DNA from: Candidatus Saganbacteria bacterium
GTDB lineage: Bacteria > Margulisbacteria > WOR-1 > JAKLHX01
Assembly (NCBI GenBank): GCA_026387835.1
Contig: JAPLKZ010000011.1
Span: 54,082-86,081, forward strand
DNA length: 32,000 nucleotides
Direction of reading: 5' to 3'
Shown: one piece after another, positions 1 to 32,000 of the stretch
Numbering within the stretch: the stretch's first letter is position 1
How the letters are laid out: the number at the start of each line of letters is the position of its first letter
Notes under the pieces: generated by a model
The model's database searches: none
Seen by the model: the letters and a program-made list of their open reading frames with translations, nothing else
What the model was told of the DNA's origin: nothing
Program-made: the position numbers and the translations under genes

Positions 1-447
1 TGTGAGCGAGCTCGACATCATCATACTGCAGTAATTTCTAATATGGACAGCGGGTATGCCGCTGTATTTAGAAAACAAGGCTCCGGAAAATGCCACGTTC
101 GAGTCGCCATGCAATAAAATGATGTCCGTATCGGAGCCCGACAAAACCGAATTAAGATTTTTTAATGTCCCGCTGACCAATGATGCCTGAGATATTGCGC
201 GGCCGCCTAAATGAAAATCCCTGTCAAAATCTTTTATACCGAAAAGGCGCAAATATGATTCAATCCCGGTATCTGTACCGGAATTGATCAGGGTCATCTG
301 AAACATCCCGGGATTCTTTCTTGCGGCCGCAATTACCGGTCCGAGGCCGATCACATCCCGCCTTGACCCCATGACCGCGCTGATCCTTATCGGTCTAGGA
401 GCGACAAGGCTGACCGGCAGATTTTTCGATGCAAAATGTGTTCCCAT
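1..447 (-). CDS. UDP-N-acetylglucosamine 2-epimerase family (WecB/MnaA-like), 5' part only; gene runs off the left edge
   Basis: Absent from the ORF track because it is truncated. The reverse strand from ATG (447-445) is open to base 1 (149 codons): MGTHFASKNLPVSLVAPRPIRISAVMGSRRDVIGLGPVIAAARKNPGMFQMTLINSG...DTDIILLHGDSNVAFSGALFSKYSGIPAVHIRN. The motif order (Rossmann-like start, HGD[ST], IP[VI]xH[IV]) matches non-hydrolysing 2-epimerases as I remember them. Confidence 0.65.
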   Translation of the reverse strand, partial: MGTHFASKNLPVSLVAPRPIRISAVMGSRRDVIGLGPVIAAARKNPGMFQMTLINSGTDTGIESYLRLFGIKDFDRDFHLGGRAISQASLVSGTLKNLNSVLSGSDTDIILLHGDSNVAFSGALFSKYSGIPAVHIRNYCSMMMSSSLT

Positions 448-539
448 ATTTAATTCGCGCTTCCATTAGTTTATCGTCACATTTACCACGAAATTTCACT
501 TATTATTAATATATTTAAAATCGACGGCAAATATGAGAA

Positions 540-555
540 GCCGATATTTTTCGGC
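540..555 (-). terminator. Weak candidate hairpin downstream of the GT2 gene
   Basis: GCCGA-tatttt-TCGGC, a 5-bp stem. On the minus strand it is followed by ttctcatattt. The stem is short and the U-tract poor. Confidence 0.2.
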
Positions 556-599
556 GGAATTTTACGGCAGAGGACAATTTGCGCTAAACATATTTATTT

Positions 600-1445
600 T
601 TACCGCCTATTACTTGCTTTTTTCAAACCTTTATGTTGTTTTACTGTTGTTAAGATGCTCATCAGCATTTTATAGCCGTCATTCAACGGATTTACTTTTG
701 AGTGTATATCGTTATCCCATGATACCGGCGATTCCGTGATCTTAAATCCCAGCTTGTGAGCGATATAAAGGACCTCGACATCAAACCCCCAGCCGTTCAC
801 GGTCTGCCGCGCGAAAACTTCTTTTACTGCCAGCCGAGTTAAACATTTGAAACCGCATTGCGTGTCGCGGATGTTGAGCCCGGTCGCAAATATCGCGGTC
901 TCACTGAAAAGCCAGTCTAAAAGTTCCCTGTAAAAAGGCTGGTGACGTAAAATGTTTGACTGCGGCAGCATCCTTGAACCGATCACGATGTCGGACCCGG
1001 CATCAAAACACGGGATAAAATTTTGCATCTCGCCTATCTTGGTCGCATTGTCCGCGTCCATGAAAAGCGCAAGATCGCTTTTTGTCCGGAGCATGCCCTC
1101 CCTGACAGAAAATCCCTTCCCCATATTGGACCTGGGCCCCGTGATCTGCACGCGGCCGCTTCCCGCGAAGGAAGAGACGATGTCGGATGTCCTGTCAGTG
1201 CTGCCGTCGTCGACTACCAATATATCGGCAATGCTTAACCCCGCGCATGAAAAGCCGAGGATACTTTCGATGGTCGGGCCTATACGTTTTGCCTCGTTGA
1301 ATGCCGGGATAACGACAGAGAGAGAAAATGACCTGTCCATCGGCTTTGCCACTGCAGGTCCGGGAATTTGCGCAGGACGAAATCCGGTCAATGCCGACCT
1401 TATGCGAACAGACAGATGTTTTTCGCTATTTACCGATAATCCCAT
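600..1445 (-). CDS. Family-2 glycosyltransferase, polyprenol/dolichol-phosphate hexosyltransferase-like
   Basis: 281-aa ORF with GT2 motifs VVIPAFNEAKRI, VVDDGSTDRT and FMDADNAT (the DxD region). An internal ATG at 1340 (MDRSFSLSVVIPAFNE) is a plausible alternative start. Confidence 0.85.
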   Translation of the reverse strand: MGLSVNSEKHLSVRIRSALTGFRPAQIPGPAVAKPMDRSFSLSVVIPAFNEAKRIGPTIESILGFSCAGLSIADILVVDDGSTDRTSDIVSSFAGSGRVQITGPRSNMGKGFSVREGMLRTKSDLALFMDADNATKIGEMQNFIPCFDAGSDIVIGSRMLPQSNILRHQPFYRELLDWLFSETAIFATGLNIRDTQCGFKCLTRLAVKEVFARQTVNGWGFDVEVLYIAHKLGFKITESPVSWDNDIHSKVNPLNDGYKMLMSILTTVKQHKGLKKASNRR

Positions 1446-1564
1446 ATTAATATCTTTACAAACAACAGCTCGGGCTTCCCATGCTTATTGCTTGTTCCCA
1501 TCTGCATAGTTGTCGCCGGTATTTTAAGGAAATTTCACCCATTTTGCTAAGGCGTTATAGTAAA

Positions 1565-3760
1565 ATGTCATTAATGAGACCGATCGACCTCAATGGTCAG
1601 TGGCAGTTCATAAAAGACCCGAAAGACATCGGCGAGAGTGAAGGTTATTTCAGGTCCCCGCAAAAATTCAAAAAAGCCAAAAAGATCAGTGTCCCGTCAA
1701 ACTGGGAGACCGCTGGGATAGAAAACTACAGCGGGACTGTGTGGTTTTACAGAGAAATCGATAAGGTGGATATTTCTGATGATGAAGACGCGATCCTCCA
1801 TTTCATGGGAGCGGACTATTTTTGTAAAGTCTGGCTGAACGGAGAATATTTAGGGGAACACGAAGGATATTTTCAGCCGTTTGAATTCGATGTTGCGGAC
1901 AAGGCCGGCAAAAAAACCAAAAACATTCTGATCGTAAAAGTATCTTCGCCTGCGGAAAAGACAGGAAAGGACGATTGGCCGCACAAAAAAAAACTTATCA
2001 AGGGAGTATTTGGCCATCACGATGTCAGGCCAGGGGCCTGGTCTGAAAAGCTTGGGCAGTCCCATGGTACCGGAGGTATATGGAACGATGTCTCTATTTC
2101 AATACTTCCGAAGGTAAGGATCTCAGGAATAAAAGTCAGTCCGGTACTTAAAGATAATTATAAAACTGCCGAATTAGACGTTGAAATATTTATTGAAAAT
2201 AAGTCAAATAACGATATTTCTGCAAAGGTTGAGTTAGAAATATCCTACTGGCTTTTGACGTCCGACAAACAGCCTTCGCCCGTAAAAAAAATTGAACTGG
2301 ACGCCGCCGTACTGCCGGGTGTAAATGTCTGCAAGACAAAAATTGAGATAAGAAATCCGTTCTTATGGTGGCCGTGGGACCACGGCGAGCAGAACCTGTA
2401 TGTAATGAACGCAAAACTGTTTGTCCCGTCCGCCGGACAGCCGGTATCGGAGGCCGTCCAGAGGTTCGGGATCAGGGAAATAAAGATATCGGAAAAAGAT
2501 AAAGGATGGATACTCAACGGCAGAAAAATATTTATCAGGGGATCGAACATCATCCCCGAGGAATATCTTTCTACTTATACGGCTGAACGCATAAAAAAGG
2601 ATGTCGGGATCATCAAGGACGCGAACTGCAATGCGGTAAGGGTCCATGCTCATATAAACAGGAAGGAATTATATGACGCGCTTGACGAGGCCGGAATAAT
2701 GGTATGGCAGGATTTTCCGCTCCAGTGGGAATACGTGGACACCCGGGAATTCATCGAAGAAGCGTGCAGGCAGATAAAAGACATGGTAAATCTTCTTCAC
2801 AATAATCCGTGTGTCATGCTCTGGTGCTGCCACAATGAACCGGTCGTCACGGGAAAGGCCATCGATTCCGCCCTGTATCAGGCCGTGAAAGAAGAAGACC
2901 GGACAAGAATAACAATAAAGGCGTCCGATTTTCACGAGCACCCGTATCCCGGATGGTTCTGGGGGCACTACCGGTATTATTTCGCTCTTCCCGGCAAGCC
3001 TTTCCCGACGGAATTCGGCGCGCAGGCGCTGCCCGGGATCGATACATTAAAAAAAATGTTCGAAAAAAAGGATCTCTGGCCGCCAAAATGGGGCATATGG
3101 GCGTACAGGGATTTTGTCTACGAGCAGACGTTCCATATCGCCGGCGTCAGACGCGGTAAAAGCATAAATGAATTCATAAAAAACAGCCAGGCTTACCAGT
3201 CCGGCCTGATAAAATACGCGGTCGAAAGATACCGCCAGCACAAAGGAAGCGAGATATCCGGAATGTTCCATTTCATGCTGCTCGAGCCGTGGCCGGCCGT
3301 CTCATACTCAGTGACGGACTATTTCAGGAACCCCAAAAAAGGTTTTTTCACTCTTAAGACATGTTTCCAGCCGGTGCTTGTCATCGCGTCGCTCCAGAGG
3401 AGGACTTTCGGGCCGGGGAACAGGATCGAAGGCCAGTTCTGGGTCGTGAACGACTATTTCAGGGATTTTTACGGCGCAAAGCTGGCGATCTCCGTCAAAA
3501 GAGGCGGTAAGGTATTAATAAGATATAGTAATGTAATGATAGATATCGAAAGGGACACTTGCAAGGAGATAACAAATATTGTATATTCAAATACAAAAGG
3601 ACTGGAACTGCCTTCATCCGCCAAAGAAGGTCCGTGCGAAATGGTGATGGAGGTTTATGATGCTTTTGGCGCTTTTCTCTCGGCCAATACGGAAGAGCTG
3701 ATCCTGGAAAAAATCCCAAAAGAGATTAAACAGTTCAACGCAGAATTTATATGGGAGTGA
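1565..3760 (+). CDS. Glycoside hydrolase family 2, beta-mannosidase-like
   Basis: The ORF is open from 1481. I prefer ATG 1565 (MSLMRPIDLNGQWQF) or 1574, because the first 28 codons (MLIACSHLHSCRRYFK...) look non-native. GH2 sugar-binding block: WETAGIENYSGTVWFYREI...HFMGADYFCKVWLNGEYLGEHEGYFQPFEFDV. Candidate acid/base residue in MLWCCHNEP and nucleophile in PFPTEFGAQALP, resembling the SEFG.QS.P motif of beta-mannosidases. Confidence 0.8.
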   Translation: MSLMRPIDLNGQWQFIKDPKDIGESEGYFRSPQKFKKAKKISVPSNWETAGIENYSGTVWFYREIDKVDISDDEDAILHFMGADYFCKVWLNGEYLGEHEGYFQPFEFDVADKAGKKTKNILIVKVSSPAEKTGKDDWPHKKKLIKGVFGHHDVRPGAWSEKLGQSHGTGGIWNDVSISILPKVRISGIKVSPVLKDNYKTAELDVEIFIENKSNNDISAKVELEISYWLLTSDKQPSPVKKIELDAAVLPGVNVCKTKIEIRNPFLWWPWDHGEQNLYVMNAKLFVPSAGQPVSEAVQRFGIREIKISEKDKGWILNGRKIFIRGSNIIPEEYLSTYTAERIKKDVGIIKDANCNAVRVHAHINRKELYDALDEAGIMVWQDFPLQWEYVDTREFIEEACRQIKDMVNLLHNNPCVMLWCCHNEPVVTGKAIDSALYQAVKEEDRTRITIKASDFHEHPYPGWFWGHYRYYFALPGKPFPTEFGAQALPGIDTLKKMFEKKDLWPPKWGIWAYRDFVYEQTFHIAGVRRGKSINEFIKNSQAYQSGLIKYAVERYRQHKGSEISGMFHFMLLEPWPAVSYSVTDYFRNPKKGFFTLKTCFQPVLVIASLQRRTFGPGNRIEGQFWVVNDYFRDFYGAKLAISVKRGGKVLIRYSNVMIDIERDTCKEITNIVYSNTKGLELPSSAKEGPCEMVMEVYDAFGAFLSANTEELILEKIPKEIKQFNAEFIWE

Positions 3761-3764
3761 TTTT

Positions 3765-4700
3765 GTGCAAAAAAATCTCTGGTCGCAGATAGTTAAGTAC
3801 AGGTTCGCCTATTATTTTATTCTGCCGACTTTCATAGGGATGCTGTTCCTTCACATATTTCCGATATTCCAGGCGATCTACATGTCTTTTCTGAGGCTCA
3901 ATCAATTCACTTTAAGCCAGTACCTTATGGCGCCTTTCGTGGGCCTTGAGAACTATTATGAGATCATCGTGAACGCGAACAGCCCGATACGCATCGGACT
4001 GCTGGAAGCGATCAGGAATACGGTGATCTATACGGTCCTGGTCACCATCGGCACCATAGCGGTCGGCATGGTGGTCGCTCTTATGGTGAACAGAAAGTTC
4101 AGAGGAAAAAACATAGTAAGGGCGCTGTTCCTTTTCCCGTGGGTCGTTCCGACATACGTGACCGGCCTTCTGTGGGGGTTCATGTGGCAGAAGGAGATCG
4201 GCGTGATAAACATACTGCTTGTAGACTGGCTCCATCTTTTGCCTTCCAAGCCGTTCTGGCTTCTCGGCCCCAACACTTTGTGGGCGATAATAATACCGAC
4301 GATCTGGCGTTACTGGCCGCTTTCCATGCTCATGCTTCTTGCCGGGATGCAGTCGATACCGGACGAGCTTTACGAAGCGGCGGAGATCGACGGAGCGTCA
4401 GCCTGGAAAAAATTCTGGACGATCACTTTTCCGATGCTGAAACCGGTCTGGGCGATATTGATACTTTTCGGTCTTATATACAACACTTATTCTTTCAATA
4501 TCGTGATAATGATGTTCGGGTTCGGCGCCGGATACCCCGGCGAGTGGGGAGACCTTATGATGACGAACATATTCAGGAATACGTTCCAGCAATGGGCTTT
4601 CGGTGTGGGCGCGGCAGCTTCCGTGCTTTTGATGTTCTTTATGATAATAATCGTCAATTTCTGGTTCAGGTTCTATAAAAAATCAGAGGAAATGATGTAA
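3765..4700 (+). CDS. ABC sugar transporter permease, MalF/UgpA type
   Basis: 311 aa with a GTG start 4 nt after the GH2 stop and an SD-like gggag upstream. Six predicted hydrophobic spans. EAA loop: EAAEIDGASAWKKFWTITFPMLKP. Confidence 0.9.
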   Translation: MQKNLWSQIVKYRFAYYFILPTFIGMLFLHIFPIFQAIYMSFLRLNQFTLSQYLMAPFVGLENYYEIIVNANSPIRIGLLEAIRNTVIYTVLVTIGTIAVGMVVALMVNRKFRGKNIVRALFLFPWVVPTYVTGLLWGFMWQKEIGVINILLVDWLHLLPSKPFWLLGPNTLWAIIIPTIWRYWPLSMLMLLAGMQSIPDELYEAAEIDGASAWKKFWTITFPMLKPVWAILILFGLIYNTYSFNIVIMMFGFGAGYPGEWGDLMMTNIFRNTFQQWAFGVGAAASVLLMFFMIIIVNFWFRFYKKSEEMM

Positions 4701-4701
4701 A

Positions 4702-6507
4702 ATGTTCAACTTGCCTTATTACATGAGGCAGCGCATAACAAAAAGAGCTACTGACGTAGTGATGGTAGTCTTTCTGATTATTACCCTTTTTCCTATTTTC
4801 TGGATGGTTTTTTCTTCTTTTAAAAGCAATACCGAGATTCTGCTGGGAAAGATCCCTTTCGGCAGGGCGAGCAACGACGCGGTCTACATGGAACAGAGAG
4901 GGAAAAGCCTCTTTGTGCTCACAGCCGACGGCGGGCTGAATAAATTTGATATCAGCACAAATGAGCTGATAAAACGCGGGTCCATAAAGTCGATGGCCAC
5001 GAGCTATATTACGGATGATGTTAATATCTGGGCCGGCTCTTCCGACAAAGGGCTTGTCCAAATTTCCATGGATGACCTTTCAAAAAAGAGACGTTTTGAT
5101 GCCGATGTCGAAGGGAAAGATATATCAAAAATTGTATCGACATTTCTGCTGCAGGATGAGAATACGATCTATATGGGTTTTCAGCAAAAGGGGGTCGAAA
5201 AACTTTACAAATTTGACAAGCCGACAAGGACTTTTTCCGGTACTATTTCTTTCGGCGGGCCTCTCTCCCCGTGCCAGGCGGCTTCGGCGGTGCTCTTCGG
5301 GGGACAGATATGGATAGGCACGAACAAGGGGCTGATAGTCTGCGACAAAAAGACCGGACAGTCCGTAAAGACCTATAACGGCAACGATCTTGGTATCCCT
5401 CCCGTTGACATCAAAAAAATGGTCCTTTTCAAGGATGAAATACTGCTTTCAACATCTTCGGGGATATTCGGTTTTTCTCCGTCGGCCGGAAAGGTCATAA
5501 AGATATACAACCAAGCATCCGGACTTCTGTCGGACAGGGCCAATAACATTCTTACCGACGGGAACAGGATATTTGCAGGGCTCAACAACGGGCTTTCTAT
5601 AATAGACACTTCTACCGGGAACATTAAAAATATTGAAAGCTTGTTCGTCCCGGTGCAAGGCTCAAACGAAAAAGGTTTCGTGCACGGAGATGTGTTCGGG
5701 ATGGCAAAAACTGAAAAAGGCATCATGCTCGGGTCAAGCGGCGGAAGGATAAGTTTTCTTGGCGCGAACAACGCGCCGTCGCAGACGTTAAAAGCGGGAG
5801 AAGGGCATATCCTTATAAGGTGGAGAAATTATATAGACCTGTGGAAGAATATAAATTTCGCTCTTTATCTCAAGAACTCCATCATAATATGCGGGATAAC
5901 GATGCTGCTCGCGATGATATTCGCGACTCTCGCGGCTTACTCGCTCGCGAGGTTCGATTTCCCCGGGAACAAATTCTTCAGCATCGGGGTCCTGGCCACC
6001 CAGATGATACCGGCGATAATGTATCTCATCCCGATCTATATAATGTTCACAAAATTCACACAATGGACGGGGGTGCCCATGAAAGGGACGTACATGGGCC
6101 TGATAATGATATACAGCGCCTTCTTTATCCCGTTCTCGATATGGATACTGAGAGGATTTTTCGCGGCAATACCAGTCGAACTGGAAGAAGCGGCGCGTAT
6201 CGACGGGGCTTCGCCTTTGCAGGTATTCTGGTATATTGTTCTTCCGCTTGCGGTACCCGGGATAATCGCGACCGGCATATATGTCTTTCTGACGGCTTGG
6301 GACGAGCTGATGTTCGCCTGGGTATTATGCAATGCCGACACCATGACGATACCGGTAGGCATAAGATTGTTCGTCGGTAATTACCAGAACAGGTTCGACC
6401 TTATGATGGCGGCGGCAACGGTCGCGACGATACCCGTGATGGTGCTGTTCTTCATGCTGCAGAAACATATAGTCAAAGGCCTGACGGCAGGCGCAGTTAA
6501 AGGATAA
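4702..6507 (+). CDS. ABC sugar transporter permease, MalG/UgpE type, with a ~315-aa periplasmic propeller-like insertion after TM1
   Basis: 601 aa, starting 1 nt after the upstream stop with an SD gagga. N-terminus: VVMVVFLIITLFPIFWMVFSSFK. Core: RNYIDLW...AAYSLARFDFPG. EAA loop: EAARIDGASPLQVFWYIVLPLAVPG. Residues ~55-370 form seven repeats of the type IWIGTNKGLIVCD. Confidence 0.85.
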   Translation: MFNLPYYMRQRITKRATDVVMVVFLIITLFPIFWMVFSSFKSNTEILLGKIPFGRASNDAVYMEQRGKSLFVLTADGGLNKFDISTNELIKRGSIKSMATSYITDDVNIWAGSSDKGLVQISMDDLSKKRRFDADVEGKDISKIVSTFLLQDENTIYMGFQQKGVEKLYKFDKPTRTFSGTISFGGPLSPCQAASAVLFGGQIWIGTNKGLIVCDKKTGQSVKTYNGNDLGIPPVDIKKMVLFKDEILLSTSSGIFGFSPSAGKVIKIYNQASGLLSDRANNILTDGNRIFAGLNNGLSIIDTSTGNIKNIESLFVPVQGSNEKGFVHGDVFGMAKTEKGIMLGSSGGRISFLGANNAPSQTLKAGEGHILIRWRNYIDLWKNINFALYLKNSIIICGITMLLAMIFATLAAYSLARFDFPGNKFFSIGVLATQMIPAIMYLIPIYIMFTKFTQWTGVPMKGTYMGLIMIYSAFFIPFSIWILRGFFAAIPVELEEAARIDGASPLQVFWYIVLPLAVPGIIATGIYVFLTAWDELMFAWVLCNADTMTIPVGIRLFVGNYQNRFDLMMAAATVATIPVMVLFFMLQKHIVKGLTAGAVKG

Positions 6508-6533
6508 AAGATCAGGGCGCAAATAGAAAGGGG

Positions 6534-8180
6534 ATGATGATGAAGAAATCAGTTCTTGTTTTCATGTCCGCAATTATCTTGTGCGGGGCCGTTTCGGTGG
6601 CCTTGGCACAGGATAAGGTCAGCGCAGCCGTTAATCAGGCGTGTTATTTTGGAATATTCAGGCAAGGTGCTCCCGGAAATATGGGCCTCATAAACAGCCT
6701 TGAAAAAAAGACAGGGAAAAAATTTTCGGTCATCATGTGGTACCAGGATTGGAGCACGACTTTTAATAAAAGCCTCTGCGACAAGGTAGTCAGGAAAGGT
6801 GCAGTGCCGCACATCGTCTGGGAGCCCTGGCTGTGGTCTGACAAAGAAAAGATCAAACTCGGCAATATTTTGGCGGGTGAGTGGGACTCGCATATCAGGC
6901 AGTACGCGCAGGATGTGAGAAACTGGGGAAAACCGATCTTTATCAGATGGGGGCATGAGTTCAATATCGAAGGATATCCGTGGTGTGTCGTCAACAACGG
7001 CAAAGACCCGAAAAAATATGTTGATGCTTTCAGGCACGTGAAAAACATTTTTAATGAAGAAGGCGCCGACAATGCGATGTTCGTCTGGTGCCCGATGAGG
7101 GAATCGTGGCCGCAGGAAAAATGGAATGATATGGAGCTTGCTTATCCCGGGGACGAATATGTCGACTGGATCGGCATAGACGGCTATAACTGGGGCGTCA
7201 CCCAGCCGTGGAGCCAGTGGCAGAGCTTCAAGGAGCTTTTCAGGGATGTCTCAAGGAGCCTCTGGAGGGCGCACCCGACAAAACCGATAATGATAGCCGA
7301 GTTCGCGAGCGCCGACCTGGGCGACGACAAAGCCGGATGGATACTTGATATGAACGAAGAGCTGAAAAAGATGCCCTACATAAAGGCCATTAACTGGTTT
7401 GACGAAAAAAAAGAGGCTGACTGGAGGATCGAAAGCACGCCCAAAACTCTGGCAGCTTTTAAAACTCTGATTAAAGACCCGTATTTTACAGCTTCATCAG
7501 CTGGGATCGCGGATATTAAACAGGCTTTTAAATTCGGGATAGAAAAGAAAAAAGCTGTTGCAAGGTATGCCTCAACATCCGTTAAGATCGATGCGGATAT
7601 ATCTGACTGGATGACCGATTCATTTATGACGATAGATCAGGAATCCCAAATCCAGGAAGGTGCAAATCTATGGAAAAGTCCTTCAGACCTCAGTGCAAAG
7701 GTCTATTTAAAGTGGGACAACGATAACCTTTATATTGCTGCAGATGTTACTGACAAAAACCCGTTGATCAATTCAAAGAAGGGAAAGAATATCTGGAACG
7801 GCGATGCAATAGAAATTTGCCTCGGACTTGATAATTATGAAAGATCAAAACTAGGGGACAAAGATTTTCAGATTGGTTTCAGCAGCGGTAACGGTAAACT
7901 AGTCAGGCCATCAGTATGGATATGGACCAATTCACTTGCACCAGAAAATGCGGATATTGCAGTAGTGAAGACAATCGGCAAAAACGGTTATATACTTGAG
8001 GCAAAATTGCCGTGGGCTGCCATGGGCAGTTTCAGGCCTTCAAACGGTCAGAAGATTGGATTTGACTGTGCTATAGACAGTGCCAGCTTACGCGACAGGG
8101 ACCTTCAGATGGTATGGAACGGGGATTATTATTTCTACAAGGACCCAGGGGTCTGGGGCGAACTGGAATTTGCCAAATAA
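6534..8180 (+). CDS. Secreted GH26-like glycanase (beta-mannanase-like) with a C-terminal CBM9-like domain
   Basis: Signal peptide MMMKKSVLVFMSAIILCGAVSVALA. GH26-type blocks: IFIRWGHEFNIEGYPW (acid/base Glu), YPGDEYVDWIGIDGYNWG and KPIMIAEFAS (nucleophile Glu). C-terminal pattern typical of CBM9-like modules: IDADISDW...VYLKWDNDNLYIAADVTDKNP...WNGDAIEI...GYILEAKLPW...GQKIGFDCAIDSA. Confidence 0.8.
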   Translation: MMMKKSVLVFMSAIILCGAVSVALAQDKVSAAVNQACYFGIFRQGAPGNMGLINSLEKKTGKKFSVIMWYQDWSTTFNKSLCDKVVRKGAVPHIVWEPWLWSDKEKIKLGNILAGEWDSHIRQYAQDVRNWGKPIFIRWGHEFNIEGYPWCVVNNGKDPKKYVDAFRHVKNIFNEEGADNAMFVWCPMRESWPQEKWNDMELAYPGDEYVDWIGIDGYNWGVTQPWSQWQSFKELFRDVSRSLWRAHPTKPIMIAEFASADLGDDKAGWILDMNEELKKMPYIKAINWFDEKKEADWRIESTPKTLAAFKTLIKDPYFTASSAGIADIKQAFKFGIEKKKAVARYASTSVKIDADISDWMTDSFMTIDQESQIQEGANLWKSPSDLSAKVYLKWDNDNLYIAADVTDKNPLINSKKGKNIWNGDAIEICLGLDNYERSKLGDKDFQIGFSSGNGKLVRPSVWIWTNSLAPENADIAVVKTIGKNGYILEAKLPWAAMGSFRPSNGQKIGFDCAIDSASLRDRDLQMVWNGDYYFYKDPGVWGELEFAK

Positions 8181-9180
8181 CAGATCATTCAGTGTCCTTA
8201 TAATACTGGCCGCATCATTATTTTTGGCCGTACATTCGGGATGCGAGAAATACTCTTCGTCTTCAGATAAGGTCTATGGAAAGATAGCTGCCGACCCTTC
8301 AGGTTGTTATATCGGCGCTTTTGTCACCGGCACCACAAACATCTCCGGTTACGAGAGCGATATCGGGACAAAGCTTGCCTGTGTCATGTGGTACATCAAT
8401 TTTACCCAGGATTTTCCAAAGACGGACTGCGACAGTGTTATTGCCAACGGGAGCATTCCCTGTATAACCTGGGAGCCGTGGAAAGGCGTTATACCGGATG
8501 AAAGCTATTCATTGCAGAACATAATTGACGGGGACTTCGATACTTATATAAATTCATGGGCGGTTTCAGCCAAAAATTTTAAGTACCCGATCTTTGTAAG
8601 GTTCGCGCACGAGATGAACGGGAACTGGTATCCCTGGGACGGATCGCACAACGGAGGATCGTCAGGCGGACCGGCAAAATATATAAGCGCCTGGAGACAT
8701 GTCTATACAATATTCCGTGATGCGGGGGCTGAAAATGTCACGTGGGTGTGGGACGTGAATGCTGACAGCGTGCCGGCGGATGACTGGAACAAGGCCGAGA
8801 ATTATTATCCGGGGGACGCTTATGTCGACTGGATCAGCGTTGACGGCTACAACTGGGGGACTTCATCAGCCGGCACCTCATGGCAGGATTTTGATTCGAT
8901 ATTTCTTTCCGCTTATAATACATTATATGAAGACCATTCCGGAAAGCCTATAATGATCGGGGAAACGGCATCCACCGAAGACGGGGGCAGCAAATCCGAC
9001 TGGATAAAGGACGCTTTTGATAAATTGAGGACGAAATATGCCGGCATCAAATTATTCAACTGGTTCAATATCGATAAAGAAACGGACTGGAGGATACAAT
9101 CGAGCGCTTCGGCAAAACAGGCGATGAAAGATGCGATGACAGGGTCTAAATATTTTATAAGCAAAATTCCGCTGAATTAA
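8170..9180 (+). CDS. Second GH26-like glycanase, catalytic domain only, possible lipoprotein
   Basis: Paralogous blocks: IFVRFAHEMNGNWYPW, YPGDAYVDWISVDGYNWG and KPIMIGETAS. The track start (ATG 8080) would overlap the upstream gene by 101 nt. TTG at 8170 gives MPNNRSFSVLIILAASLFLAVHSGC, a signal peptide with a Cys, and overlaps the upstream stop by 11 nt. The start is uncertain. Confidence 0.75.
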   Translation: MPNNRSFSVLIILAASLFLAVHSGCEKYSSSSDKVYGKIAADPSGCYIGAFVTGTTNISGYESDIGTKLACVMWYINFTQDFPKTDCDSVIANGSIPCITWEPWKGVIPDESYSLQNIIDGDFDTYINSWAVSAKNFKYPIFVRFAHEMNGNWYPWDGSHNGGSSGGPAKYISAWRHVYTIFRDAGAENVTWVWDVNADSVPADDWNKAENYYPGDAYVDWISVDGYNWGTSSAGTSWQDFDSIFLSAYNTLYEDHSGKPIMIGETASTEDGGSKSDWIKDAFDKLRTKYAGIKLFNWFNIDKETDWRIQSSASAKQAMKDAMTGSKYFISKIPLN

Positions 9181-9241
9181 AGATATATATAAAATGAGTG
9201 AAATCCCGCGAAAATACTTTCGATAACTAAATAGAAGCGTA

Positions 9242-9270
9242 TTGACGCTTTATAGATAGGGTGTTATATT
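9242..9270 (+). promoter_or_regulatory. Sigma70-type promoter with extended -10 for the 9296-17076 gene block
   Basis: TTGACG (9242-9247), a 17-nt spacer, then TGtTATATT (-10 at 9265-9270). It is followed by the SD gaagggggtg (9281-9290) and ATG 9296. It lies in the only sizeable intergenic gap (115 nt) of this gene row. Confidence 0.5.
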
Positions 9271-9295
9271 TTTCTAAAAAGAAGGGGGTGAACAA

Positions 9296-9967
9296 ATGAA
9301 AAAGAGAGTGATGGCGATGATACTGGCAGCAAGTCTTATTGCGGTTTCCGTCTCGGCTGCGGTTGCGTTGAGTTCAAAGCTGATCGACAACTTTGAGAGC
9401 AATATCGACTTGAAAAGCCCTGAGTGGTGGCACTTCGGCTATGTTACCGTGTCCGTCGAAAAGAACCCCGCTTTCAGGCCAGGGGACAAAGTGGCCAAAA
9501 GCTGCGGCAAGTATTCAATGGTCATAAAAGGAAGCGCGAACGACTGGTACTGCGGCGGCGTCGGCTCCTATATCGGTGTTGATGCGTCAGGCTACTCCGG
9601 GATGGAAATGTGCGTGTACGGGTACGGTCCGGGTAGCGGGAAACTGAAAATCGAGCTTTATGACGATGACAAGGGAAGCTGGCAGACGCAGTACGACAGG
9701 GACTGGATCCCCTTAAAGGATGATATTTGGAAATTCGAGCAGGACGTCGACTGGAGAGGATGGAAAAAGATCTATATACCATTCTCCAGTTTTGTTGTGT
9801 CAAATCCAAAAAGAGGAGATGGAATACTCAATCTTGACCAGAACAAAGGCTCAGGCGGACTTCTGCAGGTGCAGTTCATCCTGATAGCCAGTTCAAAAGA
9901 CGGAGAGGCAAATATTAGAATGGATAATGTATCGCTTGTAACAAGGAGCGAGGAATCAGAGGAATGA
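9296..9967 (+). CDS. Secreted beta-sandwich protein, possibly a carbohydrate-binding (CBM11/CIA30-like) module
   Basis: Signal peptide MKKRVMAMILAASLIAVSVSAAVA. The mature part starts LIDNFESN...WWHFG...GKYSMVIKG...GKLKIELYDDD...NIRMDNVSLV, which resembles DFE-type lectin or CBM jelly rolls. The functional call is tentative. The stop overlaps the next ATG (ATGA at 9964-9967). Confidence 0.5.
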   Translation: MKKRVMAMILAASLIAVSVSAAVALSSKLIDNFESNIDLKSPEWWHFGYVTVSVEKNPAFRPGDKVAKSCGKYSMVIKGSANDWYCGGVGSYIGVDASGYSGMEMCVYGYGPGSGKLKIELYDDDKGSWQTQYDRDWIPLKDDIWKFEQDVDWRGWKKIYIPFSSFVVSNPKRGDGILNLDQNKGSGGLLQVQFILIASSKDGEANIRMDNVSLVTRSEESEE

Positions 9968-10545
9968 GGATATCGACCAAGGTACGAAAAGTCTTTATTT
10001 TTTCCCTGCTGTGCGCAGCGGCAATGACAGTCGCCTGTCAGGCGGCCACGGTCACGCTGGGCGGAAATGTAAGCGTTAAAGTATCCGGCGTTTTTACGCT
10101 GTCGATAGACACGTCTTCAGTAGATTTTGGATCTTCAAGGCCGGGAGACTGGAAAGAGGTCCCTTCAACATCTGGATACGCGGATGCCGTTGTGTGCAAA
10201 TCAAATACCGGAAGCGCCTGGTATTTAAAAATAAAGGCAAGCGGACCTCTTTCCTCCGGTTCAAATTCAATACCCCTGGCAAATTTCGGCTGGATGTCCT
10301 CTTATGCGGGCAGCAAGAACACCCCGTATAATAATTTGAGCTCCGGTCTGACGCACCAGCCGGCAGAGGGATATCAGGCTTTTACAGGTTCGGACCAGGG
10401 AGTCTACACATCGGGCCCGGCAGATAACAACAGCATGCCTAACGGAACGGAGGTACAGTTCAAATACAGCGTACAAGTACCGGATAACCCGTCGCAGCTG
10501 GCAGGCACGTACACTACGACCGTGACGTATACGATGACGGAATAG
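9964..10545 (+). CDS. Secreted pilin/fimbrial-subunit-like protein, paralog 1
   Basis: 193 aa with signal peptide ...LLCAAAMTVACQA. Shares blocks with the next two genes: VDFGSSRPGDWKEV, WYLKIKAS, IPLANFGWMSSYAG and EVQFKYSVQVPDNPSQLAGTYTTTVTYTMTE. Confidence 0.6.
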   Translation: MRISTKVRKVFIFSLLCAAAMTVACQAATVTLGGNVSVKVSGVFTLSIDTSSVDFGSSRPGDWKEVPSTSGYADAVVCKSNTGSAWYLKIKASGPLSSGSNSIPLANFGWMSSYAGSKNTPYNNLSSGLTHQPAEGYQAFTGSDQGVYTSGPADNNSMPNGTEVQFKYSVQVPDNPSQLAGTYTTTVTYTMTE

Positions 10546-10579
10546 CAGTAAGCAGTAAGCTGTAAGCGGTAAGCTTAAA
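10545..10579. repeat. Tandem heptamer array (GCNGTAA) x5
   Basis: gcagtaa gcagtaa gctgtaa gcggtaa gcttaaa, starting on the last base of the TAG stop of paralog 1. The 7-nt period puts TAA in all three frames. Confidence 0.9.
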
Positions 10580-10593
10580 GAAAAAAACTTTGG

Positions 10594-10621
10594 CTTAAAG
10601 CTTAAAACTTAAGTCTTAAAG
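10594..10621. repeat. Tandem heptamer array (CTTAAAG-like) x4
   Basis: cttaaag cttaaaa cttaagt cttaaag. A further copy sits at 10574-10580, separated by an A7 tract. The SD taggaggg follows at 10632-10639. Confidence 0.85.
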
Positions 10622-10647
10622 CTATAAATAATAGGAGGGAAATAAAG

Positions 10648-11163
10648 ATGAAAAAATTATTGTGTCTGATCGCGGTCGCGGTGATCCTGACAGGAGGTAT
10701 AAGCTTTGCGCTTTCTTCAACCCAGCAGTCGACCTTCACGGTGACTGTCAGCTCGATATTCGAGCTGAGCATAGACCAGGGAATGATCGATTTTGGGAGG
10801 ATGAAGCCAGGAGAGGTGAAATGGAACATCCCTCCTTCCGGGGTGACCGTCACGGCTAAGACGAACAGCGGAAAATCATGGTTTCTCAAAGTATCTGCGA
10901 GCAATCCTTTTTCTTACGGTTCGTACATGATCCCGTATTCAAAGTTTGTCTGGACAGGCTGGACCGACGGGGCGGGAAGATGGTACGGGACCGGAAACAA
11001 TATCATGACACCGACGCCGTCGCTGGTATATGCGAGCGCTCTAGGCGAAGAAAATAACCTGCCCAGCGGCACGAACAATCATTTCAAGTTCAAATTGTCT
11101 GTGCCCGAAAACCAGTCTCCGGGCGTTTACACGACGACGGTAAAGTTCACGATGACGGAATGA
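10648..11163 (+). CDS. Secreted pilin/fimbrial-subunit-like protein, paralog 2
   Basis: 171 aa with signal peptide MKKLLCLIAVAVILTGGISFA and a strong SD. Blocks: IDFGRMKPGEVKW, WFLKVSAS, IPYSKFVWTGW and HFKFKLSVPENQSPGVYTTTVKFTMTE. Confidence 0.6.
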   Translation: MKKLLCLIAVAVILTGGISFALSSTQQSTFTVTVSSIFELSIDQGMIDFGRMKPGEVKWNIPPSGVTVTAKTNSGKSWFLKVSASNPFSYGSYMIPYSKFVWTGWTDGAGRWYGTGNNIMTPTPSLVYASALGEENNLPSGTNNHFKFKLSVPENQSPGVYTTTVKFTMTE

Positions 11164-11194
11164 TCAACTGATGATGTGCGTTGGTTGGAATAAT

Positions 11195-11761
11195 ATGATG
11201 AAAAAATTAATATTAATAGGTTTTTTGATAACTATACTTAGCGGGGCTTCAAATGCCCTGACTATGACATTGAGCGACAATACTCTTGATTTTGGGACGA
11301 TGACGCTCGGCGAGTGGAAAGAGATATCGGCGGGAGGGGGTTTTCACAACAGGCTTTCGGTGGTCTCGGACAACGGGAACGTGTGGAGGGTCTATATCAA
11401 GGCTGACCAGGAACTAATAAATACAACCATGCCCACCGTGACTATACCTAATTCAGCTTTCAAGTGGATGTCCACGTATGCGGGAAATCAAAATGCAAAC
11501 AATGAAAACTTCAGCGCAGGTCTATATCATCAGGCGGGAGACGGATATGTGCCTTTCACCCTTGTGAACGAGCTGGTCTATACATCAGGAGTAAAAACCG
11601 TATTTGATCCCGCCGACCCTTCAAAAACAACATATGTTGTAAATGATAACAATAATCTTCCGTTCGGCACAGAGATCCAGTTTAAATACGGCATCGGTAT
11701 GCCGGACAACCAGACGGCAGGCACGTATACGACGACGGTAACAATTACGGTAACACAGTAG
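11195..11761 (+). CDS. Secreted pilin/fimbrial-subunit-like protein, paralog 3
   Basis: The ORF is open from ATG 11171. ATG 11195 gives a typical signal peptide, MMKKLILIGFLITILSGASNA. Blocks: LDFGTMTLGEWKEI, WRVYIKAD, IPNSAFKWMSTYAG and EIQFKYGIGMPDNQTAGTYTTTVTITVTQ. Confidence 0.6.
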   Translation: MMKKLILIGFLITILSGASNALTMTLSDNTLDFGTMTLGEWKEISAGGGFHNRLSVVSDNGNVWRVYIKADQELINTTMPTVTIPNSAFKWMSTYAGNQNANNENFSAGLYHQAGDGYVPFTLVNELVYTSGVKTVFDPADPSKTTYVVNDNNNLPFGTEIQFKYGIGMPDNQTAGTYTTTVTITVTQ

Positions 11762-11784
11762 GAAGTAAAAAGGAGGATATAGAT

Positions 11785-12585
11785 TTGAAAAAGGTATTTT
11801 TAGCCATCGCAGGTTTAGTATTTCTTGCGCAGATAGCGTCCGCCTTTTCAATTAATGTTGATCCGCCGAGCATCTGGGAAACGATGGGCCCCGGGAGCAG
11901 CAGGTCCGGCAAGATCATGGTGGAGAACAGGGGAAGCGGCGATATCGTGGTGAACGCTTATACGGAAGACTGGGTATTTTTAAAAGACCGGAGCAAGGAA
12001 TTTAAAAAAGCGGGAACGACCCGGTATTCTTGCGCTAACTGGATAGTGCTTTACCCGACAAATTTTATCCTGGGCTCCGGGAAGACACAGGAAGTCAAAT
12101 ACACGATCTCTATGCCGTCAACGGCGCAGGGCGGGTATTACTCCGTGATATTTTTTGAGTCCAGGCTCGACAGCCGGGCATCTACAAAAAGGTCTAACGT
12201 CATCCTTTTGGGAAGGATAGGCTCGATCGTTTACGCGGAAACGCAGGGGGCCTCCAGGAAAGCAGCCGCGATAACAAATCTTTCTTTCAAGAAACTTTCA
12301 GCCAAGAAACCGTATGAAGCTATTTTTACCGTGGCAAATGAAGGCAACTCGGCCGTTTCCCCGGAAGGCAGCATCATAATAACCGACGACAGCGCGAGAC
12401 TGTACGCGAAGATAGACATAAAAAAATTCTATGTGCTCCAGGGCGAAAGGATCCCGGTGAAGGCTTACTGGGCGGGCGCGCTTCCCGAAGGGGAATACAG
12501 CGTGATAGCCACGCTCGATCTAGGGACAAAGACGCCAGTGACCGGTGTCTGCAAGCTCGTTGTCGGAGGCAGCAAAAGAAAGTAA
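11785..12585 (+). CDS. Secreted two-Ig-like-domain protein, candidate periplasmic assembly chaperone
   Basis: 266 aa with a TTG start 8 nt after the SD aaaggagg, and signal peptide MKKVFLAIAGLVFLAQIASA. It has two ~120-aa halves with beta-sandwich periodicity: SINVDPPSIWETMGPGSSRSGKIMVENRGSGDIVVNAYTEDW...GGYYSVIFFES, and AIFTVANEGNSAVSPEGSIIITD...GEYSVIATLDLG. Its position after the subunit genes mirrors the chaperone slot of Csu-type operons. Confidence 0.45.
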   Translation: MKKVFLAIAGLVFLAQIASAFSINVDPPSIWETMGPGSSRSGKIMVENRGSGDIVVNAYTEDWVFLKDRSKEFKKAGTTRYSCANWIVLYPTNFILGSGKTQEVKYTISMPSTAQGGYYSVIFFESRLDSRASTKRSNVILLGRIGSIVYAETQGASRKAAAITNLSFKKLSAKKPYEAIFTVANEGNSAVSPEGSIIITDDSARLYAKIDIKKFYVLQGERIPVKAYWAGALPEGEYSVIATLDLGTKTPVTGVCKLVVGGSKRK

Positions 12586-12616
12586 GGCCGATGTAACGTG
12601 ATGGAAGCCCATTATT

Positions 12617-15067
12617 ATGATGAAAAAATATATATTAACTATATTGTTATGCTGTTTATTCCCGGCGGTCCTGCTTGCCCCGTCATTTGCTAAAAGCACA
12701 ACTTATGTTAATCTCTCTCCCGTCGAGGAAAAGACGTTCGTCACGGGAAACCTTTACAAGGTCCTGAGCGCCAATCCCGACATCGCGCAGGCGGTCAAAA
12801 TAAGTTCGACATCTTTCAAAATAATCGGCGGAGGTCCCGGCTCTACTTTTGTATATCTCTTCGGCAGCGACGGTTATGTCAACACTATTAAAGTCGTCGT
12901 GGAGAGAAGGTCCGCCTTAGACAGCGCGGCTGCCATCGAAGGGCAGGGAAGGACTTATTCGCCGTTGAAGTTCAACTATATGTTCATGTCATACGGCGGG
13001 AGCTCCAACTCGCAGTATGCAAATAACAGGTGGGCGTACAACGGTTCAATAAACCAAATAAAGATGGCCGGTGACACCCCGCTCGGGAAAACAGATTCTT
13101 ATATCCAGTACGAAAGCTACAATTTCAAATACGGCGTGACACAGATGTTATTTAACATCAAGGACGACAAAAATTATGTGGCGTTCGGCGATAACACGGC
13201 AAATTTTTCTGATATAACCCTTCCCTACATCCATTATCAGGGATTGTATCTGCAATCCAAACTTTCCGACCTGTTAGAGGTCAAGGTGGCAGGCGGAGCA
13301 AGAGGCAACGGATACTGGGGGAAAGAAGTGAGGAACGACACGAGACCCGTACAGTCATTTTTGGGGGCGGACGTCATGTTGAAGCCGACCGCGAATTTCA
13401 ACGTAAATGTCAACGCTGTCATGTCCACGGCAGAGGCTTCGGCCGCGAGCCCGACGATATTTGGCATCGGCGCGAGATATAATCCGTTCAGCCAGGTGAC
13501 CCTTGCCGGCGAGTACGCAAGCCAGTCGGAGCTGAAAGCGTGGCAGGCAAAGGCGATATATAATTGGTCAAACCTTTATCTAAGCGGCACGTACAGGAAT
13601 GTTCCAGCGAATTTCCAGACTCCGGTGGACACGGTGAGCATGAGGGGGATCGAGGGGCTATTCCTTTCGGGCACTTACAGGCCGCTCTCATTTGTGCGTT
13701 TGAGCGCGGACGGCAGCAGGTATAAAAACTCTTATCTCCAGGATGCCGGCAGCAACACTTATAACAAGGACATGAGAGGCGAGATCGAACTTACTCTGGC
13801 GCCCAACAGCAGGTTTTTGTATTCGCCGTGGATGCAGGACCACAGGGCTTATACCAGCGGCGGTCTGGCAGAGGGCGCCATTTCCCAGCTTTCCCTCGGG
13901 TTTAAGTTCATCGGGTCTGACGTTGTGTACTTTAAATACGAGCCGACAAAATATTCTTTTTCAAGTTCGTCGGAATCTAATTACCAGAACGATAAATCTT
14001 CTGTCGGACTGCAGATGGGCCTGACCGAAACGCTCGGGATGAATTTTGAAAAAGAATGGGATGTTAAGACATACCTGGCGAATTCCTCCGTGGAGAACAA
14101 CGGTTTTTTCAAAATAACGCTGAACTATGATTCAAAGATCGGTAAAACGCCGTTCTACACCGTTGTCAACTCGAACTATTACACCGGGACCGAGAACAAC
14201 GGCAACGTGACCGAGATATGGGCGGATGTCGAACTGGGTTACCAGCCGGATGAAGATACCAAGATCTATATCAGGGGCAAGACAGCCGATTACAGCGGCA
14301 CCGGCTCCAACCTGACCGACAGGAATGAAAAACATATCAATGTCGGGCTAAAGACAGCGTTCCTTTCGGATATCGCGTGGAACGGATACGGGGATATACA
14401 GGGTTGCGTGTTCATCGATTCAAACGGCGACGGCATCAAGAATGACAGCGAGGCGGGACTTGCGGGCGTGAAAGTATCGATCGCCGGCGTGACCGTCATC
14501 ACGAACGGCCAGGGGCTCTATATTATCAAAGCCGTAAGGGCAGGGCAGGCCAGCGTAATGATGGATCAGGCTTCGACCGGACAGGGGTATATTTTAACTT
14601 CTCAAAACCCGCAGGTCTTACAGCTGGCGGCAGGCAGGACGATGAAGGCTGATTTCGGCCTGATATCAAAGTCGTCCGTCACCGGCAGAGCGTTCAAAGA
14701 TATGAATAAGAGCGGAAAGTTTGACGGGAAAGATATCCCGGCCGCCGGCATAGGCATTGTGTTTGACGGCAGCACGTATCCTACAGCTGCCGACGGGACC
14801 TACGTGATATACGATGTCAAAGAAGGCAGGCATTCCTTGAATATAAATATTGATTCCCTGCCGCAGAACTTTGTGCCGGCCGTTCCCGTCAATAATACGG
14901 TCGATGTCAAGAGAGGCGAAACATATAAATTCAATGTCGCCCTCAAAGGCCCGGACATTGCGCAGAAGAAAGCCATTAAAAGTAAAAAACTAAAAAATAT
15001 CCGGCCCAAGGTAAAAAAGGCCAAGCATTCAAAGAAAAAAACAGCATTGGGCCGGCCGGCCCGTTAA
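12617..15067 (+). CDS. Outer-membrane protein: CpaC/RcpA-type pilus N-terminal domain, ~490-aa beta-barrel-like region, two SdrD-B/Cna-B-like domains, Lys-rich tail
   Basis: Signal peptide MMKKYILTILLCCLFPAVLLAPSFA. N-domain: LSPVEEKTFVTGNLYKVLSANPDIAQAVKISSTSFKIIGGGPGSTFVYLFGSDGYVNTIKVVV. The middle is rich in Y/G/S/N alternating strands. From ~14391: GCVFIDSNGDGIKNDSEAGLAGVKVSI...NGQGLYII. From ~14675: GRAFKDMNKSGKFDGKDIPAAGIGIVFDG...DGTYVIYDV. Tail: KKAIKSKKLKNIRPKVKKAKHSKKK. Confidence 0.6.
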   Translation: MMKKYILTILLCCLFPAVLLAPSFAKSTTYVNLSPVEEKTFVTGNLYKVLSANPDIAQAVKISSTSFKIIGGGPGSTFVYLFGSDGYVNTIKVVVERRSALDSAAAIEGQGRTYSPLKFNYMFMSYGGSSNSQYANNRWAYNGSINQIKMAGDTPLGKTDSYIQYESYNFKYGVTQMLFNIKDDKNYVAFGDNTANFSDITLPYIHYQGLYLQSKLSDLLEVKVAGGARGNGYWGKEVRNDTRPVQSFLGADVMLKPTANFNVNVNAVMSTAEASAASPTIFGIGARYNPFSQVTLAGEYASQSELKAWQAKAIYNWSNLYLSGTYRNVPANFQTPVDTVSMRGIEGLFLSGTYRPLSFVRLSADGSRYKNSYLQDAGSNTYNKDMRGEIELTLAPNSRFLYSPWMQDHRAYTSGGLAEGAISQLSLGFKFIGSDVVYFKYEPTKYSFSSSSESNYQNDKSSVGLQMGLTETLGMNFEKEWDVKTYLANSSVENNGFFKITLNYDSKIGKTPFYTVVNSNYYTGTENNGNVTEIWADVELGYQPDEDTKIYIRGKTADYSGTGSNLTDRNEKHINVGLKTAFLSDIAWNGYGDIQGCVFIDSNGDGIKNDSEAGLAGVKVSIAGVTVITNGQGLYIIKAVRAGQASVMMDQASTGQGYILTSQNPQVLQLAAGRTMKADFGLISKSSVTGRAFKDMNKSGKFDGKDIPAAGIGIVFDGSTYPTAADGTYVIYDVKEGRHSLNINIDSLPQNFVPAVPVNNTVDVKRGETYKFNVALKGPDIAQKKAIKSKKLKNIRPKVKKAKHSKKKTALGRPAR

Positions 15068-15068
15068 T

Positions 15069-15097
15069 TTGTGCCGGCATTGTAATTTTGTTATACT
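15069..15097 (+). promoter_or_regulatory. Possible internal promoter ahead of the subtilase gene
   Basis: TTGTGC (15069-15074), a 17-nt spacer, then TGtTATACT (-10 at 15092-15097). Only 11 nt separate it from ATG 15109 and no SD is visible, so the mRNA would have a very short leader. Confidence 0.3.
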
Positions 15098-15108
15098 AAA
15101 AAGCAGTT

Positions 15109-17076
15109 ATGAAAAAATTTATAGCTGTCTTTTTTGTTCTCCCCCTTCTCACGGCAAGCCTGTTCGCGGCTCAGGTAGACCCCCAACTTATAGATAGGAT
15201 CAGGACAGCTTCTTCGTCCGAAAAGATCTCGGCGATCGTCTTTATGAAACAGCCGGCGGGTATTTCGATGATGCCGCAGGATGCCGCTTCAAGGGTAATG
15301 CTCCTGAAGAATATCTCAAGGAACTCGCAGAAAGATGTGACCGAGTTCCTCGTCAGGGAAAGAACCGGGAAGCGTGTCAGGGCGTTCAATTCCCTGTGGA
15401 GCATCAATTGCATCGCGGTGTCCGCCGATACAAAGACCATAAAAGAACTTTCGGGTAGAAGCGATATAGAAAAGATCATCCTCAACAGAAAATTTTCCCT
15501 TCCCAAAGAGCCGGTAACGACAGTCCCGCTGGGCACGAGGACTTCTTCCGGGACTATCGAGCCTAATATCAGCCAGATAAGAGCGGATGCGGTATGGACG
15601 ACGTTCGGGAATAAAGGCAATGGCGTGAAGATAGGCATCGCTGATACCGGATGTCTTGTCACGCATCCCGACCTTTCCGCAAGGATATTAAAGTCCGCGA
15701 CATTTGACGATCTCGGGACCAAGACAAGCGATACAGCAAACGATGTGGATGGCCACGGCACGCATGTCGCGGGCATAACGGCAGGCGGGAATGCTTCGGG
15801 CCCGTATATCGGTGTCGCGCCCTCGGCCTCGCTTTTGATAGCCAAAGTATTTGATGATGCGGGCAACGCTTCATACGCCCAGGTGGCGGGAGGGGTGGAG
15901 TGGCTTATTACAAATGAGGCAAAAGTCATAAATCTGTCTCTCGGAGCTTCAAAAGGGGACGCGGATTCATTCTGGAACACTGAGGTAGAAAGATGGAATA
16001 CCCTTCTCGGAGTGATCGTTGTAGGAGCGATAGGAAATTACGGACCGGAAGCAGGAACGACCACAAGCCCGGCAAACTGCCCGAGTGCGTTAAGCGCGGG
16101 AGCGGTAGATCCAAATGACCTGATATGCGATTTCAGCTCGCGCGGTCCGATCATATGGGGCACCACGACATATTCAAAGCCGGATATCAGTGCACCCGGA
16201 AAAGCAATAGTATCTTCGTATAAGGACGGTGCGTATACGGCCATGAGCGGGACTTCGATGGCATCGCCGCACATAGCCGGAGTCGTAGCATTGATGTTGT
16301 CAGCGAACAGCACTCTCAGCCCTTCTTCCGTCAAGAGGATAATTAAAGAAACGGCTTCCCAAAGATCCGATGTCCCGTCATATCCCAATTATGACTACGG
16401 CAGCGGCAGGGCAGACGCTTATGCGGCTGTAGTAGCCGCCATGAAACCGGACACCGATGCGCCGGTTATAACGCATACACCGGTGACAAGTTCGAAGTTC
16501 GGTACCGTGATCACCATAACGGCAAAAGTGACCGACGAGACGACATTGATCCCGACAGCCAACCTGACCTGCAGGAATCTTTACAATGTCTGGACGACAT
16601 CAGCGATGTCCGCGGAGACCGGTTCTTCGGACTATTCTGCAGTTATCCAAGCTTCGGACGTGAAAAGCAATGTTGATTATTATATCTCTGCTTCGGACGC
16701 GGCAGGGAACACATCGACATCTCCTTCCGGAGCCCCGGCATCATACAACACGATCTCGATCGTCTCCCGTGAATCCATGTCTATCTCGGACAGTCAGACG
16801 TGCCCCAACCCCTTCGCTCCGGGATCTTCAAGCATGACCCTTTCGTATTATCTTTCCAAAACGGCCGATGTCACCGTCAGGATATATTCCATGTCCGGGG
16901 AGGTGATGAAAGCATTCAGCCGGACAGGAGTGTTGGGATATAACGGCCTCACCTGGGACGGGATGCTCGAAAACGGCGAGACCGCGGCGAACGGGGTCTA
17001 CCTGTACCAGATAATCGCAAAGGATACTTCCGGAGGATTCAGCACCGCGAAGGGAAAGATTATTGTTTTGAAATAA
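15109..17076 (+). CDS. Secreted subtilisin-family (S8) serine protease with an N-terminal propeptide and a C-terminal FlgD-Ig/T9SS-CTD-like domain
   Basis: Signal peptide MKKFIAVFFVLPLLTASLFA. Catalytic triad blocks: GIADTG (Asp), DGHGTHVAG (His) and SGTSMASPHIAG (Ser). C-terminal ~90 aa: CPNPFAPGSSSMTLSYYL...VTVRIYSMSGEVM...GLTWDG...NGVYLYQIIAKD...KGKIIVLK. Confidence 0.85.
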   Translation: MKKFIAVFFVLPLLTASLFAAQVDPQLIDRIRTASSSEKISAIVFMKQPAGISMMPQDAASRVMLLKNISRNSQKDVTEFLVRERTGKRVRAFNSLWSINCIAVSADTKTIKELSGRSDIEKIILNRKFSLPKEPVTTVPLGTRTSSGTIEPNISQIRADAVWTTFGNKGNGVKIGIADTGCLVTHPDLSARILKSATFDDLGTKTSDTANDVDGHGTHVAGITAGGNASGPYIGVAPSASLLIAKVFDDAGNASYAQVAGGVEWLITNEAKVINLSLGASKGDADSFWNTEVERWNTLLGVIVVGAIGNYGPEAGTTTSPANCPSALSAGAVDPNDLICDFSSRGPIIWGTTTYSKPDISAPGKAIVSSYKDGAYTAMSGTSMASPHIAGVVALMLSANSTLSPSSVKRIIKETASQRSDVPSYPNYDYGSGRADAYAAVVAAMKPDTDAPVITHTPVTSSKFGTVITITAKVTDETTLIPTANLTCRNLYNVWTTSAMSAETGSSDYSAVIQASDVKSNVDYYISASDAAGNTSTSPSGAPASYNTISIVSRESMSISDSQTCPNPFAPGSSSMTLSYYLSKTADVTVRIYSMSGEVMKAFSRTGVLGYNGLTWDGMLENGETAANGVYLYQIIAKDTSGGFSTAKGKIIVLK

Positions 17077-17117
17077 CTCACCCCCTTCCCCTCTCTTGAC
17101 AAGAGAGGCGGGGTGAG
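17077..17117. terminator. Bidirectional hairpin filling the gap between convergent genes
   Basis: CTCACCCC-cttcc-CCTCTCTTG-a-CAAGAGAGG-c-GGGGTGAG. The nested inverted repeats occupy all 41 nt between the TAA at 17074-17076 and the minus-strand stop at 17118-17120. The flanking U-tracts are only partial. Confidence 0.55.
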
Positions 17118-20100
17118 TTAAAAGTTGATCGTCCCCTCGAACGTCATCATATTTGCCCTGAAATTATTTGAAGATATAAGGTAGTCCGTATAGTCGACCT
17201 CCTTGTATGTCGCCGAAAGCACGATGCTCGACAATATCAGGCTTTCCTGAGGGAGGGTGATGTTGAAGGAATAGCTGTTCGTCACCTTAAGTATGTCAAG
17301 GTTTGTGACGACCCCGGCCTGCACTTCGCCTTTGTTCCTTTCCTGCTGCCAGTTGTAGACAAGGCTCCCCCAGCTAAATATCTTCAGGGTGGTCTGCGCG
17401 TCTAAATTTTCTTTCGGGCGTTCCGCGTTCAAAATAAGGTCTTTTGTCGTCTTCATCGCATAATTCCCGGAAAAGCTGAGGATCGATACCGGGGAAAAAC
17501 TCAGGCCGTATTTTAATGTGGTGTTTTCGGTCTTAGTGGTTATAATCCCGTCGCTGGTATTGTTGTTATAATCCTCGATTATATAGTCCGAATTCAGCGT
17601 GAACAAGCCGAAAGGAGTGATGCTGCCGTTGAAGTTCTTTGTCTCCGAGTTGAGATCGGTTATTATTTCGGAGCTCCCGCTCGGCGCGGAAGACTGACGT
17701 TCCTGCGTATCCCACCTCGAACCCAGCTTGAGAAAAGAAAATGGAGTGAAGTCTACGGAAACATTCTTTGCCACGCCCTTACTCCTTGTCCCGGCCTCCT
17801 GCAGGGATTTGTCGTCGGATCTGCCGTAGGCAAGTGACAGGACGGAAAATGGCGTGAACCTGACAGAATAGTTGTCTTTTTCTGTATTTGGGTTTTCCTG
17901 GTCTGCCTGGACGCTTAATGTTTCGGTACGGTTCTTATCATACGTGGCCGAAAGGTTGCTGAGCGGATCAAGGACGACATTATAGGATTCGTTCTTTGTA
18001 AAGACTTTGGCCAGTGTCAGGGCATTCAGCTGGTCGTGCTGGATCAGTCTTGCCCTTGTCGAGAATTTCTTCAGAAATCCGAAAGTGAGGTCCCAGTCCG
18101 CATTGTACGTGCTGTCGCGCGAGATCTCGCAGTAGGTCACTCCCTCGCTGGTATGATTTTTTGGTTCGCTGTACTGGAACTCATACCCAAGCCCCAGCCT
18201 TTTTGCCACGTTGAGCGTGTTAGCGGTATGGAAAAATCCGACGGTAGAGCCGGAGTCGTCGAGAAAGTTGGTCGTCTCGCTCTTGGAGAAATCCTCCCTG
18301 TTGGTGAAAGCCACGTATTTCGAATCAACGCTCTTTGGGACGACGGAAAAAGCGAGCGAGTTCGTGATGTTGTTTGACTGATGCGTTGTCGATCCCGGCA
18401 GGATGTCGTCCATGACCTTGTAATTCCTGAAGTTCATGTTAATCTGGACAAGGCCTTTAGGATTCACGCCGATACCTATGTTCCTGTCGGTATTCCAGGT
18501 GTAATAGCCCGTGTACGTGCCGATCTGGCTCTTGGTCTCGAGTATGCTTGAGGCTACGGACAGAGATTCCCCGGAACTGTACCCGAGATCGATCCTTTTC
18601 TGCTGGCTTCCGGTGCCGATATTGGTGGATTCGAAAGGAGTATAATCGGCATTGATCTCTTTGATGTAAGCACCGACCGAGAACGGCCCGGCTTTTGTGG
18701 CCGCATTGACCCTGTATGCGGCGCCGGTCTTGACGGTAGACCCTGTTGATATTCCGGACGACGACTGGTAATCGTACTGTATGACCATCGTATCCGCAGG
18801 TTTTATCGTGAGATAATAGAAACTCAGCTGGCCGCTCTGATAGTTCATAAAATAGTCGACGTCCTTGTTCATCTGGAAATTGTTCAAAAAGACCTTTTCC
18901 GAGCCCTCTATGATATTGTTGTGCGACAGGCTGTACGGTCCGCGGGTGTTGTTCCCGATGATCGTGTCCTGTGTTGATTCCGACATTATCACCTGGTCGG
19001 TCCTGCTGATGCCGACCGCCGCGTCGATCACGGTGTCGGGTCCGATCGTGATATTCGTGTTCACGCCAGTCACGTCGTGGTTGATGTCGCTGTCCTGGAC
19101 AGACGCGCTCGCGGGTATGTAATAGAACGTTATGTCGAACTTCTTCTGGTTAGGGAACGGATCGTTAAAAGTTATGTAGGGAGTGTACGGGAAGTTGTAG
19201 TTTATCTTGTATTTGCCGTCCGCTACTTCTCTCGAGCTGTTACGCGTAAATGTATCGATGACGGAACTGCCGTCAGTCCTGACCTGCATGTTGGTATCGG
19301 TCGCCGGCACTACGGAGTTGATGCTCGTCAGATAATAAGGTCCCGTACTCCCGTTGCCGCGGCCGCTGAATTTTCCGTAAATACTTTTCTTGTAAACATA
19401 GTTGACCGCTATATCCGCTGACGCGTCAAGCGTGGATGTGAATTTTAATGTGCCTGTCGCATAGCCGTCGCTCGCATCGTCTTTATCGTTCAGATAAGGC
19501 ATATGAAGGCCTATTGCTTCTGAAGTCGGCACGTAGAAATCAGCGAAAGGGGTACCGTTCACGGTCACGGATACCGTCTGTGACGGGTCAAGAGGGAAAT
19601 GCTTCAGGTTGAGAAGATTGTTCGTTATCTCGCTTCCTTTTCTGGCTTCGACAAGAGTGGCTGTTGCGGCGGCGGAGCCTTTTTTGGCGGACTCTTTCAG
19701 ATATGTGGCCCCCAAAGTGAATGAGCTTTTGCTCGGGGGGACCAAAGCATCAGTATGTATCACAAAGGAATAGGAAGCGTTTATTTTTGAGGCGGCATTT
19801 ATTTTTGTGTTAAAAGTTATTTTTCCGGAATTATAATCTATCGTGTAATCCAGGCCCCTGAAGTTCTTCTTGCCGTCCACCTCGATGCGCTCGGAGTTCT
19901 TTACGACAGGATATTCGGTCATCTCATACGGCCCCTTGCTGTCGATCCCTGATATGACCTCGGATTCGCCCGAGACGTTGTAATAGCTGTATTTTACAGA
20001 AAGAGTATCATCGCTTGTGGGCATGTCTTCCAGCATGGCTGTTATAGTCCCGTAAGTATAATCTATGACATAGTCCTCGTATTTTTTCAGGAGCGTCCCT

Positions 20101-21146
20101 TTGTGATAGACAGATTCCGAATACTCTACCACGGGAAAATGCTTCAGCCGGTACAATCCCATGGCTTCTTCGCTGATAAAAGACGGTCTCACGAACTCCG
20201 GTTTAAGCGTTTCAGCGGATGAAGGTGCCGCTTCCGTGGAAGTCAGATAACCGGATTCTCCGGTGGCGGGGACGACGACCGGTCCGGCATCCGAATAAGA
20301 AAATGACGTCGGGAATTCATCGTTTGCTTCATATGATATCGGCATAGACGGTATGACCTCGGCTTTTTCAAAGAACATCCTTTTAGACGTGTAAGATCCC
20401 TGGACGCCGAAAAAGTCGCGTTTTGACACCGTGGGAAAGAACAGGTCAAAAAGGTTGGTGAATTCGTAAGTGTACGTGAACTGGTCGGCGGCTGTCAGTA
20501 TCCTGGCAAAAGTTATCTTGCCCTCAAAGTAATCGATCGTGTAATCGGTCCCCCTTGTGAGCGGGATATTGTTCAGGAGGATCTTTTCAGAACTCTCAAG
20601 GATCGATCCGTGACCGAGGCTGTAAGGGCCCCTTGTATTGTTGCCGATCACGGTGCTGATCGGCTGGTTGTTGCTTTTGAGCTTTGTTGACGGGACCAGG
20701 GTGAAAGTGTAATTATCTCCGGACGAGGTCAGCATCACGCCGTTCAGGTACTTTGTCGCCGAAACGAATTCGTTGCCAGAAAAACTTGCAGTGAAATCGC
20801 CGAATGTCAGCTCCGTGTTGTCGTATTTCACCTTAACATCAGATACCTGGGGCGTATCGGGCTCCTGTAAAATATTATATGAGACCCCGAGATGATCGTT
20901 CAGCTTGCTGTCTATCTTCAAGGTCAGTCTTTCCTGCCACTGCCCCGCGAGGGCGTTCTGCGACTGGCCTCCGAGCTGGGTGAGGGCGATGAAATAGTTC
21001 GACATCGGTTCCGCCTGGACCCTGTAGTACGACCATTTCTTAAAGCCGGATATATCGAACTGGGGATAGGTATCCGCGAACACACCACTTATAAGGACCG
21101 CCAGCGTGACGGCCAGCACAGCTATGAACGCGCGTTTCATTTTCAA
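17118..21146 (-). CDS. Very large outer-membrane protein: ~800 aa of repeated beta-sandwich modules plus a C-terminal beta-barrel-like region ending in Phe
   Basis: 1342-aa ORF. The track start is TTG 21146, and ATG at 21140 (MKRAFIAVLAVTLAVLISGVFA) is more likely. Repeated modules include IGNNTRGPYSLGHGSILESSEKILLNNIPLTRGTDYTIDYFEGKITF, IGNNTRGPYSLSHNNIIEGSEKVFLNNFQMNKDVDYFMNYQSGQLSF and KGPYEMTEYPVVKNSERIEVDGKKNFRGLDYTIDYNSGKITF. The C-terminal part has four [FI][TS]P[FV][SG]xLxL hairpin motifs and ends TFEGTINF. Confidence 0.7.
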   Translation of the reverse strand: MKMKRAFIAVLAVTLAVLISGVFADTYPQFDISGFKKWSYYRVQAEPMSNYFIALTQLGGQSQNALAGQWQERLTLKIDSKLNDHLGVSYNILQEPDTPQVSDVKVKYDNTELTFGDFTASFSGNEFVSATKYLNGVMLTSSGDNYTFTLVPSTKLKSNNQPISTVIGNNTRGPYSLGHGSILESSEKILLNNIPLTRGTDYTIDYFEGKITFARILTAADQFTYTYEFTNLFDLFFPTVSKRDFFGVQGSYTSKRMFFEKAEVIPSMPISYEANDEFPTSFSYSDAGPVVVPATGESGYLTSTEAAPSSAETLKPEFVRPSFISEEAMGLYRLKHFPVVEYSESVYHKGTLLKKYEDYVIDYTYGTITAMLEDMPTSDDTLSVKYSYYNVSGESEVISGIDSKGPYEMTEYPVVKNSERIEVDGKKNFRGLDYTIDYNSGKITFNTKINAASKINASYSFVIHTDALVPPSKSSFTLGATYLKESAKKGSAAATATLVEARKGSEITNNLLNLKHFPLDPSQTVSVTVNGTPFADFYVPTSEAIGLHMPYLNDKDDASDGYATGTLKFTSTLDASADIAVNYVYKKSIYGKFSGRGNGSTGPYYLTSINSVVPATDTNMQVRTDGSSVIDTFTRNSSREVADGKYKINYNFPYTPYITFNDPFPNQKKFDITFYYIPASASVQDSDINHDVTGVNTNITIGPDTVIDAAVGISRTDQVIMSESTQDTIIGNNTRGPYSLSHNNIIEGSEKVFLNNFQMNKDVDYFMNYQSGQLSFYYLTIKPADTMVIQYDYQSSSGISTGSTVKTGAAYRVNAATKAGPFSVGAYIKEINADYTPFESTNIGTGSQQKRIDLGYSSGESLSVASSILETKSQIGTYTGYYTWNTDRNIGIGVNPKGLVQINMNFRNYKVMDDILPGSTTHQSNNITNSLAFSVVPKSVDSKYVAFTNREDFSKSETTNFLDDSGSTVGFFHTANTLNVAKRLGLGYEFQYSEPKNHTSEGVTYCEISRDSTYNADWDLTFGFLKKFSTRARLIQHDQLNALTLAKVFTKNESYNVVLDPLSNLSATYDKNRTETLSVQADQENPNTEKDNYSVRFTPFSVLSLAYGRSDDKSLQEAGTRSKGVAKNVSVDFTPFSFLKLGSRWDTQERQSSAPSGSSEIITDLNSETKNFNGSITPFGLFTLNSDYIIEDYNNNTSDGIITTKTENTTLKYGLSFSPVSILSFSGNYAMKTTKDLILNAERPKENLDAQTTLKIFSWGSLVYNWQQERNKGEVQAGVVTNLDILKVTNSYSFNITLPQESLILSSIVLSATYKEVDYTDYLISSNNFRANMMTFEGTINF

Positions 21147-21149
21147 TCA

Positions 21150-21178
21150 ATTTTAGCAGTAATGATATATATTGGCAA
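21150..21178 (-). promoter_or_regulatory. Sigma70-type promoter for the 1342-aa OMP gene, near-leaderless
   Basis: On the minus strand: TTGCCA (21178-21173), a 17-nt spacer, then TAAAAT (21155-21150). Nine nt (tgattgaaa) follow before ATG 21140, with no SD. Confidence 0.5.
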
Positions 21179-21193
21179 TATAAAATATTTTGC

Positions 21194-21240
21194 TTGACGC
21201 AATCCTTGGCGCAAACTTGGCGGGAAAAGGTGTGGGCCAG
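21194..21240. repeat. Direct repeat copy A, upstream of the AAA ATPase gene
   Basis: TTGACGCAATCCTTGGCGCAAACTTGGCGGGAAAAGGTGTGGGCCAG. The 26-nt core differs at one position from copy B, and the similarity is looser beyond it (GGGAA..GG..GGCC, then GACAATT). Confidence 0.8.
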
Positions 21241-21331
21241 CGATTAGTCAGATTGACAATTCAAAGCGCGTGGCGTAAAATAGGGGATTGAATCACTAAA
21301 TTACGCTAATTGGAATTTAAAGGAGTGAGGA

Positions 21332-22471
21332 ATGTTTAAAAGACTTTTAACTGAAAAGATAAAAAGGAAAATGTTCAAGGGAAAGGCGATAATTATAACC
21401 GGCGCCAGACAAACCGGAAAAACAACATTATCTATTAACCTGATCAAGGGATCGGAATATTCAGGAACGGTTAGAGCCTTTAATTGCGATAACCCGACTG
21501 ACAGAGAGATGCTTTCGGACAAGGATTTTGAGTTCCTTGATCAGCTTATCGGGGATTCGAAGATCATCTTTATTGACGAGGGTCAGAAGGTCGAGACGAT
21601 AGGGCAGACGTTGAAACTGCTTTGCGACCGCTATAAAAAGAAAAAACAAATAATCGTGACCGGATCATCGAGCATTAATTTGTTGGACAGCACACAAGAG
21701 GCTTTGACAGGCAGGAAGCATGTATATACACTTTTCCCTTTAAGCCTCGAAGAAATAAAAGCAGCCGGAGGCCAGCTGGCAGTTATCAAACAACTGGAAC
21801 AACTATTGGTGTTCGGCAGTTATCCGGAAATACAGCTCCAGCGCTCGTTCAGGGACAAGATCGATCTTTTGAAAGAGCTTTCATCAAGCTACCTGTACAA
21901 AGATATCCTGGAATTCCAGCAGGTGAAGAACGCAAACATTCTGGGAAAGCTCATTAAGGCTCTTGCTCTTCAGATAGGATCGGAAGTCTCGTATAATGAG
22001 CTTTCGAACCTGATCGAGATCGACAAGAAAACAATAGAAAGATATATAGATCTTCTCGAAAAGAACTATGTTGTGTTCAGGCTTCCACCTTACACAAAAA
22101 ACAAGAGGAGAGAGATCTCCCGTCATAAAAAGGTGTACTTTTATGATCTGGGCATAAGGAACGCAGTCATAAACAATTTTAATTTTCTGGACAGCCGCAG
22201 CGATGCCGGCGCTCTATGGGAAAATCTCATGGTCGTTGAGCGGCTCAAGTACAGGAGCTATCATGAAATATACGCAAGCCAGTATTTCTGGAGAACTTAT
22301 GACGGCAGCGAGGTCGATCTGGTCGAGGAAAGGCAGGACAAGCTGTACGGCTATGAGTTCAAATGGGGGACAAGCAATAAAAAACCAAGACCGCCCGCAA
22401 AATGGGCGCAGTATCAGAACAGCTCTTATCAGCTTGTCGGAAGAAAAGACATTTCCGGGTTTGTAATGTAG
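21332..22471 (+). CDS. AAA+ ATPase of the COG1373/DUF4143 type
   Basis: 379 aa with SD aaggag. Walker A: ITGARQTGKTTL. Walker B: IIFIDEGQ. Further blocks: IVTGSSS and LTGRKHVYTLFPLSLEE. The C-terminal part (YFYDLGIRN...YFWRTYDGSEVDLV) is typical of this stand-alone ATPase family. Confidence 0.8.
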   Translation: MFKRLLTEKIKRKMFKGKAIIITGARQTGKTTLSINLIKGSEYSGTVRAFNCDNPTDREMLSDKDFEFLDQLIGDSKIIFIDEGQKVETIGQTLKLLCDRYKKKKQIIVTGSSSINLLDSTQEALTGRKHVYTLFPLSLEEIKAAGGQLAVIKQLEQLLVFGSYPEIQLQRSFRDKIDLLKELSSSYLYKDILEFQQVKNANILGKLIKALALQIGSEVSYNELSNLIEIDKKTIERYIDLLEKNYVVFRLPPYTKNKRREISRHKKVYFYDLGIRNAVINNFNFLDSRSDAGALWENLMVVERLKYRSYHEIYASQYFWRTYDGSEVDLVEERQDKLYGYEFKWGTSNKKPRPPAKWAQYQNSSYQLVGRKDISGFVM

Positions 22472-22568
22472 GAACTCTGAACGCCATTCTCCCGCCCCAA
22501 CCTCCATACCATTCCAAAAACAATGCTGTCTTCATTTTGCGTATTTCGAGAAAAAACTAAGTTCGAGA

Positions 22569-22612
22569 TTGACACAATCCTTGGCGCAAACTTGATGGGA
22601 ACTGGAGGCCGG
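22569..22612. repeat. Direct repeat copy B, downstream of the AAA ATPase gene
   Basis: TTGACACAATCCTTGGCGCAAACTTGATGGGAACTGGAGGCCGG, followed by GACAATT as in copy A. Confidence 0.8.
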
Positions 22613-22672
22613 ACAATTATGCACAAGAAATTAACCTAACATTTTTCCAATGCTGTAACGGTGCAAAAATTA

Positions 22673-22701
22673 TGGACAACTTTATATATATGTGATAAAC
22701 T
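22673..22701 (+). promoter_or_regulatory. Promoter of the thioesterase-HK1 unit, paralogous to the one at 25325
   Basis: TGGACA (22673-22678), a 17-nt spacer containing (TA)4, then TGaTAAACT (-10 at 22696-22701). The SD aaggag follows before ATG 22755. Confidence 0.45.
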
Positions 22702-22754
22702 TTACCCTGAAAACTAAAAGAAAACCATTTTTAAATTGAGAAAAGGAGTGTATC

Positions 22755-23198
22755 ATGTCAAAAGAGTTTATATTCGAAAAGACAATATATCTTTGCGACA
22801 CAAACGCTTTCGGGAATGCATATTTTTCGAAATATTTTGAATGGCAGGGTATGGCAAGAGAGGCTTTTTTTAGAGTTATCATGCCGGATCCTTTTTATTT
22901 GATGAATACGGGGACAAAACTAATTACAAAACGAGCGGCAGTGGAATACAAGCACGAAGTTTATCTCTATGATGATATTGAGATCGGCATAAAAGTAGGG
23001 GCTGTAAAACCGGCAAGCTCAGAACTGATATTTAATTATCGAAGAAAAAAAGATAATTTATTGTTTGCATTAGGTTATCAGGCCATATTATTTGCAGATA
23101 AAAATGGCGAGCCGATCAAAATACCAAAGGAGATCGTTGAAAAAGCAAGGCCTTATACAGATGAAGTGAAATATGTATTAGGGAAAATATTTAAATAA
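22755..23198 (+). CDS. Hotdog-fold acyl-CoA/acyl-ACP thioesterase (4HBT/YbgC-like)
   Basis: 147 aa. The block IYLCDTNAFGNAYFSKYFEWQGMAREAFF matches the 4HBT signature (catalytic Asp near the N-terminus, then hV.n..Y..yfe.a). The stop is 5 nt before the HK1 ATG. Confidence 0.7.
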   Translation: MSKEFIFEKTIYLCDTNAFGNAYFSKYFEWQGMAREAFFRVIMPDPFYLMNTGTKLITKRAAVEYKHEVYLYDDIEIGIKVGAVKPASSELIFNYRRKKDNLLFALGYQAILFADKNGEPIKIPKEIVEKARPYTDEVKYVLGKIFK

Positions 23199-23203
23199 CG
23201 TGT

Positions 23204-25300
23204 ATGAATGTCTATATTATCCCGCCATTAATTAGCTCTTTACTTTTTGCGATTATTGGACTATTTGTTTTACGGAATAATGCCAAATCAAAGATAAATG
23301 TCGCATTTTTTCTGGCTTGTTTATCCACTTTTTGGTGGCAATTCTCATGGGTATTCCTCTTCTCTACTTCAAATGAACAATTAGCTTCGATACTGGTGAG
23401 ATTGGGCTATTCAGGAATAATCCTAATTCCCATCACTTTGTATCATTTTTTTGTGGAGTTCATTAAAGCAGATAATGAAAAAAAATACGTTAAATTATCG
23501 TATCTGATCGGTATAATATTCCTTTATTTTAATTGGTTTACAAATTATTTTATTCAGGGCTATTATGTTTATTTCTGGGGATTTTATCCAAAAGCGAATT
23601 ATCTGCATCTGGTTTATCTATTAATGTTGACAATATTAGACTTAAGGGCAATATATTTACTTTACAAGAAAATGATTACAGAACAAATTAGTTCAATAAA
23701 GAGAGAGCAGATAAAATACGTGCTTTTATCCTTGATTTTCTACACGTTTGCAGCCTCAGATTTTCTAGTGAACTATGGCGTAGAATATTATCCTTTTGGT
23801 TTTATTCCAATACTTTTTACATTTGCAACGATTTCCTATGCCATCACCCGCTACCGCCTCATGGATATCAACGTCATCATACGCAAAGGTCTGATCTTTT
23901 CCGCGATAACATTGGTTTTCTCCGTGCTTTACATGTCGATCATCTACGGTTCCGAATACCTGCTTAAGCCGATAGTCCCGTTCAATATAATGTGGATCAC
24001 GCTTCCCGCGATATTCGTCCTCGCGCTGTTCTTCCAGCCGATCAGCGAAAAGGTCCAGGGATTCATAGAGAGAAATATTTTTAGAAAGCAGTATTTGGCC
24101 GATAGGATAGCTAAAAAATTCTCTAACGGCATAAAGGAGCTGATGAACATAGATGACCTGGCGACATTTATCACAAGGGCCGCGGTAAAAGTATTTAAAC
24201 TGAAAGGCTCCGCAATATTTGTCATCAGTGAAAAAGACGGGAAATACCTGTGCCTCGATTCAAGAGGCTCTTTTGGCAGATACAAAGGCTCATTCTTTCC
24301 GGCTGAGGCCATAATTATTGCGGAAATGCGATCGTCGAAAAAAGCGATCGTGAAAGAAGAAATAAGGCTTAAGATGGAACAGGCAACAGGCAGTGAAAAA
24401 GGCCATTACAAGAGGATAATGGAGAGGTTTGAGGAACTCGATTCCTTCATCCTGGTCCCTAGCATATCCTCCAAAAGAGGCGGAGAGGTGGTAGGTTTTC
24501 TGATCGGCGGAGAAAAGGAGAGCGGCGACATGTTCTCGGCGGAGGATATCTCGCTCCTAGAGACATTTTCAAGTCAGGCTTCCGTCAGCATCGAGAACGC
24601 GCTCATGTACCAGGCGCAGGTGGATGAGATAGAGCAGTCGATCAAAAAAGGAAGGATGTCGGAGCTTGGCTCGACAGCGGCGGGCGTCGCGCACGAAGCG
24701 AAGAACGCGCTTAACTATATCAACCTGTTCGCGCAGGTGCTTCACCTCAAAAAGGATGATAAAGAATTCTTGAAGAGCGCATCGCAAAGCTTTGAGTCAG
24801 AGACAGAGAGGATGAGGATACTGATGGAAGGAGTTGTTGACTATTCAAACCCGACGGCAATAGAGATAAAAGAAGAGAGTTTAAAGAAGATCATAGATGA
24901 AACTGTAATCCTCGTGAGGGACCACGCGAAGGGAAAGAATATCGCGATAGAAATAAATGTCGATGAAAATGCGACGATAAAAGTAGACCGGAACAGCATA
25001 AAACAGGTATTCCTGAACCTCTTCCTAAACGCGCTTGATGCGATGCAGAAGGATGGCAAGCTGGCGGTAAAGGCAGAAACCGGGGCCGAACAATTATTTA
25101 TAAGCATCTCCGATACCGGCTGCGGCATACCCGAAGCAAAGCTCCAAAAGATATTTGAGCCCTTCTTTACCACGAAAGAGCAGGGCACAGGCCTCGGTCT
25201 TGCTATCGTGAAGAAGGCGGTTGAAGCTAATAGGGGGCAATTATCTGTTGAAAGCAGGGTGGGGGCGGGGACAACGTTCAAATTGGCGTTCGCATTATAG
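23204..25300 (+). CDS. Membrane sensor histidine kinase: N-terminal ~7TM domain, GAF-like domain, HisKA, HATPase_c
   Basis: 698 aa. About seven hydrophobic spans in the first ~290 aa. GAF-like region: LATFITRAAVKVFKLKGSAIFV...VGFLIGGEKESGDMFSAEDISLLETFSSQASVSIENALMYQ. H-box: AAGVAHEAKNALNYI (His codon 24692-24694). N-box: FLNLFLNALDAM. G1: DTGCGI. F-box: FEPFFTTK. G2: GTGLGLAIV. Confidence 0.85.
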   Translation: MNVYIIPPLISSLLFAIIGLFVLRNNAKSKINVAFFLACLSTFWWQFSWVFLFSTSNEQLASILVRLGYSGIILIPITLYHFFVEFIKADNEKKYVKLSYLIGIIFLYFNWFTNYFIQGYYVYFWGFYPKANYLHLVYLLMLTILDLRAIYLLYKKMITEQISSIKREQIKYVLLSLIFYTFAASDFLVNYGVEYYPFGFIPILFTFATISYAITRYRLMDINVIIRKGLIFSAITLVFSVLYMSIIYGSEYLLKPIVPFNIMWITLPAIFVLALFFQPISEKVQGFIERNIFRKQYLADRIAKKFSNGIKELMNIDDLATFITRAAVKVFKLKGSAIFVISEKDGKYLCLDSRGSFGRYKGSFFPAEAIIIAEMRSSKKAIVKEEIRLKMEQATGSEKGHYKRIMERFEELDSFILVPSISSKRGGEVVGFLIGGEKESGDMFSAEDISLLETFSSQASVSIENALMYQAQVDEIEQSIKKGRMSELGSTAAGVAHEAKNALNYINLFAQVLHLKKDDKEFLKSASQSFESETERMRILMEGVVDYSNPTAIEIKEESLKKIIDETVILVRDHAKGKNIAIEINVDENATIKVDRNSIKQVFLNLFLNALDAMQKDGKLAVKAETGAEQLFISISDTGCGIPEAKLQKIFEPFFTTKEQGTGLGLAIVKKAVEANRGQLSVESRVGAGTTFKLAFAL

Positions 25301-25324
25301 TGTTTCCTTGCCTCATAAAAATAT

Positions 25325-25353
25325 TAGACAACATTCTATATATATGATAAACT
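25325..25353 (+). promoter_or_regulatory. Promoter of the AONS-small ORF-HK2 unit, paralogous to the one at 22673
   Basis: TAGACA (25325-25330), a 17-nt spacer containing (TA)4, then TGaTAAACT (-10 at 25348-25353). ATG 25368 lies 14 nt after the -10 box and no SD is visible. Confidence 0.45.
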
Positions 25354-25367
25354 TACTCTAAAATAAA

Positions 25368-26684
25368 ATGGCGATGAACGAAAATATTTTAGATAAACAA
25401 GTTTCAGAGTTGATCAATGAATCAGAAAATATTCAGGTCGGCAAGCTAATACGGTCTTTAAAAGGGAAAAATGTCGGCGAACTGAATAAAAAAGCAATAA
25501 TTACTTACCTGGTGATCTCCGCTCAAAACAATCTCGGAATATTTCCTTATAATAGATACATGAAACAAGGGAATAAAATATATTCAAAAATAATATCACC
25601 GGACGATAAAAAGGAAGTCGATTGCATTGTCTGGTGCAGCAATCACTACTTGGGGCTAAACAAAAATCAGAAAATAATAGATTATGCGGCAGAAGTTTTA
25701 AGTAGTAATGGAACGGGGTGCGGAACTTCAGCCGTGTCCGGAGGATTTAGTGAAATACATAAGAAGTTGGAAGAAGACTTAGCAAATATAGAAGGAAAAC
25801 CGGAGTCAGTTCTTTTTTCAACGGGGTATACAACAAACCTCGGAGCAATAAGCGCTCTTGCCGATAAAAATGATCTGTTGATAATTGACAGGGAAAGCCA
25901 TGCAAGCATAATTGATGCCGTAACAATGTCAGGGGCTGATTTCAGGGTGTTCAAGCATAATGATATAAACTATCTGGAAGACATACTGAAAAAAACAGAC
26001 AGAAATAAATATAAAAATATATTTATCTTGACGGAATCAGTTTTCAGTATGAGCGGCGACGAAGCTCCTTTGAAAGAATACATTAAACTGAAAAAGAAGC
26101 ATGGATTTTATTTGTATGTTGATGAAGCGCACGCATTTGGGTTTTACGGCCAAAAGGGTGCTGGCCTATGTGAGCATTTAGGATGTGGAGACGATACGGA
26201 ATTTATTATGTCCACATTGAGCAAGGCAACAGCTTCGATAGGCGGATTTGTGGCAACGGAAAAATATTATTGTTCATACATTAGATTTAACTCCAACCCA
26301 TATTTATTCCAAGCCAGCATTCCTCCGGTCGATGCGGCGGTGTCAATTGCGGCATTAAAATTGATCAGAGAAGACAAGACGCTGGCGAAGAAACTTTGGG
26401 AAAATACAAAAAAGTTTAGGGAAATGGTTAAAAAATCCGGATTCAATGTTGGGAATAGCAAAAGCCCTATTGTCCCGGTTTATGTATCTGACGAATCAAA
26501 ATTATCACGATTATGCAAGGAACTTTTTAGCAATGGAATATTTACAAATTGGGTTTCATACCCGGTAGTTTCAAAAAAGCAGGGACGGTTAAGATTTGTG
26601 GTGACAGCTTCCCATACTAACGAGCATATAGAAAAAACAGTGCAAATATTAACGAAGCTTGGCAGGGATATCGGGATAATATAG
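25368..26684 (+). CDS. PLP-dependent alpha-oxoamine synthase family acyltransferase (BioF/Kbl/SPT/CqsA family)
   Basis: 438 aa. Blocks: VWCSNHYLGL, FSTGYTTNLGAISAL, IIDRESHASIIDA, ESVFSMSGDEAPL, LYVDEAHAFGFYG and the PLP-Lys block STLSKATASIGGFV. About 85 residues precede the SN.YLGL block, which is longer than in BioF/Kbl as I recall and closer to serine palmitoyltransferase. Confidence 0.8.
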   Translation: MAMNENILDKQVSELINESENIQVGKLIRSLKGKNVGELNKKAIITYLVISAQNNLGIFPYNRYMKQGNKIYSKIISPDDKKEVDCIVWCSNHYLGLNKNQKIIDYAAEVLSSNGTGCGTSAVSGGFSEIHKKLEEDLANIEGKPESVLFSTGYTTNLGAISALADKNDLLIIDRESHASIIDAVTMSGADFRVFKHNDINYLEDILKKTDRNKYKNIFILTESVFSMSGDEAPLKEYIKLKKKHGFYLYVDEAHAFGFYGQKGAGLCEHLGCGDDTEFIMSTLSKATASIGGFVATEKYYCSYIRFNSNPYLFQASIPPVDAAVSIAALKLIREDKTLAKKLWENTKKFREMVKKSGFNVGNSKSPIVPVYVSDESKLSRLCKELFSNGIFTNWVSYPVVSKKQGRLRFVVTASHTNEHIEKTVQILTKLGRDIGII

Positions 26685-26686
26685 AT

Positions 26687-26833
26687 ATGGAGATCAAAAA
26701 AGAAGAGCTGATCAAAATCGCAAAAGAAAAGGGAATTCCAGAAACAATAAAAATGCTGGCGGAAAATAAGATCACTATAAATATCACGATCAAGGAAATG
26801 CTCGATTGTTTTTTAACAAACGCAAATAAATGA
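26687..26833 (+). CDS. Small ORF (48 codons), hypothetical, translationally coupled between the AONS gene and HK2
   Basis: Absent from the ORF track (too short). The ATG lies 2 nt after the AONS TAG, and the TGA overlaps the HK2 ATG (ATGA at 26830-26833). Product: MEIKKEELIKIAKEKGIPETIKMLAENKITINITIKEMLDCFLTNANK. The tight coupling is the only evidence for coding. Confidence 0.4.
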   Translation: MEIKKEELIKIAKEKGIPETIKMLAENKITINITIKEMLDCFLTNANK

Positions 26834-28947
26834 TAAAACTGATCGTTTTTATCAGCCAGATATCCCCTGTAATTGCTTCGGTGATCTGCATAATGCTGGG
26901 TTTGAGCGTTTATCTTTATAACAGCAGACTGAAAAGGAACAGGCTTTTCCTTATATTCAGCTTAATATTATCTATTTGGGCATTCTCCTGTTTTATGCAA
27001 AGTTACACGCACAGCTTTATGCTTGCACAATATTATGATATTGTGCTGTACTGCGCAGCGGTGTTTGCGCCAACAATATTTTTTCATCTTTCGGGTGAGT
27101 TCACAAAGATCAAAAGGAAGGGTTTGACAATAATATGCTACCTGGCAAGCATAACATTATTTTTTATGAACTTTTCCCCGGTATTCAGGTTCGGCGTGGT
27201 TTATTTGCAAGGCAACAGATTTGTCACCGTTCCTTCAATTGGCTGGTATATATATCTCGTGTTTTTTACTTCTATAGTAGGGGTTGCCCTTTACGATCTA
27301 TACGATTTAATAAGAAGATCTTTTGGGCAGATAAAACTACAAGCCTATTATTTGTTGATTTCTTTCGGCTTTTTGATTATTGGAGGCAGTAGTTATTTTG
27401 CTTTGATAATGTTCAAGATCAGATATCCTGCAGATGCAATATTTAATTTAATATCTTCGACAGCACTTTCCTTCTATGAAATAACAATAGCTTATGCAAT
27501 CACGCGGTATAGATTAATGGAGATCGAAGTAATAATAAGGAAAACGTTATTATATTCATCTCTCACTGCCGTCATTTCCGCCGTCTATTTTTCGCTGATC
27601 TATATCTCCGACTTCTTTTTTAAGACACTGACAGGTTACAACTTTATGTGGGTGACGATCCCATCACTGTTCGTGCTCGCCATCTTCTTTCAGCCGTTGA
27701 AGAACTACCTGCAGCAGAGGATTGACAAAACTTTTTTCAAAACTAGGTATGAGGCCGATAAAATAAGGGTCAAATTCTCGGACGGCATAAACAAGCTGAT
27801 GAAGGTGGAAGACCTTGCCGAGTATATAAACAGGGCGGCATACAAAATATTCAAGTTGAGTGGGTGCGCGACGTATATTTTTGATGAGGACCAGAGAAAA
27901 TATATCTGCTATGACGCGAGAGGGACTATGGCAGAGCAAAAAACAAAGACATTTTCGGATAACGACCCGCTGATCCTAGAGATCAAAAAAAGCCGGAAAG
28001 TGGTATTGAGGGACGAGCAAAAAGCGATGATGCAGCAGGAAGGGAATAATACCTCCAGGGTGCTTTACGAGGAGATGAAGAACATGAACGCGAGGATCTG
28101 CGTGTCCAGTCTTTCAAGAAAAAAAGATTACAGGCTGATCGCGTTCCTTATCGCCGACGAAAAAAAGTCCCAGGACCAGTTCACTTCGGAAGACATATTA
28201 TTGCTGGAGACAATAGCCAGCCAGGCGGTCCTCAATATCGAGAACGCGGTGCTTTACCAGGCGATGATAGAGGCTAAAAAAAGGAAACTGCAGATCGAAC
28301 GGCTATCGGACCTCGGGGCCGCGGCAGCGAATGTCGCGCGCGAAGCAAGAGCCGCTCTCGCGCCTATAATAAGCTTCAGCAGGCAGTTCGCGCGCAGGTG
28401 GGATGATCCCGGGTTCTTAAATAACGCCCAGGAATACCTTCCGTTCGAAGTCGAACGTCTCCGGCTGATCCTGACGGGGATCCTGGAATACTCAAGGGAA
28501 TTCAAGTACGGTCTTGAGAGGATAAATCTTAAAGATACCGTCGGCAGCATGCTCGGTATAATAAAATTCGAAGCAAGGAACAAGAATATAACTCTTGAGG
28601 AAGACATAAACGATGACATCGAGATCAACGCGGACAAGGACAGGATCAGGCATGTCATGCTGAACCTGTTTATTAATTCGATGGAAGCCATGCCGTACGG
28701 CGGTAAAATTTCTGTTTCAGGAAAAAAAGAGGAAGGGAAAGTCGTCGTCAGGGTCTCCGATACGGGCTCAGGCATCCATCATAATACGATCGATAAAATA
28801 TTCGATCCCTTCTACACCACCAAAAAGAACGCGATAGGACTGGGCCTTGCCATAGTCAGGAAAGTGATCGAGGGACACGGCGGCGCGGTAAGAGCTGAAA
28901 GCAGATCGGGGCAGGGAACAGATATTATAATAACGTTGCCGCAGTGA
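26830..28947 (+). CDS. Paralog of HK1 (7TM-GAF-DHp-HATPase_c) with a degenerate H-box (Arg in place of the phospho-acceptor His)
   Basis: 705 aa and collinear with HK1: YAITRYRLMEIEVIIRK, FFQPL, LAEYINRAAYKIFKLSGCATYIF, LLLETIASQAVLNIENAVLYQ. The H-box position reads AANVAREARAALAPI (CGC at 28339-28341). The ATP-binding motifs are intact: MLNLFINSMEAM, DTGSGI, FDPFYTTK and GLGLAIVRKVIEGHGG. Confidence 0.85.
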   Translation: MIKLIVFISQISPVIASVICIMLGLSVYLYNSRLKRNRLFLIFSLILSIWAFSCFMQSYTHSFMLAQYYDIVLYCAAVFAPTIFFHLSGEFTKIKRKGLTIICYLASITLFFMNFSPVFRFGVVYLQGNRFVTVPSIGWYIYLVFFTSIVGVALYDLYDLIRRSFGQIKLQAYYLLISFGFLIIGGSSYFALIMFKIRYPADAIFNLISSTALSFYEITIAYAITRYRLMEIEVIIRKTLLYSSLTAVISAVYFSLIYISDFFFKTLTGYNFMWVTIPSLFVLAIFFQPLKNYLQQRIDKTFFKTRYEADKIRVKFSDGINKLMKVEDLAEYINRAAYKIFKLSGCATYIFDEDQRKYICYDARGTMAEQKTKTFSDNDPLILEIKKSRKVVLRDEQKAMMQQEGNNTSRVLYEEMKNMNARICVSSLSRKKDYRLIAFLIADEKKSQDQFTSEDILLLETIASQAVLNIENAVLYQAMIEAKKRKLQIERLSDLGAAAANVAREARAALAPIISFSRQFARRWDDPGFLNNAQEYLPFEVERLRLILTGILEYSREFKYGLERINLKDTVGSMLGIIKFEARNKNITLEEDINDDIEINADKDRIRHVMLNLFINSMEAMPYGGKISVSGKKEEGKVVVRVSDTGSGIHHNTIDKIFDPFYTTKKNAIGLGLAIVRKVIEGHGGAVRAESRSGQGTDIIITLPQ

Positions 28948-30195
28948 TCAGCCGTTGAACTTCCTGGCTATAAGTATCGCATTATGACCGCCGAAACCGA
29001 ATGAATTGCTCATAATAACATTTACCTTCATCTCTCGTCCTTTGTTCGGGACATAATCAAGATCACATTCGGGATCGGGGACACTGTAGTTGATCGTCGG
29101 GTGGACAAAACTATGTTTTATCGAAAGCACGCTGGCCGCGAACTCAACCGCGCCGGCTGCTCCCAGAAGATGCCCGACCATGGATTTTGTTGAACTTATC
29201 GCCACCTTCCTGGCATGGTCCCCGAAGACATCCTTTATCGCGAGCGTCTCTATCTTGTCGTTCATCTGGGTGGAAGTGCCGTGGGCGTTGATATAATCGA
29301 TCTTGTCGGGGCTCAGGCGCGCGCTCTTAAGGGCGGCTTTCATCGCCCTGATGGCGCCGTTGCCGTCGGCAGCAGGCGCTGTCATGTGATAGGCGTCGCC
29401 GCTCATCCCGTAGCCGATGACCTCGGCGTATATCGTCGCCCCTCTTTTTTTCGCGTGTTCAAGTTCTTCAAGTATTACAATGCCGGAGCCTTCCCCCATT
29501 ACAAAACCGTCGCGTTCTTTATCGAAAGGCCGCGATGCTGTTTCGGGAGAGTCATTTCTGCACGAGAGCGCCTGGGCAGCGCAAAAACCCGCGATACCGA
29601 GAGGGGTTATAGATGCTTCAGTGCCGCCTGATATCATGGCGGCCGCTTCACCTCTTCTGATGATCTCATAAGCGTCGCCTATCGCGTTCGTCCCGGAAGC
29701 GCAGGCCGTGGTCACGCACGAGTTAGGCCCTTTTGCTCCCGTATTAACGGACACCATTCCTGCCGCCATGTCGTTTATCATAAGCGGTACCATAAAAGGG
29801 GATGTCTTTCCCGGGCCTTTTTCTTTTAATATATGCGCTTGTTCTTCAAGGAACTGGATCCCGCCGATCCCTGAGCCGATAATGACCCCGATCGAAGGAG
29901 CGGTATCGGGATTTATCTCAAGGTTAGCATCTTTCAGCGCCATCTGCGAAGCGGCGACCGCGAACTGGATGAACCTGACCAGCCGCCTTGCTTCTTTTTT
30001 GTCAAGATAGGCTGACGGGTCAAAACCCTTCAGTTCGCCGGCGATTTGGCAGTCAAAGGCCGCGGGATCAAAATGAGTTATACGCCTTATGCCGCTGGTC
30101 CCCGCTTTTAAAGCTTCCCAGAAAGCGTCTTTACCGAGCCCGACGGGTGTCACGGCTCCGATGCCGGTCACTACTACTTTTTTTTGATCGCTCAT
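28948..30195 (-). CDS. fabF: 3-oxoacyl-ACP synthase II
   Basis: 415 aa with SD aggagg. N-terminus: KKVVVTGIGAVTPVG. Active-site Cys in TTACASGTNAIG, and the two His in NAHGTSTQMND and KSMVGHLLGAAG. C-terminus: SNSFGFGGHNA. Confidence 0.92.
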   Translation of the reverse strand: MSDQKKVVVTGIGAVTPVGLGKDAFWEALKAGTSGIRRITHFDPAAFDCQIAGELKGFDPSAYLDKKEARRLVRFIQFAVAASQMALKDANLEINPDTAPSIGVIIGSGIGGIQFLEEQAHILKEKGPGKTSPFMVPLMINDMAAGMVSVNTGAKGPNSCVTTACASGTNAIGDAYEIIRRGEAAAMISGGTEASITPLGIAGFCAAQALSCRNDSPETASRPFDKERDGFVMGEGSGIVILEELEHAKKRGATIYAEVIGYGMSGDAYHMTAPAADGNGAIRAMKAALKSARLSPDKIDYINAHGTSTQMNDKIETLAIKDVFGDHARKVAISSTKSMVGHLLGAAGAVEFAASVLSIKHSFVHPTINYSVPDPECDLDYVPNKGREMKVNVIMSNSFGFGGHNAILIARKFNG

Positions 30196-30218
30196 CCTTT
30201 GTTATCCTCCTGAGAAGG

Positions 30219-31099
30219 TCAGGCCGCGGCAATTTTACCGCAGGCTTTTTGCGAAACGATGTCCAGGCATGCCTGGGATTCCCTCACCAGATCGTTGATA
30301 ATATCAGCGGCCGGCCTGATGCGCCTGTCTTTGATCCTGCAGACTCTTTCTCCCGAAAAGACGAGGCCGTTGTCGACATCTCCTTTTTGGGATTTCTTAA
30401 GCACGTCAAATATGCAGTACTGCTTCGAGCAGTTTTTCAGGCAGTCATCGCAATAGGGGATGTCCGGATAAATGCCTTTGTCCATATTTTCCGTAAGCTT
30501 TGTTATAAGAGCCCTTCCTGGAAGGCCCACGGGACTTTTGATTATGATCACATCCTCTGGCTTTGTCGCTCTCTGGTGGACCGCTTTGTACTCGGGCGCG
30601 GCGTTACATTCCTCGGCCAGGATAAAACTCGTGGCTATCTGCACTCCGTCGGCGCCGAGACTTATCATCTTCGCGATCCTTTCGCCGTCGGTTATGCCTC
30701 CTGCCGCGATGACAGGGATATCGGACACGGCTTCTTTGACTTCTTTTAAAAGAGTCTCCGTGTCCTTATCAAGGGTGCCGAGATGTCCCTGGAAAAGCCC
30801 GCTCCGGAAGTAATAAAGTCGATCTTTTCCCTTATGGCGGTGTTGACGATCCCGAGAAAATCTTTCGCGGCATAAAGGATGTTGATCCCGATTATGCCGC
30901 CATTGGCTATCTTCCTTGCGATCCTTATCTCGTTGGCGAGCTCATCATGCTCCATTCCCGAGGCGCCAATGACACCAACGGCGCCGGTAGCGGCCACAGA
31001 GCCCGCGAGCTTTCCGGTGGATATCCTTATGGACATCCCTCCCTGTATGATCGGTATTTTTGCTACCAGATCGCCGATTTTAAGTTCCGGCAGTTTCAT
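30219..31099 (-). pseudogene. FabK / nitronate-monooxygenase-family enoyl-ACP reductase II-like gene, split into two frames with a central segment apparently missing
   Basis: The N-terminal ORF 31099-30746 (MKLPELKIGDLVAKIPIIQGGM...GIIGINILYAAKDFLGIVNTAIREKIDFITSGAGF) stops after a 15-codon out-of-family tail. The C-terminal ORF (track 30728-30219) is open further upstream in another frame: ...LFQGHLGTLDKDTETLLKEVKEAVSDIPVIAAGGITDGERIAKMISLGADGVQIATSF. The frames cross at ~30786-30812. Confidence 0.6.
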
Positions 31100-31165
31100 A
31101 ATAAATAATACGGCCGACAGAACGTTTTTTAGTAAAACGCGTTGCCGAACGTCCTTAATGGGCCT

Positions 31166-31417
31166 TTAATTCTTGGAATGGGACATTACATACGTGACCG
31201 TGTCCCCGACAGTCTTTATCTTTTCGGCTTCCTCGTCAGGTATCTCAAGACCGAAAGATTCTTCAAGAGCCATGACCAGCTCTACGGTATCAAGGGAATC
31301 AGCTCCCAGGTCGTCGACAAAGGAAGCGGTCTTTGTCACCTCCGCGTCGCTCACCCCGAGCTGTTCAACGACTACTTTCTTAACGTCCTCAAATACTTTC
31401 TGTTCATCAAGTGCCAA
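31166..31417 (-). CDS. acpP: Acyl carrier protein
   Basis: 83 aa with a TTG start and SD gggggtg. Phosphopantetheine attachment motif: [19 protein letters not shown]. Confidence 0.92.
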
Positions 31418-31451
31418 TTAACTCACCCCCTTTTAACTATTTGACTTTCCC

Positions 31452-32000
31452 TTACATGTACATCCCGCCGTTGACGTTGATGACCTGGCCGGTCACGTAT
31501 CCCGCGTCGGACGCGAGATAGACAACAGCTTTAGCAACGTCACGGGGCAGGCCCAGAGAGCCCATCGGAATCTGAGCCTTAAGTTTTTCCTGGATATCGG
31601 CTGGCAGTTTTTTTGTCATCTCGGTGTCGATGAAGCCTGGCGCGACCGCGTTGACCGTAATCCCGCGGCTGGCAAGCTCTCTTGCCGCTGTCTTTGTCAG
31701 GGCGATCACTCCGCCTTTTGAAGCGGAATAATTGGCCTGCCCCGCGTTCCCCATCTCCCCGACGATGGAAGCGATATTTATTATCCTGCCGGACCTTTGT
31801 TTCATCATAACAGGGGAGACAGCCTTGATGCCGTTGAAAACGCTTTTTAGATTGACATCAAGCACCAGGTCCCAGTCTTCTTCTTTCATCCTCATTATCA
31901 GGCCGTCCCGCGTTATTCCGGCGTTATTTACCAGGATATCGATCTTTGCGAACTGGGAATGGACCGATTTGACCGCTTCTTCGAACTCTTTTGTGTCAGC
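31452..32000 (-). CDS. fabG: 3-oxoacyl-ACP reductase, 3' part; the 5' end lies beyond the right edge
   Basis: The reverse frame is open from base 32000 (183 codons): [43 protein letters not shown]...ANYSASKGG...[12 protein letters not shown]...[12 protein letters not shown]. It carries the SDR motifs NNAG and YxxxK. The track ORF (31452-31895) is only the part after an internal Met. Confidence 0.9.

Follow-up and report, generated by a model that had tools for sequence, protein, structure and literature searches.

A seven-bladed, sensor-type beta-propeller within periplasmic loop P1 of a MalG-type ABC permease

A 601-aa MalG-type permease of a CUT1 ABC importer from Candidatus Saganbacteria carries, within its first periplasmic loop (P1), a seven-bladed beta-propeller of the Reg_prop kind found in HTCS sensors. 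The propeller-bearing permease is real and conserved, and no published description of it was found: a literature search for a propeller-bearing ABC permease yielded nothing relevant, in agreement with the initial annotation of this DNA, made from its letters only, which knew of no characterised example. Sequence comparison, structure modelling and analogy with other importers lean towards an accessory periplasmic domain added to a normal importer that depends on a binding protein (SBP). Such a domain would not replace the SBP but would bind an oligosaccharide and/or the liganded SBP on its entry face.

Permease core and inserted propeller

The window, i.e. the whole 32-kb stretch of DNA that was analysed, encodes the permease and its parts as follows.

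4702..6507, + strand: MalG-type (CUT1) ABC importer permease with propeller insert, 601 aa (ORF, BPD_transp_1, MalG NCBIfam, 7CAD_B)
4750..4818, + strand: TM1, aa ~17-39, behind a K/R-rich cytoplasmic N-terminus (hydropathy; AF2 helix 6-38)
4864..5790, + strand: seven-bladed Reg_prop-type beta-propeller in periplasmic loop P1, aa ~55-363, ~309 residues (alignment, AF2, profile)
4879..4983, + strand: blade 1, aa 60-94, motif FVLTADGGLNKFD at aa 71-83 (motif and AF2)
5002..5097, + strand: blade 2, aa 101-132, motif IWAGSSDKGLVQIS at aa 109-122 (motif and AF2)
5140..5250, + strand: blade 3, aa 147-183, motif IYMGFQQKGVEKLYKFD at aa 156-172 (motif and AF2)
5278..5379, + strand: blade 4, aa 193-226, motif IWIGTNKGLIVCD at aa 203-215 (motif and AF2)
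5416..5508, + strand: blade 5, aa 239-269, motif ILLSTSSGIFGFS at aa 247-259 (motif and AF2)
5539..5634, + strand: blade 6, aa 280-311, motif IFAGLNNGLSIID at aa 290-302 (motif and AF2)
5698..5793, + strand: blade 7, aa 333-364, motif IMLGSSGGRISFL at aa 341-353 (motif and AF2)
5818..6504, + strand: permease core TM2-TM6, aa 373-601, with the EAA loop and the conserved P3 loop NYQNRFD
6166-6216, + strand: EAA loop, aa ~489-505

The protein is 100% identical to a GenBank entry named 'ABC transporter permease subunit [Candidatus Saganbacteria bacterium]'. Its assignment as a permease with a MalG-type N-terminus and core, already made in the initial annotation, is confirmed by the ORF, by BPD_transp_1 (aa 408-594, E 1.6e-18, 67.6 bits for a Pfam gathering cut-off of 26.4) and by the MalG NCBIfam model, which matches aa 387-601. 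BPD_transp_1 is also matched by all 53 members of the propeller-permease family. From TM2 (approximately aa 386-417 according to hydropathy and the AF2 model) onward, the alignment with MalG and SugB runs to the very end of the protein, and the stretch EEAARIDG of the cytoplasmic EAA coupling loop (aa 495-502) is invariant or near-invariant. The six-TM topology of MalG is retained, with one TM helix ahead of the insert and five behind it. This topology, the cytoplasmic location of the EAA loop and the K/R-rich N-terminus (four K/R and no D/E in aa 1-16) place the insert in the periplasm, as had been proposed.

The boundaries of the insert were defined by alignment to orthologues of 282-291 aa that have no insert; the initial annotation had delimited it at nt 4864-5811, which corresponds to aa 55-370. 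All seven repeat motifs that it had pointed out were located, between aa 71 and 353. An AF2 model built with 53 homologues gave 28 strands arranged as seven four-stranded blades, with a pLDDT of ~85-95 over aa 60-370. The linkers (aa 40-52 and 374-382) have a pLDDT below 50, and the orientation of the propeller relative to the membrane domain is not fixed by the model. A Foldseek search with this model retrieved seven- and eight-bladed propellers, including 4A2L and BamB. As a whole, the data show the predicted seven-bladed fold in the P1 loop, the family to which the propeller belongs, its location in the periplasm and the limits of the insertion. A propeller of this kind in this loop is what the initial annotation had claimed.

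Kinship, distribution and conservation of the insert

At the sequence level, the match to the propellers of HTCS sensors is far beyond chance: the family profile detects 3OTT/3VA6, 4A2L and 3V9F with E values of 2.5e-25 to 2.8e-24, and the window sequence by itself detects 3OTT with an E value of 9.4e-9. The nearest non-permease relatives of the insert are Reg_prop proteins (E 1e-37 to 1e-44 on Reg_prop). The Pfam model Reg_prop (PF07494), with which the initial annotation had associated the repeats, is matched by 12 of the 53 family members but not, at E<=1, by the window protein searched alone; the BPD_transp_1 domain expected along with it was found. The model of the N-terminal propeller of PorZ is matched by 43 of the 53.

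The sensor domains of the Bacteroides hybrid two-component systems (HTCS; BT4663, 4A2L; 3OTT/3VA6; 3V9F) share with the insert homologous seven-bladed periplasmic propellers and a context of glycan utilisation. However, they carry two tandem propellers followed by Y_Y_Y, dimerise, and continue into kinase, receiver and AraC modules. The window permease has a single propeller (~310 aa), located between two TM helices of a transporter and lacking any signalling output: Y_Y_Y has no match in the window protein or in the family, and histidine kinase, receiver and DNA-binding output modules are absent, BPD_transp_1 being the sole other domain. The permease is therefore not an HTCS sensor and, as two propellers and Y_Y_Y act there within a dimer, sugar binding by one propeller on its own may differ from theirs. 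PorZ, which belongs to the type IX secretion system of P. gingivalis, also has Reg_prop-type propellers. It is reported to bind a glycan (A-LPS) and to pass it on to a partner enzyme (PMC8545088), a hand-over that resembles the role proposed below for the permease propeller. In contrast to the latter, PorZ is located on the cell surface, has two propellers and a C-terminal domain of the T9SS type, and lacks any transporter part.

There are more than 100 clusters of ~600-aa homologues, and searches of genomes with the full-length alignment (A1) found the protein in ~44 species-representative genomes. The homologues belong to two phyla, Margulisiibacteriota and Fibrobacterota, and the identical protein is encoded on five contigs from different samples. 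Such a recurrence rules out an assembly chimera. The insert of the Fibrobacterota gives a collinear alignment over aa 1-334 (E 4e-23), which shows a single origin of the insert common to both phyla. The length and the predicted fold are kept across the two phyla at 24-65% identity, and this retention of length and fold despite low identity argues for a maintained function.

Conservation is unevenly spread. Mean family identity reaches 81% in the core versus 34% in the insert, and the insert-only alignment (A2) contains no conserved stretch of 7-10 residues. Within the propeller, the loops assigned to the entry face by the WD40 convention, not from coordinates, reach 2.2-2.8 bits versus 1.8 on the opposite face. 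By the same convention, D76, D140, K143, S189, P190, Q192, N295 and R349 all lie in entry-face loops. The conserved B-C turns are in part a structural Reg_prop motif.

Reduced forms of the propeller exist in the Saganbacteria/WOR-1 clade. Relatives of ~478 aa lack blades 4-6, leaving a four-blade form. The AF2 model of this form, built from 10 sequences, is of low confidence (mean pLDDT 49) and supports four blades, whereas ring closure is not resolvable in it. In a neighbour-joining tree calculated without support values, the 478-aa form and the 289-aa, no-insert form nest within the full-insert clade, and both have the same synteny. These data show a repeated secondary reduction from seven to four to no blades, the operon being otherwise unchanged. 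The position of the no-insert clade from Elusimicrobia in this tree could reflect either loss or gene transfer.

Operon context and location of the SBP gene

The genes around the permease gene in the window are the following.

1481..3760, + strand: beta-mannosidase-like GH2 enzyme, encoded by the operon's first gene (Pfam GH2; nearest in the PDB: beta-mannosidases, 5N6U E 1.4e-42)
3765..4700, + strand: MalF/UgpA-type partner permease, 311 aa, without P2-like domain (BPD_transp_1 E 2.1e-19; UgpA/MalF NCBIfam)
6534..8180, + strand: secreted GH26 + CBM9 enzyme (Pfam; closest PDB entry is the GH26 module of C. thermocellum endoglucanase H, CelH, E 1.4e-49)
8080..9180, + strand: second GH26-family enzyme, real start probably ~8224 (Pfam GH26 E 6.4e-12; 318-aa gene call in L001)
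9296..9967, + strand: small secreted CBM11-like protein, 223 aa (weak CBM_11 match, E 0.0034)

The stop codon of the partner permease gene lies 1 nt ahead of the start of the MalG-type gene. A MalF-type partner adjoins in almost all homologous loci (its cluster being present in 36 of them), the exception being L005, which has none adjacent. Of the genes beside the permease pair, that of the GH26 + CBM9 enzyme is the most conserved; it lies directly downstream in L001, L004, L005, L007, L067, L093 and L095. Counterparts of the small CBM11-like protein match CBM_11 in L067 and SGBP_B_XBD in L004 and L095. The transport of manno-oligosaccharides, as initially supposed, agrees with the beta-mannosidase-like GH2 enzyme but not with the GH26/CBM9 enzyme, which is closest to the GH26 module of CelH, a lichenase. 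The cargo is thus probably a beta-linked oligosaccharide, to judge from these enzymes, and not specifically mannan. The 32-kb window contains no gene for a MalK-type ATPase; in CUT1 systems, the ATPase is often a shared one with its gene at another locus. The Fibrobacterota loci do include a MalK-type gene (ABC_tran + TOBE_2 + OB_MalK).

The initial annotation had noted a missing SBP gene and had suggested that the propeller substitutes for the SBP or docks it. The gene is indeed absent from the window, as found by tblastn with the SBP P0325 and by an SBP HMM in all six frames of the 32 kb, and none was found within 10 kb upstream. However, P0325, from the same sample series as the permease, is an orthologous SBP that is encoded by an orphan gene adjoining glmS and is probably the SBP of this organism. 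The longest contig of P0325 and that of the permease both measure 140,061 bp, an equality that is the sole basis for placing them on a shared contig. The SBP P0342 and the permease P0054, which the searches assigned to different contigs, have a 1115-aa neighbour in common, which suggests that they may lie ~16 kb apart. As orphan SBP genes relocate, the lack of an adjacent gene is no evidence of independence from an SBP.

In 19 full-insert loci, the gene directly ahead of the permease pair encodes a canonical SBP (SBP_bac_1/8, E 1e-33 to 1e-36); these are loci of Marinamargulisbacteria, Termititenax-type Margulisiibacteriota and Fibrobacterota. In L093, which encodes a 55%-identical homologue, the orthologous SBP gene is located ~1 kb upstream and is divergently transcribed. 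The cognate lipoprotein SBP therefore coexists with the insert, its gene being adjacent in many lineages and probably moved beside glmS here. An adjacent canonical SBP accompanying every such insert, along with a documented non-binding role, had been named beforehand as a finding that would tell against substitution. The association holds for the 19 loci but is not general: no SBP was found within +-10 kb in ~25 related full-insert loci of the Saganbacteria/WOR-1 type. In this clade, permeases with seven, four and no blades alike lack an adjacent SBP, contrary to what substitution would predict. Since the four-blade and no-insert orthologues belong to the same clade and the same operon, adjacency of the SBP gene is independent of the insert. 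Furthermore, the no-insert relatives from Elusimicrobia and Paenibacillus are encoded alongside the same SBP family, whose mean column identity is 57%; the ancestral system was therefore SBP-dependent.

Proposed role and comparison with known importers

Taken together, the favoured model can be outlined as follows. During evolution, a single Reg_prop-type seven-bladed propeller would have entered the P1 loop of the MalG-type subunit of a transporter that is otherwise a canonical, binding-protein-dependent CUT1 importer, presumably for beta-linked oligosaccharides. The propeller would act as a non-essential 'antenna' where the transporter opens to the periplasm. Its conserved entry face would bind the oligosaccharide, the SBP in its sugar-loaded state, or both, enrich them locally and pass them to the SBP or to the translocation pathway, so that the propeller may tune uptake efficiency or chain-length preference. 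[quoted passage not shown] The synteny kept by the 478-aa and 289-aa forms argues for the dispensability of the propeller; a marginal function could equally explain the repeated losses.

Direct capture of the substrate by a propeller that replaces the SBP, as initially proposed, now appears hardly tenable. The lack of an SBP gene in the window, in the 10 kb upstream and around the ~25 related loci speaks for it, but the co-occurrence data (the 19 loci, L093 and P0325) largely refute it. Neither does the insert co-vary with the lack of an adjacent SBP, the four-blade and no-insert orthologues of the same operon being equally devoid of one. The transporter has also kept the conserved P3 loop of MalG, which plays the role of a 'scoop' in the maltose system (PMC6906923). 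On the co-occurrence and the lack of covariation, SBP substitution was rejected. Only slightly more credible is a functionless or decaying passenger, captured by chance and now being lost. The several reductions to four blades or to none and the much faster evolution of the insert relative to the core fit this proposal. On the other hand, seven blades, length and a confidently predicted fold have been retained in two phyla and ~44 species-level genomes at no more than 25-35% identity, free of frameshifts and stops, and conservation is non-uniform, being concentrated on one face.

More worthy of consideration, although unlikely, is a pure docking platform comparable to MalF-P2, which would hold the (lipoprotein) SBP throughout the cycle and bind no sugar. 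The insert lies in P1 of the MalG-type subunit, i.e. the loop that cross-links to the N-lobe of MalE (PMC6906923), the MalF-type partner, with its 311 aa, is short and lacks a P2-like domain, an SBP is retained wherever this can be checked, and one face of the propeller is conserved. However, the same SBP family serves the no-insert transporters (from Paenibacillus and Elusimicrobia, and the 289-aa WOR-1 forms), so docking is possible without a propeller. Moreover, the insert evolves fast relative to a well-conserved SBP, and the relatives of the propeller are saccharide sensors. Alternatively, the propeller might be a scaffold for other partners in the cell envelope, tethering the secreted GH26/CBM9 enzyme, an outer-membrane component or the CBM11-like protein; oligosaccharides would then be made at the transporter or delivered straight to it. 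The close association with the GH26 + CBM9 gene and, in many loci, with a small CBM11/SGBP-like secreted protein encoded behind it would agree with such a tether, and beta-propellers are common platforms for protein interaction, BamB among the fold matches being an example. This proposal is nevertheless improbable: the same GH26/CBM9 and CBM11-like genes are found beside the no-insert and four-blade forms, the full-insert loci of Fibrobacterota and Termititenax have another context (SBP, MalK and GH1), and no gene that co-varies with the presence of the insert was found in the ORF maps of the homologous loci.

A bolder extension of the accessory-domain model is put forward tentatively, as a possibility that we would not expect to hold. 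The propeller could be a second, transporter-integrated glycan receptor that recognises beta-glycan oligosaccharides (long or branched ones) with which the SBP on its own copes badly, and could feed these to the SBP or gate the transporter. A Reg_prop module would thereby have been recruited from signalling into transport, and the number of blades (seven, four or none) would track the chain length of the substrate that each lineage uses. If this were true, the system would be a two-receptor ABC importer. In any case, the natural deletion series of seven, four and no blades in otherwise identical operons is suited to asking what an extra periplasmic domain adds, be it to the capture of substrate, to the recruitment of the SBP or to selectivity for chain length.

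The membrane subunits of type I ABC importers rarely carry folded accessory domains, and the MalF-P2 loop has been called a unique feature of the maltose system (PMC6906923). In the present case, a complete sensor-type propeller is found in another subunit than that bearing MalF-P2, at the loop known to touch the SBP, and is conserved in two poorly studied phyla of glycan degraders. Like the insert, P2 of E. coli MalFGK2-E is a folded accessory domain (~180 residues) in a periplasmic loop of a type I importer subunit, and it cooperates with a separate SBP without replacing it. However, P2 is an Ig-like domain located between TM3 and TM4 of MalF and has no sequence relationship with the insert, which is a seven-bladed propeller of ~310 aa between TM1 and TM2 of a MalG-type subunit. 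The resemblance would thus be one of role only. In importers of the GlnPQ and OpuA types, too, the type I membrane subunit bears a covalently linked domain that lies outside the cytoplasm and could bind a ligand, and the MalE-MalF fusion of B. bacteriovorus is a further importer of this sort (cited in PMC6906923). In these fusions, the domain has a true periplasmic-binding-protein fold, is located at a terminus and replaces the free SBP, whereas the window permease carries a propeller internal to a loop, belongs to a family that keeps a separate SBP and is not an SBP-fused or SBP-independent importer. The closest solved homologues of the core are LpqY-SugABC (7CAD/8JA7; E 9e-39 with SugB, 7CAD_B) and E. 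coli MalG (2R6G; E 4e-31), which have the EAA loop and the MalG-type arrangement of six TM helices in common with it but have short P1 loops and match the window permease only from residue ~358-387 onward.

Placement, fold and origin of the insert

4702-6507, + strand: MalG-type permease with the insert, a 601-aa ORF
4864-5790, + strand: insert of about 309 residues, delimited by alignment with no-insert orthologues of 282-291 aa

The no-insert orthologues match the window permease through G54 and pick up again at about residue 364, which gives clean boundaries; the initial annotation had set them at 4864-5811 (aa 55-370). All seven motifs quoted there were found (aa 71-83, 109-122, 156-172, 203-215, 247-259, 290-302 and 341-353). 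The membrane part is a bona fide MalG/CUT1 permease. It is matched by BPD_transp_1 (Pfam; aa 408-594, E 1.6e-18) and by the MalG NCBIfam model (aa 387-601), and the nearest solved homologues of the core, SugB (7CAD_B, E 9e-39) and E. coli MalG (E 4e-31), align only from about residue 358-387. The ORF, the motifs, the Pfam match and the orthologue alignment thus bear out the proposed insertion between TM1 and TM2. Hydropathy gives a single TM segment (about aa 17-39) before the insert and another five after it, the first at about aa 386. The N-terminus carries four K/R and zero acidic residues, and the EAA loop (aa ~489-505), a cytoplasmic element of this permease family, comes after TM4. Taken together, these features place the insert in the periplasmic loop P1, as initially proposed.

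An assembly artefact at the junctions is ruled out: five contigs, assembled separately from different samples, carry the identical protein in an unchanged gene neighbourhood, and homologues of about 600 aa form more than 100 clusters (46-79% identity). GenBank has the same protein from a Candidatus Saganbacteria MAG, and databases annotate the propeller permeases only as 'ABC transporter permease subunit'. Among GTDB species representatives, the full-length form was found in about 44 genomes of Margulisiibacteriota (WOR-1, Saganbacteria, Marinamargulisbacteria, Termititenax) and Fibrobacterota. Since the Fibrobacterota insert is collinear with that of the window from end to end (25% identity, E 4e-23), the sequences indicate a single origin.

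The seven blades proposed earlier are supported by an AlphaFold2 model from 53 family members, in which 28 strands form seven four-stranded blades (pLDDT ~85-95 across aa 60-370). Low-confidence linkers connect these to a long TM1 helix (aa 6-38) on one side and to TM2 (aa 384-417) on the other. Foldseek against the PDB retrieved 7/8-bladed propellers in general (WD40, BamB, YncE, the designed Tako8, BT4663; E 1e-12 to 1e-14), so that specific kinship has to be read from the sequence. The single window protein matches the sensor 3OTT/3VA6 of a Bacteroides hybrid two-component system (HTCS) at E 9.4e-9, and the family profile matches 3OTT/3VA6, 4A2L (BT4663) and 3V9F at E 2.5e-25 to 2.8e-24, in agreement with the kinship to two-component regulator propellers first suggested. 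With Pfam, BPD_transp_1 was recovered in the window protein but Reg_prop was not (none at E<=1 in this protein alone), being matched by 12 of the 53 family members; PQQ_2 was matched by 27, DUF5074 by 20 and the model of the PorZ N-terminal propeller by 43. With only the insert as query, phmmer run exhaustively against 1.84 billion representatives gave 3083 matches. About ten clusters are permeases of about 600 aa, always matched at residues ~45-380, and the remainder are mostly multi-propeller proteins of 900-1450 aa; the six non-permease matches that were scanned all hit Reg_prop strongly (E 1e-37 to 1e-44), one of them in a Reg_prop-Y_Y_Y-GGDEF layout. We therefore assign the insert to the Reg_prop superfamily on sequence and, by its predicted fold, describe it as a seven-bladed Reg_prop-type propeller. 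Unlike an HTCS sensor, it is a single propeller with neither Y_Y_Y nor output domain, and hence is not such a sensor.

Binding protein and loss of blades

No SBP-family gene was found in the window or within 10 kb upstream. Clustering of the SBP-sized neighbours of full-insert permeases revealed a family of about 451 aa encoded immediately upstream of the permease pair, which is a canonical SBP (SBP_bac_8, 5.6e-36; SBP_bac_1, 6.7e-33). Its HMM detects a gene adjoining the permease in 19 full-insert loci:

L029, L031-35, L038-40, L042, L043, L048, L049, L051, L052, L061, L071, L072, L082

The same family also adjoins no-insert relatives in Elusimicrobia and Paenibacillus, which argues that the ancestral transporter was SBP-dependent and that the SBP was retained when the propeller was acquired. 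Fibrobacterota loci also contain a MalK-type ATPase. In Candidatus Termititenax persephonae, the MalG-type gene with the propeller is immediately preceded by a single ORF (L034:7506-9971; P0287, 808 aa) that joins SBP and MalF-type permease (SBP_bac_8 and BPD_transp_1). It is either a true SBP-TMD fusion or the product of a frameshift or assembly artefact.

Orthologues in Saganbacteria and WOR-1 came up when these SBPs were used as a profile query. The longest contig of one of them, P0325 (465 aa, E 7.5e-200), has the same size as that of the window permease (140,061 bp), and others match other propeller permeases in contig size. P0325 is an orphan SBP: it is flanked by glmS and a gene for an AI-2E-family transporter, and no permease is encoded close by. 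At P0027, a 55%-identical permease homologue, the orthologous SBP gene P0361 shares the contig with the permease pair; it is divergently transcribed about 1 kb upstream of that pair and again has glmS next in order. From this conserved linkage we infer that P0325 is the relocated cognate SBP of the window permease. In three SBP loci (L088, L092, L094), the orthologous gene is always followed by glmS, and in two of these genomes GH94-GH42-GH94 come after glmS. Given the lipobox in the SBP consensus (LxGC, invariant Cys23), the protein is likely to be a lipoprotein, although these phyla are diderm.

Within WOR-1/Saganbacteria, no-insert (~289 aa) and reduced (~478 aa) orthologues also lack an adjacent SBP and share the operon GH26 - MalF - MalG - GH26/CBM9 - CBM11-like. 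SBP adjacency thus does not co-vary with the insert in this clade; such covariation was the check proposed initially. Together with the adjacent, nearby and orphan SBPs, this largely refutes the proposal that the propeller substitutes for the SBP.

In a neighbour-joining tree of membrane cores (rooted on Paenibacillus, no support values), the Fibrobacterota and Marinamargulis/Termititenax clades, with full insert and adjacent SBP, lie outside a WOR-1/Saganbacteria clade with full insert and non-adjacent SBP. The 478-aa and 289-aa forms are nested within the latter, one 291-aa form being nested among the 478-aa forms.

Relatives of about 478 aa: L044-L062, L073, L081, L007 (P0110-P0120)

In the alignment, these keep blades 1-3 and 7 and lack residues ~183-326 (window nt ~5248-5679), that is blades 4-6. 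Their low-confidence AlphaFold2 model has 16 strands in four blades; the remnant is conserved, with 68-79% identity among ten clusters. On this tree, the propeller has been reduced or lost repeatedly while the operon was otherwise unchanged, and transport itself therefore does not depend on it.

Possible role of the propeller, and cargo of the transporter

Mean identity to the window protein is 34% for the insert versus 81% for the core: the insert evolves much faster, yet its length and fold are kept. That it is a decaying passenger domain is unlikely given its conservation across two phyla. With loops assigned to faces by the WD40 convention, those of the entry face (B-C, D-A) reach 2.84 and 2.20 bits versus 1.83 and 1.84 bits on the opposite face, and the entry-face loops contain almost every conserved polar residue (D76, D140, K143, S189, P190, Q192, N295, R349).

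Disaccharide ligands were reported bound on the entry faces of the Reg_prop propellers of BT4663 (PMC5121618), and PorZ, also a Reg_prop protein, is described as passing a glycan on to its partner (PMC8545088). [quoted passage not shown] By analogy with these glycan precedents and this contact, the best-supported reading is that the propeller would be an accessory periplasmic domain at the SBP-contact site. Its conserved face would bind oligosaccharide and/or liganded SBP and thereby improve delivery to the transporter. The propeller might instead be a pure SBP-docking platform, or a scaffold for co-encoded proteins, either GH26/CBM9 or CBM11-like. The insert is no homologue of MalF-P2, which it would resemble in role only, since subunit, loop and fold all differ; nor is the window permease one of the SBD-fused importers. 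Literature searches for propeller-bearing ABC permeases found no description. Accessory domains on membrane subunits of type I importers are rare, and the natural series of seven, four and zero blades makes the role of the propeller directly testable.

The cargo is a beta-linked oligosaccharide, for which manno-oligosaccharides, initially suggested, are only one candidate. The window GH2 is closest to beta-mannosidases (5N6U, 1.4e-42), which fits them, but the GH26/CBM9 enzyme is closest to the GH26 module of C. thermocellum CelH (1.4e-49) rather than to a mannanase. This module, a lichenase, is deposited as 'endoglucanase H'. Related loci carry GH94 phosphorylases, GH1, GH42, GH16, GH8, GH48 and GH116.

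Neighbouring genes

Read from their first possible start codons, the window GH26 ORFs (6534-8180 and 8080-9180) overlap by 100 nt; gene callers put the start of the second at ~8224. The MalF-type partner of one full-insert permease (L041:9032-10384, 450 aa) matches BPD_transp_1 only at aa 212-442 and has about 140 extra N-terminal or loop residues. In the 1.77-Mb chromosome OY969425.1 (L005/L025), no MalF-type partner adjoins the 601-aa propeller permease upstream of 10001, so that this partner is encoded elsewhere or missing; a 182-aa ORF of no known kind precedes the permease.

At 9964-15067 (+), three small secreted paralogues of 193, 171 and 196 aa share the C-terminal motif TYTTTVT-x-T-x-T-[EQ]; after them come a protein of 266 aa with a signal peptide and one of 816 aa that matches T2SS-T3SS_pil_N and SdrD_B. 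Pfam gave no informative matches for the 9964-15067 cassette, which looks like a pilus- or surface-fibre-type one; L004 and L093 have a similar set after their permease operon. A 1342-aa ORF matching DUF2460, a phage-type conserved protein (17118-21146, -), and the next gene, an AAA_14/DUF4143 ATPase (21332-22471, +), may be a mobile-element remnant. The stretch 23000-28947 has a low GC content (0.34-0.40 vs ~0.48 elsewhere) and contains a gene for a class I/II aminotransferase (25368-26684) with a 7TM-HisKA/GAF histidine kinase on either side (23204-25300, 26830-28947), the two kinases being paralogues.

Follow-up and report, generated by a model that had tools for sequence, protein, structure and literature searches.

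The core of the locus described here, comprising three small secreted proteins, a two-Ig periplasmic protein and a large outer-membrane (OM) protein, probably encodes a deeply divergent chaperone-usher-type assembly system, whose subunits would polymerise into a fibre by donor-strand exchange. This reading is founded on the conserved gene order, on AlphaFold2 (AF2) models that Foldseek matches to ushers and pilins, and on hhalign scores that are specific to the expected partners. It draws further on the fimbrial chaperone EcpB as sole PDB match, on a last subunit devoid of extension, on fusions of pilin domains, on a hairpin 3′ of the first subunit gene, and on linkage to CBM11-like and GH26 genes in two clades. 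The window analysed is a stretch of 32,000 nt from a Candidatus Saganbacteria bacterium (GCA_026387835.1 JAPLKZ010000011.1:54082-86081), an uncultured organism related to cyanobacteria, and the locus occupies positions 9242-17076. Seven open reading frames lie on the + strand from 9296 to 17076, as the initial annotation had proposed. An ATGA overlap at 9964-9967 joins the 223-aa and 193-aa genes, and the subsequent gaps, announced as 7 to 102 nt, measure 102, 7, 23, 31 and 41 nt in gene order.

The succession of subunit(s), two-Ig protein and OM protein is found again, always on a single strand, in about 19 distinct loci of other genomes, belonging to Margulisiibacteriota, Omnitrophota, Planctomycetia and unclassified MAGs. 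Given this number of recurrences in the same order and on the same strand, the arrangement is far beyond chance. Of the seven-gene block originally put forward, the core triad is thus conserved across phyla, whereas the 223-aa gene is clade-specific and the subtilase gene is not kept. No core protein passes the Pfam or NCBIfam models for usher, PapD chaperone or pilin, and the suspicion that the locus lies outside the canonical families was well founded, with no PF00577, PapD or fimbrial match in a gene block that is shared between phyla.

The closest known system is the chaperone-usher pathway, and nearest within it is the archaic (sigma) class, for example Csu of Acinetobacter baumannii (CsuA/B, CsuC, CsuD). 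As in Csu and in the Fim, Pap and Ecp systems of E. coli, paralogous secreted subunits are accompanied by a two-Ig protein and a large OM protein. The OM protein (816 aa; 12617..15067, + strand; AF2 model with pLDDT 88.6) appears usher-like by fold, with an N-terminal domain, a barrel and two C-terminal beta-sandwich domains, as in ushers. Its periplasmic N-terminal beta domain (residues 29-95; 12701..12901, +) is of the T2SS-T3SS_pil_N type (PF13629) and has seven strands in the model. There follow a beta-barrel (residues 118-583; 12968..14365, +) of 26 strands by DSSP without an usher-type plug insert, two beta-sandwich domains of SdrD_B/CarboxypepD_reg type where ushers carry CTD1 and CTD2 (residues 591-777; 14387..14947, +), and a disordered Lys-rich tail (residues 781-816; 14957..15064, +; pLDDT <50), which in the alignment is not kept in the Omnitrophota homologue. 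The CpaC/RcpA-type N-terminus and SdrD-B-like C-terminus that had been recognized by eye both exceed Pfam cut-offs (T2SS-T3SS_pil_N at residues 43-95, 27 bits, cut-off 23; SdrD_B at residues 597-664, 31.8 bits, cut-off 29.7), two C-terminal beta-sandwich domains appear in the AF2 model, and the poly-Lys tail is present. PF13629 is found in 44 of the 56 members of the OM family and recalls the Tad/Flp secretins RcpA/CpaC; unlike in these, the secretin domain PF00263 is missing, no Tad genes lie nearby, and the C-terminal bulk is a single-chain barrel rather than a multimeric secretin.

All 16 of the best PDB matches that Foldseek gives for the OM model are ushers, either FimD or PapC (E 1e-19 to 1.5e-8), the best of them aligned over the full length (about 750-810 columns); the next barrel class, that of porins and AlgE, begins at 4e-8. 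The ‘hybrid OM barrel’ of the initial annotation can therefore be retained and even extended, since the model suggests an usher-like protein at the fold level. TM-scores against ushers are low (0.31-0.48), so that the resemblance could have arisen by convergence between large barrels flanked by Ig-like domains. At the sequence level, PF00577 matches none of the 56 family members, hhalign of the OM family against ushers yields 0.4%, that is, no signal, no Pfam family covers the barrel region 118-583, and NCBIfam returns nothing for the protein. The low TM-scores, the missing similarity to usher sequences and the 26-strand plugless barrel all count against a chaperone-usher system. In the clade of loci L016-L019, moreover, the OM homologues of roughly 500 aa consist of the barrel only, without N- and C-terminal domains, an arrangement difficult to square with the way ushers work.

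The three small proteins are paralogues of 35-41% identity, and the alternating strand reported at their C-termini, G-x-Y-T-T-T-V-x-x-T-x-T-[EQ], indeed closes all three. Subunit 1 (193 aa; 9964..10545, +), the candidate major subunit, and subunit 2 (171 aa; 10648..11163, +) carry an N-terminal extension; in subunit 1, about 27 residues separate the mature N-terminus from the DFG motif. In subunit 3, the candidate tip subunit (196 aa as listed; 11171..11761, +; true start probably MMKK at about 11195), this distance is only about 10 residues, against 25-34 in other subunits. Wherever both motifs could be scored in an operon with several subunits, the same asymmetry holds: the final subunit gene, ahead of that for the chaperone, lacks the alternating extension of about 15 residues, as do tip subunits of chaperone-usher fibres. 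In the AF2 model of subunit 2 (pLDDT 85), extension residues 26-33 are unplaced (pLDDT <50), and the best PDB matches obtained with Foldseek are the chaperone-usher pilins CfaB, CsuA/B, PapA, FimA and Caf1. Two points count against the preferred reading here: these matches have only modest E-values (2.5e-4 and weaker), and similar scores are obtained by the N-terminal domain of GH123 enzymes; for CsuA/B the TM-score is 0.45-0.56. Subunit family A1 (the three subunits of this locus and their relatives) aligns by hhalign with E. coli pilins at 83% (E 9e-6), alongside the AF2 and Foldseek evidence for subunit 2. Natural fusions of two or three pilin domains also occur, connected by a short linker and an extension-like strand, the same topology as in engineered self-complemented pilins.

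A sigma-70-like promoter candidate (9242..9270, +) reads TTGACG-17-TATATT with an extended -10 TG upstream and agrees with the consensus at 10/12 positions. The near-consensus site described earlier thus exists, but such sites are no commoner than in shuffles (11 in the region against 10.1 expected), so that this one proves nothing alone. After the gene for subunit 1, tandem heptad repeats (AGCAGTA x4, paired to GCTTAAA x5) form an intercistronic stem-loop (10542..10628, +) with a fold energy of -25 kcal/mol (z=-2.8), which is a candidate attenuator or mRNA stabiliser. Loci L002, L004, L005 and L006 have strong hairpins of other sequence at the same position (z -4.4 to -4.8), bringing the loci with a hairpin 3′ of the first subunit gene to five in all, with differing sequences. 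The pap operon, too, is known to have a hairpin 3′ of its major pilin gene.

On the chaperone-usher reading, the subunits would be exported by Sec with an Ig-like fold minus its last strand and would be captured in the periplasm by the 266-aa two-Ig protein, which would lend them a strand. The candidate donor (G1) strand is the conserved segment ...VILLGRIGSIVY... of this protein, aligned with ...SARIGTILVV of EcpB. The chaperone-subunit complex may then dock at the OM protein's N-terminal domain in the periplasm. The following subunit's N-terminal extension (x-T-F-T-V-T-V-S-S) would take the place of the strand lent by the chaperone, giving a polymer that would leave the cell through the roughly 26-stranded barrel. 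The 196-aa subunit, having no extension, would enter first and form the distal tip, and the 193-aa subunit, product of the first gene and followed by the conserved hairpin, would be the abundant subunit of the shaft.

The two-Ig protein (266 aa; 11785..12585, +; TTG start) is a chaperone candidate of the WxLIP/PapD-like superfamily. Its family aligns with seven E. coli PapD-like chaperones over 217 columns spanning both domains (hhalign 91.9%, E 6.8e-7), compared with 0.8-16.6% for four mismatched control pairs, and the sole PDB sequence match of the family profile, EcpB (E 0.028), spans the segment proposed as donor strand. The kinship to DUF916/DUF3324 proteins that had been suspected is also borne out, WxLIP_PGBD (PF06030) matching 24/30 family members and WxLIP_HBD 8/30. 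With relatives on both sides, ‘WxLIP-like’ and ‘PapD-like’ are not alternatives: profile comparison makes the protein a distant homologue of PapD-like chaperones, from a family that grades into WxLIP/DUF916.

This kinship also feeds a rather unlikely alternative, in which the locus is the diderm counterpart of a WxL/Csc complex and forms no fibre: a WxLIP-like protein would hold the small proteins, displayed singly or as short complexes, the OM protein would be an export or anchoring port, and the whole would capture polysaccharide together with the GH26 enzymes. In Firmicutes, as described in PMC10599100 and PMC1534035, WxL/Csc clusters combine WxL proteins with WxLIP, which consists of DUF916, DUF3324 and a TM helix. 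The two-Ig family does pass into WxLIP: a Parcubacteria relative lies above the PF06030 cut-off (27.9 vs 27.3), and a CPR2 relative (24.1 bits, under the cut-off) shows the complete WxLIP architecture, C-terminal TM helix included, and adjoins a 1447-aa protein whose C-terminus aligns weakly with the subunit profile (domain E 0.28). In both systems, too, the gene for the two-Ig protein adjoins those for small secreted beta-sandwich proteins with an aromatic-x-hydrophobic C-terminal strand, and AF2 predicts that a DUF916 strand is inserted into WxL and completes its sandwich (Hassan et al. 2023, PMC10599100). Both cluster types, furthermore, recur beside polysaccharide-degradation genes; in Siezen et al. 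2006 (PMC1534035), Csc/WxL clusters are proposed to serve plant-polysaccharide use, and actinobacterial DUF916 clusters adjoin GH43 and sugar ABC permease genes, as here. Against this stand the 266-aa protein itself, which has no PF06030 match and, like the six relatives whose sequences were read, no C-terminal TM helix or anchor, and the subunits, which lack the residues that mark the first WxL motif (D at W1-8, R at W1-6, GTxAG; PMC9772566) and whose family members searched never match PF13731. An usher-like OM protein is missing from monoderm clusters and an LPXTG partner is missing here, and the presence or absence of extensions and the tandem fusions are better explained by polymerisation. 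The WxL/Csc and chaperone-usher readings overlap and are not mutually exclusive.

A resemblance is also found in four-gene clusters of Deinococcus plasmids (NZ_CP140100.1, NZ_CP026517.1 and two more), whose genes all have hypothetical annotations. They encode a clear two-Ig homologue (E 1e-40 against the family HMM) and, on either side of it, small secreted proteins and a protein of 1000-1090 aa, which has both C-terminal SdrD_B-like domains (hhalign 97.8%). In contrast with the present locus, the chaperone gene comes second, and no similarity to the subunits or to the barrel is detectable in the small proteins or in the centre of the large one.

Immediately upstream of the operon lie, according to Pfam, genes for GH2, two ABC permeases, GH26 with CBM9, and GH26; the two GH26 genes (6534..9180, +) are conserved neighbours in clades that have the CBM11-like gene. 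The latter (9296..9967, +) encodes a secreted accessory protein of 223 aa, first described as lectin-like. CBM_11 and CIA30 match all 10 homologues (E=0.0034 for CBM_11 here, 1e-4 at best), always below the Pfam cut-off, and three homologues match SGBP_B_XBD; a CBM11/CIA30-like nature is thus retained at a sub-threshold level, while membership of the core is not, the gene being clade-specific. GH26 homologues occur upstream of the operon in L002, L004, L005, L006, L009, L016, L017 and L019, and the 223-aa homologue lies immediately 5′ of the first subunit gene in these loci and in L021. It is quite improbable that the locus is a glycan-uptake module, in which the OM protein would be a large porin or channel admitting the manno-oligosaccharides that the GH26 enzymes release, and the small and two-Ig proteins would bind glycans at the surface or in the periplasm, analogous to the SusE/F type. 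The upstream genes with their conserved GH26 link, the barrel-only homologues, the SGBP_B_XBD matches and the Occ porins and AlgE as secondary structural matches (about 1e-8 to 1e-7) agree with this idea. Ushers, however, have E-values 11 orders of magnitude better than those of porins, the small proteins match pilins and not known glycan-binding modules, and the two-Ig protein matches chaperones. GH26 and CBM11-like queries, moreover, match no Omnitrophota or Planctomycetia locus, and the annotated flanks of the triad in Omnitrophota locus L001 hold no carbohydrate-active enzyme genes.

It is very doubtful that the operon is an ordinary archaic, Csu-type one that looks odd only through the remoteness of its host. 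Among Pfam families, SCPU gives the strongest lead for the subunits (E 0.21 here, 0.0097 best in the family), one homologue is named ‘spore coat protein U-like’ by JGI, and CsuA/B is among the best structural matches. The SCPU lead nevertheless stays below cut-off, and the SCPU or DUF4402 type once suggested for the subunits was not upheld at family thresholds, nor was WxL. PF00577, PF00345 and PF02753 give no match at E up to 1, PF00419 and PF05229 do not match either, and the signal-free hhalign comparison with ushers tells against this reading too. Ushers have a plugged barrel of 24 strands, an architecture from which the plugless model departs, as it does in its secretin-associated pil_N-type and SdrD_B-type end domains. 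With 259 clusters among 1.84 billion representatives, the OM family is tiny and self-contained, and the host organisms belong to Margulisiibacteriota, Omnitrophota and Planctomycetia, not to Proteobacteria.

The last gene encodes a secreted S8 subtilase (655 aa; 15109..17076, +; Peptidase_S8 E 3e-58) with a FlgD_ig/T9SS type A C-terminal domain (TIGR04183, 26.3 vs cut-off 23). Its inclusion in the operon had to be abandoned: no S8 homologue lies downstream of the operon in the Margulisiibacteriota and Omnitrophota loci examined, only the sorting-type domain recurs, a single time, and the subtilase is an unrelated neighbour outside the conserved system. A type V pilus-like fibre, in which the subtilase would trim the subunits and so trigger strand exchange, deserves hardly any credence despite the protease gene lying 41 nt downstream on the same strand and an S8 peptidase near a Streptomyces DUF916 cluster, since none of the other related loci examined has the protease, the signal peptides of most subunits are ordinary ones and not those of lipoprotein precursors, and the OM protein and subtilase genes are separated by a GC-rich hairpin (15048-15063).

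The proximity to mannan-degrading genes that had been pointed out is conserved in two clades, namely Saganbacteria/Margulisiibacteriota and another uncultured group, where genes for the CBM11-like protein and for GH26/CBM9 mannanases are linked to the operon. In these clades the appendage would bind glycan, and its most likely role is attachment to, or capture of, mannan-type polysaccharide.

The seven plus-strand ORFs described in the initial annotation as a candidate novel surface-fibre assembly system are all present: a 223-aa CBM11-like protein (9296-9967), three pilin-like subunits of 193, 171 and 196 aa (9964-10545, 10648-11163 and 11171-11761), a 266-aa protein with two Ig domains in the chaperone position (11785-12585), an 816-aa outer membrane (OM) protein (12617-15067) and a 655-aa subtilase (15109-17076). 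The ATGA overlap at 9964 and the intergenic gaps of 7 to 102 nt are as proposed, and the mannan-degrading genes are indeed found upstream (GH2, two ABC permeases, GH26 with CBM9, and GH26). The promoter-like TTGACG-17-TATATT with its upstream TG exists at 9242-9270; it carries no weight, since promoter-like sites are no commoner than in shuffled sequences. The 266-aa and 171-aa products are identical (100%) to NCBI NTZ10_06115 and NTZ10_06105, and NCBI assigns the lineage to the Cyanobacteriota/Melainabacteria group. No further assignment of the core proteins comes from NCBIfam models.

Among 5.8 billion proteins the 266-aa protein has 33 detectable cluster-level relatives, of which the few named by source belong to Margulisiibacteriota and Omnitrophota. 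An HMM screen for the three core families covered the contigs of two of these relatives and 31 loci of a species-level genome set (relatives' loci or contigs are designated L001, L002 and so on). One or more subunit genes, then the two-Ig gene, then the OM protein gene, all on one strand, recur in this order in Margulisiibacteriota and close uncultured relatives (L002, L004-L009), in Omnitrophota (L001, L011, L013, L014, L020), in Planctomycetia MAGs (L010, L023), in a separate uncultured clade (L016-L019) and in a MAG, OM protein gene included, labelled Actinomycetes (L015), a label that, like those of some other MAG loci, may be unreliable. The core order is thereby conserved in other genomes. 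The subtilase, counted as part of the system by the initial annotation, is not kept with the operon in related loci, and the CBM11-like gene is absent from Omnitrophota and Planctomycetia loci. Because the triad recurs while accessory genes vary, the system is a triad with clade-specific glycan-related accessories rather than a seven-gene unit.

The OM protein combines an usher-like predicted architecture with sequence families foreign to ushers. Its N-terminal PF13629 domain (T2SS-T3SS_pil_N, 27 bits against a Pfam cut-off of 23) and its SdrD_B region (above the Pfam cut-off) had been recognised correctly. An exhaustive profile search, with the N-terminal domain and barrel as query against 1.84 billion representatives, returns 259 proteins at E <=1e-3, including 116 at E <=1e-10, mostly of 770-1100 aa and matched full-length. 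Among 56 members of this family, SdrD_B occurs in 50, pil_N in 44 and N-terminal TPRs in about 15; no Pfam family covers the barrel, and secretin PF00263 is absent among the families reported. As the initial annotation held, the protein lies outside the canonical usher family: PF00577 matches neither the 816-aa protein at E <=1 nor the 56 members at E <=0.01. No NCBIfam model matches the 816-aa protein, and hhalign of the family against five E. coli ushers yields 0.4%, with no sequence-level signal.

The usher fold is defined by an N-terminal domain, a 24-strand barrel with an internal plug domain, and the domains CTD1 and CTD2. The AF2 model of the 816-aa protein, built on the profile-search alignment (pLDDT 88.6), begins with a signal peptide and a seven-strand N-terminal domain (residues 29-95); a disordered linker leads to the barrel (118-583), which is followed by two beta-sandwich domains (591-777) and by a Lys-rich tail, also disordered, so that the domain order matches that of ushers. 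By DSSP the modelled barrel has 26 strands, against 24 in known ushers, and no plug-sized insert. Its conserved loops include GGARGNGYWGK (residues 226-236) and P..D....RG.EG (336-347). In Foldseek against the PDB, the best 16 matches are the FimD and PapC ushers (E 1e-19 to 1.5e-8); the best alignments are full-length (750-809 columns), with modest TM-scores of 0.31-0.48. Isolated FimD and PapC translocation domains score 5e-11 to 1.5e-8, and the next class of barrel, comprising Occ porins, AlgE and MtrB, begins at 4e-8. The OM protein of L016-L019 is reduced to a barrel of about 500 aa (e.g. L016 10877-12373) lacking pil_N and C-terminal Ig domains; separate genes encoding these missing parts were sought and none was found at E <0.01. 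This clade, which includes a complete 1.77-Mb chromosome (OY969425.1), retains the GH26, CBM11-like, subunit and chaperone genes.

For the two-Ig protein, relationships emerge at the level of the family. Pfam places no model on the 266-aa protein, which PF06030 and PF11797 do not match at E <=1. Of 30 family members, 24 match WxLIP_PGBD (DUF916, PF06030; best E 3e-6) and eight match WxLIP_HBD (DUF3324, PF11797), with scattered PapD-clan-like Ig matches (ASH, MSP, FixG_C); the PapD families PF00345 and PF02753 do not match the 266-aa protein and are absent from the top 25 families listed for the 30 members. A Parcubacteria relative scores above the PF06030 cut-off, and relatives from CPR2 and Pseudomonadales fall slightly under it. 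The CPR2 relative has the complete WxLIP architecture, including the C-terminal TM helix, and is preceded by the gene of a 1447-aa protein whose C-terminus aligns weakly with the subunit profile (domain E 0.28). The diderm two-Ig proteins have no membrane anchor, and the 266-aa protein has no TM helix. As far as profiles indicate, the relationship between the two-Ig family and WxLIP is one of superfamily only.

PDB searches with single subunit, chaperone-slot and OM sequences give nothing useful. The sole PDB sequence match of the two-Ig family profile is the fimbrial chaperone EcpB, in which YYRIVWFDQ...SARIGTILVV aligns with GGYYSVIFFE...GRIGSIVY of the family. In hhalign against seven E. 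coli PapD-like chaperones the family reaches 91.9% (E 6.8e-7) over 217 columns and both domains, whereas four mismatched control pairs, formed throughout from families bearing signal peptides, give 0.8-16.6%. These comparisons identify the two-Ig protein as a remote homologue of PapD-like chaperones at the superfamily level.

The subunits are a closely knit family. Common to them are the motif DFG, the strand W-[YF]-L-K-I, the segment I-P-x-x-x-F-x-W and a C-terminus of the form P-x-x-Q-x-x-G-x-Y-T-T-x-[VI]-x-[FY]-T-[MV]-T-[EQ], which ends right at the stop codon; most have leaders of signal-peptidase-I type. The AF2 subunit model (pLDDT 85) is a beta-sandwich in which the C-terminus forms the last strand and residues 26-33 of the mature N-terminus are unplaced. 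Its top Foldseek matches in the PDB are the chaperone-usher pilins CfaB (2.5e-4), CsuA/B (TM <=0.56), PapA, FimA, FimG and Caf1, interspersed with GH123 N-terminal domains. Aligned by hhalign with 14 E. coli pilins, the subunit family scores 83% (E 9e-6), the match running from the signal peptide through the extension into the first strands. The resemblance to SCPU and DUF4402 (PF14352) noted earlier can be traced in Pfam, but at noise level and under the cut-offs (12.4 bits against 22.4 and 12.9 against 25.2, respectively); the best E for SCPU (PF05229) across the family is 0.0097. The WxL domain PF13731, sought in about 30 subunit-like proteins, has no match. Subunits 1 and 2 carry a W-[YF]-L motif and subunit 3 has W-R-V, and the D(W1-8)/R(W1-6)/GTxAG context of WxL is absent. 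A bridge from the subunits to WxL proteins through Actinomycetota, CPR and Planctomycetota relatives was considered and rejected, as PF13731 never matched and the likeness was at the level of motifs alone (C-termini such as ...PWELEPDTYTATHTYTATQP).

Three anatomical regularities of the operons fit a donor-strand logic. The first is the distribution of the alternating N-terminal extension of about 15 residues: all multi-subunit operons in which the two motifs were scorable lack it in the last subunit before the chaperone gene. The residues before DFG number 10-18 in this last subunit and 25-34 in the others (about 27, 25 and 10 in the window). A subunit able to accept a strand and unable to donate one could only be placed at the distal end. 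The second is the occurrence in several loci of two- or three-domain tandem fusions of pilin domains, in which some 10 linker residues and an extension-like strand connect the domains (L010 53-1027, L011 2992-3966, L013 8268-9269, L016 8182-9210, L017 8431-9444, L019 2273-3769, L020 9108-10517 and L023 7494-8915). This topology resembles that of engineered self-complemented pilins. The third is a hairpin after the first subunit gene. In the window, the 102-nt spacer 3' of this gene (about 10542-10628) carries two heptad tandem arrays, AGCAGTA x4.4 and GCTTAAA x5, that pair with each other in a long imperfect hairpin (-25 kcal/mol, z -2.8); L002, L004, L005 and L006 have hairpins of unrelated sequence in the same position (z -4.4 to -4.8). 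Such a layout is expected if the product of the first gene is needed in excess. The fold-level pilin match, the hhalign score, the unplaced extension and the one extension-less subunit per operon are together consistent with donor-strand exchange, in which an Ig-like subunit fold without its last strand would be completed first by the chaperone and afterwards by the N-terminal extension of the following subunit.

From sequence profiles and predicted folds, the best-supported reading is that the locus encodes a deeply divergent assembly system of the chaperone-usher type. In the mechanism suggested by fold, profile and operon anatomy, the two-Ig protein would capture subunits by strand donation, with the ...VILLGRIGSIVY... 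region as candidate donor strand, and deliver them to the periplasmic domains of the OM protein; the subunits would then polymerise via their N-terminal extensions (T-F-T-V-T-V-S-S) and the polymer would be extruded through the barrel. Several points are surprising or speak against this reading, namely the lack of sequence similarity to ushers, the 26 strands, the missing plug, the barrel-only members and the modest TM-scores.

Chaperone-usher pili are the product of a textbook Gram-negative assembly pathway, whose six recognised clades (alpha, beta, gamma, kappa, pi and sigma) are, as far as is known, all delimited by one shared set of usher and chaperone families. By function and architecture this pathway is the closest system, and for the subunits its archaic Csu type comes nearest. 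The window locus follows the same three-part logic with the same predicted folds, but its OM protein differs from known ushers in having no detectable sequence similarity, other types of N- and C-terminal domain and no plug. The closest system by sequence family is WxLIP of the Gram-positive WxL/Csc clusters, in which this protein has a TM anchor, unlike the 266-aa protein, which also lacks a PF06030 match. None of the models PF00577, PF00345/PF02753, PF05229, PF13731 and PF06030 (on the 266-aa protein) passes and the WxLIP TM anchor is missing; the locus is therefore not a member of the chaperone-usher pathway or the WxL system as these are defined. Secretins share the N-terminal PF13629 with the OM protein, but PF00263 is missing and the model is a single-chain barrel. 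Type V pili of Bacteroidota (FimA/Mfa) use lipoprotein precursors and a dedicated protease, whereas the subunits here are mostly of signal-peptidase-I type and the subtilase is not conserved. That the locus works like a chaperone-usher system is the level at which the finding is well supported.

The accessory genes vary in content and point repeatedly to glycans. For the first gene, described initially as encoding a lectin/CBM-like module, Pfam gives a sub-threshold CBM_11 match (PF03425; 17.9 bits against 27). CBM_11 and CIA30 match 10 of 10 homologues of the 223-aa protein, all under cut-off, and the family profile aligns weakly (E 0.1-0.4) with structures of CIA30 and of CBM11 from endoglucanase H. 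An origin of this protein as the split-off N-terminal domain of longer 'two-domain subunits' was discarded, there being no similarity and the long proteins being tandem pilin-domain fusions. In two clades the first subunit gene is immediately preceded by the CBM11-like gene, and most of these loci also have GH26 homologues upstream. This recurrence of GH26/CBM9 and a CBM11/CIA30-like protein upstream of the operon in two clades belongs, with the DUF916 and Csc/WxL contexts given below, to a glycan link that is circumstantial but repeated, and suggests that the appendage may mediate attachment to mannan in uncultured anaerobes. For the second GH26 ORF (8080-9180), the listed GTG start overlaps the first GH26 gene (6534-8180) by 101 nt; the true start probably lies downstream of this GTG, ahead of the hydrophobic leader ILAASLFLAVHSGC, which may be a lipoprotein signal.

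Downstream, a GC-rich hairpin separates the OM protein gene from the subtilase gene, whose Peptidase_S8 assignment is borne out by Pfam, with a C-terminal domain of FlgD_ig type. In L006 a gene 3' of the OM protein gene resembles the subtilase only in its C-terminal sorting-type domain. The subtilase (15109-17076) also scores 26.3 bits for TIGR04183 (cut-off 23), the T9SS type A sorting domain, and a convergent minus-strand gene (17118-21146) encodes a 1342-aa protein with a sub-threshold match to the T9SS translocon SprA/Sov model TIGR04189 (E 2e-17; 61.9 bits, cut-off 200) and a DUF2460 match, of which no homologue was seen in the related loci. These two genes may reflect a T9SS-like export route in this Saganbacteria genome. 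Further along, two paralogous HisKA_7TM histidine kinases with N-terminal 7TM regions (23204-25300 and 26830-28947) flank an aminotransferase gene, and the segment 23000-28947 is markedly low in G+C (0.34-0.40 against about 0.49 elsewhere). In Margulisiibacteriota, L002 (13471-19851), L005 and L007 carry just 3' of the OM protein gene a second, usher-less set, absent from the window. Its products are two proteins of 353 and 323 aa, a two-Ig paralogue (E 1e-32) in which WxLIP_PGBD is faintly recognisable, a protein of 1169 aa that carries TIG and CBM_11 repeats, and one that has an SLH domain.

A DUF916 strand is predicted to complete the WxL sandwich (Hassan et al. 2023, PMC10599100), in a paper that does not contain the words chaperone, usher or donor. 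Csc/WxL clusters have long been proposed to serve carbohydrate utilisation (PMC1534035). Full-text literature searches found no paper linking WxLIP or DUF916 to chaperones or ushers, and no description of an usher-like protein with pil_N and SdrD_B domains. Two actinobacterial clusters carry the annotation 'DUF916 domain-containing protein'. In Clavibacter pCCh (L041) the cluster stands directly behind sugar ABC permease and GH43 genes; on a Streptomyces goshikiensis plasmid (L042) glycoside hydrolase and RICIN genes come before it and an S8 peptidase is encoded two genes after it. Both contexts echo the carbohydrate-enzyme and protease surroundings of the window.

Four Deinococcus plasmids were matched, of which two were inspected: L035 (sp. 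AB2017081, NZ_CP140100.1, about 12.4-18.1 kb) and L043 (sp. NW-56, NZ_CP026517.1). They share a conserved cluster of four 'hypothetical' genes. The first and third encode secreted proteins of about 290 and 185 aa, the second a clear two-Ig homologue (E 1e-40) and the fourth a large protein (1000-1090 aa). The last has in common with the OM family only the two C-terminal SdrD_B-like domains (hhalign 97.8%), and the small Deinococcus proteins show no hhalign match to the subunit family. This cluster may be a cultured relative of the system and offers a cultured entry point to it. The phyla in which the window-type system occurs have almost no experimental cell biology.

Both the phyletic setting and the bridge to Gram-positive WxL biology are unfamiliar. 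The dual profile link of the two-Ig family to PapD-like chaperones and WxLIP/DUF916 gives a concrete and testable mechanism for WxL systems, in which a membrane-tethered chaperone would complement WxL-type subunits by strand donation.

A wider reading is put forward tentatively, as one that would more probably fail than hold. The locus would represent a previously unclassified, deep-branching chaperone-usher class in Margulisiibacteriota, Omnitrophota and Planctomycetota whose chaperone is a diderm, soluble WxLIP (DUF916/DUF3324), and its usher-less, membrane-tethered relatives with the same donor-strand system would be the Firmicutes WxL/Csc clusters and the actinobacterial and CPR clusters with DUF916. 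If true, this reading would bring a major pilus pathway of Gram-negatives and an enigmatic surface-protein system of Gram-positives under one scheme and tie both to polysaccharide capture.

Follow-up and report, generated by a model that had tools for sequence, protein, structure and literature searches.

In the RpfF/RpfC (DSF) and PhcB/PhcS (3-OH fatty-acid methyl ester) systems, a fatty-acyl-modifying enzyme, either a thioesterase/dehydratase or a SAM methyltransferase, is encoded beside a membrane sensor kinase. In the alpha-hydroxyketone quorum sensing of Legionella, the paralogous kinases LqsS and LqsT are encoded beside a synthase of the alpha-oxoamine synthase (AONS) superfamily (PMC3376566). 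In Bacteroides fragilis, the AOS-family enzyme Lgs adjoins a TetR regulator that controls the GA3 T6SS (bioRxiv 10.1101/2025.08.20.671311).

We analyzed a 32 kb stretch of DNA, referred to as the window, from a Candidatus Saganbacteria MAG. As in CqsA/CqsS of Vibrio and LqsA/LqsS/LqsT/LqsR of Legionella, the gene of an AONS-superfamily synthase lies next to that of a polytopic membrane sensor kinase without a periplasmic domain and, as with LqsS/LqsT, there is a second paralogous kinase; a fatty-acyl-derived substrate is presumed here too. In contrast to the Cqs/Lqs systems, the synthase is assigned to a different AONS clade, the sensors combine HisKA_7TM with a GAF-like domain and are not detectably homologous to the 6TM receptor of CqsS/LqsS, the window contains neither a receiver domain nor LqsR, the phospho-acceptor His is missing from the AONS-linked kinase, and there is an extra, conserved 48-aa ORF. 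The locus also resembles that of B. fragilis in that the gene of a non-CqsA alpha-oxoamine synthase adjoins a regulator gene. The Lgs regulator answers a released small-molecule product; unlike the sensors in the window, it is a cytoplasmic TetR repressor rather than a membrane protein, and taxon and context differ.

Organization of the locus

The window contains two tandem units behind near-identical promoters. Unit 1 comprises a hotdog thioesterase and the kinase HK1; unit 2 comprises AONS, the 48-aa ORF (ORF48) and the kinase HK2. The features are as follows:

22665–22708, plus strand: promoter P1 of unit 1, TGGACA-17-TAAACT with a TG extended -10, then TTACCCT
22755–23198, plus strand: hotdog-fold (4HBT_2, PF13279) acyl-thioesterase, 147 aa
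23204–25300, plus strand: HK1, 698 aa, 7TM (HisKA_7TM), GAF-like, DHp and HATPase sensor histidine kinase
25317–25360, plus strand: promoter P2 of unit 2, TAGACA-17-TAAACT with a TG extended -10, then TACTCT
25368–26684, plus strand: AONS, 438 aa, Aminotran_1_2, predicted PLP-dependent acyl-thioester:amino-acid C-acyltransferase of an uncharacterised clade (the NCBI call starts at 25374)
26687–26833, plus strand: ORF48, a conserved 48-aa ORF that the NCBI record lists as a gene (P0241)
26830–28947, plus strand: HK2, 705 aa, 7TM, GAF-like, degenerate DHp and HATPase
28948–30195, minus strand: fabF, beta-ketoacyl-ACP synthase II (TIGR03150), context
31166–31417, minus strand: acpP, acyl carrier protein with a DSLD motif, translation with [12 protein letters not shown], context

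A first-pass annotation of the sequence had described two tandem promoter-enzyme-kinase units that adjoin fatty-acid synthesis genes. The arrangement was borne out by domain hits, the paralogy of the kinases and the duplicated promoter, with the features at the coordinates given there. Indeed, fabF (647 bits against TIGR03150, cutoff 494) is convergent with HK2, abutting its stop with zero intergenic bases, and is the first gene of a FAS II cluster, with acpP beyond. This cluster is a possible source of acyl-ACP. A 7TM-kinase cassette also lies beside fabF in the P0002 contig and in L091, L094 and L095, and a PP-binding gene occupies the place of acpP in L091 and L095. A domain search of the 32 kb found no receiver, GGDEF or EAL domains elsewhere in the window, in agreement with the annotation, which had reported no receiver domain or response regulator there.

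AONS represents a separate branch of its superfamily

AONS matched Aminotran_1_2 at 167.6 bits. Its catalytic residues are H178, D252, H255, K286 (26223–26225) and R409, in motifs that align to serine palmitoyltransferase (SPT). The closest solved relative is the SPT of Sphingobacterium multivorum (PDB 3a2b; 237 bits, ~35% identity), in which the His, Asp-x-x-His, Lys and Arg are identical; CqsA scored 110 bits. AONS scored under every curated NCBIfam cutoff: 340 bits for bioF (cutoff 426), 340 for SPT-CFB (640), 327 for Kbl (460) and 201 for the CqsA-type model NF005526 (428). In contrast to bacterial SPTs, it was under all three NCBIfam SPT cutoffs, carries motifs specific to its own clade (WCxNHYLGLN, DEAHxFGxYG and PYLFQA), has no sphingolipid partner genes next to it and belongs to a clade linked systematically to signalling proteins.

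The phylogeny proposed in the first-pass annotation was run as a neighbor-joining tree with 8 references, BioF, Kbl, ALAS, SPT and CqsA being among the families compared. The 80 clade members split from the references with 99.5% bootstrap, and AONS did not cluster with BioF, Kbl, ALAS or SPT. On these scores and this tree, AONS is placed in an undescribed branch that is none of BioF, Kbl, ALAS, SPT or CqsA. The catalytic residues are invariant throughout the clade, fusions included, and its subclades follow partner type.

The AONS clade is tied to signalling

AONS and a 7TM kinase are kept together in all 4 of the 4 close Saganbacteria relatives with context, where AONS identities are 70%, 65%, 62% and 61% and the genomic contexts differ. 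Across the clade, a signalling domain is fused to AONS or encoded within 700 bp at 56 of 81 loci from at least 8 phyla, where 12% would be expected given the 6.4% background of those loci; as the 81 loci are phylogenetically non-independent and represent ~7 independent architectures, a binomial p-value for this count is too strong. A kinase core lies within 700 bp at 35 of the 81. The synteny check suggested by the annotation thus found the enzyme-kinase linkage conserved, and the clade is tied to signalling.

The partners are polytopic: they have 5–9 TM helices and lack a large periplasmic domain. Their sensor domains represent three classes with no relation to one another, and their outputs are kinase, GGDEF-EAL or SpoIIE. 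The class-A 7TM domain carries kinase or SpoIIE outputs, and the class-B 6TM domain is common to hybrid kinases and PAS-GGDEF-EAL proteins, all adjoining AONS (E 1e-43 to 1e-69). Since both classes carry varied outputs, it is the pairing of AONS with a sensor domain that is conserved rather than the output. In cyanobacteria, the partner gene is transcribed divergently from AONS at a distance of 390 bp, without translational coupling. An undescribed AONS branch encoded beside membrane sensors in many phyla probably makes a lipid-like signal that the neighbouring protein senses.

Other arrangements include GAF-AONS, AONS-GGDEF (L016, L025) and PilZ-AONS fusions. Single-domain receiver proteins flank AONS-kinase pairs in relatives, and receiver proteins adjoin AONS in Fibrobacterota and some Margulisbacteria. 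The N-terminal GAF or PilZ domains and the adjacent receivers suit AONS as a regulated output equally well. At 25 of the 81 loci no signalling protein is adjacent; some of these have FAAL-ACP or FadL neighbours, which are typical of lipid or secondary metabolism.

HK2 is a mosaic with a histidine-less kinase core

HK1 and HK2 are paralogous over their full length (36% identity, E 3e-135). HK1 scored 49.1 for HisKA_7TM (cutoff 28.6) and 93.3 for HATPase_c, with GAF_2 (25.1) and HisKA (20.2) sub-threshold. In HK2, HATPase_c scored 88.6, and HisKA_7TM (25.5) and GAF (18.6) were slightly under cutoff. The annotated GAF-like domain after the 7TM region is therefore aptly worded as GAF-like, its scores being below cutoff in both kinases. 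Residues 1–300 of HK2 form a 7-helix bundle in an AlphaFold2 model (pLDDT 92.6). The kinases align end to end with PrsK of the XrtA/PEP-CTERM system (TIGR02916), which has a multi-TM N-terminus, GAF and kinase core as well; however, at 154 (HK1) and 123 bits they fall short of the TIGR02916 cutoff of 300, and the window contains no PrsR, exosortase or PEP-CTERM genes.

HK1 retains the phospho-acceptor His497 (24692–24694; H-box VAHEAKNAL) and all of its N, G1, F and G2 boxes. In HK2, alignment of the H-box revealed R504 (CGC, 28339–28341) in place of the histidine, with the ATP-binding N/G1/F/G2 boxes intact. Without the phospho-acceptor, HK2 cannot act as a classical kinase, canonical autophosphorylation being impossible, and its sequence marks it as a histidine-less 'pseudo-kinase' sensor. 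The missing histidine had not been mentioned in the first-pass annotation. The His-less state is kept across the HK2 group (R, K, K and K, with S in L095_717), and in the window as well as in L091, L093 and L095 a His-less kinase has a His-bearing 7TM kinase in its neighbourhood.

Within Saganbacteria, the type of 7TM domain tracks the upstream enzyme (AONS, methyltransferase or thioesterase), whereas the cytoplasmic half tracks lineage. Trees of the N- and C-terminal parts are incongruent, with 100% support each, and the nearest neighbours of the two parts differ as well. Specifically, all 8 of 8 AONS-linked 7TM domains form one clade (100%) and the methyltransferase-linked pair (n = 2) another, while the cytoplasmic half of HK2 groups with the methyltransferase-linked L094 and with L091_470 (100%). 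GC3 is lower in the enzymes and TM halves (0.32–0.46) than in the cytoplasmic halves (0.58–0.62); the values within HK2 are 0.46 and 0.62. HK2 is a mosaic of an AONS-linked-type N-terminal 7TM domain and a cytoplasmic half of the fabF-adjacent, His-less type. Thus, the 7TM sensor co-segregates with AONS despite an exchanged cytoplasmic half.

ORF48 starts at 26687, after the AONS stop at 26684, overlaps HK2 by 4 nt and is predicted to be translationally coupled to it. In L096 and L097 the equivalent position is taken by a homologous 56-aa ORF, 43% identical over 42 aa (pairwise E 6e-12), and the P0002 contig has a 48-aa ORF in a matching position. ORF48 has no TM helix and no match in Pfam or NCBIfam.

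Proposed function and alternatives

We read the region as a variable slot next to the fatty-acid synthesis operon that is occupied, in this Saganbacteria genome, by two co-regulated cassettes, each an enzyme with its cognate 7TM receptor, and put the probability of this signalling reading as a whole at roughly 0.55. Its support is gene association. From the chemistry of its family, AONS would join an amino acid to an acyl-thioester, the latter probably supplied by the neighbouring FAS II system as acyl-ACP or acyl-CoA, and so yield a lipophilic alpha-amino-ketone or derivative. This product would partition into the membrane, where the 7-helix domain of HK2, whose co-inheritance with AONS is observed, may recognise it. 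We speculate that HK2 most likely modulates or trans-phosphorylates the His-bearing HK1, expressed from the twin promoter, and that the hotdog enzyme and HK1 may either contribute a further signal, for example a free fatty acid, or adjust how much acyl-thioester is available. The response regulator would be encoded outside the window. The cassette logic appears to be that of the autoinducer systems CqsA/CqsS, LqsA/LqsS/LqsT, RpfF/RpfC or PhcB/PhcS, with every component from a different family.

The cassettes abut the FAS II operon in 5 Saganbacteria contigs, and an SPT is the nearest solved relative of AONS. These observations fit regulated lipid remodelling, as do the GAF-AONS and PilZ-AONS fusions, laid out like regulated enzymes, the receivers beside AONS in Fibrobacterota and some Margulisbacteria, and the FAAL-ACP neighbours in Myxococcota and Legionella. 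AONS, the thioesterase and the acyltransferase and methyltransferase of relatives would then be membrane- or envelope-lipid enzymes and the pathway output, with the 7TM kinases sensing membrane state or lipid-product feedback and no diffusible signal. We consider this unlikely, at perhaps one chance in four: the conserved partner is a membrane sensor domain whatever the output, and none of the outputs binds DNA to regulate the enzyme gene. Moreover, enzyme and 7TM types co-segregate through domain swaps, as for ligand specificity rather than a generic membrane-state sensor. The SPT scores, all under cutoff, and the lack of ceramide or sphingolipid partner genes near AONS in the window also argue against it.

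It is improbable that the state of the enzyme, rather than its product, is the signal, with AONS and ORF48 reporting amino-acid or acyl-thioester availability by binding the cytoplasmic part of the kinase or cyclase. In the AONS-GGDEF fusions, AONS does stand where a cytoplasmic diguanylate cyclase usually has its input domain, AONS, ORF48 and HK2 are tightly coupled translationally, and the small conserved ORF48 could be an adaptor. However, AONS is co-inherited with the membrane domain rather than with the cytoplasmic GAF/DHp half, its catalytic residues do not vary across the clade even in the fusions, and the cyanobacterial partners are divergently transcribed at 390 bp and uncoupled.

The alternative named in the first-pass annotation, a housekeeping BioF, Kbl or SPT with the kinases as unrelated neighbours, is effectively refuted: its generic similarity scores are below the cutoffs, the clade stands apart from all references, no bio, tdh, ceramide- or sphingolipid-pathway genes are adjacent to AONS in the window, and the sensor linkage is conserved across phyla. 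True membership of the Cqs/Lqs family, to which the adjoining synthase and kinase genes and the second paralogous kinase (as in LqsS/LqsT, PMC3376566) might point, is refuted by the NF005526 score, by 26% identity to the V. cholerae and Streptomyces CqsA, which branch elsewhere as a pair, by an hhalign probability of 0.2% between the CqsS/LqsS receptor domain (FPQPYEN motif) and the 7TM domain, and by the absence of a receiver domain and LqsR from the window. The CqsA/CqsS-like system first proposed is supported in its synthase-sensor linkage; our best reading of the signalling pair is CqsA/CqsS-like by analogy rather than by family.

The thioesterase unit and the promoter family

The hotdog protein matched PF13279 at 41.1 bits (cutoff 25.5). 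Its assignment as YbgC was ruled out (TIGR02799, 38.9 against a cutoff of 141). HK1 starts 5 nt past the hotdog stop, and GC3 of the hotdog gene is 0.32, against 0.55–0.65 in the flanks. The protein is 95% identical to that of L091, likewise encoded directly upstream of an HK1 orthologue, and the HK1 orthologue P0121 (82% identity) has the hotdog gene upstream. The hotdog-HK1 unit occurs without AONS in L091, which makes it a cassette in its own right and not an accessory of AONS; the thioesterase annotated as accompanying AONS is present in the window as part of that cassette. By analogy, this unit and the methyltransferase-7TM-kinase cassettes in L094 and L095 would parallel RpfF/RpfC and PhcB/PhcS, although the enzyme families (crotonase RpfF versus hotdog) and the sensor domains are unrelated.

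The duplication of the promoter, also noted in the first pass, is real: positions 22665–22702 and 25317–25354 are 84% identical over 38 nt, and the window contains exactly two copies of the 28-nt core, versus 0 in 100 shuffles. In a sigma-70-type scan, both copies were TnGACA-17-TAAACT with a TG extended -10; P2 leaves a leader of only ~6–14 nt before the AONS start. The family has 6 instances on 5 contigs, each upstream of an enzyme-kinase cassette. P1 orthologues precede the hotdog gene in L091 and L092, and P2 orthologues precede a methyltransferase and HK2-type cassette in L094 and a dehydrogenase-methyltransferase-kinase operon in L095.

Organization of the two enzyme-kinase units

Mapping of open reading frames and domain scans reproduced exactly the two tandem enzyme-kinase units described in the first-pass annotation. 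The source is a Candidatus Saganbacteria metagenome-assembled genome, with the database protein P0001 as a 100% identical match. The genes are as follows:

22755-23198, + strand: hotdog thioesterase; PF13279 (4HBT_2), 41.1 bits against a cutoff of 25.5
23204-25300, + strand: HK1, 698-aa membrane kinase; starts 5 nt past the hotdog stop codon
25368-26684, + strand: alpha-oxoamine synthase (AONS), 438 aa; PF00155 (Aminotran_1_2), 167.6 bits
26687-26833, + strand: ORF48, 48 codons
26830-28947, + strand: HK2, 705-aa membrane kinase; overlaps ORF48 by 4 nt

AONS, ORF48 and HK2 are contiguous and overlapping. The two kinases are paralogous, as had been proposed, and align from end to end (36% identity, E 3e-135). 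In each, an N-terminus of HisKA_7TM type is combined with a GAF-like region that scores below threshold and with HATPase_c. The adjoining fatty acid synthesis (FAS) cluster was likewise found, with fabF abutting HK2 and acpP next. A domain search of the other parts of the 32 kb detected no receiver, GGDEF or EAL domain. An Rfam search of positions 21000-30500 returned no RNA family match.

The hotdog protein has the 4HBT_2 fold and contains the N-terminal catalytic Asp motif, YLCDTNAFGNAYF, with Asp15 present. It is not the Tol-Pal YbgC equivalog (38.9 versus 141 bits).

AONS belongs to a clade outside the curated families

The active-site set of AONS (H178, D252, H255, Schiff-base K286 and R409) aligns with the catalytic residues of Sphingobacterium serine palmitoyltransferase (SPT) and is invariant in 39 clade members. 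The features of the alpha-oxoamine synthase superfamily (PLP fold type I) are all present: the Schiff-base Lys, the PLP-stacking His, D-x-x-H and the carboxylate-binding Arg. AONS is catalytically complete.

The alternative that AONS is a housekeeping BioF, Kbl or SPT enzyme was rejected, based on scores below the family cutoffs and on the position of the references outside the clade in a neighbor-joining (NJ) tree. Specifically, AONS scored 339.9 bits for BioF (TIGR00858; cutoff 426.45), 327.4 and 273 bits for Kbl (NF005394 and TIGR01822; cutoffs 460 and 493), and 339.6, 333.1 and 246 bits for SPT (NF047600, NF047599 and NF047603; cutoffs 640, 500 and 670). ALAS was also excluded (272 bits; cutoff 339). 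The window contains none of bioA, bioB, bioC and bioD, and no tdh adjoins AONS. Co-localization of ceramide-pathway genes has been used as a criterion for SPT (PMC11334938); the neighbors of AONS are kinases, not bCerS or CerR. Among solved structures, SPT scored 237 bits to AONS versus 110 bits for CqsA.

The NJ tree (345 columns, 200 bootstraps) comprised 80 clade sequences and eight references: BioF of E. coli and Cupriavidus, Kbl of E. coli and Vibrio, Rhizobium ALAS, S. multivorum SPT, and CqsA of V. cholerae and Streptomyces. The 80 sequences separated from all eight references with 99.5% bootstrap support; since the loci had been selected for matching the query best, absence of the references from within the clade is what the tree establishes, not completeness of the clade. 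AONS is 40-70% identical to other members, at most 35% identical to SPT and 26% identical to CqsA. Seven members from other phyla likewise fell below every family cutoff, and AONS itself belongs to no curated family. One member is carried on a Photobacterium plasmid, where its gene neighborhood was uninformative.

AONS genes are linked to signaling proteins across phyla

Synteny of enzyme and kinase is strongly conserved: AONS is followed by a HisKA_7TM kinase in all four Saganbacteria-like relatives with retrievable context. On the contig of the relative encoding P0002 (AONS 70% identical), the chromosomal slot that holds the units in the window is occupied by AONS, a 48-aa ORF and a kinase. 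Loci L096 and L097 (65%) have AONS, a 56-aa ORF and a kinase, L095 (62%) has the AONS-kinase pair, and L001 (61%) has a GAF-AONS fusion and a kinase among flanking genes that differ from those of the window.

A survey using one genome per species returned 80 loci (81 in the linkage counts) from Margulisbacteria, Cyanobacteria, Bacillota, Fibrobacterota, Myxococcota/Desulfobacterota, Pseudomonadota, Bacteroidota, Planctomycetota and Nitrospirota. A kinase catalytic core lay within 700 bp of AONS in 35 of the 81 loci. A signaling domain was fused or adjacent to AONS in 56 of 81, versus 12% expected from a 6.4% background among non-neighboring genes of the same loci (nominal p = 2e-32, a value inflated by the shared ancestry of the loci). 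Despite this ancestry, at least seven distinct architectures occur, and AONS subclades track partner type in the NJ tree. Metagenomic homologues also include GAF-AONS and PilZ-AONS fusions.

Table. Architectures of AONS partners.
1. 7TM-GAF kinases, plus one 7TM-SpoIIE phosphatase: Margulisbacteria
2. Hybrid kinases of ~950 aa, 6TM-HisKA-HATPase-REC-REC-Hpt: Clostridia-type Bacillota, some Deltaproteobacteria
3. 6TM-(PAS)-GGDEF-EAL proteins: Planococcus, Filobacillus, Cohnella
4. Kinases of ~620 aa: Proteobacteria, Flavobacteriales
5. Ser/Thr-kinase-AAA-TPR-GAF-His-kinase proteins of ~1820 aa: Calothrix, Nostoc
6. 223-aa receiver proteins: Fibrobacterota
7. AONS-GGDEF fusions

Some Margulisbacteria loci have two or three HisKA_7TM proteins around one AONS (L039 5188-13885; L002 9863-15056). 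One such protein is a 517-aa 7TM protein without a recognizable kinase core, and in L002 an 84-aa fragment of the 7TM N-terminus lies directly 3' of AONS. These loci suggest repeated duplication and decay of receptors. A Nitrospirota member (L028 5456-6718) is followed by a FadL/TodX-type outer-membrane channel for hydrophobic compounds, and members from Myxococcota/Deltaproteobacteria and Legionella wadsworthii (L036, L041, L051 and L080) adjoin a fatty-acyl-AMP ligase-ACP (FAAL-ACP) didomain protein. Such neighbors hint at export and at the acyl donor.

The conserved partner is the sensor domain

Adjacent partners of AONS are polytopic: five to nine TM helices are predicted, and any periplasmic domain is small. 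By N-terminus they can be sorted into three classes, among which no similarity was detectable, nor was any to the CqsS/LqsS receptor domain (phmmer; hhalign probability ≤1.2%). HisKA_7TM makes up class A. An unannotated domain of ~200 aa with six TM helices, which has no Pfam or NCBIfam model, makes up class B, and a ~370-aa region of the 620-aa kinases class C. The class B domain (E 1e-43 to 1e-69) occurs in hybrid kinases (L044, L048, L055, L067, L073 and L078) and in GGDEF-EAL proteins (L033, L056, L071 and L072). It is highly conserved, always lies beside AONS, and begins ...LHPLSLSFxDxxLExEFKxxYDxExRxFNRIGI.... The conserved partner of AONS is therefore the sensor domain rather than the output. 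One sensor domain on different outputs, always beside AONS, is the pattern predicted by a relationship of ligand synthase and receptor.

For HisKA_7TM (PF16927, cutoff 28.6), HK1 scored 49.1 bits and HK2 25.5 bits, slightly under the cutoff. The HK2 domain is homologous to those of HK1 and other HisKA_7TM members (E 1e-31 to 1e-54), and its AlphaFold2 model is a seven-helix bundle (pLDDT 92.6). Foldseek comparison of this model with the PDB gave only generic matches to GPCR-like helical bundles (E ≥ 1e-3, TM ~0.5), and we do not read them as homology.

Enzymes and 7TM domains move together in a variable island

Comparison with relatives shows that the interval from a conserved 1340-aa protein to fabF forms a variable island of cassettes, each an enzyme with a 7TM kinase:

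Hotdog thioesterase and HK1: window, L091 and L092 (hotdog 95% and HK1 82% identical in L091/L092, which lack AONS)
AONS (with or without the small ORF) and kinase
SAM methyltransferase and kinase: L094 and L095 (methyltransferases 42% identical)
PlsC-type acyltransferase, DUF362 protein and kinase: P0002 contig
376-aa protein without an assigned family and kinase: L093

The two parts of HK2 have different nearest relatives. For the N-terminal 290 residues, these are other AONS-linked 7TM domains (53%, 48%, 43% and 40% identity, and 37% for that of the SpoIIE protein). For the cytoplasmic part, they are the fabF-adjacent kinases of L094, which is methyltransferase-linked, and L091 (73% each). 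The N-terminus of the L094 kinase is nearest to the other methyltransferase-linked kinase. Bootstrapped NJ trees were built for the two halves, using Poisson distances for the divergent TM domain. In the N-terminal tree, all eight AONS-linked 7TM domains formed a clade (100%) and the two methyltransferase-linked domains another (100%); in the C-terminal tree, HK2 grouped with L094 and L091_470 (100%). GC3 was 0.32 for the hotdog gene, 0.38 for AONS, 0.41 for ORF48 and 0.43-0.46 for the TM halves; in the cytoplasmic halves it was 0.58-0.62 and in the flanks 0.55-0.65. Based on the incongruent trees and GC3, an enzyme and its matching 7TM domain move as one unit onto resident transmitter modules. 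Of all our evidence, this co-inheritance argues most strongly that AONS and the sensor domain of HK2 are functionally and specifically linked.

The left border of the island is syntenic in three relatives (window 15109-21146, L091 469-6569 and the P0002 contig). It consists of an S8 subtilase with a FlgD_ig domain and, convergent to it, the beta-rich ~1340-aa protein, which has only a faint DUF2460 match. A DUF4143/AAA_14 ATPase gene recurs at differing positions in the island (window 21332-22471; L091 6675-8116 and 13903-15090; L095 16011-17192), and in L091 and L092 the island contains an AbiEi/AbiEii toxin-antitoxin pair as well. The slot adjoining the FAS II genes behaves as an integration hotspot.

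HK2 lacks the phospho-acceptor histidine

The H-box reads VAHEAKNAL in HK1 (H497) and VAREARAAL in HK2 (R504; codon CGC, 28339-28341), and its His is at least 90% conserved over 59 family members. All boxes are present in HK1, and the ATP-binding boxes N, G1, F and G2 are intact in HK2. A single-base error could imitate R504, but the His-less state recurs: the orthologous cytoplasmic modules of L094, L091 and L093 have Lys at this position, and the AONS-linked kinase of L095 (L095_717) has Ser. HK1 is thus predicted to be a classical HisKA-type member and HK2 a degenerate one. Four neighborhoods (window, L091, L093 and L095) contain both a His-less and a His-bearing 7TM kinase, those of the window lying behind twin promoters. 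This co-location suggests, rather than proves, a pairing of pseudokinase and kinase.

In profile searches, the kinase cores resembled AtoS/ZraS/PrsK-type kinases, whose usual partners are NtrC-type regulators. The receivers near the cassettes in relatives are single-domain proteins. PrsK itself was rejected (TIGR02916; HK1 154.4 and HK2 123.1 bits versus a cutoff of 300), and PEP-CTERM, exosortase and PrsR genes were not found within the window. The NCBI record of HK1 (P0122) is a 479-aa "ATP-binding protein" that covers 69% of the ORF and omits the whole 7TM sensor domain; the long form is supported by an 82% identical orthologue of 698 aa (P0121).

A shared promoter and a small ORF

The promoter duplication proposed in the first-pass annotation was confirmed: the upstream regions of both units share 38 nt at 84% identity, and the 28-nt core has two copies in the window versus none in 100 shuffles. 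The element reads TnGACA-17-TAAACT with a TG extended -10. The arrangement TRGACA-17-TAAACTT(T)ACYCT was found in three further places outside the window:

L091 and L092: ~285 nt upstream of the hotdog gene
L094: upstream of the methyltransferase gene
L095: upstream of a dehydrogenase-methyltransferase-kinase operon; the hexamers and a downstream TTACTCT are kept, and the spacer differs

The six instances, on five contigs, each precede an enzyme-kinase cassette, indicating a common promoter and possibly a common regulator. P2, the promoter of the AONS unit, allows a leader of only about 6-14 nt; the AONS start codon is about 6-20 nt past the -10 hexamer (25354-25374), with no Shine-Dalgarno sequence. 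In L096 (845-882), AONS likewise starts near its -10: TGGGATAAT is followed by 7 nt and ATG. A leaderless or almost leaderless AONS mRNA is possible.

ORF48 is called as a gene in the NCBI record. L096 and L097 encode a homologue at the corresponding site (43% identity, pairwise E 6e-12), and the P0002 contig has a 48-aa ORF at this position; a counterpart is absent from more distant AONS-kinase pairs. A homologue search returned only the self match, the homologues being located by synteny alone, and ORF48 has no predicted TM helix and no family match. Our guess is that it is an adaptor or an enzyme accessory. A 32-nt direct repeat (78% identity) links the hotdog 3' end (23100-23131) to the ORF48 5' end (26696-26727); it is probably due to chance, as the L096 homologue of ORF48 lacks that stretch.

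Relationship to known signaling systems

The suggestion of a Cqs/Lqs-like system, as in Vibrio and Legionella, was supported by analogy. Adjacency of synthase and sensor stands, being kept in relatives; membership in Cqs/Lqs proper was rejected on both components. AONS scored 201.2 bits against the CqsA equivalog (NF005526; cutoff 428) and branched separately from Vibrio and Streptomyces CqsA. The CqsS/LqsS receptor domain has six TM helices with motifs in TM1-3. We compared the N-termini of V. campbellii CqsS and a Ralstonia LqsS-like protein, both with FPQPYEN, to the 7TM class: phmmer found no match, and the hhalign probability was 0.2%.

To our knowledge, AONS-based signaling by CAI-1 and LAI-1 is confined to a few Proteobacteria. 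RpfF/RpfC and PhcB/PhcS are further precedents for pairs of enzyme and sensor. CqsA/CqsS and LqsA/LqsS/LqsT are precedents for pairs of synthase and receptor (PMC3376566), as is the Bacteroides Lgs-TetR pair (10.1101/2025.08.20.671311). A paper on AOS from Nostoc punctiforme concerns a cyanobacterial BioF homologue (PMC8895605). In our literature search, no paper connected this AONS clade with signaling, sensors, GGDEF or PilZ, or connected the class B and C domains with signaling; HisKA_7TM was mentioned in two domain censuses only. The type of system, an AONS synthase beside a polytopic sensor, is known. The AONS clade, the receptor domains, the diverse outputs, the pair of His-less and His-bearing sensors and the modular enzyme-receptor cassettes are new.

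Proposed function

We favor, with moderate confidence (probability about 0.55), the reading of AONS and the adjoining sensor as a signal synthase and its receptor. AONS would condense an amino acid with an acyl-thioester to yield a lipophilic alpha-amino-ketone, as expected from family chemistry, and association and precedent point to this product as the likely ligand of the HK2 7TM domain. More speculatively, HK2 might act through HK1, the hotdog thioesterase might provide a second signal or tune the substrate pool, and the adjacent FAS II system might supply the acyl donor.

In the leading alternative, the enzymes would be regulated lipid-remodeling outputs and the kinases sensors of membrane state or feedback. 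GAF-AONS and PilZ-AONS layouts, receiver neighbors, FAS II adjacency and, in some lineages, FAAL-ACP neighbors support it. Conservation of the sensor domain whatever its output, and the agreement between enzyme and 7TM types, speak against it. That AONS is itself the sensor is improbable: the AONS-GGDEF fusions would fit, but it is the membrane half of the kinase, not the cytoplasmic half, that is co-inherited with AONS.

We tentatively advance a joint claim of an unrecognized, phylum-spanning family of AONS signal synthases and a Saganbacteria repertoire of enzyme/7TM-receptor cassettes. The family would span Margulisbacteria/Saganbacteria, Cyanobacteria, Bacillota, Fibrobacterota, Myxococcota, Pseudomonadota, Bacteroidota and Planctomycetota. 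At least three unrelated families of membrane receptor domains would detect its lipophilic products and feed two-component, c-di-GMP and PP2C-phosphatase signaling. In Saganbacteria, "plug-and-play" cassettes beside the FAS II operon, built on AONS, SAM methyltransferase, thioesterase or acyltransferase, would provide fatty-acid-derived signals integrated via pairs of His-bearing and His-less kinases.

If this is true, a bacterial language of amino-ketone-type lipid signals would be widespread, extending to relatives of Cyanobacteria that are uncultured and non-photosynthetic as well as to Cyanobacteria, Firmicutes and Fibrobacteres, and it would be tied to c-di-GMP turnover. Three orphan families of sensor domains, HisKA_7TM and two unannotated ones, would gain ligands, and the cassettes would be a natural case of receptor-specificity modules (enzyme and 7TM domain) combined by shuffling with various transmitter modules. 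Cultured carriers, which include Planococcus, Cohnella, Filobacillus, Desulfosporosinus, Calothrix, Nostoc and Tolypothrix, make direct tests possible.

Other features of the window

A fabK-like enoyl-ACP reductase gene (NMO family; 30219-31099, - strand) is split into two ORFs in different frames, of 117 aa (profile positions 9-80) and 169 aa (profile positions 193-331). The span is ~35 codons short of the 324-348-aa gene in relatives. A pseudogene arisen by frameshift or deletion would account for this, or else an error in the assembly.

Positions 9296-15067 (+ strand) encode a series of small secreted paralogues (193, 171 and 196 aa), which share a C-terminal ...TYTTTVT(Y/F/I)T(M/V)T(E/Q) motif and have no Pfam matches. 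A 223-aa secreted protein precedes them; after them come a 266-aa secreted protein and an 816-aa protein that combines a pilus-formation N-terminal region with an SdrD_B-like domain. The series resembles an assembly locus of fiber or pilus type that lacks annotation.
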